DNA of 64,000 bases from Chlorokybus atmophyticus (GCA_009103225.1 RHPI01003369.1:975490-1039489), one strand, 5' to 3'; counted from the stretch's first letter, positions 1-64,000 are shown. The notes: generated from the sequence alone by a model not told the origin. A program made the numbers and translations.

Positions 1-949
1 GCCGCCTCCGCTTTTCCGCCGGGCACTAGTCTGCTAGCCCAGCTCCGGCAGGCACTTGCAATGCACGTGGGTCGTGCAGACGTTGTGAAGCTTCGCGAGG
101 TCAGGTGACTTGAAACAGCAGGTCAGGGCTGAAGCTTGGATATAGGCATGCCTCAGTCAATAACTGTCATGGGTGTTACTCAAGGCATGCAGCCTGCTGT
201 CTGTGGCCACAGTGGTGAAAACGGCACCGGCGTGCTGAGTCACGGCCTGTGCCTGCACGGACGGAGTCAACAGATGCCACGCCTTACGTTCACAACATGC
301 CATACAAGTTTCTACCATTCTAAGTAATACCAAATGTTGACACTTCATCTTAACTTCAATTTGACTTCAAATGTTGGATGCTACATGACCTGGACTAATA
401 CCTGCCACTCGTGCTTGCCTAAGTATACACGTTATCTACAGATATGTTTGGACAATTCCTTATGGTGACCACATGCATAGTGCATTGTTGTAATGCACTA
501 CATTTGCGCTTTGACTTTAAGTCTGCACATTGGTTATTATATATACCATTTAAACAGAGACTTTGTTTTCAAAAAATTCAACTATGACTCTATCACTTTA
601 GCGAATGATAACGCCGATGCAAAGACAATTTTGCAAATGCAATCTGCTCACATGACCTTATACACATGGCAACAATTATGTAATTGCAACATTTATATTA
701 TTGTTATAATTAGCGTGTGCATGAGTATTCGCACGCGTGAACACATTCACCTCATCAACACGAGTACATATATCTGATCAACGGGCTGTGCGCGCTCGAT
801 GAAGCTGCGTTGCATGAAGCACATACCCGGCCTCAAGCTGACAATGTGATGATGGATGTGTTTTCATAGCACCATGCTTGATGTGCGCGCGTGTGTGTAT
901 GTATGTGTGTGATGGTGGTGGTAGTGGTGGTGGTGGTGGTATGGGGGGT

Positions 950-1090
950 TGGCTTGTTGAAGCCAATCCTCACCCTGGCATAGCGCAACGTGTCGCGGTG
1001 TTGCGCCACTTGCAAGTTGTCAAGTGCGATTGGCATCACACGCCGAAACAGCTCCGCGCGCTTTGCCATCTCCTTCTCCCACACAGTGGN
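950..1090 (-). mobile_element. Fragment of a Ty3/gypsy retrotransposon pol C-terminus (downstream of integrase)
   Basis: ORF 833..1084(-) contains RAELFRRVMPIALDNLQVAQHRDTLRYARVR. The AQHRDTLRYA motif is typical of green-algal gypsy pol. The match breaks off into a (CAC)n microsatellite, and no RT, integrase core or LTR is seen. Confidence 0.7.
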
Positions 1091-1862
1091 TGTGTGTAAT
1101 CAATCTGCATATTTAACTACATGTGTGCGTTATGGGTTTTTATCCACACCTCACAAGTAATTGCATAATGTTAACACGTGTGCTGTAGTGCCTGCCGCTT
1201 GTGCGTTGTGTTGCAAGTTGTAATTTATAATCCTATTGCTTACTTGGCAGCGGCAACCGTTATCAGGCTCGCTAGATAGCATATAGGTGTGGCTCTTGTT
1301 ATTAAATTTGCAATTACTGCCACACAGCCGCTGCTCAGCGATAATTGATGTGTGTACCGTAGGTATAAAAAATTATTCATAGCAATGAGCATTTTAATAC
1401 GCAAACATGGGTTGATACGCAACATTCGTAGTGCAAGCACGGCACGGCAGCGTAACACACAACAACAATCTGAGGTTTTTCTTACTATATCGATGTCAAG
1501 CAAACAATTACCCCCGCGGCCTTCAAGCGCGAATGACACACAACAACAAATTGCGCATGTATAAGCAAGTAATAAACACGCTGATAGAAGCCGCTTAAGA
1601 GCCGTATGTTTGCGCGTTGTTTGCTGCCAACATAATACCAGTAGTCTAGGTAACTCCTGCCCACATTCGGAACTACCGTGATACAAAGCAACGCTCAGCT
1701 TTGTGCGCAGGTTCGCGCAGCATTCTGGTGGTGCAGTGACAAAGTGATGTGGAAAATGCATCACTGACAATGCAGCATTGTGCGCCGCCAAACAATGTTA
1801 ACGGGGCCTCATGCTTGTAAACGGGGCCTGATTCAAGAGCAAGCCCAGCTTTAGGGCTCAGC

Positions 1863-4800
1863 ATGGCGGCGGCGGCGGCGGCGGCGTGGGTGCGGGGGTC
1901 GTTCTGGGGCGAGGCGGTGTTGGCGCCTGCAGCTGCGGCTGCTACAACTGGAAGACGCAGGTGCAAAGGTCCATCTGGAGCGCGGTCGCCTGCCGTTGCG
2001 GCGGAGTGGCGGAGAGGCGGCGGCGAAGGCGGCGGCGGGTCTCAGAACAGGTTTGTGTTTTGTTGTGTGATGTTTGCAGTATGGCATTGTCAGTAGTAGT
2101 CAGCGAACAGTGTGCAGAGCCCCTTGTTTAGCAACCCTTTGGCAACCTCGTCATCCCGAATGCATTGGTTATGTGCTGCTGGCATTCAAGCCAATGGATG
2201 GTCAGAGCCACTACGTGTTTCAGTTGTGGCTTCGTGCTTGGTTTTTCACACGGCAATTGCTGTCATATGTGTGCTTGACCTCAGAATCCAGTTGTGCCCA
2301 GTGATTACATCGTTTAATAGGAAGAATTCGACACCACACCGTGGGATTACACAACGCAGAAATTTGTGATGAGGGCACAACTGTCTTTCCAGCCATGCTC
2401 ACATCCAAGTTCAGTGACACACTGGATGCTGTTGGTGTGGTGAGTTTCATGAGAACATGCCAATGAAGCCTGATAGACATAGCGCACTCGTGTTGTTCCT
2501 GCTTTGTGGTGCACTCGTGTCCCATGATTACAACAAGAGGAATCGACTCAATCATGGGATTCCAATATGCAGAAATTTGTGATGAGGACACGCAAATCGC
2601 TTTGCTTCTGGTTGTAGCTTTGCTACGTTGGGTTGTTGAACAATGCAACACAGCACGGTCTATAGCACAGGTGTCTGCCACCTCATGCGCATGCACGCAC
2701 GCACGCACGCACGCACGCACGCGCGCACACGCATGTACAAACACGTGTCCTGTGATTATAACAAGAGGAATCGACTCAACCATGGGATTCCATTATGCAG
2801 AAATTTGTGATGAGGACACACAAACATCTCATGCTTGCGCTTGCAGCTTTGTTACGCTATGTCACGCGAAACATGCACTGCCAGCGTTGCCACACACAGA
2901 CACGCGCACACACGCACACGCATTGTTTGCTTGCACGCAGTAATTTGATCTACATGTAGGACCCGGCGTGGCGAGAGTTCAAACACGTGGTCCTCCAGTG
3001 ACTATCAGCCCCCCACGCCTCGCGATGCAGGCGAGCACGCAGCGTCTTCCTCGCCATCCGAGCACGCCACTTCACGTTCCGGCAACCGGCCCTTCAACCC
3101 TCCCTCTCAACGGCGCGCACCGCGAGACAAACCCGCGGTGAGGAAAGCTGCAGTGGCGGCAAGAGGACCAACGTGTTACGGCTGCGGGGCCCCACTGCAG
3201 GTCGGTAAGAGAGAGTGAGACTGAGACAGAGTTGGACTTGAAAGTTGTGTGATGCCATCAAGCTGATGGACATGATAACCCTTTGTAGGTTGAGGATGGT
3301 GAAGCGCCTGGATTTGTCAAAGCTGAGGTGTATCAGCAGGTTAGCAACTGTGTCATGCAGCAACATGCTACTGATGATGTTGATATTGTTGATGACCGTG
3401 CACAGTTACTCGCCTCTAATCCAATTTTTGGGTTCATCAGAAGCAGCAGCACCATCAGCTTGGGTCGATCCTGTGCGGTCGTTGCACGCGACTGTGTCAC
3501 GGCGAGCTGGTGCCGGCGGTGGGGGGTCACGGGGGCCACGGGAGCGCAAACTCCAAGACGTTCGTGACGGCGGAACAGCTCAGAGAGCAGCTGCTGCACC
3601 TGAAGAACTCCAAAGCGCTGATTGTCAAGCTGGTAAGCGCGGGATCTACACAGTTGATGTTTTGGCAAAAGCATATGTTCACTTGAGGTGTATGCAGTAC
3701 AGTAGGGTCTCTGTTGACTGCAAGCATACATACAGTGCGTGCGTGCCCTACGATAGGATCTGTTGACTGCAAGCACACATGCACTGCGTTTCTGTGTCCG
3801 CATGCGCATGCGTGCGTGCGTGCGACTAAACGGCAGCTGCTTCACCATACAGCCTGCAACAAATGAGCACAAACAACCTGTCTCGCTGCATTTTCAGCAA
3901 GTGTGGTATTTGTGCTGGGTGATGACTGTGGGTCCGCAGGTGGATTTGACGGACTTCCACGGCAGTTTTGTTACCCGGGTGCGGGACATCGTCGGCGCCA
4001 ACCCGATTCTTCTGGTTGGCACAAAGGCCGATCTGTTGCCGCGCGAGGCTGATCTGCATGAAGTAGAGAACTGGGCTTTAGAGGTAGGCTGCTGCTGTCA
4101 TACTGCACTAACTCAGTGCTTGTCAACCCACTCACATCATGTTTGTCTCAGGTGGTCAGGCGGAAGAAGCTTAATGTGGTTGACGTGAGACTTGTGAGTG
4201 CCAAGACGGGCATGGGGATGGAACAGATTGCTCGTATGATAACTACCGAACGGCAAGGGCGAGACGTGTACATCCTCGGCGCTGCAAATGCCGGTGAGAC
4301 AAAGTTTGCAAGCAATTGCAATTGCACCTAAGTGTACTCGCTTGTCTTATGCCTTCTTATTGGCAGGCAAATCTGCTTTTGTGCACGCTTTGTTGAAGGA
4401 CCTTGCCAAGCGTGACCCTGCGGCCATCGCGGCATCCAAGCGCCAACCTGTCCAGTCCGCTATGCCCGGCACGACGTTGGGTCCCATTGCAATTGACGCC
4501 TTCGGCACAGGCAGCGTACGCAATGTGTGTTTGTGTAATTCCTGTGCATCAGAAAATAACATCAGGTCCAATGCAGAAACTGTATGATACTCCCGGACTT
4601 CATCTGCACCATCGGCTAGCGACCGCCCTCACCGTCGACGAGCTGCAGTTCCTCGTGCCGCGCGGGCGATTCGCTGGCGTGTCGGTTGGAGACAACCTCG
4701 CCGGCACGACGTATCTATGGAGCGGTGTGGTTCGCGTAGACGTCATCAAGGTGGGACAGAGAAGTCTATTGAGACTGGTTAGTTGCAGACTATCATTTGA

Positions 4801-5456
4801 TGTATGTATGGTACAGGCGCCACCATCAGTCGAGCTGACTTTCTTCGGGCCCGATGCACTACCGATCAAAAACGTGCGCACTGAACATGTTGAAGCCGTG
4901 CTTCAGGTACACGCAAACTCATACCCAGACGCGCGCACGCGCGCACACATAAACACATACACGCACATACGTACACGCACACACATATGTGCACGCACCC
5001 ATGCACACACACGTACACGCACCTCACTACTACAACGCAATCACCCCCTCACCCTCCCTCCCCACCCTTCAGGAGGAAGGCGGCACGACCCTCGTCCCTC
5101 CCCTCGGCCCCTCCCGCTACTCCTCCCTCTCCATCTCCCCCGTCCGCGACGTCTCCCTCCTTTTACCGGAAGTCTCCAACGCCCCCGCCGCGGACGTCGC
5201 AATCTCCGGTCTCGGGTGGATACGCGTCGGGAGCGTACGGAGCGGGAGGGACAGACGGGTCGATAATGAAGTGGTATTGAGAGTGTGGGCGCCGAAAGGG
5301 GTGGAGGTTTTCTTGAGAGAACCGATGCCGGTGGAAGGGTTGGGTGGGGTGATTAACAATGAGAAGTCCTTTAGGCCAGCGAGGCGTGAACAAGAACGGC
5401 AACAACAGGTGAGTAGTGAGCAACCTGCGTACAGGACACGTGCGAGTAGGTGGTGA
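1863..5456 (+). CDS. NOA1: NOA1/RIF1 (YqeH-family) circularly permuted GTPase, multi-exon, with transit-peptide-like N-terminus
   Basis: Spliced reconstruction: exon 1 1863-2050; CYGCGAPLQ (~3174) and LCGRCTRLCHG (~3470) zinc motifs; VDLTDFHGSF and LVGTKADLLP (G4); VSAK (G5); GAANA|GKS (G1 split by an intron at ~4293/4367); MPGTTLG (G2); YDTPG (G3); ADVAISGLGW. GT-AG junctions are consistent. The 3' end is approximate. Confidence 0.92.
2301..2824. repeat. Three diverged copies of a ~75 bp unit inside NOA1 intron 1
   Basis: Copies at ~2301-2380, ~2524-2596 and ~2752-2824 share gattacaacaagaggaatcgactcaa..atgggattcca..atgcagaaatttgtgatgaggaca. Copies 2 and 3 are near-identical. Confidence 0.85.
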
Positions 5457-5949
5457 TGTGTGTACATAGAGCTGAGTAGTAGTAGTTCTAGTAGCCTGTT
5501 ATTCTCCTATTGAGTAGTGCAGCTGTGTCTGTTTATAACGTGTTTTGGGTCTGGTTACTTCAGCTTTGATGTGCGCTCGATTGTGCGCGATGTTATATGA
5601 TGCGTGGTGCCGAGCGGCAATCAGTCAACCTTCTTGCGCGAGTGAGTGCCTTTGTTGCATGTGTCATATTCGTTCTAGCACCATGCGGGAAGCACGCAGC
5701 AAGATGTGGCGGATAACTTCCTAAACCAGCCATCATGTAGCAAGATTAATGGGTAGTATTGACACAGGTCGGAAAGAAAGAGAATGCACCCTTAATGTGC
5801 TGTCATTCTTGTACTATTCAGTCAATGTGTATGAATGAGAAGCACGCTGCATGATCCCGAGTACGCGCACTTGGGCACAAAAGAGTACTGACATGTTACA
5901 AGTTATGAACAAGGCCAAACAAGGCAAGGTCGGTGCCTAAGACGACTCC

Positions 5950-8900
5950 TTAGTCCTCATCAGACTCGATGTGAAACACTTTAGCAGCCGCCTTATTGAG
6001 GTGCTCCTCGACGGCAGCTCGTTCTTCCGCAGGATCATAAACATCATCCTCACCGTCCTCTTCTCCCTCGTCGTCGTGATGTCGGGTGCGCGTGCGAGTC
6101 ATGTTGTTACGAGCTTTGGAGTCCGTGCGGGACTGCCGCCGAGACAACTCCACCATCAACGCGTCGTGTTGCGCGTCACTCAGACCCTGCGCAAGGTGAA
6201 GCAGTCAAGCAATGACGCAGTAGTCATCTTGCTGCGTGACACGCTGATGCACGCATATACTTACACAAGCGCGCACGTGCAAACACGCACACATGTTCAA
6301 GCGCACGCACTCACGCGCACGCCCATGCCGTGTGCATGCGCATGCACTCACGCCAACATGTACATCCCAAACCCACTCACCTTTGCATTCTTCGCCACCC
6401 CACAAGTAGCCATCTCCTCCCGCACCTTCTCTTCCAGCACGGCCGCGACCCGCGCGCGCGTGACGTGGAATGGCTCCTCCACAATGTCATCGCGCAGGGG
6501 GGCGGTGGACGGCGACGAAGGCGCTGAGGCTGATGATGAGACGCTGTCGTCGGAGGATGAAGGAGGAGTGATATTCGCCGGAGCCTTGCCTTTGCTCTTG
6601 GCGGCCTCAATGGGTACACCTGAACGTGTGTACGTGTCGGTGAGTGCGTGTGTTGTGTTGTGAAGCAATAGGACGTTGTAGATTACGACAGGCTACGTGT
6701 ATGTGTGGGTGAGTGTGTTCACTATCGTGTGAAGTCATAGGACTTGCGTCTATTGACCATAGCCATGATCAAAAGACGCAACAAAGTATAATTGCTTCAC
6801 TCAGACACAATCACCCACAGACACAACTCTGCGCTACTACTCACCATCTCTCCTCTTGCTCTCCTCCCATCTCTTGCCATACTCGGTCTCCTCGTCACGC
6901 ACGCGCATAAGTGGAGCTCCTCCGTGCTTCTGCTGGTGTATCTCCCTCTCCCTCTCCCGGTCGTTCTCGGTCCGCTCCTCCAGCAGGCGAAGCAGCTGCT
7001 CATTCTGAGCGCGGAGATGGGCAACGTCCGACGTGAGGGCCGCAAGCTGGACCTGGGGGTGGGGATGCAGTCAGTATATGTGTCCATGCGTGCATGTGCG
7101 TGTGTGTGTCCTTGTTAGCTGTCACTTGTAAACTCACATTTAGAGCAGCCACTTGGGGATTCGGCAGGCTCGCAGACTCAGCTACCAACTGAATGGACTT
7201 GTGTTCTTCTGCTGCTGCTGCTGCTACTGCCTTGGCTGCTGCCAGTTCCTCCTCCAGCCCCTCAATCTTGGCCTACACACAACAAGGGAGTAAAGTTGTC
7301 AATGTTTGTATGTTGTCACACTGTATGTGTATATTATCACATGTCATGCAGCCAGTACCTTGTATTCAGCGTCGCGGGCGTGTGAGAAGTCGGCAACGGC
7401 GTCCATCTGCTGGGCGTGGGCGGCCTCGAGCCTCGCGCGCGCCTCCTCAACTGCAGCCTCAACCGCCTCAGCGACCTCACCCGCACCGTAACGCCCCGCA
7501 ACCTCCTGCACAACAACAACAGTTGCTGCATGAGTACTTTCACCAACATGATTGTCACAAACACACGCACGCGTAGTTCTTACTTGTGCTGCGTTGTCGG
7601 CGGCGTCGAGGGCGCGCTTGGCATCCACTCTGAGTGCTCTTGCGTACTGCTGCCACGCTGCGAGGGCTCCTCTTAGCTGCTCGTTGTTGGCCGACAGCGC
7701 ATTCTGCATGTGCGTGTTGTGTCAACAAACGACAGTGTGACGATATATGCATGTGCGTTGGTGTGGGGTGGGGTGTTGTGGGTATGGGCTTACTTGCACG
7801 TAGAGGAGGTACTCTAGCATCAGCTGCGCGAGCTTGATTACGCGCACAAATGTGGCAGTGTTGTTGTTGTTGTTGTTGTTGTTGCCGTTTGCGTCGACAT
7901 CCCCCCCAAGCTCGCCCTCGACGTCGCCGAAGGCAACCGTCTCCAGCGCGGCCTCCAACCCTGCAACACTACCGATAAGCATCGCACACGTACACAGGCA
8001 CGCAGGCACATCCAAACCCACACCCACACCCACGCGCATGCGCACGCGCACACCGATACACACACCCCATGCTCATATCAAACCCCAAGAGAGATAACCC
8101 CCGTGCCACACCCATCGCCATCTCCCTACCAGCGATGTCGGTGTTTCTGGCAATGGCGTCCGGGTCCGCCCCCGCGATGACGCGCCAGTCCAGGGGCCGC
8201 CTCCTCCTCGTCTCGAACGCGAATGCCGCTGCGGCCGCCGCGGGTTGCTGCGGGGCTGAAGGAGGGGGAGGGGGAGGGGAGGGACGCGCGGGGAGGGTGC
8301 GGGGCTTGGAGAGGGGAGAGTCTGATGTGGGGAGACACACACAAACGACAACGTCAAGATACCAACGTTCGTATTCAGTATGCATGCATCGTGATGAGAC
8401 AATTGATAGAGGTGAGCTGGACAGGGGGAAGAGAGTGAGTTGGTGGGTGGTGGACATCGTTGTGGTGGTAGTTGTATTGGTATGCACGTTGTTTTGTTAT
8501 TGTTGTCGTTGTTGGTGGTAATAATGGTGTTGCATGTGTGCGTGTGCGCTTGCGTGTGTAGTGCCTAGTGCACCTGCTCTTTCATTGCGTGCGTGTACGC
8601 ATCTGCGTGCGTGCGTACGTGCTTACCTCTTTGCGTGTAGGTTGCAGACTTGAGGTTCCTCTCCTGATGCGGCCACGTACTGGACCGCAGCCCTCCCTCC
8701 CTCTCCCTCTCCCTTTCCTTCCCTCCGTACTCGTTCCCCACATACGTCGGCGTCCCCTTACCACCGTTACTATTATACTTCCCATCCGGCGTATACGTAA
8801 CCCCATTCCTATTCTTCCGCTGCTGGCTGTCGTTGTAAGCGCGCCAGGTCGCGATGTCGGACAGCTCGCCGTTCACGGGCCAAGGAAGCATGGTCGCCGT

Positions 8901-8969
8901 CGGCCAGGTCGGAGTGCGCATACCTGATGCTGCAGGTGGAGCTGTGGGCGTCCGCATCTTCAGGGTCAT
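5950..8969 (-). CDS. DZIP1: DZIP1/Iguana-like protein (Dzip-like N-terminal domain plus coiled coil), multi-exon
   Basis: Exons give FAFETRRRRPLDWRVIAGADPDAIARNTDIA|ALEAALETVAFGDVEGE...FVRVIKLAQLMLEYLLYVQ, matching the Dzip-like_N pattern, followed by coiled-coil exons. Stop TAA at 5950. The start codon is uncertain and could lie near 9170. Confidence 0.8.
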
Positions 8970-9701
8970 GGTGGAGGTGTGCAATATATAAGCAACACAC
9001 CCGCACACTCAGCAAGCAATGAGGCTTTGTGTACGACAAGAAGCAAGCCTAAGTTGTTGTTGTTGTTGTTGTCGTGTTTCCCATCCTTGTGTGCCACACA
9101 TGGCAGCCAAAGCCCTCGCACCGCCGCCGCCGCCGCCGCCGCCGCCGTCTCCGCGAGGTTGTCCACGTGAGCAGCCGAGCAAAATTTCTTGGCGCACTAA
9201 CGCACGAAAATCAGCGCCCAACGCCTATTTCAGGCGCACGTGACTTGATGTCATCAACTGTCTCACAAAGTAACGTTAGATCTCCAGTTGTTCAAAATGC
9301 CCGGCTGCGGATCTTTGGCTAGCGCACATCGTGCGACACCCTAAAGTCGACACCAATCGTCCGATCAGATCGCTCAACGGCTATGGCCTTGCTTAGGCCA
9401 CAAACACGGATAAGATCCGCCGCTGACACGTGGCGCAGCGGCGACAGCGGCGGCGTTGGCGACGGTGTCGTTGTCGCTGAGGTCGTCGGTGTAGTCATTG
9501 TGGTGTGGATAAGTGCTGGTGCCGATTGCTGTTTGGCGGCGCCTTCGCCTCGCCCGGAGCGCTGAGGGGTCTGAGCAGATCTGAACACACACTCAACCAA
9601 CCCTAAAAGCCTGGCCAGGTGGTAAGTTACTAAAAGCTTCAGGCGGGCGGCGGCGGAGGCGAAGCAGGAGGAGGAGGTGGAGAAGGAGAAGGAGCAGGGA
9701 G

Positions 9702-11026
9702 ATGGAGACTAGTTTGAGGATAGACAGCAAGACGAGGCGACTCAGGCTCGCTGCGAAAGAGAGCTTCATATCGGACGACAACGTGGCGCTGACGCTGGCG
9801 GGATCGCTCGACACAACGGACGCAAGCTGGACAGCCAAAGCATCCCTACGCAAAAAGTTCTTCCCAAAGGTACGGATTGTTGTTTATGCACCGCTGGTTG
9901 TTGCATGCTTGTATGATTTTGCATTGAATCATGCATGCATTCACTCGTTCTGTCGTGCATACATGCATTTATGCATTTGTCCATTCACCCCACCCATTCC
10001 ACCCATGCATGAATTCATCTAGTTATGTGCATGTGTCAGTTTGTTCAATGACGACTCGTGCATCGAAGTATGTTCTCTTCCCAAGTATTTGCATTCAATC
10101 ATGAGCAGTTTCAAGTTTGTGTCAGCAGCCGCATGTCATGCACGGACCAAAGCATTAGTGAATTGCTCAAGAGTACCACCAAGCAGCTCGCTTCTCAGAA
10201 GTCATTGGTGATTGCACGTGTCACCAAGTATTGGAACGCAATCACAAGCGAGGAGTGTCACAATGAGTGCGTGCGCATGGCTGGCACTGTGGGCCTAGCA
10301 CTCTACGCCAAACAGTTGTATGTTGTCTTTTACCCTTTTGTTTGAGACATGCCAGTTGTCATGTGCAGAGTGCGCATGATTGCATCCTCTTTTTTGTGCA
10401 TGGTGTGCACCTCATATGTTTCACTTGTAGTCAAATGTTAGAGCTCGCGCTTGCTCACACCTTCTGTTGTCCATGGACACGCGTACCCACTGATCCACGC
10501 ACAACGCAAATACTTTCCTCGAGCACATGCCTGCACCACACATGCACGGCTTGCCTGCCCATGCAGCTTGTGGATCGTGCCACACCTCTTGATGACACCT
10601 GTGGTGTAGCAAAGTGGAAGCCATGCAATCAAATGCACGACCTGTCCATCTCACTTGTTGGGTGTGCGTGTATTGTGTTACCAGACTGGTGTGACGCGCG
10701 TTGACGTCGGCGCTCGTTACGACACCGAGACCGAGGAGGTCGTTTACGGCGTGGAGGCCTTGAAGAACTTTGAGATCTCCGAGGACGGTCTCTTGAGCGT
10801 CGCCGTGAAGGGCGGTTACGACTTCAGCGTGGGTCGCAAGTCCGGTCGACCCAAGGCATGCGTGGAACTGACGCAGAAGATATTCAACTTCACAGAGGAC
10901 CAGGACCTGAAGATTAAGCTGGGGTACGACCTGGCGGCGAGGTATCCCTATGCGGAGATACGAGAGAACAACTGGACGTTCAACACGGACTTTCGCACAT
11001 TCTGGGGAGTTGTGTATGACCTATGA
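9702..11026 (+). CDS. OEP21: Chloroplast outer envelope pore protein OEP21-like, 2 exons (9702-9869, ~10685-11026)
   Basis: Begins METSLR and contains LRLAAKE. Ends DQDLKIKLGYD...PYAEIRENNWTFN...WGVVYDL*, matching the plant OEP21 pattern. Confidence 0.85.
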
Positions 11027-11539
11027 GAGCGCTGAGGTGTTGATAGCGGCACAAAGAATAGTGGGTTGCAACGCTCCATTGTCGAACGACTGTTGTTGGG
11101 GCGCATTGAAACGGGGCTAGATATCTTTTTTTTGTTGTTGTTAGGCACAATACGCGTTGCTGTGCACATGTGCTGTTGAAGCCTCTGCTGCTTGGACTGT
11201 GCCTCTTACGCGCTCAGACATTGACAGTTGCTTTTCCGGCAAACAAAGCAGTGCTTCAATGGGACCAAGGACTAGATTTTTGGCGTGAGGACGCTTGTGT
11301 GGATGTGTGTACATACATGTACAGAAAATGCAACCGACGTTAGAGCACCAAAGGCAGTCATGTGCACAATCATGCTCACAGACACACTCTCAAGATACCA
11401 AGCCTATGCATTGCACATAAGACTCAAACCCCTTGGTAAACATAGTGTGTTTGTGGTGCTTTGTGTTTGAATTGCTTTGTATTGCTTGCTGTGGAAATTC
11501 TCTTGCCTGTGATCCTTTGGCTCCTCTACACTACTACAT

Positions 11540-11578
<39 letters not shown>

Positions 11579-12619
11579 AAGTGGCAGCAACGTATTGCGT
11601 GTGCATGGCTATTCCATGTTACACTAACTCAATTCAACGCAAACAAGGTAGGGACTGACCCAAATCCTTTTAGACCACACTGGCAAGCAATTTGCAGCGC
11701 GGAGTTGAACAACACTGCCAGCAATAATGGACATTACAAAGCATGCATCTGCATGCGCCGAATACACGCGCGCGCGCAAACGCACATACGTGTGTTTGGC
11801 TTGATACATGGACAATAACGAGGGCACACAACACTGGACATGCAAAGCACACTGTCTTGGTTCCTGATGCAACTGACATCCACATGCAAGCTTGGGTGCA
11901 AGGACCAGACAAAGCGCTGTAGCAATGCACCTTTGCTGCTTGCATTGCCGGTCTTGATGTCAAGTGTTTCTAAACTCACATGCAAGCGAGGGGCTTGCTG
12001 CACACTGTGTCATCGACATCGTAGTCAACTGTCAACAACCCCACTTTTACAGCCAGAATCTGCAGAGCAGCGATGTCATGCTCGCTGCTTCGTCCATCAC
12101 ATCAACCCTGCGTACGCCATCACCAATGTCACATGCATGCAGAACTACATGTTGCCGCATGACCTCAGAACAAGCACCAAGACCTGACCTCGGCACATCA
12201 TGTCAACTTTGGCGATGCCTGGGGCTACGTGTTCATCCCAGCTGTTGGCGACCTGACATGCATCCATTGCCTGATGGTGCTTACAGATCCTAGCATGCCT
12301 ATAGACACTGTAACAACCACAGCATACCTGCCTGAAGAGCACTGAATGACAGAATTTGGGTAGGTCTCCGACGCAGGCGCTGATTGGTCAGTCAATGCTC
12401 AGCCATCCATGTGCTGTTGGCTCAGCCAGTCTCCATGTTGACTGCTCCTGCATGTCGACAGGAAGCAACAATCACACCTCCTGAAGGCAACTGACTCAAC
12501 CATGCAGCTCTAACACACAAAGAGCAATCACCGTAGTCAATAGTTCATATGTGTCACAAACCTGAGGCGTTGTCACTGGAAAGGGCAGACTGCAGCGCCT
12601 GGAGCCGAGCTTGACGCTC

Positions 12620-15600
12620 ATAACGCTGAGTCTGACCTTTTTCTCCATGAGCGACGGGAGTGGCTGAGAGCGATTGCAACAGCTTCCTGATCGGCCTGCG
12701 TGAGCCGTGACATCGCATTCGTCAGGTCGCTTACAGGCTAGGTCTATATGGCTGGCTGGCTACGTCAACGTGCATTAACACCTGGAGCCGCTAGGAAGAG
12801 TCTTTCCATGGTGCCACGCGTGCAGCACCTCACACAACCGCGGTAGGTGCAGCGAAGCCCACTGCGCCAGAACAGCCGCAGAAAAGTCTGCGAATTCGGG
12901 AGGCAGCGCTTGCACCGCCTCCACCACGTCATCGAGTGGAGGCCAGGCAGCTAGCAATGCCAGCAAGCCTGCACGAAGCATTGATATGATTGTAACAAAG
13001 CCATGGAATAAGTGCCAACCCTAATGCCAGGCGGCTAGCAATGCCAGCTAGCCTGAAGGAAGGTATTGAGATTATTGCAAAGAAGCCATGAGATGAGTTC
13101 CAACCAATGAGACACAAATTTGTGACTGTAACGTGCTGACATGACGCCAATGACGGCTTGCCAATCGGGCAATGACTGTGCACCTGCAAGTGCATCAGCG
13201 TGTTGGAATGAGGTTGCTGACAGGGCTGCCACAATCAATGGCTGAGCGGCATCTTGCGGGCGCTGCTGCAGTTCACAAGCGAACAGCTTCCAAAACACCG
13301 ATTGCTCCCACGACTCCCAGTTCACGCTACTGGCCACCAATTTCGAAACGTTTTCGCTTGACGTGCCGAAGATGGCATACTCCCCCAATGACAAGCTGCA
13401 CAGGTACCGCAGCAATTCAACGGGATCGAGTGTTGACACCAACAGGTACACTACGTCCACACTTCCCACGGCCAAATCCGGCAAGAAGCGGAAGACGGCA
13501 GGAAGAACAGCCAACAGCAGGTATGGGCTCCATGACAAACAACTTCTCAAGTCGTTCACAATGTGGACTCCAGGTTCGGTTGACTCTTTGGAGGCATGTG
13601 TCGCCGCACAAAATGCTCTGTACGCATGAAACGATTGACTGCCACCAGATGCGGGTGCAGCATGTGTACCGACATTCCCATTGCTGTCTATGCCTGCTTT
13701 GCGCAGCGCTGCAGCCGCAGATGTGACCGGTAACAGTGTCTTTGCCCATGCACGAAATTGCTGGCTGTCCTGCTTTGGAGACTCCACATGTTCTGGCGGT
13801 ACTTCCGATATAGCCTCCGCTGCAGCATAACACAGCAGAGAGACTCCAACCGGTGCTCTCAAGTGATGGAAGGCTGTTAGCATCTGCAGCAGAGCAGAGT
13901 GCGTGCTGGCAAAGTACTGCTTGACAATGCAGTCTGTCAGCGATTGCACAGTGTGCACGTCAGGCAGACAGTCCATCTCCGGAAACAGGCGCTGATTCCC
14001 GCTACTTGTCATGCTCAGGATGTCATTGGCTAAGCGGTCAGTGACGGATGGATCATCAACTTTTGCATGGATGCTGATCAGCTGACTGAGGGCATCAACT
14101 GCTTCTGGACTGCTGCCGGTTGCAACAACAGCAGCTAATTTGGCAATGGCTTCGTCCAGAGAGGGGCCAACTGGTTCCTGCGCTGGAGCCTCAGCCTTTG
14201 GTTTGCCCTCAATCTTTACTTTCGAATCTTTCCCCGCATCTGCGTCCTTGGCCATCTTCAGACCAGCGTGGAGCTCAGCGTGCGGCTTGCAGTACTGAGG
14301 GAATAGCGTCTTCAACTTCTCCCGCACTTTGGCATCCAGCAGGTGGCATTCTGTTAACAAGGCAAGGGAGCGCACGACACCCCGCGTGACAAGTGTTTCT
14401 ACCGCTGATGCCACCCCCCGCTGAGTGACCTCCTTATGCGCTGGGTCGTAAGTCTCCATGGCGGTCAGCAGAAACTTCAGCAACGCATTGGTGATGTCTA
14501 TGTACTTGGGTATGGAATGGACCATCAGCAGGATGCCTGGCTCAATGTTCATGATGTTATCAGACTTTGGATCGAAAAACAGCCAGTCCCAGAACAAGGC
14601 CAGGTGGGCAGCGGCTTCTGCCTGAGGTGTGCGCGTACACTTCAGCAGCCAACCGATAATCGCCCATCGAGGGACAATATCTGACTGAAGAAGTTGGTTG
14701 GTTGGATGGTACACGCCACACGTGTACCTTATGAGGTCAGGGACAAGCGCATCGCTTTCAGCCGTGCTCAAAAACCGCTGGCCAAAAGCTTGCTGGTGCC
14801 GCATCTGCCTCCCCATCTTGACCTTTACACACACCACACATGTAAATTCAAAAGATAGCAGCGCCGTTTGCTCTGTTAACATGTCCCCTTCCTGGAATGA
14901 ACCCCTACACAATCACAGTGCACGACAGTACCTGTGTAAGAATGAACCGAAACTGAGCCTCCATGTCGGGTGTGAGACGCGACTGTAAAAAGCGGGAAGG
15001 TGTTCGCCAAGTATAAATCTGTGAGAGGTCGGAGAATGCGGGATGTTTGAATGCTGCAGCATTTGCATGGAGATCCCGCCAGATGGGTTCAAACTCTGGC
15101 ATGCGCGCAACCTCCTGCACCAAGCAAGCATAAAAATTGACAAAGCACAGCAACACTTCATTGTGTGTTAGCATCAGTTGTTGAAGGGTGATCAGCTGCA
15201 GGCGGAAGGAGAGGAAGGAAAAGGAAAGGCATCCGCATGCATGGACTACTGACCTGCAGTGCTCGCACAAGATCACGCCCTATGCTCATGCAATCAGCAA
15301 AACGCTCACGCAAGATCTGGACGCAAAGTGCGGCCTCATGTGCCCGAAATTCAGCAAGCGCTGGTGCGCGTGCATGATCAGGCAGCAGCCGCAGGAGGGT
15401 ATACAAGACCTGCAGCGGTGGCATCAGCAAGGCTTACAGTGATGCTCCACTGATCCATGCAAAATGCTTACCATGGAGACAAACGCTGGCTTTTCAAACC
15501 ACCAAGGTTGCTCTGATCTCAAGAGCTCAACAACCTGTCTGGCCAACCAGACATTAGGATGACTGAGGTCCCCAATGGCTACCTGCAGATTGGCCCTCAT

Positions 15601-17092
15601 CAGCCCAGAGTTCTTGCACTCCACCCTAGATTGCATGCCATATTACATTGAAGTACACAGCTCAGATGAGCTTGGCTACTTACCTGTCTCATGATAATTT
15701 GCAGAAGCACATCTGTTTCTGGTGCATTCTGTTGCGCTAACTTGGCCAGCACCCATAACAGCTGCGCACGAACACCTTCAGGAAGCCTGAGATACTTCTC
15801 AATTGCAATGCGCTGAAGTGCACGGACACCACCTGCTTGGCTGCAGACAATAATTGATCTGTCACAGGCTGCAGCACTCGGGGAATAGCCTCGGCAAGCA
15901 GCACATACAACGACCAAGGCACACATAGCAACTCTGTTTTACAAAACAGACCCACCCTTCTCGACCGCTGGCTATAAGCAAATCAAACCACCGTGCTGCA
16001 CTTTTGCTGTCAGTCAGCACCAGGAATGCGAGTCCAGCAGTGACGTCTGCAAGCTTTTGCGGGCCTTCGCCAATGCTCTCTAAAATATGTGCCACAGCTT
16101 CCGCATGTTGCAGCTTGCCAATGTTCTCCTCTAAGCTGGTTGCTAGCACGCTCCAGGCACGCTCTGTACATGATTGCGTGTCAAAACACTCCAACAAACG
16201 CAAGGTACTGAAGTGAGTGCACACAAACGAGAAGGGTTCTTACCAAGTTCATCGGGAGGATCGCGTTCGCTGCGTAGGAGAAGCTGGCGAGAGTGACCTG
16301 CCAGGAATGCAGTAGCAATCAGTGTGCAAGCAGGGCATGTGCATGGCGCACCGTTAACGGAACTGCAGGACAGTGCTGCACCAGAGGTAGGTGGGGATGG
16401 GTTGTTTTGCTTCAAGAAAAACACAACCTCAGCAAGCTTTGCATGGTAGCAAGTGCAACAGGCTACACCAGCGACTGTCGTAAGTGTGCCATGACATGAA
16501 TATGTGATAAAGTTCTCCACATCCCAAGGATGCATGGACAGTTTCAAGTCTCATTGCTAGGCTCAAAAGCAAGCGTGCCAATGCTTCGTACATGTTGTAC
16601 ATCTCAGCTTGATCTCTCATACGAGATGCCAACCCATCTGGCATATCAAGCGCACATCTAATGACAAACCACCTGTCTGCCACTAATTTGCAACACAGTT
16701 CAGCTTCAAACGGGCGTAATGAAGCACTCGTACTGCTTCACTTGTTGTACTCAACAACAAAGGGGGCGTGCGTCACGTTACAACGTGTTAAGTTTTGAAC
16801 CAACAAACAATGCCACCGTTGCTGATAACCACTGCTGTACACTGCCTGATAATGCAGTTATTTTTAGGTACTGAAGCAGAAACATGCTTCTTGAAGCAGT
16901 CGCTGGCATGCACCTTGCAGATTCTCACACATTTACATTGCCAACAACTGGATTCTGGTCCAATGCACGCAAAAACTCAGCAAGTCCTAAACCACAATGC
17001 TCACCAGAACAGGCTGAAGCAGGGGCAGAAGCAGCCAGCGCTGCTACAGCGCCACGAGCGACTGCAGAGATCTTGTCAGGAGGCCTCGGCAT
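12620..17092 (-). CDS. INTS3: Integrator complex subunit 3 (SOSS-A), multi-exon
   Basis: Large exon 13035-14912 contains DLIRYTCGVYHPTNQLLQSDIVPRWAIIGWLL...ALFWDWLFFDPKSDNIMNIEPGILLMVHSIPKYIDITNALLKFL. Other exons give VAIGDLSHPNVWLA, DCMSIGRDLVRALQ and FLQSRLTPDMEAQFRFILTQV. Start and end are approximate. Confidence 0.9.
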
Positions 17093-18274
17093 TACTTCTG
17101 TGCCCGGCAAAACCACCCGCCCCCGCTGCCGCCGCCGTCCGCCTCCATGCAGGACGACACCGCCGCCCCACACTTGGAAGCAGTCAGCAGTAATATATAC
17201 TATACTGCAAGGGGGAACTCTCCTAACGTTAGCCGTTGCACCGCTTGACGCTGACACGTCCGCCTGCATAACGTGCATCACTGGCTACTGCGGGGGCTGT
17301 GAATCACAAGCTGCGATGCTAAGGTTGGTCGCCAGCTTTCAAGCGTTGAGTAGGGTTTTTCCAGCGGCAACTTTTACGCTTTTACGCATCGAGTGGCCCG
17401 CGGCCAAGCGATCCTACGGCTGACGCAACTTCCATGCCACTTTCTTGGCAGGCTGCAGCTTGCCGTTTGCAATCAGTGCGTCACGCATGGCTTCTTGGAC
17501 GTACGTGACGTCAGCTACGTGACGAGTAACGCAGCCGGCTGTTGATGAATCCACAAGTCTAAGTCTCAGCACGGATTCCTCAAAACGCGCTGCGAAACCG
17601 GCAGCAGGGTTTTCATGGTTTTGTCGAACAGATTTCGAGCCTAAGCACCAGGCCAAGCCAGGCACGGGCTAGCCCAGGCCAGGCCGGCCCAGGCCAGGAT
17701 AGAGTAGCTCAGGCCGGGCTAGGGCAAAGTGTCGTGTAAATCGTCATGAGTGTTACTGTAGGATGGCGGACGTGGGGTATGTGACGGCTGAGGTGCAGCT
17801 GTTGCTAGTCGCTTGCATCCTGCAGGTGCGGCCCAGGTGCTGCACTGGTACACTTTCTGCTTGCAGGTTGGTGAAGTTGGTGCTCTTTGCAGTCAATCAG
17901 TATTGCATGTACAAATACTCTGCTTGCAGCTGCTGTACTTGTTAAAGCTGAATACAAGTATGCACGCTGCCAATCAGCATACCTTGCACGTTTGCTGCCT
18001 TGCAACGGCAGCTGCGGGTTGGATTAACAACCGCAAGCCGACCGTTGAGCTCATAGCAACTGGTTGCGCATTCAAACATCACAAACACATCAATCGTACG
18101 ATGACAGCAAATGCATGCGAGTGAGCATGTTCCTCGTTCATTGAGTGTTGGCAGCTGCAGCAGTCCTGCCAATCTCAGCACTTGGTTAGCATGCACAACT
18201 AACGTGTCACCGGCAGCACACTCGCAAGCTTACACATACATGCATGCTGATGTTGCGCTTTCACGGAGGTTGAC

Positions 18275-21200
18275 ATGGCGACGCGTGAAGCGGCTGCATC
18301 AGGAAGTGCGCCAGCATCAACATCCCAGACAACGTCAATATACTCCCTTTGCTCATGCAAACATCTCAAAGCATACAAACGTGCCCGTGGCGCTCACCCC
18401 TTCCGAGGCGTGCAGGTGGGGGTTCAAACTCAGTACACATTATACAGTGTGTTGTGTGTTACCAAGGAAAGCAGGTATCAACGGTGCTCAGATGGGTCTT
18501 TATGACAATCATCGGCACTGCAGGCATTGCTGTACAAGGGCGGTGTTGGACGAGCGAACGGCCCGGACCCAGCGCACTGCGAGATGTGCTCATCCACATC
18601 GGGTCACCTTTACGCCTGCATGGGGTGTGGAACAGTGGCGTGCCGAGCCCGCGGACACGCATTGCAGGTAATCAAGAGTGTACCGTGTGGACCACTAATT
18701 CTGAAGTAGCATTAGTTGGGTAAAAGTTACCTGCTGGAAAGTAGCGTAGCAGCTTTCGTTGGTCTAGCAAGCAAGCTGTGAGTGGGCAGATTGGTAAGGT
18801 GGTACTATTGGGCACTACTGCTGGGTTGGTCCGGTGATTGTGTTGTTCGCAAGAACACAATGCTTGTGCAGCACATGTTGGCGGCGGGAGCGGGTCACGA
18901 GCTGTGGCTGGACGTGGAGCGGTGGGAGCTATGGTGCGAGGGCTGCGGGGGAGCAGAGGCTGGGACGGACAGAAGGCCAACAGGAGGAGGAGATTACGTG
19001 TACGATGCGGACTTTGATCGTGCAGTGCTAGGTGCAAGGGTGTTGACGCGCAAGGACCCTCCGAACTCGCCATCCATCCCGGCCTCGGGTTCCCCTCGCT
19101 ACACCCTGCGAGACTCGAGCGGCAGCAACCCTAACTCCCCGCGTGTCGGAGACTCCCCTCATGCACACAACATCAACATCAGCACAACGACCAAACGCAA
19201 GCGCGCGACAGCGTACCGCATTTGGGCCCCAACGCAAGAGGTATTGTGCACATGCAAGGTCATGAACGTGGCAGTGCTTTGGCAGTGCTTGGCAGAGCTT
19301 TTGTTGCGTGTACCCTTGTCACTCCAGCTTTGGTCACTTGGTAGTCAACTTTTTGTTTCATGAGGACAAGTTGTTGTCCAACAAATGAGTGTTACTTGCC
19401 ACAAAGATGGCAAGCTTAGGATTGACGCATTGCATGCAAACCAGGAGCTTGCGATGCTAGAGAACGCGTCACGTGCGATTGAACCCTCGATGAAAGACGT
19501 GCCATTGGGTGTCCGCGGCCTCAACAACCTTGGCAACACTTGTTTTATGAACTCCGTTCTTCAGGTCAAAGTCGGCTGTTACAAGGAATGTGTGACTAAC
19601 ATGTCTGCATATATTGCGAACGCATATAACCAACAACATCACGCAGGCACTCCTGCATGCACCTCCCGTGGCGTCCTTCTTCCTGTCCGCCCGCCATGCT
19701 CGTGAGCAGTGCGCAGCTGGCAGCAACTCCATAAAACCCATCAACAATACTAGCAGCACAGCCAACGCCAAACGGGTTGCCACCAGTACCCACCCATGCC
19801 TTGCGTGCGATCTGGACTCCCTTTTTCATGCCGCTTATACTGGCGATGTATCGCCAGTATCACCTTCAGACTTCCTGTACAGGTAGGTAGTGTATCCCAA
19901 CAATTACTGCCAATGTCAACCATGTCACGGCTCTTACGCACCCATCTTTGACAGCTGGTGGAAGTCAGCGAGGGCGCTGGCATCGTACGCTCAACAAGAT
20001 GCTCATGAGTTCCTGATATCGGCACTAGGATCGCTGCATTCATCCTCGGGGATGATCAAAGAACACGGTGCGCTGCCGATGTCTCCACGACGCGGACCTG
20101 GTGGTGATTGCCCGTGCTTCGTGCATCGCAGCTTTGGAGGCAAGTGTGTATGCGCATGCATGCATGTGGCCTGCTTGCAAGTGTTTAGGTGGGCTCTGTT
20201 CATCAGGTAAATTGCGGAGTGACGTAACGTGCACGGCATGCGGTTTCACTTCCACCACTGTTGACCCTTGCATCGATATCTCCTTGGACCTTGAGCCACA
20301 CAACAGCCATGCTGCAAACGGTGGAGACAACGGTTACGGTGCTGACGACAACAGTGATGGCAACAAGGAGGGAAACAAGCATGCCCTGGACGCCAACGGG
20401 ACTGGTGAGTCTCACATCGGAATATTCAACTGGCTGTGTTCATGCTGTTGTTCATGTTGTTCATGTTCATGCTGCGTGCACATGACTCATGACTCAGTGG
20501 TGTGCAGACAAGGCTGCCAATGGAGACAGCAGCACTGGTGGAAACGCAAAGCCACAGCAGCAGCGTGTAACGCTGGCAGGCTGCCTCGCGCGCTTCGTGC
20601 GGGCGGAGAGGCTGGCAGGGGGCGAACAGGTGGTGTTCTGTGGGCGTTGCCGTGCACGGAGACAGGTAACAATAAGTGTGCCAGATTGAATGGGAAGAAG
20701 GTCGCACAGCATGCGACCAACTAATCACAACTTGACGCGATGCAGGCGTTGAAGCAGCTCTCTTTTCGCCAGCTGTCGATCGTGCTTTGCCTTCACTTGA
20801 AGCGCTTTGAGCACTCATCCGCACGCAAAGTGAGTCACTCCTCTGCTTTTGGTCTACATACCTTAGTGCACTGTGTACATGTCAATGGTTGATTCCCTTA
20901 TGACTGATGTGAGCTGACATAGCTGCCGAAAGAGTTACTGAACCGCACCAGTCAGTGAGATTTGTTGCGAGTAGGAGTCGTCAAAGATTGATACGTACGT
21001 GTCCTTCCCGCTCTCCACCCTCGACATGACACCATACCTGTCATCGACCGTGCTGCGCGCACGACACGGTGGCCGGGTGCCCTCACCCCCACCCTCTGTA
21101 TCCGTGAATGCAACGTACGTGGCATAGCGACAACATCCTGCTAAGAACGTAGCGTTCATCGCGCTCACTACATCATGTTCAACTACAGGTACTCGCTGTT

Positions 21201-21772
21201 CGCGGTGGTGTCGCATGCAGGGAAAGGGCTCTCCTCCGGCCATTATGTCACGTACGTGCGCTCGCGAGGCTCGGGCGCCCCCGCTGGGAAGGGATGGTGA
21301 GATGCCGACAATCGCTTGGTCTGGGCTCAAGTAGTATGTGTGGCATGTGTATGGTGACTGGAAGAGTTCTTCCCTTCAGGTACAAGTGTGATGACGCACG
21401 GGTCACACGGGCCAGTGAAGAAGAGGTTAGGAATGCTCAGGCGTACCTGCTGTTTTATGTACAGAAGGTAAGAACCGCAAGCAATGCCAATGTGCCGGAA
21501 CAACAAGCTCTCAAATTCATATCCGAGAGTCAAGCAACACACATTATGTTGCGTGTTACGGCTTTTTCTGTCACAACCAGGTGCTGCAGTATCAGGCGAA
21601 GCCCCTTGCGCCCGCCGTGTCTGCAGCTGGTGGCGGAGAGGCAGCAAATTCATTAGCGAATGATGCCAGCTGTGCAGCCGTTGCCGGGTCTGGCTCCGCG
21701 GGACGCTCTCCGCTTGGCGTGATGGTGCAAAGGGACGTAGGGAGAGAACAGGGGAAGAGCGGCTTTGGTTGA
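18275..21772 (+). CDS. UBP22: Ubiquitin carboxyl-terminal hydrolase UBP22/USP22-like (zf-UBP plus USP catalytic domain)
   Basis: CKHLKAYK N-terminus; zf-UBP (CEMC..LYACMGCGTVAC...H; LWCEGC..DYVYD); Cys box GLNNLGNTCFMNSVLQ; QQDAHEF; LRSDVTCTACG; His box HAGKGLSSGHYVTYVR; YKCDD; AYLLFY. Confidence 0.92.
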
Positions 21773-21973
21773 GGGGAGAATGACAGGTGTTGGTTGTTGT
21801 TGTTAACGCTGCAGGCACTCAGAGGCACGTAGCTGCACCGTTGTGACCGTAGGGGATCTTCGTGAGTGTGCTGTTTAGCTACGTTTCTCGTACGTTTGTC
21901 GGTGCACGTTCAGCCTCCACCCATGCAATGCATGAACCTTGTGGACTCGGTCTCTGCGCGCGCACAAGAAAGC

Positions 21974-23249
<1,276 letters not shown>

Positions 23250-25819
23250 NCGCTGCAGGTAGGTCTGTACCTGTTACTGTTATCGGCATTGCTGCTGTCG
23301 TTGTTGTTCTCATTGGGGCGCGCCTGCACACACACTCGCGCACATGCACGCTTGTGCATGCATGTACACTGGCGAACACATGTACACACAGGCGCACAGA
23401 AACACGCCAGCATGCCGGTGTTAATGGTCCATGACAATGCTGTCTCCGCAACCAACCGCACATCGTCCACATTCTGCTCACCCGTAAGCACCTGCACTCC
23501 CTGACGCACCAAGTCACACCTCTACTCGCACACGCGCACGCACACACGCCGATCGCCTGGCCCGGTGGAGGACCCTCGGCGGCCGCCCCTTTGCTCCTCC
23601 TGGCCAAAAATTAACGACATTAGCAATGCCTTTGACGCCCTTCGGGTGAGCCAGCACCTCAACCAAGTGCATATATATTCGCATGTACGCGGTATGTGTC
23701 TGCTTGCGTGTGTGAGGAGTTGCATCATGAGCATCTGTTGGTCTGTGTGTGCGTGCGCCGTCAGGGCAAGTCGGTGTGCGAGATTTGCACACATGCATCG
23801 AAGGTTTGTGGATGCCTACGTCTGAGGATGTGTGTGTGCATGTGCTTCAGTGGGTGCTTAAGTGTGTATAATAAACACACACAAGCAGTGCATGCGCACT
23901 ATGCACAAGTATTAGCAGGTGTGGACGTGTGGTCAATCATTGTCATTTCGTGCTTGTGCGAAAACGTTTGTGGGAGCAGTTGTGCTGCACGGGATGCGCA
24001 TGGCAGTTCAGCTCGGGGGAGGTGTCATATGCAGCAGTGGTAGCAGTCTTAGCATGGTACATTTTCACACAGCTTGAAATGCAGTCATTGCATGCATTTG
24101 CGTCAATCAGTATCGTACACAACAATGTATGATGTGCATTATCATGTTGTCGGCTGCCTCATTCTGTTCATCAGCGGGTCAAAGCCGTGATCTCAATTTG
24201 ATTACTCAATACTAGTGTGTGCATGCGCGTTTGTGTGCACGTGCTTGCGCATGGCAGCGTGTGGACTGCATTTGTAGAGAGTAAGTAAGATCAATGCGCT
24301 CACTTCCGAACATGATTACTCGCACACAGCACATTCTCATACAGATGAAACTACTAGTACAGCAACATCGTCACACAAAGCTACGCATTGTCAGCCATGC
24401 CTATCACACTGCACCAGTAAACTCACACGCACGCCAGCACACCTACACATCTACACGGCTGCAGCCGCCAGCACAGCGTCTGCTTCCGACGTTGGCGCTG
24501 CCGTCTGGACTGGTCCCCAGCCTGGTACGGCCGCCACGACCGCCGCCCCACGCTCCAGGATGGTGATGCCATGAGCACGCTGCAGCGCGCAAGCCAGCGT
24601 CCTCCTAGCGCACATGTGTGATGACGTCGTGAAAACTCTGGCCCAGGGTGCCGTGCGTCTCGGCGGCGAGGGGATGGAACACAAGTGAAGACGGATGCAA
24701 CTGAAGGCGGACGGACGCGATGGACGAGTGCAAATACATGGGGAGAGGCAGTGCAATGCCCGTGTTGTTGAAGTCAAGAGCACATGGGCGCAGCAACTCA
24801 GGGACCTTTTTGCCGAGCATGCCAAGGTCTACGGCCTTGGTACGGCTGACGAAACCCTAAGTATGCAGTGGCAAAGGTCCTTGTTACTGGCAAAGGCAGC
24901 TGCGACAGCAGTTGTCATGGTGGCGGAGGTTGGGAGCGGTGGCGGGGGGAGTCTGCTGGTCGTTGTGGTCATCAACGTGGTCCTACTCAAGGCTGACTAC
25001 TGGCGATGTGGCAGGTAATGCATGCTTGCAGACTGACAGGGTTGGGCAGTAGAGTAGTGAAGTAAGTAGTAGGTAGTGTGCACCTAGCCCGGTGGTCGTG
25101 AGAGGTGAGTGTGAATGTGGTTAAGTGTTTATGCATGTGTCGTGCATGTTGCATACATCACGTGCGTATTCTGAACACAGGGGTACTCCACATGGAGAGT
25201 GTTGATATGCTGATGGTGCTAACAATGCTGCCGCTTACCTCCACGTGCACCACCATGGGAATTGAAACGAGATTAATCAGCATCAATAACAGATCGTTCA
25301 ACAGTTACAACACACTACTGCGATAGACTTTGTCGGGAATGTCTCAAATCTGCGGTATAGTCGGTGTATACAGTATATGCAATGCGTTGATCATACCATG
25401 ATAGTTGTAGCCACCTGTTTGGTGCCTACAATATGCAAGTGGCAGCAAATGCTGCGGTGATTGCTGGCACTGCCATGATGGTGTAATGCTGCGCATTGTG
25501 CAGCGCTGTCTGATGCTGTATGTGGTTGTGGCTGCGCTGCGGTTTGATGAGTGTGGTGCGAGGTAGCGCGCAACTGGCTATGATGCACTCATGTACATGT
25601 GTGCGTAGAGTACATAGATGTGTGTGACAATGGCCATGTCATACCATCAGTGACATTTGCGAATGGCAGAGTGCAACTAACAAACCCAACCGCAACACAA
25701 CACAACACAACACACTTGCATGGTGCCAGAAGCATGAGAGATGCGTCTGCAAACCAGACCAAACAACTAACTACGAGCTGTACAAGAAGCACACGACGCC
25801 AAAACTCCTCCTGCGGACC

Positions 25820-28230
25820 CTACTCCTGCAACAAATCCGTCGGGGTGGGCTTGCGTATAAGTCCCATCACGCCAGCTTCCACGGTATCTTCCGTCAACGG
25901 CATGGACGCCACATCCTCATTGCTGGTGTTGACCAAGTCCAGCATGCCCGCTGGCAGTGTGGTGTCACTGAGCTTGTGGTGATACATATGGAGCAGGCGC
26001 GCATTGAGGGCCAGCGACTCGGACAAGCGGTGCATGAAGTTCAGCAGCGCGATGACTTCGTTGCGTTGGAGGTCAAGAGAAGGAATTGGTTGATTTTCGA
26101 CAGAGAATAGGATTTTCAATGAGGTGGCGATGCCTAGAATCTGCAGCTTGCCCCAAAGCCGACACTTCTCGCAGCCAACGCAGTCCATGATGGCCGTGAT
26201 GTTCTGAAACCTCGCTTTAAGTTGCTCCATAAGCAGCGGACCGTCCTGGCCACGCCATAGAGTGCCCTCATCAAACGGCAACGGACAGGAAGCCTGCACA
26301 GCACCATCATGTCATTGACACAACACGAACACACAAACACATGAGATCGAACTGAACACATACCTGCAAAGCGGTGCTGTGAACAAGATCCTTAACAAGC
26401 TGCAGTGTTCGTGCATCTTCAGCTTGCTGGCCAGTATCATAGCTGGCTTGAGCAAGGTAGTCTGCTGCCTTGGTGACGGCTCGCGTGACAAAGAGAAAGG
26501 CAAAGTACAAGTTCTCTTGTCTCTCTGTAAACTGTCCAACACGGTCCCAGTAGAGCTGCAGGTGCGGTCCCCACAGTCCTTTGTCCTCGTCAAGAAGATA
26601 CTCTCCAGCTATGTGTATGGAAATGGAAGTATGCATGCCAGATATCAGCTTGTGAAACACCCGCGCCTCCGTGCAGGTGTCCTTATCACTCTCATTGGAG
26701 AAGAAACAGTTCTCATGATAAATTGCGTCCCACACTCGCCTGGCCGTCTCGCCAACATAACCCGTGAACCTCTCGGGGTTCTGCCGCAGGTTCACGTAGA
26801 TGGTCTCGCAGCACGACTCGTTCTCCATCGTCCACGGGTTGTCGGTCTCTCTCCAACCACGAAACACGGTCTTGTCGAGGAAGAGGTCCGCCTTGCCGAG
26901 CGGGTTCTCAGCAACGCAAGCCTCGTCGTCCTCCTGAGGCTCACGCCACATCGATGGCACCTCCTCGTCCGGACACTCCTCGACGGAACAATCGCGCATG
27001 CGGCACATGGCGTCGTCAGGGAAGAAATGGCAATCGCCCCACAAGTTCACCTGTTTGCAACCAGTATTGCTATGACGCTGAGTGCTCTTCACAATTTCTT
27101 CGTTTGTGTAACAGCAGCATTTCAAGACATAACTGGATGTGCGGTAGCAGCAGCAGATCTACCTTGAAATATCTGAAGAAGGGGGTGGTCACCAGGTTGG
27201 ACAACACCGGCTTAAATACATCTTCATTGAGCTGGTCAACTGTCGCGTAATCACAACAACAATCGCTTACAGTGCCGTTGAGCTGAAAGCTAGCCTGCGG
27301 GGTCACAACAGCAACATTACTACTACACAACAACATGAATTGTGTAGACATGTGCAATTCTTGCAGATGGGTACATACATATCAACGACGGATCACTACA
27401 GGGTTGATACACAGGCATGTCGGCGCATGACAAGATTATGCAACCCTGGCTTTTAGCAGAACAGACGAGACCAACATTGGAACGCATCTGAAAATGGGTG
27501 CGACAGGTGCTGAGATTATCAGCGCCATACGATAAGAGACAACAGTCAAGGACCGCAGATTGCACCCTTTGAGCAAACGCTTCATCAGCAGCGACATCAG
27601 CATAAACAAGGCTACAGTTGTGAGGCAGAACAGCAACGCCGGGCTTTGGAACTTGCCATGTAAGGCTTGCCTATATCAGGACCACTGATGACATAAGTTG
27701 AGATAGTATCAACTAACATGGTGTACGACATGACAACGCAAGCTAGTATGCTGTTTGTTATCGGTGCAAGTGACAAAACCTGCTCAGTCGCAGGGACCAG
27801 CTGTACACAGGTACTGAAGGCCACTACACCGCAGCAACCTATTTACCTCTAGAACGTACTGTTGTCATCTCAGACATACAGCTGCGCATGCCACGACGCT
27901 GGCACATAGCTTCAGCTGACCAATCGTGAGAACAGGATGTATGCAATGATGTTGGCACGTCTTATTCACGACGATCTGTTTGTCCCAAGATATACTGTTG
28001 GTTGGCTACTGACTAGTACTGATATGAAACATTCCTATAACTGCACGGCATGTTGCAGCAAAAGGAACGACTGATACCTGGCAAGAACACGAATCATCAA
28101 CTCCTCCATGTACATCCCCTTTGTTCCATCCACGATAGTTCGCTGGCAAATACACACGCGCAGCAAGCACGGCGAGCACAACAACCAATACAGCCGCCGC
28201 CGCTGCTCGCCACCTCCCCTTCTCCTCCAT
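25820..28230 (-). CDS. ERO1: ER oxidoreductin 1, multi-exon
   Basis: Signal-anchor N-terminus; DCCCDYATVD; FFRYFK|VNLWGDCHFFPDDAMCRMRDCSV; YVNLRQNPERFTGY; LISGMHTSISIH; CVGCEKCRLWGKLQ active-site motif; LQRNEVIAL. Confidence 0.95.
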
Positions 28231-29440
28231 GCTGGACCAGCCGCCGTCAGCAACCAGGAGATGCTTACCACTGTGCACTCGACTAACAGCAAGACGGTGA
28301 CGGCAACGGCAACGACAGCGTTGCCCTCATCGCGGCCAGCACCGCCGCCGCCGCTGCCGCCAACCAGCACAGCCACGCTGGCACCGCTAACAAACTACCG
28401 CCTTTGTGGTCACGTCTTCGCAAGCACCTGAACCAGAGGCATTAACAGCGGTTAGATCATTGGTGTCAACAGCGACATCATCACTGCCAATGCGCAGTGA
28501 ATCACTGCAGTCGGCAGTGCCACTACCACTGCTAAAGCCACTTTCCAACGGTGACATCATCACTGCAATTGGCACTGCCAAAAGCCATAATCCGATCAGA
28601 GGCAACCTTGGCGTCCATGAAGGCTACTCCGCCTTCCAAACCCTTAACGCTTGAAAGCCGTCAATGTAAAAGCAGCCGTCAATGCTTACGTTGCAATAGG
28701 TGCTATCGTGTCTATGCGGAAGCCATTGACGACAGGGGTGGCAGCTGGCTTCTGATAGGTACACAGCACGTGGACTTTTCCTCTAATACGGGTAAGGAGG
28801 CCATCTTTGAAAAGGTACTGCACGCGGGTGTCAATGCTATTCCCTATGCGGGTGTCACTGGGGTGATCACCAACATGTACAAACACTTGGCCGCTGTGCC
28901 TGTACACTCCACAATATGTACAAAGCCATTGCAGGTTAGAGTTTCAGATGTGACTGCTGAGATGCAGGTTGTGTCGGACTGATCACAAGATTGTTTTCTG
29001 CAAGCACTGCAACATACTCTATGGACTGCTTGCAAGCATTGCCATTCCAAACTAGTCCAAAAGGTACGGGGACACCAGCGGGGTCCGCCAGAGACTCGGG
29101 TGCAAGCCTGCAAGTTGTCACCACCCGGACCCTATGACTCGGCTGACAACAACCAGTACAGGCAAAAAGCTTATGTGGTAATGGCTGGTGGTGTTAACAG
29201 CACTACTGTCAGCAGATGAATAGATAACCCGGAACTTCATGTCTATCCAACTGGCTTGTGCCATGTGCAGCAAGTGACCCAGCAAGGGTCTTTATGCATA
29301 AACACATACAAACACCAACTTGCAGACGGCAGCGCCCACCACGCATGGTCAGCACAGGCATACTGAGCAGCCCCATGTGCGTAAGCATTGCTACATAGTT
29401 AACAAGAGGAGTACATTGCAAGAATTGTAAAGACGTGAAC

Positions 29441-30434
29441 CTAAAGCTTCAGTCCTGGGTACTGCGCAAGCTTCGCACGCTTGTCGGCCTTCCGCGATTC
29501 CCGCTTGGTGATACCAGCCTCAATCTCCCTCTCCCTCTTGATAGTCAGGCAGACTGCAATCTGAACAGCAGAAAAACACAACTTAGCACACACAATAGCA
29601 CAATGCACGCACTACAAGGAAGAAACAGTCGCTTGTAGCGTAGGCATGTGTGTGCAAGTATGCGAGTACTCCTTACCTTCTTGCAAAGGGCGAGTGTTTG
29701 CATATGCATGTGTGCACTTGTATACCAACACTCCTTACCTTCTTGCGAAGTGGCTTGAAGTCTGAGGTCTTGATCTGCTGGCGTGTGCCCTGCTTCATCC
29801 TGAGCTGGAAGAGGTCCTTCCTCGCGGTCTCCACCTGCGCGTCCAGCTCCTCATTGGTCAGCGCCCTCAGCTCCTGCGCAGGGGACGCCACCTTCGCCAC
29901 CACGACGCAACCCGATGAGGATCGCTGCGCTGCAACCGGCGCCACTGGCCTTACGCTCAGCGCTGATCCGGCGAAGCTGCTGCGGCTAGCCTTGAAAGAG
30001 GCCACCTGCAAGCCAAAGACCACACCCATTCCATTGGGGAACAAAAGCAACGTCACATACTGGCATAGTAAAAACCCAGGTTAACAATCTCCTTCGTGCA
30101 ATCAGAAGGGGGCTGCAAGAAGGATGTGTTGATTGGGCCGCCTAGCTAAGCGTTGTTGCAAGCAGAATGTTCACAACCAAAGCCGCATGTGTTGCGGACC
30201 TCTGTGGATTAAGGTCTATAAGCAGCAATGTCCGATTGCCAGAACTACGCAAATGCCGAATCTGACGCTGACGTCCAGCAACACGAGAATGGATAGGTAA
30301 TATGCATCAAGGGTTTGAGCTTGCTACTGGCTCTCCTGGCGGCAATGCCGGCGCCGCCCTACCATGACACCCTGCGCAAGAATTCCACGGCATTGCCATC
30401 ACGTGGTGCTTACCTGTGCCATGGCGGCAGCCAT
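29441..30434 (-). CDS. RPL29: Plastid ribosomal protein L29 (uL29c), 3 exons (30434-30414, 30005-29740, 29560-29441)
   Basis: Ser/Ala-rich transit peptide, then ELRALTNEELDAQVETARKDLFQLRMKQ...FKPLRKK|IAVCLTIKREREIEAGITKRESRK. Clean GT-AG junctions. Confidence 0.93.
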
Positions 30435-30550
30435 TGCGCTAAGATCAATCCGTCTAGGCAGTGCCCAGTCTAGCGACGACGCAACAAAGTCGCCGCGCCG
30501 CCGCCCAACGACGTCACCCACACCACCCACACCGCCGCCGCTTCCCAAGA

Positions 30551-30559
30551 AAACCCTAA
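30551..30559 (+). promoter_or_regulatory. Telo-box (AAACCCTAA) about 120 bp upstream of the RPL29 ATG
   Basis: Exact motif match. Telo-boxes are known in promoters of plant translation-machinery genes. A similar aaccctaaa lies at 9599-9607 upstream of OEP21. The motif is short, so chance is possible. Confidence 0.45.
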
Positions 30560-30973
30560 TTTTGCGGCGCAACCGCTGCAGATATCAAGGGCACGCTATC
30601 AACTTTCTCGATATCGGTACATTTTGCATGGACCCTGCGATGCAGTCATTTGACGGACGCGATCGAGCACACGTGTCCACATGCGAACGTCACTCACTTG
30701 GCTGAAGTGTCAATTAGGCCTAAGTCTCTGTTAATGCTACAAGGGCTTTAATTCTATACCGGTAGTTCATGTTCCAGCCTTTGATCTATATTCTTTGGCC
30801 AAACATCAAGATATGCTGAATTGAGTGCATGGATGTTGGTGTGCGCATCATGTCACCTTGACTCAATCAATTGTTATAATAGCGTCAAAGTGCTGCTAAT
30901 GAATGCACAGTATATACTGCAAGTCAATGCCTATGCATATGCCACTGACACTGCTAGTGTCGCCCTTGCTGCG

Positions 30974-31462
30974 AGTGAGTGAGTGCACCAGGCCATCTCG
31001 TTATGTACTGGTGCTTGCGTGATCTGTCAATGCTTGCACCATAAGCAAGCGACGGCTATTAGCAATGGGAAAGCGCGTTAACAATACCTGCAGGCATCTT
31101 GCGTGTTGTGTTGTGTTGCGTTAAATATATGACCATGTGCACCATGGTGGCGGCGGGGCTCAGTCAGTTGTTGGTTCCAGCATCGTCAGCGTCGTTGTTA
31201 TCCTGGTGTGGACGTATGGACTCGGCGTAACACCCACGCTTTTGCTGCGCAGGTGGTGGTTCTATTTACCTACTCTGTTTGTCCCGCCCTGCCTTCCCTC
31301 CAGCAAAGTGTAGCCCGTTGATTGTGTTGCTGCTGTTGGTTGTAGTGTCCTAGATATTGCAATTGGTTGTATTGAGTGCTGTCTGAGCCCCGGCTCAAAT
31401 TGTTGCAAATGCAAGCATGTGTGTAAATGAGTGCGCATGTGTTCTGCAATCTTTTGCTTTAT
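30974..31462 (+). repeat. Direct repeat copy A (~490 bp)
   Basis: Aligns by eye with 44342-44836 from agtgagtgagtgcacca to tgcaatcttttgct. The first 60 bp show 6 mismatches; overall identity is roughly 80-85% with small indels. Confidence 0.92.
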
Positions 31463-31561
31463 ATATATATAAGCTCTGGACCCTGGTCGACTCAAGCGCG
31501 TTTCATATGCACACGCCTTAATCCCATTGCCACAGCCCGCCTGAGGTAGGTCACTTGGGCC

Positions 31562-32705
31562 ATGCACTTAGTCAGCTATGCATCACAGTGCATTGTGGCG
31601 TGGCTATGCATTGTTTGCCGCAGTTCACAACCGGCAGTTTGGAGCCCGGTACAGAATTGTACACAGTTGTATACCTTGAGCAGGTGGTTGGTACGTATGA
31701 ATGGCGTTAAACTGCACACCGACCTACCAATGCCTCCTGATTTGGATGCCCAGTGCCGTCGTATTCTGCAAGTGCACACCTACTGGAGTCCCTCCATGTT
31801 ACAAAAGATACACAGCAATCGCATGTTTTATTTGCGCATTACTAAGATGTTTGACCTCTTCACAGATACGCATGTGATCTATGTAATGTATCCAACTTCC
31901 GGATACAACAGTACTATGTGGGTCTTACTGCGCAAATTGCTTTCGAGCGTTTCAAGTCACATGTGGAAGCAGCCAGCCAACCAACAGCAACACCTCCGGA
32001 GGCTATGCTAGCCTTGGGCATAAACGTTTAGGGCATCACACCGGTTGAGCAAATCCCCATTGCACCGTTCAATGATTGACGCAGCTTGGCGCAAAGCCGC
32101 CCTCGAATGTGTACATGGATTCAGATCATCAGATCAAATTGCTCGCCCACAGGGCTACAACCAGGAAGCAAAGGGCACCCCCATGTCATGCAATCCTAAA
32201 ACACGTGCACGTGTGGTTGTAAGACACGGAGTGCAACCAGTAATACACGTGGCAATGCATGCGCAAGCACTTATGCCATGTCATTTCAAGTATTGTGATT
32301 ACATATGACGTTTGCAACACTTACAGTCGTGCATGCAACGTGGTTCTTTTTCCACCAACATGCTGAAGGCGTACAAACAGAAAAACTTGTTTCACATGCT
32401 CAATCTATTGCTAACAAGGCAGCATGTGCAGTTAGGTCTGGAAAATCGCAGTGCCACAACACTCATCAAGAAAAGCCTTAAAGAAGGCTACCGTGTACTT
32501 GCTTACCACACGCATCAACACCCACACAACTACAAGGATGGTAATTCTCTGCACGTTCCCATGTGCGGTGGCTGATCTCTTCACATATAACAGGGTGTAT
32601 GATGGCTGCCAAGTCCAAGTTGCCGGACCATGTGCAGCAGCCCTTCGTACAACCCATGGTGCACTGGACATACAAAAACACCCTGGGTCAAGCCATCTGC
32701 AATAA
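31562..32705 (+). pseudogene. TET/JBP-like 2OG/Fe(II) dioxygenase, disrupted
   Basis: ORFs 31562, 32045 and 32312 share one frame separated only by point stops (32009, 32021, 32306). The frame leads to YHTHQHPHNYKDGNSL (32504-32551), colinear with the TET iron-binding strand (human TET2 AHAHRDLHNMQNGSTL) but with D->H. After a frameshift near 32570 comes GG.DLF and a distal HG at 32655, about 48-50 codons from the first His. Confidence 0.62.
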
Positions 32706-33849
32706 GTTAGCAGTGATAGCATGCTTGACTTAGGCAGTGCAACAATCATTGCTTGATGCGCAGTGTCCTTGTTATGCACCGCATCTTGCTGCCCATTTAC
32801 ATGCTCGGCTAGGACATGTGGTGGGTTGCGACTATGCGCCTACGTCAGCAACGTAGGCGCAGCTACTAATTGCTGGGACAAAGTACAGACCCTCAGCAGC
32901 AGCATGTGTCAAACTGTGTGCATTGGTTGCTATGTCGGCTGCGTGAAAATTCGTAGAGGTGATGAATACCAAGCACCGTCAGCCTGACCTCTTCATAGAA
33001 TTGGGATCTGCAGTTGTGAAAGCATTAAGGGAGAATGCAAACACCATCAATGACCTTCCAACAGTGCCAGCCCTTACATATGGAGCAAGTGATCGCCGAT
33101 TGGTGTGGGATCCGCATGATTCTTTTGTGTTCAACTTTGTGAGTTATGGAAGTAGACAAATGTAGCAGGGTATTTGCTATAATGTGCAAATGGTACTACT
33201 TCACTTTATTACGCGCTGAGCTGGCCACTGATTCGTACACACCGGTGGAAGAGAGCTGATTGGCAATGTTGCAACGATTGACTGAGTCCGCAGCTGGCAC
33301 TTCAGTCCCATTCTAAGATGTCGTGATGATTCAAACATCTGACGTGGGCTTGTGCACACGGTCCTACAACAAATCAACACTGCCACATATTGCCACAATC
33401 CCCAAAAAAACGGGCTCCACACCCACAGAGCAACATTGCAAGAGTGTAAAAGATGGGAGTGGTAGTCTCCCAGTGGATTCGTTTCTTGCGTTTATCAACA
33501 TATCGCTCACACTTCCTCATGACATTGTTATCTTATGGTGTGCTATGATTGCTCAAGGGTATAACAAGCAGCAGCTGTTGGGTGTGTTTTGGCAAAAGCA
33601 GCTTCGTACCATTGAACGGTTCAATCAGGATATATATGCAGAGACTCACCCTGGACGTGCAATGGCTCGATCGTACCATAATAATGGTACGACGGAGTCA
33701 GTGAATGGCGGCCAAGTTTCCCGCCTCTGGCATGCAAGGGTAGCGGTGGCGGTGGCGATGGCGGCGGCGGCGGCGGCGGCGGGTGTGCGTGTTGCTGGAT
33801 ATGATGCAGGTTACATTGGCGACACCTGTGTCGACGTCAGTAGTGAGAT

Positions 33850-36800
33850 ATGGGAGTCATTTGTCCGTATTGCCACATGCGTGTTGCCACACGCAGCTCG
33901 GTCTACATGCACATTGTTAGCAGCAGGGTGTGCAAGCAACTGAAGTTGTATGTCCGCCAGCGTCCATTACAGAACGATGCGGGTCATGTTGAATCGGGGA
34001 GTTCGATCCAGGATGCGCACATGCTTGATGCTGAAGGATTCCTCCAGGATACACACGCACAGCAGCAACAGGAGGAGGAGGAAGTGAACGAGGGCTTTCG
34101 ATGTGTGCGTGTGCCTGAGAAACCTGTGGCACGCCAACATGGAAGTGGAGGCGTCCCTTCGCACGCGTCGGAATCCAGGTGGTATGGCTCGGAGCATGCT
34201 CTTGCAGTGGCATTCGTGCAGTGCAACAACGGCCAAGGCCTGTCGGCCTCCGACATGGGGCGGATCATCACGTGCATCCGAAATGCACACTTTCTGATGG
34301 AAGAGCTCCAATGGGAGATCGGTGTGCATGTGGCCAGCTACCTCCGGACCACAATTGCTTTCTCTTAGTTTGAGGTGTGTTCACGGTGTGCGGTGCATGT
34401 GCTTCAACCATCAGAGCCATGTCATATATGCACATGCGAGTGTGCTGCTGTACCAGAACTACGTGACGGCTGACCTGCGCAAGCCTTGAGACCCTGAAGA
34501 TCAGGAAATCAACGTCACATATATGCCGGCCAAGGTATGTAAAATGCAGTACCCAATGCAGTATCGCTGCAGTATCTATTCTGAGGCCAGCATGCCTGTT
34601 AATGCTCTTGGTCGGAGCAGGTATGGCTCGCGCGGTTGTATAGCGATCCACATGCCGCCAATGGTTTCAATCTCCAATATAATGGTGACGAGCACAGCTT
34701 TGGCCATCCTTCCACGGGCGATTGGTGGAAGGATGTGGAGGTGGATTTGAGGAGAGAGGTGGGGGAAGCGTCCTACTTGGCGCCTGCCATTTTGTACAGT
34801 GACAAGACCACGCTGGACAGCGCGGGCAAGCGCTCTGGCTACCCTCTGATGGCATCACTTGCCAACTATAGTTGGGACATGTATGCTAGCAACATGGGGG
34901 TTGTTATGATAGCGCTTCTGCCGGTGGTTCACGCAGTGGCCGGGCAGCTCACCTGGGCGCAGGGCAAAGAATTGTTCTCCATTCGAAAACGTAAGATTTT
35001 TCATGACGCTTTGAATGTAGTGTTAGGGGATGTGAAGCGGGCGAGTTAGGAAGGTCTGCAGCTCGTTGATTCGAATGGCATCGAGCGTCGTGTGTTTCCC
35101 GCGCTTGCCAACTACATCAGCGACTTGCAGGTAGTGGGCATGCATGGTTGTAACCGGATGCAGCCTGCCAGCAAACAGTGCATGGAGGATGTTGTCAGTA
35201 GAGCATCTGAGTTTGTCGTGTTGTAGGAGACTGCCACACTCGCACGCACTGTGTCGGGCAACCAAACACGACATCCTTGCGGAGTTTGTCTCATCACCAA
35301 ATCAGATCTGTTGGAGATGGATGAAGACCGGGAATTAAGAACCGAGGCCTTCTACACACCAGCAATACATCAGCTGCGGGCGACCTGCATAGCGGTGTTT
35401 GGAATGCACGCCAGACTGCCAAGGCTTTCAAAGAGCAGCACTCCATGCGTGTCGAGGAGGTAATGGTGAATTTACTGGCATTCGTGAGGATGAATGGCTT
35501 TCCATGAAACCAGGCAATATGGTTTGGCAACAGAATGCACTGTGGGGTTGGCGATAGTTGCGGGTGCCGGGAACTGACTGCTACTCTCATCTTGCCCCTG
35601 ACGCAATGCATGTGCTGGGAGGCATTATTGACCATCTGCTTGCTGCTGTGTACGGCGCTGCGAAGGAACGAATGCGTCCATCCATGAGACAGAATCTGCA
35701 GGCCAGGCACGTCTTTGGTGTTGCTTTAATGTTGAACACAAAAGCTGACGACTCGTGCCCACAAGCAGATGTGCACTGGCTGAATGCATGCAAAGCGACT
35801 CTACGGGTTTCGCACTTCAAGGCACCCACAAGCACAGTAGATTTCTTCCTGTCCGACCACTCCTTTCAGGTGGTGGAGAACGTGGCGGTGCTGCAGCTGC
35901 TGCCGGTCCTTGCCGACAGTTTGCTGCCCGACAGTGAGGCCAACAATTTCTTCACCATTGCTGCCGCATCGCTTGTCCAGTGGAACAAGAAGTTGCTCAA
36001 GGCGCATGAACACATAAGGGAGACTCTGACCACAGCCGACAACGAGCTGGCTGCCTTTAAAGCTGCAGTGTTGCATCCGCTACTATCGTCATATTATGCA
36101 CAAAAATTAGGTTGGAAGATCGAGAAGATGCATCAGCTCACTCATTTTGGGCTGGTAATTGTCAGCAGTGGACACCCTAATTGGTTCAGCGCCAACCGCA
36201 TGGAGCAGACGCACGCCCATAGTATCAAACGGTGGGTGCGTGGTGGCAACAACCGGGACTACCAGGCGCGTAACCTGAAGGCATGGAGCTGTGCGGAATA
36301 CGTGAGAGAGGATGGCATGGTCGTGGATCCCGAGATGCGCTCGGTCATGGCGCAGGCACGGCAGCATTGCTGTAATATAACGGAGATAACGGACAAGTTG
36401 CTACGGATGGATGTGCTGACAAGGAGGGAGTCCAGCCCGTACTTCAGCGGATCTGCGCGTAGCCGTCAAGTCGCCCTGAAGACTCCACTCGCCGACAAGC
36501 TGCCTGCCACCCTGGACAGCTGGTTGAGGAGGGAACAACTGGAGGTGGCCGCCGGGTGGCGTGCTGTTCGCGTGGTGGAGGCGCAGCGGTGTACATGACA
36601 TCAGGAGTCGGCATGGCGCGCGCAACTGAGATGTTTCATGGGCGGCCTTGGTTCTCTACACTTGAGTTGGAAGGTGATGAGGACGGTGTGAACGTGACGT
36701 GGTGGTCTCGGGCACTTCTTTATTTGCGCGTGGTGGTGTGGGGTGGTAGCGGCGAGCGCGTGTGGCAAGAGGTCGTGCTTGTCCGCTGGTACACGAAGCT

Positions 36801-36942
36801 GGATGTGACGAGCAACAAAAAGTGCATCGCTCTGGAATGGGAAAAGCGTCGAGGGGGTCCACATCTCGATGTCGTGACTCTGGACAGCGCCCGTGTACAA
36901 GAGGGCAAGTATTGGGTGAACGTTCACTGCACTGCCACGTGA
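33850..36942 (+). pseudogene. Plavaka-family transposase, spliced, with multiple stops and frameshifts
   Basis: N-terminal C2H2 (CPYC...H...C); HPSTGDWW; ILYSDKT...GYPLMASLAN; RRVFPALANYISDLQ|E...HPCGVC; PDAMH; KIEKMHQLTH...NWFSANRMEQTH...GNNRDY; C-terminal FHGRPWFS...VLVRWY. Stops at 34487, 35047 and 35555; frameshifts near 35380 and 36585. Confidence 0.88.
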
Positions 36943-37163
36943 TACATGTACTTGTCTCACTACTCTGAGTTTGGAGCATATCAGTCAATTAGGCATTGTT
37001 AATCGTATGGTAAGACTTTTGCATGTGGACGTGTACAATACCGGGCAGCTGTCACTGCACAACTTTCACCACAATCGAATGTGCCATGCAACATTCAACA
37101 ATCAGTCCGCCGTGTGGCATTAATCATCAATACAGTGCACCACACTCAAGCCTCATGGTTCCA

Positions 37164-37934
37164 TCACACAGGAGGGTAGTCACAGTGCATATCCATGGTT
37201 TTAAGCATGAGACGCCCTATGCACTCCGCTATTGCGGGAGGAACTGCATTCGCTATGGTAACGGCCGAGGTCATCCATGGCACTCCCAGCGCTGTTTGTC
37301 AAGCAGCAATGCCGCCCGTGGTGCTTAAAAGGCCATAGACCGGGTACATTTGCTGTGGCGCGTTGGATGTCATGATTATCTTCTTCGCGCTAGCGGACAG
37401 GTGCGGCGATAGCAGTCCAACCGCCTTGCCCGCGTGCAAGCAGTGTGCTGGTGGGGTAGCTACCATTGGCTGTGTCTCAAGCAGACGGTGTCGGACACTT
37501 GATAGGCCAAATATCGTGCCACAAAGGGACAGATTGGGTCTGAATGAGGAAGCTGCTCCTGGCACATTCTCAATCATAAACTTGACCTGGCTTGCAAGCA
37601 GCAGATGTCGGACGAGCGGTATCATATCCTTGTGTCTCCAGGAAGTGCCATGTGACGCCCGTTGAGGTGCCGGGATAGCACCTGAATAGGCCTGGCATGG
37701 AAGACTGGCCCATATGAGCTCGTACTCGCTCAGCTCTCCTGCACTCAGGGTGCATACATCGCGGTGTATGAAGGGCAGCGGGTACTTAGAGGAGGGACTT
37801 ATGTCCATCCCGGTCACGTCAAAGCCTGCATGATATCGACCGACACTGGCACCGCCATCGCCGCAAAATAGGTCGAGTGCCCTTGATCTGCGTATGCGTC
37901 CAAGCTTGTTGTCAAATGGCGTATATGTGGTCAA
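37164..37934 (-). pseudogene. C5 cytosine DNA methyltransferase catalytic domain (compact phage/bacterial-like type) with an internal TGA
   Basis: Motif I DLFCGDGG; motif IV WASLPCQAYS (catalytic Cys kept); motif VI IENVPG; LCGTIFGL; motif VIII RHR. Reading through TGA 37299-37301 gives *QTALGVPWMT...IANAVPPAIAECIG (motifs IX/X), with a stop at 37164. Confidence 0.9.
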
Positions 37935-38069
37935 GGCTGGCCGTGGTGCTGGTCAGGGACTAAGAATAATGCAGTCCGGGCTTACTTTGCGACTGACGTT
38001 CTCCCCTCTGGCGCGCAAAACATGGCGTGCCCCGTCAACTGATGTGTACGCAAATACGTTGTGCTTATT

Positions 38070-38282
38070 GAAGTTGATGGTTTGTGGTCGATCACCGTCA
38101 TCGAATACTATACGGTGCTGCCCTGCAAAGACACTTTCCATTGCACCATGCATATATGATCAGTATTCAATCTCGCACGCCACGAAGCGATGCTGACTTG
38201 ACGCTTGCTTGAATGATTCCACAACGCCCGCATACCCTTCCCCATCCAGCGGCCAATGCACCATGACACTCACACCAATCAG
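38070..38282 (-). pseudogene. Tudor domain (MSH6/PDS5-like) in frame with the DNMT
   Basis: Removing a 75 nt GT-AG intron (38197-38123) gives LIGVSVMVHWPLDGEGYAGVVESFKQASRQHRIVFDDGD. This continues in frame to the DNMT through a single TGA at 37953-37955. Confidence 0.75.
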
Positions 38283-39429
38283 CTGCTCGCATCCCAACTT
38301 AACTGCGTTCCGCAGCCGATGATGTGCNCTGTACAACGGTTGATGGTCTGCCTCCTCTACAGCGGCCCGGGGATGGAAGTGCCCACACTCACACTGTGGA
38401 AGACTGCTCTGAATGCGACAACAGCTTCAACATGCATGAAATAAGCATACGCCCAACATACCATGCAGTGATACGTCGCGGTCCACTCTGCCAAATTTCC
38501 TCCACAGCATCCACCTGTCCACTCACCACATGTCCTAGTGTTGGCCATGTGAAGAAGCGCATGGGTTCCCCTCGCCACTCGAAGCATGGGTGCGAGCACA
38601 ATTTGCACACGCACTGCACGCAATGGAAAAACTCGGAATCTTTGCACAACACTTGGCCGAGGCAGCAGCCAAACACGTCGACATTGTGTGTGGTATGATG
38701 CCAGCAAGCAGCACTAAAACCGTGGCACACTGTCTGCACTCGCTGGCATTCGGTCAAGTGTGCTCCCATTTGCTGCCTACGGCCATTGGCACATACGTAC
38801 GTATTGCATTGTGGGCACACCAAGCATGGGCCTAGATGAGGGGGATTCAACTGCTGCCGCCGACATCATGCAAAATAGGAATCGGCACGGCTGCCCACAA
38901 ACTAAGCGAGACTTTATGGTATGAGCATCAATTTAAGGTTGCCAGCTTACGAACCTTAAATGGGTCAAACTTCAAGTGAAGCACGACTGTACCATGGACG
39001 CTATTGCAAACCCATGCATGGTACTACATAAACATAAATGGTATCCCATGTATTAATGGTACTACAGTACAAGGATACTCGCATACTACCACGATCGTAG
39101 GGTAATACTGTGCTGTCATTCCATGAAACCCAGAGCGCTGTCCGAGTTTGTTGCTGTCAACCACGCTCCGAACCAGCGAGGTATGCAAGCCATGCACTGA
39201 CTCATGCCCCGGGCAGTCATCATACACATGTATAGCCAATGCTTCTGACAACAGCAGATCTCGGGTGCACCATGCACCATGCTGCAACTATACATGTACC
39301 TACATGGTTTACAGGCAGCCAACACAAAACTACAATACATGCACAATTGTCATCAAGGCGGGGGCCAAATCACCGCCGACACGTTGGCGTCTTGCATCAG
39401 GCGTGGCGACCAAAACGGGTGGGGTTGCT

Positions 39430-39590
39430 TGCAGAAGGGACACGTTTGTAAAATCTTTGATTTATTTGCCACGGTAATCTGACGTGCTATGATGCAGACG
39501 TGGCACATCGCTTTCTTGCAACAGGGCGTCTCCCCATGCGCGGGGGGGGGGGGGGGCTCTTTAATGCGACAAATCAGCACACATGGTGCA
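39430..39590 (-). pseudogene. RING-like zinc finger exon
   Basis: CVLICRIKE...TPCCKKAMCHVCI...TCPFCKQ has RING-type Cys spacing and lies on the same strand as the OTU and DNMT. Confidence 0.55.
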
Positions 39591-40917
39591 CGCGGGTGCG
39601 CAAGCTGCCTCTGCCATCAAACTCTGTTATCACGTCGCAGGCGTAGCGACTCCCATATAATGGCGCAGCACAACGCTCCACTGCCTGCTCGATCACCTGA
39701 CGCCCATCCGCCGCCATACACCACCTGCTGGTCGTGGTGGTCTCGTCCAGCATGCGTTCATCTAGGCCCTCGACATGGCTGTCGTCACTCGTGTACTCCC
39801 CCGCATCGCCATTTTCTTCGAGCTGCCCCACAATCAGTGCGACATGCCGTGTGACATACAGCCACTGCCAGCCAAAGCATGCCAAGTATAACTCGAATGG
39901 TTCTACTTGCCACCCAGCATGTTTGCTCAGGTACGGCACACATCTCGACCCGCATCAGTCGACATCGATAGGTACATCTGCTGCAGCAGGTCGAAGTTCT
40001 GCTCCGCGGATAGCTCTTACACATTGCCGGGTTGCTGCGGCAGCAACAACACCATCATATCGAGGACGGCGAGGGGCAACAACGTACTACGGATGGCCAT
40101 ATCGTGTATGGGTTCCAACCATGGCCAATCCCCGAAGGTCTGTTTAGACCGCACTCTCCTGATTTACTCCCACTTATTGCATACTTTCGTCACCCACCTT
40201 GAGGCATGCCGCATGCGGTGATGCAGCGCGTCTTGGGCGTATTGTAGGGCGATCAACTCCTTTGCACTACGACTTAGCCCCTCAAGGCGTCTGCGCGTCG
40301 GTGCTTTGAGCTTAGGCAGCTCGTGCCGCACCGACAGTCTCGCTGGTCGATGCTGAGCAGCAACTTGACGCTGTAAACCCGCATGTGCCTACTCAGGACA
40401 CACAGTCAGCCCTAGTGAGGCTTCAAGGCGTTGTGCTTCTTCTAACGTTGTAACAAACGATGCCTCACCTTTCCTTCTTTGGTCCTGTCAGCGTCCCTTG
40501 TTCCAACAACCTTCTGCTTCTTTTGTCAACCTGCACATCCTGGCAGGCGCTCTCCGTGGCATTGTCACTCCGAGGAGGTAAGGCGTTATCTTGCTCCACA
40601 GCCTTGCGCTTGTTGGTTGCCTCCCGTTCCTCCACGACCTGATGTTGCTTCATGAGGTCGAGCAAGCCTTTGTCTTTCAGCGCAGCTTTCAGGACACCTC
40701 AATCAATCTCTTTACCAACAAGACAGGCTGGGATCAATGTGGCAAGCTTAAAGGGAGAGGGCGAGCTACAGCTGCTTTTTGATAAAGATGCCTCCGAATG
40801 GTCAAAGTGCCGTGGCAAGTGAGTCTCCATGGCAGGAAGGGAGGGTGCTGAATTGTTATTGCGAGCATGTGGCTGTGGTTGAGGGGAGGCAGGATGTGCA
40901 GAACACTTGGCTACTTC

Positions 40918-41790
40918 TTACCTAGCGCACAAAGGCGAGGCCTCAGGCGTTGGCGCAGCACTTCGGGTCACATCTGATGGTAGCGGGGAATGGGCAACGC
41001 CATTCCGCCACTTTTCGATCAGGTCTGTTACCTCTGGTGGCACTTCATGCATAGGCCACGACCATTGTTCGGTGCTTGCAGGCTTGAGGAGCCAAAAGTG
41101 TGCTTCGGGCTCATCAGGAGCAGTGTTGCCCACCACTAGGACTGAGTTGGGGGCTTCTTTATTTCCAACCCAAACTGCGCTGCCGGGCCGTGGCACCCAC
41201 TCCCCATGCTCGCGCTGAACGGTCACGCAGCCAATCGACAAGCCCAACTTGTTAGCAAACATGGTCATCTGCAGGTGCTCGACGTACACATCTTTTCTCC
41301 GCACGATGTGTCGCACCTTGGCCATGGCTATGTCAATGTTGCAATTGACATCAGCCAACATCGTCGCAGGCAGTTTGTTGTAATACTGCGCCATCTCTCC
41401 CGCGGCACCAGTGGCTCTGCAGAAGTCTAGGATTCTGCTCGCCACGCCTGTATCGACAGCCTTGGCGGTGATTTTGCGGAGAGTGTCCCCCCTGCCGTCG
41501 TCGTCCATGGTGTCCAGCATGGCCCAAAATTTGCTCGAGATGGGGCACTTGTGATCATCCGAGACACTTTGCGCTATGGATGGCCTGGCGCGAAATACAC
41601 AATGGTAGAAGCAATTACCATCCGTTGGCGCATTGAAGTGGTCCCATGAGGCGAGCTGGCCACCTAGCATGACTGATGGCTGTATACGGGTTGCGGCCAG
41701 CTCCTCTGATGACTCGCTGGCAGGTGGTGACCCCTGCTGCATGCGCATACAGCACTCAAAAAGTGTGTCCAACTGGATGGCAAGAGTCAC
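40918..41790 (-). pseudogene. OTU-like cysteine protease (deubiquitinase) domain exon
   Basis: 290 aa open stretch with PTDGNCFYHCV (catalytic D/C) and a distal EAHFWLLKP (catalytic His). It ends at an AG|gtaag donor, and the neighbouring exons contain stops. Confidence 0.72.
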
Positions 41791-42736
41791 TGTGACTGAT
41801 AAAGTACTTGAGTTTGGGGCAGACTGCCGGCTTCAACTTGCAGCGGGTGGGGTAAGGTAGGTGCAGAAGCCACATCGGTTGTTGCATTGTGCTTCGGTCT
41901 CGCCGGTGGCGGTAAGAAGGATTGTTGCCCCGCAATCACCGATGCTGCTCGTGGAGGAGATGGCAGTGCATGAAGGACCGGTGCCGCGGAAGGTGGTTGC
42001 GCTCTGGCTGCGAGGGGAGCAGGAGCGGCAAGTGACTTGTGCATGCAGCAAGGGGGGCTGTATATAGGACTCTGGATAAGATGGCTCACGATGTTGCAAA
42101 GGACGAATATAAGCTTATGCAGTGCCTGACGCATTGTTACCAAGGCACGAGCATAAAAGACAGCGATTTACCTCAATGGCCCGTGGGCTGCATGGAGCAG
42201 GGGAAGCCATGGGGGCTGACAAGGTGGTATTGGGTGCACTCTCCCCGCCACCCTCGATCGCAGACTCGTCACGGAGCTTGTGAGCCATAGGGCACATCAT
42301 GCGCCATTGCCTCAATGAACATGTCGGGATTCAACAGGCTAACATGCATGTTAAACTGATGCCGCATTGCCGCTGCGCCCATCAGCAAGTGGGATTGAAG
42401 GACCAGTTGATGGGATTGAATCCAGGCTTGCACAGGAGCTCCAACATGACCTAGTGTATTGTGGTGCTGTCAACCAATCACATGTGGGTTGCCTGCATGC
42501 TTGCGACACTGCAATTGCAATATTCAACCGCGTCACATCATCATTAGTTGTTTGCTTCGAATAGTCACCTGCGGCATTGCCGGTTGATGCACAAATGATT
42601 GCATGGACTGCGTCATTGCTGGTTGATGCACTACCGGTTGAATGCCGGACGAATGGCCACGCGCTCCTGCGCTCAAACCCAGCCTACTTCGTTTTGCACG
42701 CGCGCGCGACTTCGCACGCTCACGCACATCCTCAGG

Positions 42737-42779
42737 ATGCCTACCTTTGCATGCTAGGCTAGCATGCAAAGGTAGGCAT
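42737..42779. repeat. Perfect 21 bp inverted repeat with a 1 nt spacer
   Basis: atgcctacctttgcatgctag-g-ctagcatgcaaaggtaggcat. Confidence 0.95.
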
Positions 42780-44341
42780 GCATTGGAGGTGCATGCAGTC
42801 AACATGCACAGTGAGATTGGCAACAACATACCACCACCCAGCTCTGTCCATCTGCTCTGGCTTTCGCAATGTCAGGTTGACTGTGGGGTGGGTATGGGTG
42901 AATAGTGGAGGCTTGCAGCCATGCTACATGTATCACATGGACTGCGCTAAAAAATAAATTGCTCTTGCAATGAAATGCATAGGACTGTTGAGCGTACCTC
43001 TGCATTCCTTTCTGCTTGTTCCCACAGCCGCAATTGGTCGCGCATGGTTTTGTCAAGGGGCTCCAAGAACTGCAGCTCATGATCCACTCCTTGTTGCAGA
43101 AAGCAAGCCACCAAGCAGCTCTCTGTGTGAAGGCCTTGGCATGAGTTTTCAGTTTTTCGCGGGTCTCATTATTACTAGTGATATATACCTTGACACACTG
43201 TGCTGTTAAGTTTAAGAGTGCACTTAAATCCACAGGTGCCACTTGAGAGCATTTGCTCAGTTGCAACACATTCATGTGCAACTTTCTCTTCTTATGTGAC
43301 ATGCCAACAAGCGCGAACTGCTGCCTAGTCACTCTGATACGGTATCAGAGTTGGTTGTGACTCTCGTGATTTGCGTTTTTTTCAACGCGTAGTGTGCGGT
43401 AGTTCAGTAGGGCTGTCCACCCTATCTGGCAATTATCGTGCAGGACACGAGTCTCATTCTTTGCAACATGGAAGTTGCAATGCAAGTGGGGAGGAATGTC
43501 ACGCTCAAAGGGCTGGCGAAAGTAACTTTCAGTTCCTTATTTATTTTATGTGGTAAGTAGGAGGGACCAAGTGAGGATTCCTCATGCCATACTGTGTAGC
43601 ACTTCGTATGTGTGCTTATGCGGTGAGTCCTTGTCTCCTTAGTAGTTAGGGCTATGTAGATGCACAAGGCACTGTATATCAACACGCACATGGCTGGTCG
43701 GTGCCATATGCTCCGACTTGTATAGTGCCAGCGCTATGACACTGGGGCAGCAGATACGTCACGTACGAACGAATGAACACGGTGTTGCAAGTGGCAAATT
43801 GCAAGTCAATCCTGCAATTTGCCAATATGATGTGTTTGGACAAGCACACAAAGAATTTTGGCAGATTCAAAATTCGGTTGACTTATCATGTATTTAACAA
43901 TTTTAAGGTTTTATAACCCCGATGTCGATGTCGTGTGACGGGACATGTCTTATATTGAACGCAATCAGCGTGCTCACATTGTGCTGAAGGTCAGCACAAT
44001 GTGACAAGGCCTTGAGCCTTGAAAATCATGTGTGCCAGGCCGGGAGAGCGGCAAGTGGTATATATGCTTAGTAGTAACCTTGATATGAATCAGAGTGTGT
44101 TCACCACTCAAGGGCCACTTGTGTGTGGGGTGCCTGGTTGCAGCTGTTACAGGCGCTCTCCCCCTCATCCATGTGGGTTGTGTGTGGCGTTCATGGGTGG
44201 CTGCACTTGTGTGTGTGTGTGGGAGCTGTTGGAGGGCTAATCCGGATGTGAAGTGCATAAGTTCTTTGTGCTTGTGCATAAAGAACTTATGTGCACTTTG
44301 TGAGGCTCACTATCAAGTCAGTGAGTGGTATCGATACAGCA

Positions 44342-44836
44342 AGTGAGTGAGTGCACCATGCCATCTCATTATCTATTGGTGCTTGCGTGATCTGCCAATG
44401 TTTGCATGACCATTGCATGACTAAGCGACGGCTATTAACAGTGGGAAAGCGCAATAACAATGCCTGCATGCATGTATAGTGCGTGTTGTGTTGCGTAGGA
44501 TATATGACCCTGTGCACCATGGTGGCAGCGGGCCCAGTCACTGGTTGGCTCCATCGTCTTCAGCGTCGTTGTCGTCTTGGTGTGGACGTGTGGATTCGGC
44601 CTAACACCCACACCTCTGCTGCGCAGGTGGTGGTCCTACCTACCTACTCTGTTTGTCCCGCCCTGCCTTCCCTCCAGCAAAGTGGAACCTGTTGGTTGTG
44701 TTGCTGCTATTGGTTGTACTGCCTTAAATTTTGCAGTTAGTTGTATTGAGCGCTGTCTAGGCCCCCGCCCAAACTGTTGCAATTGCAAGCATGTGTGTGA
44801 GCGAGTGCGCATGCGTTTTGCAATCTTTTGCTCTAT
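44342..44836 (+). repeat. Direct repeat copy B (~495 bp)
   Basis: Counterpart of 30974-31462 in the same orientation. Confidence 0.92.
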
Positions 44837-45147
44837 GTCGTAAGTTGATACAAGTCTTGACTAACGACGTGTGAGCATAGTCGTTTTTTAACATTCTCAG
44901 AACGCATGTATATTATGTGTTGCCACCAAGTTCGCATGCGCGCATGTGAATACGGGGTAATTGTGCGGTCAATGTTGCATATGCTTGCATGAGGAGTGTT
45001 GCAGTTTAATATGATACAAACGAGCACATTCAAATTCGAGAGCTCTTTAGTGTTACTAATATTGATGACTGCTTTCATATCTTGCAATAAACGTTGATGG
45101 CAACTATCAACCAATTCACGACACTTATGCTCTGAACAAGGTTATGT

Positions 45148-45180
45148 CATGGTGTGATGATTTAAAATCATCACACCATG
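45148..45180. repeat. Perfect 16 bp inverted repeat with a 1 nt spacer
   Basis: catggtgtgatgattt-a-aaatcatcacaccatg. Confidence 0.95.
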
Positions 45181-47137
45181 CCTTAGCCAATGTTGCTACA
45201 GTCACGTCAATTATTACAATTACGTAAATCATGTGATGTTCACGTGGTTTGCAACGAGAATTCTCACATGATTCGGACATTGCAAGCCTTACAGCCTCAG
45301 CATGCACAATGTTCAACTGAAATACTGAGATGCATTAAAGATGCTATTCACTTTGCATACATACTTGATAGATTATCAACGTATAGCTAGTTACAAGTAA
45401 TATCAGCGTTAAGAGCCGAAACTTAAGGCACTCTAATAAATATCTTAAGCTATGACCTATGAAAGCTATAACCATATCTTACATAGGTTGAAGTTGAAAC
45501 ATTTATTTTGCGATGTTCAAGGTACCGATAGTGTTGCTTAATACGACGTTTCGATACGTTGTTACCATGTGATAACAAGTGTAACATGTCTAACATCGAA
45601 GGCGCTTATATATGGCTAATTGCATTTATTGTCGGATGCGATGTGTAATATGAATCGCAATTGAATACCAATCAGCAATGCTGTACTTTCACCTATTAGC
45701 AACCTTTGTTGAAAGCATGCTACTAAATCATGGTATCCGCGATCAAATTCATAAATGGGATATAGATTGAGTTAATTAAAAGCCTACGCACGTATTGTAT
45801 ACACATGATAGTATCAGTCTATTGAAAAAAACAAGCATTGAGATGATGACAAAGCACAACAACCCAAGCAAATCAAAAACAATGGCGAATTACGGTAACA
45901 TTTAAAAAAAAATAATGAGCATGTGCTGATAATCTTAAGACATATGTTGAGGCTTTTATTTGCGTGGAGCTTGCTTACATGCATCGCCCTCACGCTCGGA
46001 GAGGGGAGGGGAGTTTGAACTCGAGCAGAGAGATTTAAGGGAAGTCACCATGAACGTCGACGCGCTTACTATCTGATATTAACGAAGCAAGTAACATTAT
46101 GTGCTACTCATTTAATTTTATTTCATATTCAATAGACAAGAATTAGGACGACTATGTTAACGCAAGAAAACATATACATATGGTGCGCATGCATACGTGT
46201 GTGCAACTTATATTTTCTATTTAATATTATCATAAGCATATGTTACAAACGATCATTACATGCCTCGCACATATAATGTAGCGCAATTCAATAAATCATA
46301 AAATTACGATCAAAAAACTATGTGATAACTCAACACATGTTTCCTGATTTGATTACAATCATCAATTAATCGTGTTTATAAGGTGCATGCAATGTAATAC
46401 GAGCTGTTTGGTACTTGGAAGTATCTTAATGCAAGCAATGAGGCATGGATTTGTTGTGACATGATGAGGGGCGTGTCTCCTCATCACATCAAGCGACCCA
46501 ATGATTGGTTGACGCTAACATACTTCAGTAGTTTTTTATGGCCAATCGCCAGTCAACGATTCGTAACGCATGCTTGGCAACGATTTTATTGTAGAACATG
46601 AGATGTGATATCAGTGATAGTTATATCACGCACAGTGCGTGACGCACACGTTAGCGGAGGATATTCCTCTCAGGCACGTCCCAGTCAATAGGGACGACAG
46701 GCGGCGAAACAGTCTCGCGCAGAGCCACGCGATACGGAGGCGTTCTTGCTGCAACGCTGGCCGCCGCGTCGCGGTTTCTGCTGCTGAGGTGGAGGCGGGA
46801 AAAACGCACGCACGCTCCTGTCCACGCGGCGCACGCAGCAACAACGCTACTGCGCTTACAACGCTACTGCGCTAAGGATTTTGGCGCAAAATGCTGACGA
46901 CTTACAACGCAACTCAGGCTGCACATCATCCCCTCACGTGCGTGGCCTGATCGGCGGCGGCGGCGGCGGCGGAAGGAAGAGGAGGAAGAAGAGGAGACGC
47001 AGGTGGAGGAGCAGAGGCCGTTTGAGTAGCGGACTGTGGAGGACGAGTGGTTGTTTGCATCGTGTTCAAAGCCTAGTGTGTGCGTCCTGAGAGACCAGGC
47101 TCCAACAACAACAGCAGCAGCAGCAATACTAGTAGCG

Positions 47138-48213
47138 ATGGGTCCGCTGGCGATATTGAAGCGGCCGCTGCTGGAAGAGGGCGAAAGGGGGACGCCCAAG
47201 CACATGCGGGCGCCCATGATAGATGCCAAGGTTGGGCCCAGAGACAGCTTTCAAAGACTGCTGTTGCATGCTCGATCCAATCCCTTTGCGCTTGCTGTGA
47301 GCTTATGAAACCCTAATGTACTGCTACTTATCAATGCCTGATCAGCGTTGTTGCCTGGCCCTGCCTTTTCAGGTGGAGATCAAGGAAACCCAGGAAGCCT
47401 TCCTGTACGTTGTCAGCCTGCCCGGGCTGAAGAAAGAGGACATGGAGTTGCTTTTAAACCAAGGATGGTGAGTGCAAGGCATTGCCTTGATATAGAGACT
47501 AAGCGATCCTGGGATCTCAAATGTTGCAGTACTGTTGTTACATGCATCTTGCGTGCAATGTCAGTCCATGTCCTTTTGCCATGACAGCGATTGTGAGTTG
47601 TAAAGCATCACCAGTATCACCACATGTTGTTACGTCTAGTGGGCAATCGCCGAGTTGTCGTACTGATGTTGTGCGCTCTGTGTTCAGGGATAGCATGACG
47701 ATTACAGCAGATGTGGGGTTGTCATCCTGTAGCGACGAGGAGCGCGCAGCTATGCGCGAGTCAGGCGTGCAGTTCCGCGGCCGATTCCGCCGCACCCTCA
47801 GATTGCCCAAAGACTCTGACCGCGACAACATCAGGTACTACATGTTTTTGTTGTCTGCGCACTGCACAAACCACACTCGCACACGCATACACATAAGCCA
47901 GTGTGCATGTATCTCGTACCCGCGCACACGCAGCAGCTCACACGCAAGTGCTCATTCGCATGCACACCTGCAGCCGCACCCGTGTACGCGCATATGTGCA
48001 CAACACACGGATACATGCACCACCCACCCACCCACTTTCACTTTGTGCAGGGCGACGTGCACGCGGGAGGGTTTGCTCACTGTGACAGTCCCCCGGCAAA
48101 AGAAGAAAGTGCAGGAGGCAATGGCGATAATCAAGAAGCTACGCATCACCTCCTTCACCTTTGCTGGCTCATCGGAACCACAGCTCAACGGTGCAATGCT
48201 CTCGCCAATATAG
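47138..48213 (+). CDS. HSP20/alpha-crystallin-domain protein, multi-exon
   Basis: DAK|VEIKETQEAFLYVVSLPGLKKEDM...GRFRRTLRLPKDSDRDNIR|ATCTREGLLTVTVPR matches the ACD beta-strand pattern. Confidence 0.85.
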
Positions 48214-48927
48214 CGAGTCACACGTTTCAACCCTGTATTTATGTCCCCGCACACCCTGCTGCTAATCTAGTTCTCTCAGCCCTGTTGATGTACTGCCAAG
48301 GTGCAGTACAATAAACAGCACGATCAAGTGGCCTGCCTAGGCAGACCCTAGTCCTTTTGCTTTGCTGTAGTTGACTGGCTTCTACAGCACAACAATAATA
48401 GGAATGAAGTTGGCACAGCAATGCTGTGCAGTTGTTGCCCATTCATCTGCTGGCGCAAGGAGTGGTTAATTCTCTGCTGCATTGGATCAATTCTATATCA
48501 AAGCCTTGTGCAACGCAGAGCAGCATGATCTTTACAAGTCACAGCTTGCTTGCTGATATGCATGATCAGCGTAACTCTGCATCTGTCCCGTGAATTGTGC
48601 CAGTCATGAGCTTGGGTGTCACGCACAATTATTTGTGCATCGCGTAGGAGGCGTGAGCAACTCTGCAACAGAAAACGAAAGGCAACTTCTTGGCCGTGTC
48701 CTCGTGCCTTCGCATAAAAAGCTTTGCTGGAAGTTCAATATCACGGCATAAGGTCGTTGCTACATGGTTGCAACAACAAGCACTACCTGACCATGAATAG
48801 CATTTCGTATCTACCCCCCCACACACCGTCCCCATGTGCCCAATGCATACACTTGTACTATGCCAAGTCAATGGTAAGAACTCTCCTGCCTCCCGCTGAG
48901 CTGCAAACTAACACAATGGCCCTCCCC

Positions 48928-51193
48928 CTACTTCTCCTGTATGTTTAAGATCCCGTCATCAGCGAACAGGAACGCCTCCTGTGCACCGGTGCTGCTGTCG
49001 TCGTCCTTCCTGCCCGCTTGCTGCGCGCTCTTCGGGCTTCCACTCGCACTCGCCGTGCGAATGCTCCCCTCGTCCTGGAGGTACTTCCACGGCGGGACGG
49101 GCGAGTCGGACTTCCATAACCCGCGCCTGGCCTCACGAGCCTCAGCCTCCCACTACAGGCATGGACTCTCTCAGTCAGTGTAACAAATAAGTTGGTGTGC
49201 ATCGTGTTGTCCAGCATGTTGGTTGACCGTTGCATGACATGTGCTGATGTATGCATTGTGAACAAGCAACGCAGATTTGGTCGGACTGTTCCAGATTGTT
49301 GGCATTATGCTGAGTGCTCTGCTGCGGTTGGTGTTGCGTGGGGTCTGTGGGTAAGGAGTGTTACATTACGTCTACCTCGACAAAGCTTGAGTTGTTGCTG
49401 TTGTCCTGTCCGGGCCGATGCCACGCCAGCCCGCGACGAAGAAGCATCTCCTACAAAAGGGAAAGGGTTGTGTTGGTAGAGAAGTGCATATCCAGTAACA
49501 AACCATCCATTGCAAATGCAACCAACCTGCAGGAATAGTGGGCCGCATCGCACGTCGGCGAGCTCCACGCCATCATCTGCGTTCACGTCCATCACGCGGA
49601 TCCGGCAAGCTCTTCCCGCCACCGAAGACCTCAGAGCCTGTGTACGCAGAATGTGCGGTTATGCATTGACCAATGCAGTAATATATTTCCGCGTTGTCAA
49701 TGTGGAAGGCAAAGACAAGATAGACTGTGAGAGCATACAACAAGGGTGTGGGCTCAAGCATGTGAAGGCCTATACCTGCATGGCCGCTGAGCCTTGCGGC
49801 TGTGCGAGTTCGGGGCATGCAACGCCGCTGTTGATCCAACATAAATGCAATATTAAAGGCATGTAACAACAAACTGGTTGCAGGTGCAACCATGGTGCAC
49901 ACACCCTTTTGCACATGGAGAGCATTGTAGCATCGACACACACCTCATACGAATGGTGTGTTTGACGGCGAGGGTCTCTGATGCCATTGTGCGATCCGAG
50001 TCATCAGGGTTGCCACCATTCAAGGTTATCAACCTGCTTAGCACATATCAGTCTGTCCACTTGCCTTCAATGCATCCGCGCACGTTGTACATATGCTCCG
50101 GCACACACAGTCCAACGTATGTCTCCCCACCTGTAACCCTGCTGTTCCAGGCTTAACTTGTGCCTGTCGGCGGCCTCGCTGTCTCCCATGGCGCGAGCGG
50201 CTCGGTATGGCACCGCTGAAGCGTCCGCAGACTCGTCCACCGCCTCGTACGCGACGAAGGTGTCGCCGGACACCAGGTCCTCTGCATCAATCTGCATTCA
50301 TGACAAGAGCATATGAGCTGAGTGGGAGCTGGTGGTACGCTATAGTGATACATGTATATGTTGGGATGTGTGCATGAGCACAGACGCAAAGACAGCACCA
50401 TTGTATGCGTGCAGTGGTGCAGTGACTTAAACATGGACGAGTTTGTAAAAACACACATGGTTTAACATACCCATGCAAGCGCATAGTGCACATATGCACA
50501 CGTGTGCCCGTGTGCACACACACACATATGTGCAAACGCGCGCACATATGCATACGCGCACACATATGCATAGTTGCACACGTATGTGCACATATGCACT
50601 AAGTATGTGCTTAATCTCAACATGACTCTCTCCCAAGGCATACCACACCACATATCTCTGCGTCCACTCACCGGGAGAGACGCAAACGAATACGGTGGTT
50701 TCCGATCAAGTACGTCGCTGTTGTTTCCTCCATCCGGGCTGATGCTGTTCCGACCGCTGCCCCCGCCGTCAGCAGCGCGGGACTCCGAAAGGCGATCCCG
50801 CAGAGCTGCAATCTGGTGGGCGGCCACGGAATCGGAAGCCAGACCAGTTACAGTGGAAGAGGGCTTCTTGGGACTGCCTTCCTGGGCCTGTGTGAGATGT
50901 GAAGTGTTGGTTTGTGTTAATGCACACGCTCACACGCAAAGTTGTATCGCTGTACGCGCACATCGCAGACACGCAGGCACGCACCTACGCATGCACATAC
51001 ACGCGCACACATACAGACAGTCTGAAGGTCGTGCTCTCATGCGCATGCACAATTCTAAGCGCACACTCACTCAGACCAACACACAGCGTACCTTTCCAGC
51101 CGGGGCCTCGGGTCGGTAGCTGTCTTCGCGCTGCTTCTTGCTTGCTTCCACGTCGCCATCGTGGGTCTTGGGCTTCTGGCAGCAGTTGCCCAT
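48928..51193 (-). CDS. Staphylococcal-nuclease-like protein (plant CAN1/CAN2 type) with an MGNCC acylation motif
   Basis: Exons give MGNCCQK...; SLP|IDAEDLVSGDTFVAY; KHTIRMS|GVACPELAQPQG; VAGRACRIRV...LADVRCGPLFLQ|EMLLRRGLAWH; WEAEAREARRGLWKSDSPVPPWKY. Stop TAG at 48928. Confidence 0.82.
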
Positions 51194-52022
51194 GTGATGG
51201 ACTCAGTCGGGGACTTGAATATGATGCTGAGGGATAAGGGGTTGGGGACTAGGGCGCTAACATCCTGCCCATGCAACACAAGTGAGTACCACGGGTAGTC
51301 AACATAGTGAACAACGCTCGAGGCTTGCATAGCAGTAAACGATTGCACTATAGTACCATCGCCACAACAGAAGCAATTGTCTCGACATGAGCTCTAAGTC
51401 AGTCTCTTATCATGACTTAACTTGTCTGCTGTGCCTACCTACCGGAGTGGGTGCCTTACACTAGCGCGCACAGCTCACACCATCAACATGTCAAACCAAT
51501 GGCACTGTGCTTGCTTCTATACAACTTGAATACATCACAGTAACTAGAAGTAATAGGCCAGGCAGCAATCAAAGAGGACGCAATGCAGTCCACGGCGCTC
51601 ACAGCCTTTGTTACCTGGCAATGCCGCCTCCATAACGATGCGCTCCTACAATTGCTCCCCTTGCACACACCAGCTTGCCAGCGCCTACGACGCCTGCCCC
51701 ACCACCTCTTCCTCGCCTCCAAATTTCTCTATTCCCTCCGCCTCCAGCTATGCCGCCGCCGATGGTGACGACAACGACGACGGGCGTCCACGTTTGCACG
51801 GCTACAGCGTACAAGACGGCTGCGAGCCGTCCGATACACATCCTGGACACAACGTTGACACTACGTTGACCGCGAGATCTCGACCGCGCTCAGCTATCAC
51901 GTGACCCTCGCATGGTCATCTACTTTAACCACGCAATTCACGCCGATATATGTCACAAACGAGATAAACTCAGCACGCACGTGACTTGGCGCTATTTTGG
52001 GGTTATTGTGGACTAGGCTGGT

Positions 52023-52057
<35 letters not shown>

Positions 52058-52189
52058 TGGTGGTGGTGGCGGTGGTGATGGGTGCTGGCGCATGCAGTTG
52101 CGCTGGTGGCGGGAGAGGTTGAACTCAGGACAAGGGGAAGAAGGGCAGGAGCAGGGTGGAGGGGAGAGTTGAGTCGCTGGATGGATGAA

Positions 52190-55100
52190 GGGTGGGGACA
52201 GGTAGGTCGCGCTGCACACCTTAGGGGATGGGATGGGACTAAGGGCCAGTGCGGAGCTGCGCATGCGAAGAAACGCTGTTGAGACTACACGCAAACTGAG
52301 GTTAGTTGAAGCACGTAACTTCATCGTCATAGCTAAAGCACAAGATCAACGGTGTGACAAACTTATGGATCTTCGTCAAGTGAGTGACGGATAATGCTGA
52401 AGGTCATCTCATTGACAACCATACCGGGAACAGGACAAGCTTTCTCGCAAGCAGAAGTAGGGTAAGCAGCAGGCCTTCTTTCTGTAATCTCAAGTGCACA
52501 TACATCATGGCTAATGCATAAGCGTTCCTGTATCGTTGTTGCAAAGCAGCAGTTGGTACAGGAATAGTTTGCTTAAAGGCAAACCGGTCGGTTTCAAGCC
52601 ATGCTCCTGCTAAGGGTTATGACTCATATACATATGCCTTGCAGCAGTCAGACACTTGCTGAGTAATAACCGGATTGTGCTCATGTGCAATGTGCACAAA
52701 CTATGACGCTGCAACATTGCGATAGTGACGGTGTAGCCATCACTGCGCGTCACTGCAAAACACAACACAGCAATCGTACCAGGATTGTGTGTATGTTGAC
52801 TGACTCGCACTTGCAGAGAGTGGACTGAGTTGAAGGCGAAGCGGGAAGCAGTAGAGAGGCGCACTGCGCAGGAGGTCCTCGAGCGCCGAAAGGTGTGCAT
52901 GTCGTTCACTGCAACCATCAGTTGCACCTTCACTTGATAGATTACATGCAGGAATGCCAACACACCAGACAGCTCCTTACATCTACATGTCATGCAGACC
53001 GAGTTGCAAGAGAAGGTTGCTTACATCCGTGAGAGGGGGCTGGTGCTGAGGAGGCAGCGCCAGCAACAGGTGGCAAACAACCAGCAGCAGCAGCACCAAC
53101 AACAACTGCAGCAACAGGTGAGTGAGGCAAAAGAAAGTGTTAGCTTTCACCAATCCTTGGAAAAGTCTGGTGCAATGAATCATCCATTACCAAATCACAA
53201 TACAACAGCACAGAATCTGCGTTTTGCAATATACACCTTTGGCATTGAGAACTTGCTCTGCTGCGTCTTAACAGGACGCTGCGCGGCGCCAGTGGGTTGC
53301 AACTGCACCACCCACAACGGTAGATTTCAAGCAGCCTGCTGCTGCTGCCGTTGCACCTTCACCGGTACTGTCAAAATTCACACAGCATTCAGAGAATCCA
53401 TATATACAGCGCAGTCTTCAGATGCTGCTGTTGCATGGAGCTGATGATGCTCCAGAAGAAGTAACCACTCATGGGTGTGTGCAGGTCCGCGCAGAGTCTG
53501 CACGCATCAACCGGCCTGCAAGCCCTGTTGTGCAGAAGCCGCGGGCTCTGTCGGCTCGAGTGCAGGTGCATGACGCATTCCATCAAGTGCTGTGTGGTCA
53601 TCTGCTGCAAGTGCTTGTGCACGCTACTTACACATTCTCACTGTATGCTATGCAGGGCCAGCCGACCTCTGACCTGTCCACGGAGACACGCGAGGCATAC
53701 CTGGCTGATCGCGCAGCCTGGGTTGAGGACAGCGAGTTCAAGCGGGCAAAGGTGGCCTGGGAGCAGAGCGGCGTGCAAGTTACAGCACACGGGCCTGTGG
53801 CTGCTGCACAGCAGCAGCAGCCGCAGCCGCAGCAGCAAAGACTACTAGATCAACAGCAGCAAGCCAAAGGCATTGGTCCAGAGGTGTCCAGGCCAGGATA
53901 TCAGCAGCTACAGCAGCAGCAGCCGCCGCAGCCGCAGCCGCAGCTGCAGCCGCCGCAAAGCAGCAGACTGGTCCCGGTGCCGCCATATGTGCCTGTGGCG
54001 CCTAGCATTGTCAAACAAGAAAGGGAGCAGCAAACCTTTGCGGCCCGATCAGCAACAACTCAGGGCGTTGCACCTACAGCGAGGCCGGAGCTAGCTGCCA
54101 GGGTTGACGTGGGTGCAGGAGGGCAGGTCAAGCCGCCGACCACAAATCAAGTTGAGAACGCCAGGCCGAGTTCGGCTAACTGGTCTGTTCGGCCAGCCGC
54201 ACCGGAAGACTACGCGCGAGTTGCGGCCGCTGCGCTTGCGAGCAAGCAGCAAACAGTACTCCAAAACGGAAGCGACCCACGCTATAACAACATGCATTCC
54301 AGGTCGCAGTCTGTTCAAGCTATCAGAGAGCCAGAGACAGCCCAAACCACTTTGCGGAGCAGGACTGTGCCTCCAGCAGCAGCAGCAGGCCCGCCCATCC
54401 TGATGCGCTCCAAGACGGAGTTCACAAACCGGCCTGGATCAGCGACAAAGAAGCGGGTCCGGTTTGCGGATGATGTTATGGTATCCACTATGCATGCGCC
54501 CAGCAACACGCGAGGGGAGAACTCCATGCCACAGTGGGAGCAGCCCCAAGCACCAGCACAGGCTCAGGCGCGAGCACAGAACCCGCTGACGCTGTCTACA
54601 ATTGGTCGCGAAGAAGCACAAGTGGTGGCCTCGCTGAACCGCCTGGACATCAACAGGCCCACAACTGCCACGGCTGAGGCCAGTGCCCGCACAGCCAGTG
54701 CGCTCGGTGCAGGTGCCTCTGGATCGCAGTTGAGCTATGGTGGAGAGCGGTGGCAACCAGGTATGCATACACACAATAGCACTGATGTGTGTCTCACGCA
54801 AAGTCCTGTGACCAACCACTGCGTAACCTGCAGGTCCCCCTTCCTTACCTCTTGACCGTTCGGCCGAAGAGGCCCGCATTCTCGCCTCGCTTGCCAGACT
54901 GGACGAAGCACTTGCTGGCCTTAGCAGCAGAGTAAAAGGTGAGTTGAGCGCCTCTTTCTCGCAGTTGCAACCAAGCTGTCAAGAAACAGGCGATGATTGC
55001 TTGTGTTTGCAGGTGGTTTCCTAGGGGGTCCTGGCTCCAACAATTTGCCGTATGCCCCTACGGTTAGTGACGCTGTACCTCGCTTACTCACGACAGCAAA

Positions 55101-55250
55101 CATATTTGCTTCGCCTTGTCATGAATCCCAACCCACACAAGTACACTGAAACTTGTTGTCATGTGCAGCCCCTTCCAACAAGATCAAGAAGGACACATGC
55201 AACGGGCACCACTGGCAGAGGACCCAGGTGGGAAAACATGGTAGAAATCA
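52190..55250 (+). CDS. Hypothetical Gln/Pro-rich coiled-coil protein, multi-exon
   Basis: Coding-like exons with GT-AG ends (EWTELKAKREAVERRTAQEVLERRK; TELQEKVAYIRERG; long exon ~53655-54760) and a repeated EEA..ASL.RLD motif. No family recognised, and the boundaries are uncertain. Confidence 0.55.
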
Positions 55251-55492
55251 GTGACATGCTGCCACGTTAAGAGTGTATATCAGAGTGCTCATACATAGCC
55301 AACAACTGCCAGGTATCGGTGGGACCCCAACAAGGCGCCAAGCTTCAGCATTCTGCGCACAGCCAGCAGAGGAGATGGCTCAAAAGGCGATCAAGGCAGG
55401 ATCACCTACCACGAAAACCCATCCATTATGCTATAAGTTGCTAGATTGTACAGCCACTGCTATCAGCAATGATACATATTGCTGCGTGACCT

Positions 55493-58400
55493 TCATATAG
55501 ACAAGGTTATGGAGAGTTCATATGTGATGAACTCTACTCTGTTGAGCCTACCTGTGTGGCACCAGCTCGTGCGCGGCGTTGGCCTTGTTGGCAGTTCGGA
55601 AATGCAGCTATTGAAACCGATATTTGCTGAATTGCTCACTGGGAGCAGCCTCTTGCGCAGCAGCAGGCCGAGGCCTAAAGGCTGCACCCTTCTTCGTGCG
55701 CCATCGCGCTGCAGGGCCTGCACGTCATTGGTGGCTTGACATTCTCTGGCAATATTACCTTATAACAGTGATGTGTTGCCCCACTTACTTTGGACTGCAG
55801 CTGGTCCCTCGCTAGACTTTCGCATGCGTTTCTGTTGCGCCGAAGCGATTGCTTGGGCTTCAGCCTCATCCAGGAGCGTCAGGTCGTCTATTTCAAACTC
55901 GTCCTCAGCGCAGTCCTCTCTGTCTTCATGCAGCCGCTTGCCACCGCTGGACGGCGGGCTACAGCCGGACATGAAACCTGCAGCCGCATCGTTTGCGGGC
56001 TGCGGTGGTGACCCGCCAGCTCTCCCTTCATTATACTGTGCAATCGCTTGCTGCACGACACCCAAAACCTGGTCGCCGTATTTTGCAATCTTTTGACTGC
56101 CAGCGCATGCCAGGGGTCAGACATTCGTTGAGGCTTATAGCCATATGTCATTGTATCTTGCAATGTGCAATCAACTAATCATTATCTCAGTCACAAAGCC
56201 ATCCTCAGTAACCTGGCAATGCCACCAATCTGCTCCAGCTCTGCTGTAGTCGTAGGGAGCCGTTGACTGATCTCCACCAAGTTCTGGTTCCTGCATCCAA
56301 CAATGAAGTCAGAGTGCATGACATGCAAGTTGTCCACAAGATAGGACTGGGAAAGGGTGCAAGGCGCCAGACAGAGTACTTACGTGAATATAGCATGCGG
56401 CAAGGTATTCGTCAGGGCCTTAGCAATTTCATTGCGCAACTGCTGGAGCTTTGTAAATACAAAATCCGCCAATTCCTGCAACAGGAGGACCAAGTTTTGA
56501 TGTGGACACACACACATGCACCCAAGCACCTACACACCTACACATTCTACCAACAGCTGCAGGAAGGCCTGCTGCAATAGCCCCAGTCTCGGTACCTCAT
56601 TTATTTCCTTCATTGGTGTGCGAGCAGGCTGCGCGTAAGCACCAACAAGGTCATCACCAGCTAACAGGTCAATGACAACCGTATTCTTGGCCGCTGTAGG
56701 GGTAGCTGGGGTAGCTGAAGCTGCATCTGTTCGTGCAACAGGTACAGGTTTTTTACTCCCTGCTGGCGACCTGTGCCGATGCATCGGTGTCAGTTGCAGA
56801 CCGGGATTCACCTGACTTGTCAATGTTGGAGCAAGAGGTATTCATCCAGCTCTACTTACTTGATGAACACTCTAAGTTCACCACGCCGCAAGCGTGACAC
56901 CTTATCAGGATCGAGCTGACCACAGAACATGCAAACCATCAATCCCATGTGGGGTGGTGCAGCTCAATGCATGCCGAGCAATGACAGCATGATGGGACTG
57001 CATACCTGGAGGAAGGAGGTGATTGAACCATATTGGTTGTTCTGCATGCAGTTTTCCCTCAGAATGCGTTCCAGCACCATGTGTCTCAGTATGCGCTCAA
57101 CTTCGTTCTTCCGCCAGTGCTTCCCAACGCCGTACAACTGCAGTTGATTGTGCCCATGCTTTTTCACCTACGAAGTTCACAGTTCATACATTTAAGCCTT
57201 GTGTGCGGTACATTGCCACAGGGTAATTACATGCATGCTTGCAGTTCACCCACCTGCTGCGTGTCAGCTCCCCGAAAGATGTCAAGGATGACTGGCATGG
57301 TAAGTCGCTGCCCTGTGGCCTCTATCAACTCCACCTACACATCATCGTGGTATGTATGGCATACAATCCACGACATAATGTTGAGCGACGACCAACTACC
57401 ACAGGCAAGATAATATTATACAATGCAACAGGCTAATGCAAGTGCTAGCTAGCTAGAGCCATACATCCGCTAGCTGCTGCCCTAACCAATCAGTGCTGGA
57501 CGGGGCTATGGCGCAGTGGGAACAGCAGGTGACACTCACCAGTTGAAGAGCAATTTCAGTGATATCTCGCTGCTCGTATTCCACGTCTCTCCTGCCATGA
57601 GCATGTAAGACAAGTAACACGCATGAACTGGTTCGCATGTGCACAAGCCCATCAGATGTGGCGATCACCGCATACCTGCAGTTGTCGCAGGTTCGCTTGC
57701 ATAGCTGAGGATCAAACTGCTCGCCAAAGTGCGCTAATTGCAGCAACCTTCGGCAATCAACTTCGTTTTCGCAATAGCTTACCTGTTGCAGCATGCGCTT
57801 GGCATCAGCAAAGTCAACCTAACGACATGCAGCCGCTACACTGCTGTCAGTACCTACCATGTCCAAGAGATTCTTCCTATGAACATCAACCAATGCTGGC
57901 TTGACACCCATTTCTTTGGCGCCCTGCAGGATCATGTGCAACAGCCGCATGTGATCACCAAAGCTGTAGTACAGTATGCATTCTGCAGGTCGCCCATCTC
58001 GGCCAGCTCTACCGGACTCCTGATGATACCCCTCCAAGCTTTTCGGCAATGAGTGGTGTATAACGAAGCGGACGTCTGGCTTGTTGATGCCCATGCCAAA
58101 CGCAATAGTCGCACATATAACCTTCACCTGTGATTGCAGATGCGTGCAAGCTGGCGTGTTAGTGTGTCCTGTGTGGACCTGCAGGCCAACGACGTAGTGA
58201 TGCGCAGAATACCTCATCACGACTCCAGCGCAGTTGCACGTCGGCTCTCTGGGTTGCGGGCATCTGGCCATGATAGTAGCCGACTGAAATGCCTCCAAGG
58301 TCATTCAGACTCTGTGCTGTCTTCTCACAGTCGGCACGAGATAAGCAATAGATAATACCAGAATCCTGATTAGAGAAACGTAATGAATTTGAGTCTGCGT

Positions 58401-61400
58401 ACACTTGCAAGCATGTATTGACTCAGTTGGCAGGTGGTGGTGAATACCCGAGGATGGTGCGTCCGAATAAAGTTGTGGATCTCCTCATTCATCTTTTTGG
58501 ACTTCTTCACCACTGAGTAAGTGATGTTTGGGCGGTTGAAGCTTTGGCAAAATGTCACGCAGTTCCTTAACCCAAGTGCCTGCACGCAAGTGGCTGCTGT
58601 CACGCTGCATACTTACTCCAATCCTGAGCGTGTTGGCAACGGTTCCGTTGTAAGATGCAGAGGTGCTGTCATGCCTGTATGCAATCCTCGCGGACACTCA
58701 TTGTGGCAGTCGCTGTCAGGGCCATAATGGAAACCTGCGCAAGATCGGAACAGTCAACATGCGATATGGATTTATAAACAAGGGGAAACACCTGCTTGCA
58801 TACTCACATCTGGAAACTTCTTCTTGAATATGCTCAAGCCCTGGTAGTCCTTGCGAAAGTCGTGTCCCCACTGGCTGATGCAATGGGCCTCGTCAACAAC
58901 AACACGTGAGAGCAGCCCCCTTGAGTGCAGGTTTTCCAAAGCTCGCATGGTCACATCGCTGTGCGCCACCTTTTCAGGCGTAAGGTACAGCATCTTCGTG
59001 TCTGCAGACAACGCCTTCAATATTTCCACAAGACAAACAAAGGTCGCATGGCTGCATGCTCATATGAGCACCTGGTGGCGACTTCGACAGGTCTCGCAGA
59101 ATGTCTTGTTGCTCAATCCATTCTTGCGAGGAATTGAGATACTGGACAGGGACGCCAGCCTGGCGCAGGTGCATTATCTGGTCCTGAATCAGGGACACCA
59201 GTGGTGAAATTACCACCGTCAACCCTTTGCTGCATATAGCTGCCAGTTGGTACGTCAGGCTCTTCCCGCCACCTGCCATATGTTGCCTTATCAGCTTGTA
59301 CCTGTTTTACTGACTCAACAACCACTGGCAGCACGCAATTCCACCATACCAGTTGGCATCATGACGAAACAGTCTCTGCCACTCAATGCTGCATTAATGA
59401 CCTCTTGCTGGTTAGGCCTGAAGCTGAAGTTGCCAAAGTACTGCCGGTTCCGCTGCGCCAGCTCCTTGCTCCACGGAAAACTCTTCTTCCACTCAGCGTG
59501 GTCACCATCATTCTGCAGGCTAAGTCTTCGGCGCTCCCTGCTGTTAGCAGCCTGCTCAGGGCGTGGTGGCGCTGCTGGTGATGATGCGGGTCGGCTGCTG
59601 CTAGCAGCGGGTGTATGGAGAAATGGAGGCTGTTGAGGGACTGCATATGGCATTGTAGAGCTCTGGTTGTATGATGAGCCGGCAGGGCTTGAGTTGTGGC
59701 AGTCCGAGACAGAGCGTTTCAAATAATGCAGTGGGCTTGGTGTGTATGCGGGCGCGTAGCTGGGACTGGGCGCACCTGCTGCTGCTGCGTTGAAACCATA
59801 AGCACTGGGACTGGGCACGCCTGCTGCTATGTTGAAACCATTTGCACTGGGATAAGCGCTTCGTTGCACAGGGCTTGGAGTTTGCGCGGTTGCATAAGGA
59901 GTGGACGGCGCAGGCTTCCATGGCGTGTGCACATGGCCATTCGACTGGCGGTTGTGCAAGGGTGTTGACGATCTTCGCTCAAGTGCGTCCAAGCGCATCT
60001 TCAAAGATTGCCTGCGACAGCAGCGCACCATAATCAGCATTGCGGTTCTAACTGGCAGGGCTCAACTTGCAACGTGTCCTGAATAGATATAAGCAAGCAC
60101 CTTGAGGCCAGTAGTTCACTTCTTTGCAACTCCGTCAACAAGGAGTGCTCGTCTATCAAGCGATCGCAAACGGCTTTGTAACGATCAAACACCTCTTCTT
60201 TGTGCTCATGCGCGTGCTCGCATAGGTGTTCCTGCAGTTACACGCAGTTTGCCAGAGAGCCACGCATGCTTCAACATATGCGGACAGAAGGTTCTACTAC
60301 CACCTCAACTCTACACAGACTGTCACTTACCTGTGCGCCATGATTGCATGCAAAGGCCGAAGGTCCCGGAGTTGGATGTTGCATCTGTGCAGGACTTGAT
60401 CGTGCTTCGGCAACATTGACCCGCACATGTGCAGGGGTACAAGTGTCCGCTTTCTGAGCTCGATGCTGGTCGACCAGCTGGTCAATGTCGAGGTTCTGCA
60501 GAGTACATCACATGGTTTTTCAATTCACATTCAAAGTACGATGATCTGCCGACTCATCTCATAGTGCACACCAATGATAAGTACCGCGAACAGCTCGTCA
60601 TCATCGTCATTGCACACCGGGACCGATGCTTGAGGGCCAGTTGGCTTTGGCCCTCCAGAGACAGGCTGGTGCGAGCCAAAGCCTTGTGGCTGAGGTAAGT
60701 GGTTTGGCTGCCACTGGTTGGATTCCACTGCGGGCTGAGCTGGATAGGTTGGTCTACATGGCTCGTGCTGCTTTGCTTGGAATGTCAGTGGCGCTTTTCC
60801 ACCACCTTGCCAAGCATTGGGAGCCTTGCTGGCTGCCACTCGTGTGGGAAGAACAGACTGTGGAACCGCGGGAACAGGCGACTGCAGCAATTGCAATGCC
60901 TGCAGTAGCATGCAAACGAGTAAGCTGTTGCTGAGTGCAAAGCCACACATGTACGGCAGAACCCAGTAAACAATTCGGAAAGAGCACAGCAAAACACCTT
61001 GATGGCGTCTGCCGTGCTGTTGATGCTTGCTGGCTCAAACCCGCTTGTCCTATCATACAGTACATGGTCAAGTTGGTGAGGTCTGGTAGGCTGAGCATCT
61101 CTTTTATGATCAGCCTAGCAGCAGTCACAGCGCACCTGTGGCGTGCAGTTCCATCAGCTGCTAGCTTGTTCTGGTGCGGCAAAGAGTACACGAAGCCTTC
61201 GAGAACACCCTTTGTTTGCAGCTTCTGCAACTGTTCCGGCAAGTTGTGTCGCGGATTGCCGGCATATGTTGGGTTCGTTGGTGGTGGACAGCCCATGGCC
61301 TCTTCTCATCGGGCAGAAGCTAGCACTGCACGATGCAATCAACTCAACAGCAGCTTCAACCACTACAAGCGCATGCAACAGTTCAGCCATACACAACGAC

Positions 61401-61700
61401 GTTATTGTGCTGGACGGCACTGCGCATTGTTGACTCTGTATTGCGCGTAGTCCACAATATTGCCATACACACGATCACAGCGTGGCTCTATGCTTGCGCT
61501 TGGCGATGGCAACATGGCCACACAGCTTGGTGATGGGACTAGACCGTTGTCAATGAACTGACGGCCAGTAGCTTGCCTATGCAGTTGACTGCCGAAAGGG
61601 AAGCTACTGGCCGTCATTCGCGACGCAATTAACCTAGCTGCTCGACCTCACTTAGCTACGTGGGCAGGTGGCTCACAATGCATCTGCAACAACTGTCCAC
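55493..61700 (-). CDS. RECQ4: RecQ4/BLM/SGS1-type RecQ helicase (helicase core, RQC, HRDC), multi-exon
   Basis: [11 protein letters not shown]; MPTG|GGKSLTYQL; [16 protein letters not shown]; SGIIYCLSR; [19 protein letters not shown]; [10 protein letters not shown]; [12 protein letters not shown]...CDNC; winged-helix exon; HRDC ([11 protein letters not shown]...[11 protein letters not shown]). Ends are approximate. Confidence 0.93.
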
Positions 61701-64000
61701 CAGCAGCGGGCCCGGTTATAACCAATCGGGTTATGCGACGTCAAAGCGGATAATTGACTGCAACACCATCAATCAAGCACATGCAATAATTGCAGCACGG
61801 TTACAATTCAAAAACGTGACAGCGGCATACATCTGTAAGCGAAACACATTCAACACATACAAACCCTGCAGCGCACCACTGAGCACTGGTTTTGCAAAGG
61901 CGCTGTGGACAAGGAGGATGTGCCGTAAGACGACTTGGTGAGCATGTAAATAACAGCAAAACGAGCATGCCATCCTTAGTCGCACATGCTGTAATCAACA
62001 CACATTGGTGCAGACATACCTCGAATTCCACGCCACCACCTTTGGGTTACTCATTTGAGTGCATACACAACATTGTCGGATCTGTGGCACCCATGCTTGC
62101 GTGAGAAGCATCCGTCGCCGCCTTCACCAGCTCCACCGCCATCGCCACTGCCGCCGTCAATGCCGATGCTGCCAGGAGCACTGCTACTGTAGCTCGCAGG
62201 GCGTTCAAAGTGTTGGCGCCATGCTGCTTGTGCAAGATGACACTCTCGTTGTGCGGCACGCTACATTTACATGAGACTTATAAAAGTGGCATGCACAATG
62301 CATGTTGATTATGAGCTCAAAATACACCAGTAGCAATAATGTTCACTGAGTGCAGTGCAGTTGTTGTTTTATCAATTCCATCATACTTTCATTGAATAAT
62401 TAAAAAGCCAGTAATCACCTGTTGATTCGTCTTGCGACATCATAAAGCATTGCGGGTACAGCTACTTACAGTATTTCATAAAGGCGATTTATAACCGTAG
62501 GTCGGTAGCTGATTTAGATTTAACTCCTCAGTTCATACACCTTCCCCCGCTTTTTCACTATTATATCAAGGTTGTATGCAGTCAAAGGGTATGAATAACA
62601 ACAAGTACATTACTACGTACGTAATTAATTATGTAACAATGATGACTTCGCATATACATACAACATGTTAATATTAGCCCTTTCAACCCTTGTATGAAGA
62701 TTGAGATGACTTCATAGAAAGTAAATTAACGAATCAACACCTGTACCATTTTGTTGCTGACGGTGTTAGCATATTTTGTGGCGTTACCCCACCCCCTCAT
62801 CCCCCCTCTCGATCAAACGCTATTGACAATGCAAAATGAAAAGAAGGGGGGGAATGCCATTACACTAAGTTATTGCAAGTGTAACATATGGTATTAAGGG
62901 GTATGTAAATAAAAGAGTCAATTCACTTGAAAAGCAGCAGTTGTTGAAAAACTTGAGTTTGTTAACGCATTCCACAACTTTTGGAGCTGTTGCTGCAGTG
63001 CGGTTTTAACTGTTACATGTTAACGACTTTTTGATTGATTGCCAATAACATGGAAAAATATTATAAGAACCCAACAAGTAAATGATAAACATTTACAACG
63101 CTTTGTCTTTATAACATTTGTTGCCTTGCTTATGTGGTCTAATTGGCGTGTAAGTAGCTAACGCCCGATCTCTATTGTTGCCATGTTGTGGTGCCCAAGC
63201 TTGCTATGCTTTGCGTGCACACGCACATTTGCACTCTCTAGGTTCGCATGCACATGGTTGCTTCTCGCTTGCTGCTTGTGTCACAGCCCACTCGACCATA
63301 GAAGACTTGGTGCTTTTATTGTCGATCTGTGGTTATCTGATGTGCCTTCCCGTTACATTCCCCCCACTTAAGAACGCTGACGTCCTCAGCAGCTGCCCCA
63401 GCAGCGGAGAATCATCCCAGAAGTTTGTTAGGGTCGGTCGCCGGCCCCACTGCCAAGGACCGGTCAACTTAAGCCCATACCGGTCAACGCGTGCCGCTGC
63501 CGGCCCCACAGGTCGCATCGCGACAGGCAGGTCGCGTCCTGACGCCGACTGAACGTCGACGCGAATGCCATTAGGCAAGTCTCGACCCATCGATGATGGC
63601 GCTACTGAACAGTCGGTGTGCCCGAGGGGTTCCGATCAACTCATTTTGACGACATGTTGTGGTGCTTGGACTTTGAGACTGTAGCGATGTCGATGTCAAC
63701 TGAGAGGGAATGTCTTTTTGTCGATACTTTCCCGCGTAAGCCGTCGCTGTGCGTAGACGGCGACGCACGGCATGGTGGAAACCGTCCGCACTCGTTGACG
63801 TCGCTGCGTGGGGTTTGTGACAACGTTTGGGCAGGATGTTGGGCGGGATGGCACGTTGTGTGTTATTCTAAAGGTGTGCCGGTGCAGTGCGGTCGGTATG
63901 GGCCCGGTCGTACGGTCCTCGCGCAGAGTTTAGCGGGAATGACCGGATTGGCCTGTTTTTTGCCGGCTGGAAAATGGAGCAACCCCAAACTTGAGCGAAA

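Follow-up and report, generated by a model that had tools for sequence, protein, structure and literature searches.

Plavaka transposons are known from streptophyte algae (PMC13519894), and members of this group that carry epigenetic enzymes have already been described. In the red alga Bostrychia, giant Plavaka elements bear the accessory genes PAG1-3, which encode an N6-adenine methylase-SET protein and a ParB-2OG oxygenase (bioRxiv 10.1101/2025.02.11.637652), and fungal PlavakaB, as well as other DNA transposons, carry TET/JBP (PMC12730594, where TET/JBP-carrying Plavaka are cited from Iyer et al. 2014). Cytosine methyltransferases (DNMTs) are also found in retrotransposons, i.e., SymbioLINE, SymbioDIRS and a Klebsormidium Copia: the DIRS and Copia elements encode a eukaryotic Dnmt3-type enzyme within their coding region and SymbioLINE an orphan DNMT (PMC5890265).

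Within a window of 64 kb (the whole stretch of Chlorokybus atmophyticus DNA that was analysed, 64,000 nucleotides), we found a ~13-kb island between two ordinary genes that consists of a decayed Plavaka transposon and a broken Tudor-DNMT gene. The giant elements of Bostrychia resemble it in their Plavaka transposase, large nucleic-acid- or chromatin-modifying cargo, size (13-19 kb) and mostly degenerate copies, but their termini are defined and their copies numerous; the island is a single copy without termini, and its putative cargo, in which no oxygenase could be detected, is a C5 cytosine methylase fused to a Tudor domain. Fungal PlavakaB shares the transposase family and the combination of a transposon with a 5mC-related enzyme; however, the fungal TET/JBP cargo removes or modifies 5mC while that of the island would write it, and the fungal termini (CATCA..TGATG, with 2-3-bp TSDs) were not found here. 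As in the DNMT-bearing retrotransposons, one of which resides in a streptophyte alga, a mobile element would have its own C5 cytosine methyltransferase, yet the island is the relic of a DNA transposon, and the enzyme next to it is a mini-methylase of phage type joined to a putative Tudor reader. A Tudor-fused C5-DNMT next to a Plavaka would be a new cargo variant.

The left flank of the island holds a plastid-type RPL29 exon (29676-30080, - strand; Ribosomal_L29 match, 7e-10) and the right flank an HSP20 signal (47503-48210, E = 1.6e-4), with further ordinary genes (Ints3, ERO1 and RecQ) elsewhere in the host region. An earlier note on this DNA had placed the island between intact RPL29 and HSP20 genes; both signals are there, the second with the E-value just given and 2.7 kb outside the right copy of the repeat that brackets the island. 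Every gene in the island is pseudogenised and the locus is without present function. The similar decay noted before is borne out, as in both the transposase and the Tudor-DNMT gene the frame is interrupted by a stop or a break roughly once every 200-250 codons.

The + strand pseudogene at 33847-36939 is a Plavaka (EnSpm/CACTA-superfamily) transposase, as had been claimed: the ORF at 34603-35046 matches Pfam PF18759 well over the cut-off (E = 7.4e-15, 55.4 bits vs. 26.3), the match spanning only positions 82-198 of the 325 in the profile, and the rest is a continuation in broken frames. A zinc-finger-like start (CPYC) lies near 33862. The frame of the matching ORF runs past two stops (35047 and about 35224), and then shifts to the ORF at 35558-36595 and again to that at 36463-36939. 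The strings YSDKT, a CxxC (HPCGVC) and, in the first of these two ORFs, DAMHVLGG are visible but scattered over the broken frames.

On the opposite strand, the C-terminal end of the accessory gene (37164-37901, including the stop codon) is a C5 cytosine DNA methyltransferase of phage/bacterial descent. The domain (37901-37167) is complete in a single frame interrupted by one TGA, and its motifs follow in canonical order: I DLFCGDGG, IV LPCQAYS, VI IENVPG, VIII VRHRLLE and X IANAVPP. A phmmer search returned 3321 relatives, the best E-value being 3.5e-52, to proteins that pass PF00145; the island domain itself falls just short of this profile (19.7 bits vs. a cut-off of 22) but matches phrog_363 (E = 2.9e-19). 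It is not a eukaryotic DNMT1/3/5; its place is in a large family of phage/bacterial methylases of ~220 aa. End-to-end alignment with methylases of ~215 aa gives 35-38% identity, and over its whole length the domain is 35-45% identical to the small phage/bacterial methylases (phrog_363) and giant-virus DNMT-MBD proteins, with which it shares motif order and C-terminal end. The closest relatives are located in phage contigs, close cousins occur in a giant-virus-like contig, and the tree puts the domain in the phage-type clade and not in the giant-virus DNMT-MBD clade. The in-frame TGA (37301-37299) takes the place of a conserved Trp codon, as seen in P0003, the nearest homologue aligned over this part. 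The natural stop comes after DYPPV, which is also where the nearest aligned homologues, P0003 and P0005, have their ends. A second TGA (37955-37953) breaks the frame in the linker that separates this domain from the one upstream.

That upstream domain, in the same frame, is a Tudor domain of the PDS5C/RDM15 type (37956-38300). Its N-terminal half (38163-38300) matches PDB 7DE9, the solved Tudor domain of Arabidopsis PDS5C/RDM15 (E = 5.2e-5), along VxVxWPxD..Y.GVVESF.., and is followed by the xDDGD strand of a second half that reads HRIVFDDGD; searched alone, this second half gave no match, and the Tudor pieces gave no Pfam match. Between the two halves lies a 66-nt segment (38183-38118) that resembles an intron, with GT..AG ends and close to the ~67 nt of host introns. 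Across the 24 codons upstream of the DNMT there is no Met of its own, and the DNMT is in frame with the Tudor domain. Tudor domains of this kind read H3K4me1 in Arabidopsis. There, the PDS5C/RDM15 Tudor sits in cohesin-associated and RdDM proteins, whereas the predicted reader of the island is fused to a methylase. The DNMT relatives are stand-alone, tandem, fused to MBD or, once, to an IS1595 transposase fragment, but have neither a Tudor domain nor an intron-bearing N-terminal extension. A Tudor partner was seen in none of the 20 relatives checked (the nine best and eleven longer ones); the fusion is known from one broken copy only.

The transposase and Tudor-DNMT genes lie tail to tail with only 225 bp between their ends, and a single pair of repeats encloses both, while the gene-dense region around them is otherwise intact. 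This arrangement (like their similar decay) argues against a chance neighbourhood, i.e., a Plavaka relic beside an unrelated Tudor-DNMT gene of the host or of horizontal origin that decayed without ever being cargo, any OTU/RING gene perhaps being a separate one. No intact DNMT paralogue above 50% identity turned up in a library in which the Chlorokybus proteome appears to be included, which likewise weighs against such neighbours. Favouring them are the plant-type Tudor domain with its host-sized intron and the lack of termini enclosing both units. Moreover, orphan DNMTs derived from viruses or bacteria are scattered over eukaryote genomes (PMC12344493). GC, CpG o/e and GC3 are equal in the transposase and DNMT halves, as suits one element, and give no separation of the island from host DNA; this host-like CpG and GC3 content throughout also fits chance neighbours, a reading that we regard as possible though well short of probable.

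The search for termini gave no help to the model of one cut-and-paste element. The earlier note had looked to shared termini and TSDs, but TIRs (TGT..ACA, CATCA..TGATG or CACTA-type) were absent, no inverted match of at least 14 identities joined 30.5-33.9 to 41.8-46.0 kb, no TSDs were found around the island, and neither the rest of the window nor scans of metagenomes and viral contigs yielded a second copy of it. The single element is, in consequence, something that we infer and not a result; as one mobile element the island is plausible but unproven. We consider it about an even chance that the locus is an old, dead Plavaka insertion, with the Tudor-DNMT gene or genes as accessory cargo, in the divergent RPL29-HSP20 intergenic region, the host being a streptophyte alga akin to Chlorokybus.

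Under this cargo reading, the core would be the relic of an autonomous Plavaka DNA transposon of the EnSpm/CACTA superfamily, in which the transposase gene (+ strand, ~33.85-36.94 kb) converged on one or more multi-exon accessory genes (- strand, ~42.1-37.16 kb). These would end in the plant-type Tudor domain and the small C5 methyltransferase of phage/bacterial descent, with OTU-like and RING-like motifs upstream. When the element was alive, its DDE transposase would have mobilised it and the Tudor domain could have anchored the methylase at marked chromatin, so that the element would have borne its own histone-guided 5mC writer, with the element or host DNA close by as possible substrates. 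That transposase and Tudor-DNMT moved together, and which DNA the methylase targeted, we only infer. More tentatively, and with a likelihood that we put well below even, the island may be the relic of an autonomous giant Plavaka of early-diverging streptophyte algae, whose cargo was a 5mC writer guided by histone marks, with the PDS5C-type Tudor reader fused to the phage-derived C5 methyltransferase and possibly made as one long protein with OTU/RING modules. If true, a DNA transposon with its own chromatin-targeted cytosine methylase would be known here for the first time, and less decayed copies may persist elsewhere in Chlorokybus genomes.

The - strand continues upstream of the Tudor domain with a Cys/His-rich ORF (38392-38865) that has no Pfam, PHROG or PDB match. 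Farther upstream is a RING-like motif (39356-39616; PCVLIC...PCCKKAMCHVCI...CPFC), whose first pair is CxxxC and which has a Lys at the His position; its ORF has no Pfam match, and its best PDB match is TRIM30 (E = 0.24), which we take to be the RING-finger part of that protein. An OTU-like quasi-ORF follows (40702-42114; 471 codons, two stops), including an intact ORF (40921-41832) in which a Cys motif, DGNCFYHC, is followed ~175 residues later by AHFW. In the PDB, this ORF best matches 170-176-aa fragments of the nairovirus polymerase L (E = 1.1), presumably OTU domains; Pfam OTU was not matched (PF02338, E up to 0.1), no homologue of 167-532 aa was found, and the AlphaFold model was unusable (pLDDT 35). 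A further decayed quasi-ORF (42757-43536, - strand; 260 codons, two stops) has no Pfam or PHROG family match. The convergent - strand unit proposed before, running from OTU through RING and a Cys-rich stretch to Tudor-DNMT, thus stands for its Tudor and DNMT parts, while OTU and RING are seen at motif level only and the Cys-rich stretch is unmatched. The ubiquitin-editing domains claimed with it come down to two short motifs that neither profile nor homologue supports, and any ubiquitin role of these parts would be conjectural.

The same note had described one Plavaka equipped with a DNMT writer, a TET/JBP-like 5mC modifier and OTU/RING ubiquitin editing. TET/JBP is indeed carried by Plavaka in fungi, and the transposase is preceded on its own strand by a long decayed quasi-ORF (31427-32572; ~380 codons in one frame with three stops) that is probably the supposed TET/JBP-like frame. 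It has no family match, however, and ends, at about 32.5 kb, in AYHTHQHPHNYKDGNSL, where HxH replaces HxD; this is the only TET-like string, it lacks the HxD aspartate, and no downstream partner of the iron triad could be placed. Pfam Tet_JBP/2OG-dioxygenase profiles matched none of the + strand ORFs of at least 24 aa at 31.46-34.65 kb and none of those of at least 45 aa at 30.8-37.3 kb, nor opposite-strand ORFs of at least 45 aa, even with the threshold for candidate TET frames loosened to E up to 10. Neither TET nor JBP came up when four candidate ORFs were compared with PDB sequences, and there was no relevant match for the stop-to-stop pieces of the quasi-ORF, two of three having been searched against PDB and one against viral contigs. 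With no 2OG-dioxygenase signal by either Pfam or PDB sequence search, the modifier is not upheld, the writer-plus-modifier pairing loses its second half, and the island, having no TET/JBP partner, is therefore not a writer-plus-eraser toolkit. Across the proposed modules, the profile check recovered Plavaka above its cut-off and PF00145 just under it, and left Tet_JBP, OTU and Tudor unmatched. That the TET-like frame misses every 2OG-dioxygenase profile is among the outcomes that the note had named as refuting its model. Given also that the OTU and RING parts miss their profiles, we find the combined model very unlikely; overall, what had been observed is partly confirmed and its interpretation partly supported.

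The claim that the island is bracketed by a direct repeat holds. Its left (30971-31462) and right (44339-44836) copies, each ~495 bp and spaced 13.4 kb apart, are 83.8% identical across 500 aligned columns and form the sole large repeat pair of the window. As the pair is direct and not inverted, it is of a kind that cut-and-paste DDE elements do not leave. Could the copies instead be the LTRs of a non-autonomous LTR-type element that was invaded later by other sequences? Their length and spacing suit this idea, and an insertion long ago would agree with their divergence, but neither strand gave any RT, integrase, gag or protease signal, the repeats have no TG..CA ends, obvious TSD or coding signal, and no PBS- or PPT-like sequence adjoins them, which makes LTRs scarcely credible.

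Direct repeats around the whole insert are also what a circular molecule would leave after a single crossover at 495-bp homology, and the island might have entered in this way as an episome, or alternatively as a fragment of a giant virus. The viral and phage affinities of the DNMT family, with its close cousins in a giant-virus-like contig, suit such an entry, and giant viruses commonly encode OTU and RING proteins. Nevertheless, neither a hallmark gene of giant viruses nor another match to a viral family came up in the island, and the viral-contig scans of four of its ORFs were negative or circular (the viral OTU-like match because it was picked through the OTU motif itself). The position of the DNMT outside the giant-virus DNMT-MBD clade, the spliceosomal intron, the plant-type Tudor and the host-like composition also speak against this route, which we judge improbable. 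Returning to the repeat itself, its 16% divergence fits the degree of gene decay inside the island, and a 41-nt core (31270-31310 in the left copy) is unchanged between both copies.

Enzymes for DNA and chromatin marks that travel aboard transposons reveal how mobile DNA resists silencing by its host or turns it to use. Retrotransposons are known to carry DNMTs, either of the Dnmt3 type or orphan ones (SymbioLINE) (PMC5890265), DNMTs also occur in DNA transposons of marine viruses (PMC5890265, citing Bao and Jurka 2013), fungal DNA transposons bear TET/JBP cargo (PMC12730594), and red-algal Plavaka elements harbor adenine methylase-SET and 2OG-oxygenase genes (bioRxiv 10.1101/2025.02.11.637652). 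Plavaka in a streptophyte alga, epigenetic cargo on transposons and DNMTs in mobile elements are already known, and the new piece in the island described here is a plant-type Tudor domain, fused to a phage-type C5-DNMT, that adjoins a Plavaka transposase.

The DNMT noted earlier on the minus strand is well supported, i.e., a single frame (37901 to 37167) holds the C5 motifs I (DLFCGDGG), IV (PCQ), VI (ENV), VIII (RHR) and X (ANAVPP), and a HMMER search of 1.84 billion representatives (E up to 0.001) recovered 3321 relatives, nearly all of ca. 220 aa, the best at 3.5e-52 and ca. 44% identity. The frame terminates in DYPPV followed by a stop, an end point shared with the two closest aligned homologues (P0003 and P0005). 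The top clusters of relatives lie on phage contigs that also encode Thy1, RNR, holin and terminase, and the domain matches phrog_363 “DNA methyltransferase” (2.9e-19). In a maximum-likelihood tree, which places it by clade and does not fix its exact sister within the phage-type clade, the DNMT falls inside this large clade and outside the MBD clade (SH-aLRT 97 for the split); a sister group carries an MBD domain and has one member on a giant-virus-like contig. On this tree position a giant-virus origin was rejected. The enzyme is not a DNMT1, DNMT3 or DNMT5. The domain has no frameshifts, and its only internal stop is a TGA aligned to a Trp codon of P0003. It was readable until recently but is now broken, an “orphan” DNMT as PMC12344493 uses the term.

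Several relatives are of interest in their own right. A methyl-CpG-binding domain lies between two methylase halves in related proteins of the P0003, P0005, P0031 and P0131 set, a viral writer-reader fusion, while phage contigs L001 (6816-8231) and L002 (1402-2745) encode tandem double-DNMT proteins with two complete mini-methylase domains in ca. 450 aa. Another relative has an IS1595-type transposase fragment fused to the methylase. On L005 (JGI metagenome contig Ga0590114_0007790) a mini C5-DNMT gene is followed by an MBD gene (9239-11035), and the contig is giant-virus-like (mRNA triphosphatase, topoisomerase II, kinases, TBP-like).

Directly upstream of the DNMT, in the same frame, the sequence reads GVSVMVHWPLDGEGYAGVVESFKQ and then HRIVFDDGDRPQTINF, and the first piece, scored alone, matches the solved PDS5C/RDM15-type Tudor domain 7DE9 (E=5.2e-5), which confirms the Tudor previously reported beside the DNMT. 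Between them lies a 66-nt segment with GT...CAG ends and an internal stop; given that a host ERO1 intron in the window measures 67 nt, this segment would most simply be a spliceosomal intron. The linker between Tudor and DNMT holds a TGA (37955-37953) that no in-frame splice can remove, and the extension contains no start codon for a separate DNMT. Together with the shared frame, these features make the gene a predicted fusion of Tudor and DNMT that carries two nonsense mutations. None of 20 scanned relatives (the nine best matches and eleven of the longer ones) has a Tudor partner; among them are some with MBD, two tandem DNMTs and one with an IS1595 transposase fragment. A lone N, a base-call ambiguity, occurs at 38328, within the ORF that directly precedes the Tudor.

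On the plus strand, the proposed Plavaka transposase was verified by a Pfam match of ORF 34603-35046 (7.4e-15). Its frame continues past two in-frame stops and includes a CxxC (HPCGVC). Further on, coding signal is found in ORF 35558-36595 (DAMHVLGG...) and, after another change of frame, in ORF 36463-36939, and a CPYC zinc-finger-like ORF starts upstream, near 33850. Taken together, the stretch reads as a transposase gene of ca. 1000 codons that a few stops and frame changes interrupt.

The region 31427-32572 (+), where three stops are all that interrupts a single frame of ca. 380 codons, is clearly what is left of a gene, probably the one termed TET/JBP-like in the earlier note, which had named the absence of a 2OG-dioxygenase profile match beforehand as refuting. 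That absence is the outcome obtained: Pfam gave no match even at E up to 10, the setting used for the candidate TET frames, viral contigs gave none either, and the PDB sequence set, which we take to include TET2, NgTet1, CMD1 and JBP1, yielded chance-level matches only. The C-terminal string AYHTHQHPHNYKDGNSL resembles the TET “HxDxHN” strand, with a His at the place expected for the iron-binding Asp. Lacking the profile match, the pairing of a methylation writer with a TET modifier is unsupported.

Of the ubiquitin-editing domains suggested for the minus strand, only short motifs were seen, and no profile supports them. ORF 40921-41832 (304 aa) contains DGNCFYHC and a later AHFW, both OTU-like, but it fails against Pfam OTU, and its best PDB matches (E=1.1) are fragments of nairovirus polymerase L, presumably their OTU domains. 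It has no homologues of 167-532 aa, its AlphaFold model without an alignment reaches a pLDDT of 35, and its viral “relatives” were chosen via the OTU motif itself. A RING-like string at ca. 39.4-39.6 kb has lost its His position and matches TRIM30 best in the PDB (E=0.24), in what we assume to be the RING-finger part. A role in ubiquitin editing, built on these two motifs, would be speculation. For the Cys-rich ORF 38392-38865, Pfam, PHROG and PDB searches all came back empty.

The island was covered by Pfam scans of every stop-to-stop ORF of at least 45 aa on both strands (30.8-45.1 kb), with shorter ORFs added on the plus strand (24-44 aa, 31.46-34.65 kb) and the minus strand (28-44 aa, 37.9-44.3 kb), and the yield was only Plavaka and a weak DNA_methylase. 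PHROGs, searched with eight island ORFs, returned the DNMT only, and in PDB sequence searches with nine queries the Tudor match alone was significant. The C-terminal ORF of the transposase, like the OTU-like ORF, has no homologues within the length windows searched. Metagenome and viral scans revealed no relatives, apart from the motif-selected OTU look-alikes.

The direct repeat previously described around the island is real (30971-31462 and 44339-44836, 83.8% identical across 500 aligned columns) and is the sole sizeable repeat within 64 kb, yet it is unlike what a DDE cut-and-paste transposon leaves. Such a bracket might instead belong to an LTR-type element, a reading that we rank below both the single-element and the chance explanations and rejected, as the island has no RT or integrase domains and the repeats lack TG..CA ends. 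Nor do the repeats show a flanking duplication, a coding signal inside or PBS-/PPT-like sequence at their inner edges. A 41-nt core (31270-31310 and 44644-44684) is identical in both copies despite ca. 84% identity overall; this may reflect constraint on the element or coincidence, and the exact 41-mer is absent from metagenome contigs.

Whether the transposase and the Tudor-DNMT once formed one element, as the earlier note held, is in our estimate close to an even call. Their gene ends are convergent and only 225 bp apart, and both halves lie inside one repeat pair, surrounded by an intact gene-dense region. The similar decay that had been noted is also upheld, with a stop or a break of the frame every 200-250 codons or so in either half, about the rate expected from ca. 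8% decay per copy, since the repeats diverge by 16%. Giant Plavaka whose cargo modifies chromatin and DNA have been described (bioRxiv 10.1101/2025.02.11.637652; PMC12730594), and Plavaka is present in streptophyte algae (PMC13519894). All of this speaks for one element. Against one element, TIRs and TSDs were not found (seeded ungapped matching between the two boundary zones gave no inverted matches), no second copy appeared in the window, homologue, metagenome or viral searches, the Tudor is plainly of plant-lineage type, and the island resembles the host in composition along its whole length, with no distinction in GC, CpG o/e or codon GC3. To a chance juxtaposition of a Plavaka relic and a Tudor-DNMT gene we would give a quarter to a third of the probability. 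Entry of the island by a viral or episomal route appears less probable than either of these two readings.

The island is now non-functional, all its recognisable genes being interrupted. If its ancestor was one element, the DDE transposase would have supplied mobility, and the Tudor domain of the accessory protein could have brought a phage-derived, sequence-unspecified C5 methylase to marked chromatin. The PDS5C/RDM15-type Tudor is an H3K4me1 reader in Arabidopsis. The whole of this scheme is suggested by domain identity. Self-silencing, protection or manipulation of host genes might have been its purpose, among which sequence cannot discriminate. A Plavaka with a Tudor-tethered, phage-derived methylase would represent a new route for a 5mC writer into a eukaryote, wired to histone marks, in a lineage near the base of the plant line. 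With one dead copy and ends that are not defined, the island is a lead for a genome-wide search and not a demonstrated system.

The island is flanked by ordinary eukaryotic genes with introns. Of the two neighbors named earlier, RPL29 was found (29676-30080, minus strand, Ribosomal_L29, 7e-10; plastid-type, with a transit-peptide-like N-terminus), while the HSP20 signal (47503-48210) is real but weak and sits 2.7 kb beyond the island's right edge. Other host genes in the window include Ints3, ERO1 and a RecQ helicase, with large exons; Rfam and tRNA scans detected no RNA genes. The ERO1 exons match the Chlorokybus atmophyticus model Chrsp4S06292 at 86-98% identity, and land plants follow at 57%, which assigns the window to Chlorokybus, an early-diverging streptophyte alga, or to a very near relative. 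The 86% belongs to exon 26364-27155, whose adjoining exons (25823-26311 and 27154-28230) reach 96-98%. This points either to a different splicing of the published model at that exon or to DNA from another species or strain of the complex. Host genes combine unusually long exons (13038-14912, 26310-27158 and 59318-60061, all on the minus strand; a 625-codon Ints3 ORF, ERO1 and the RecQ-like helicase) with very short introns (ca. 67 nt). A (CT)n/CTCG-variant microsatellite of more than 1.2 kb surrounds a 421-N assembly gap (21977-23250) and gives that 2-kb bin its strong GC and AT skew.
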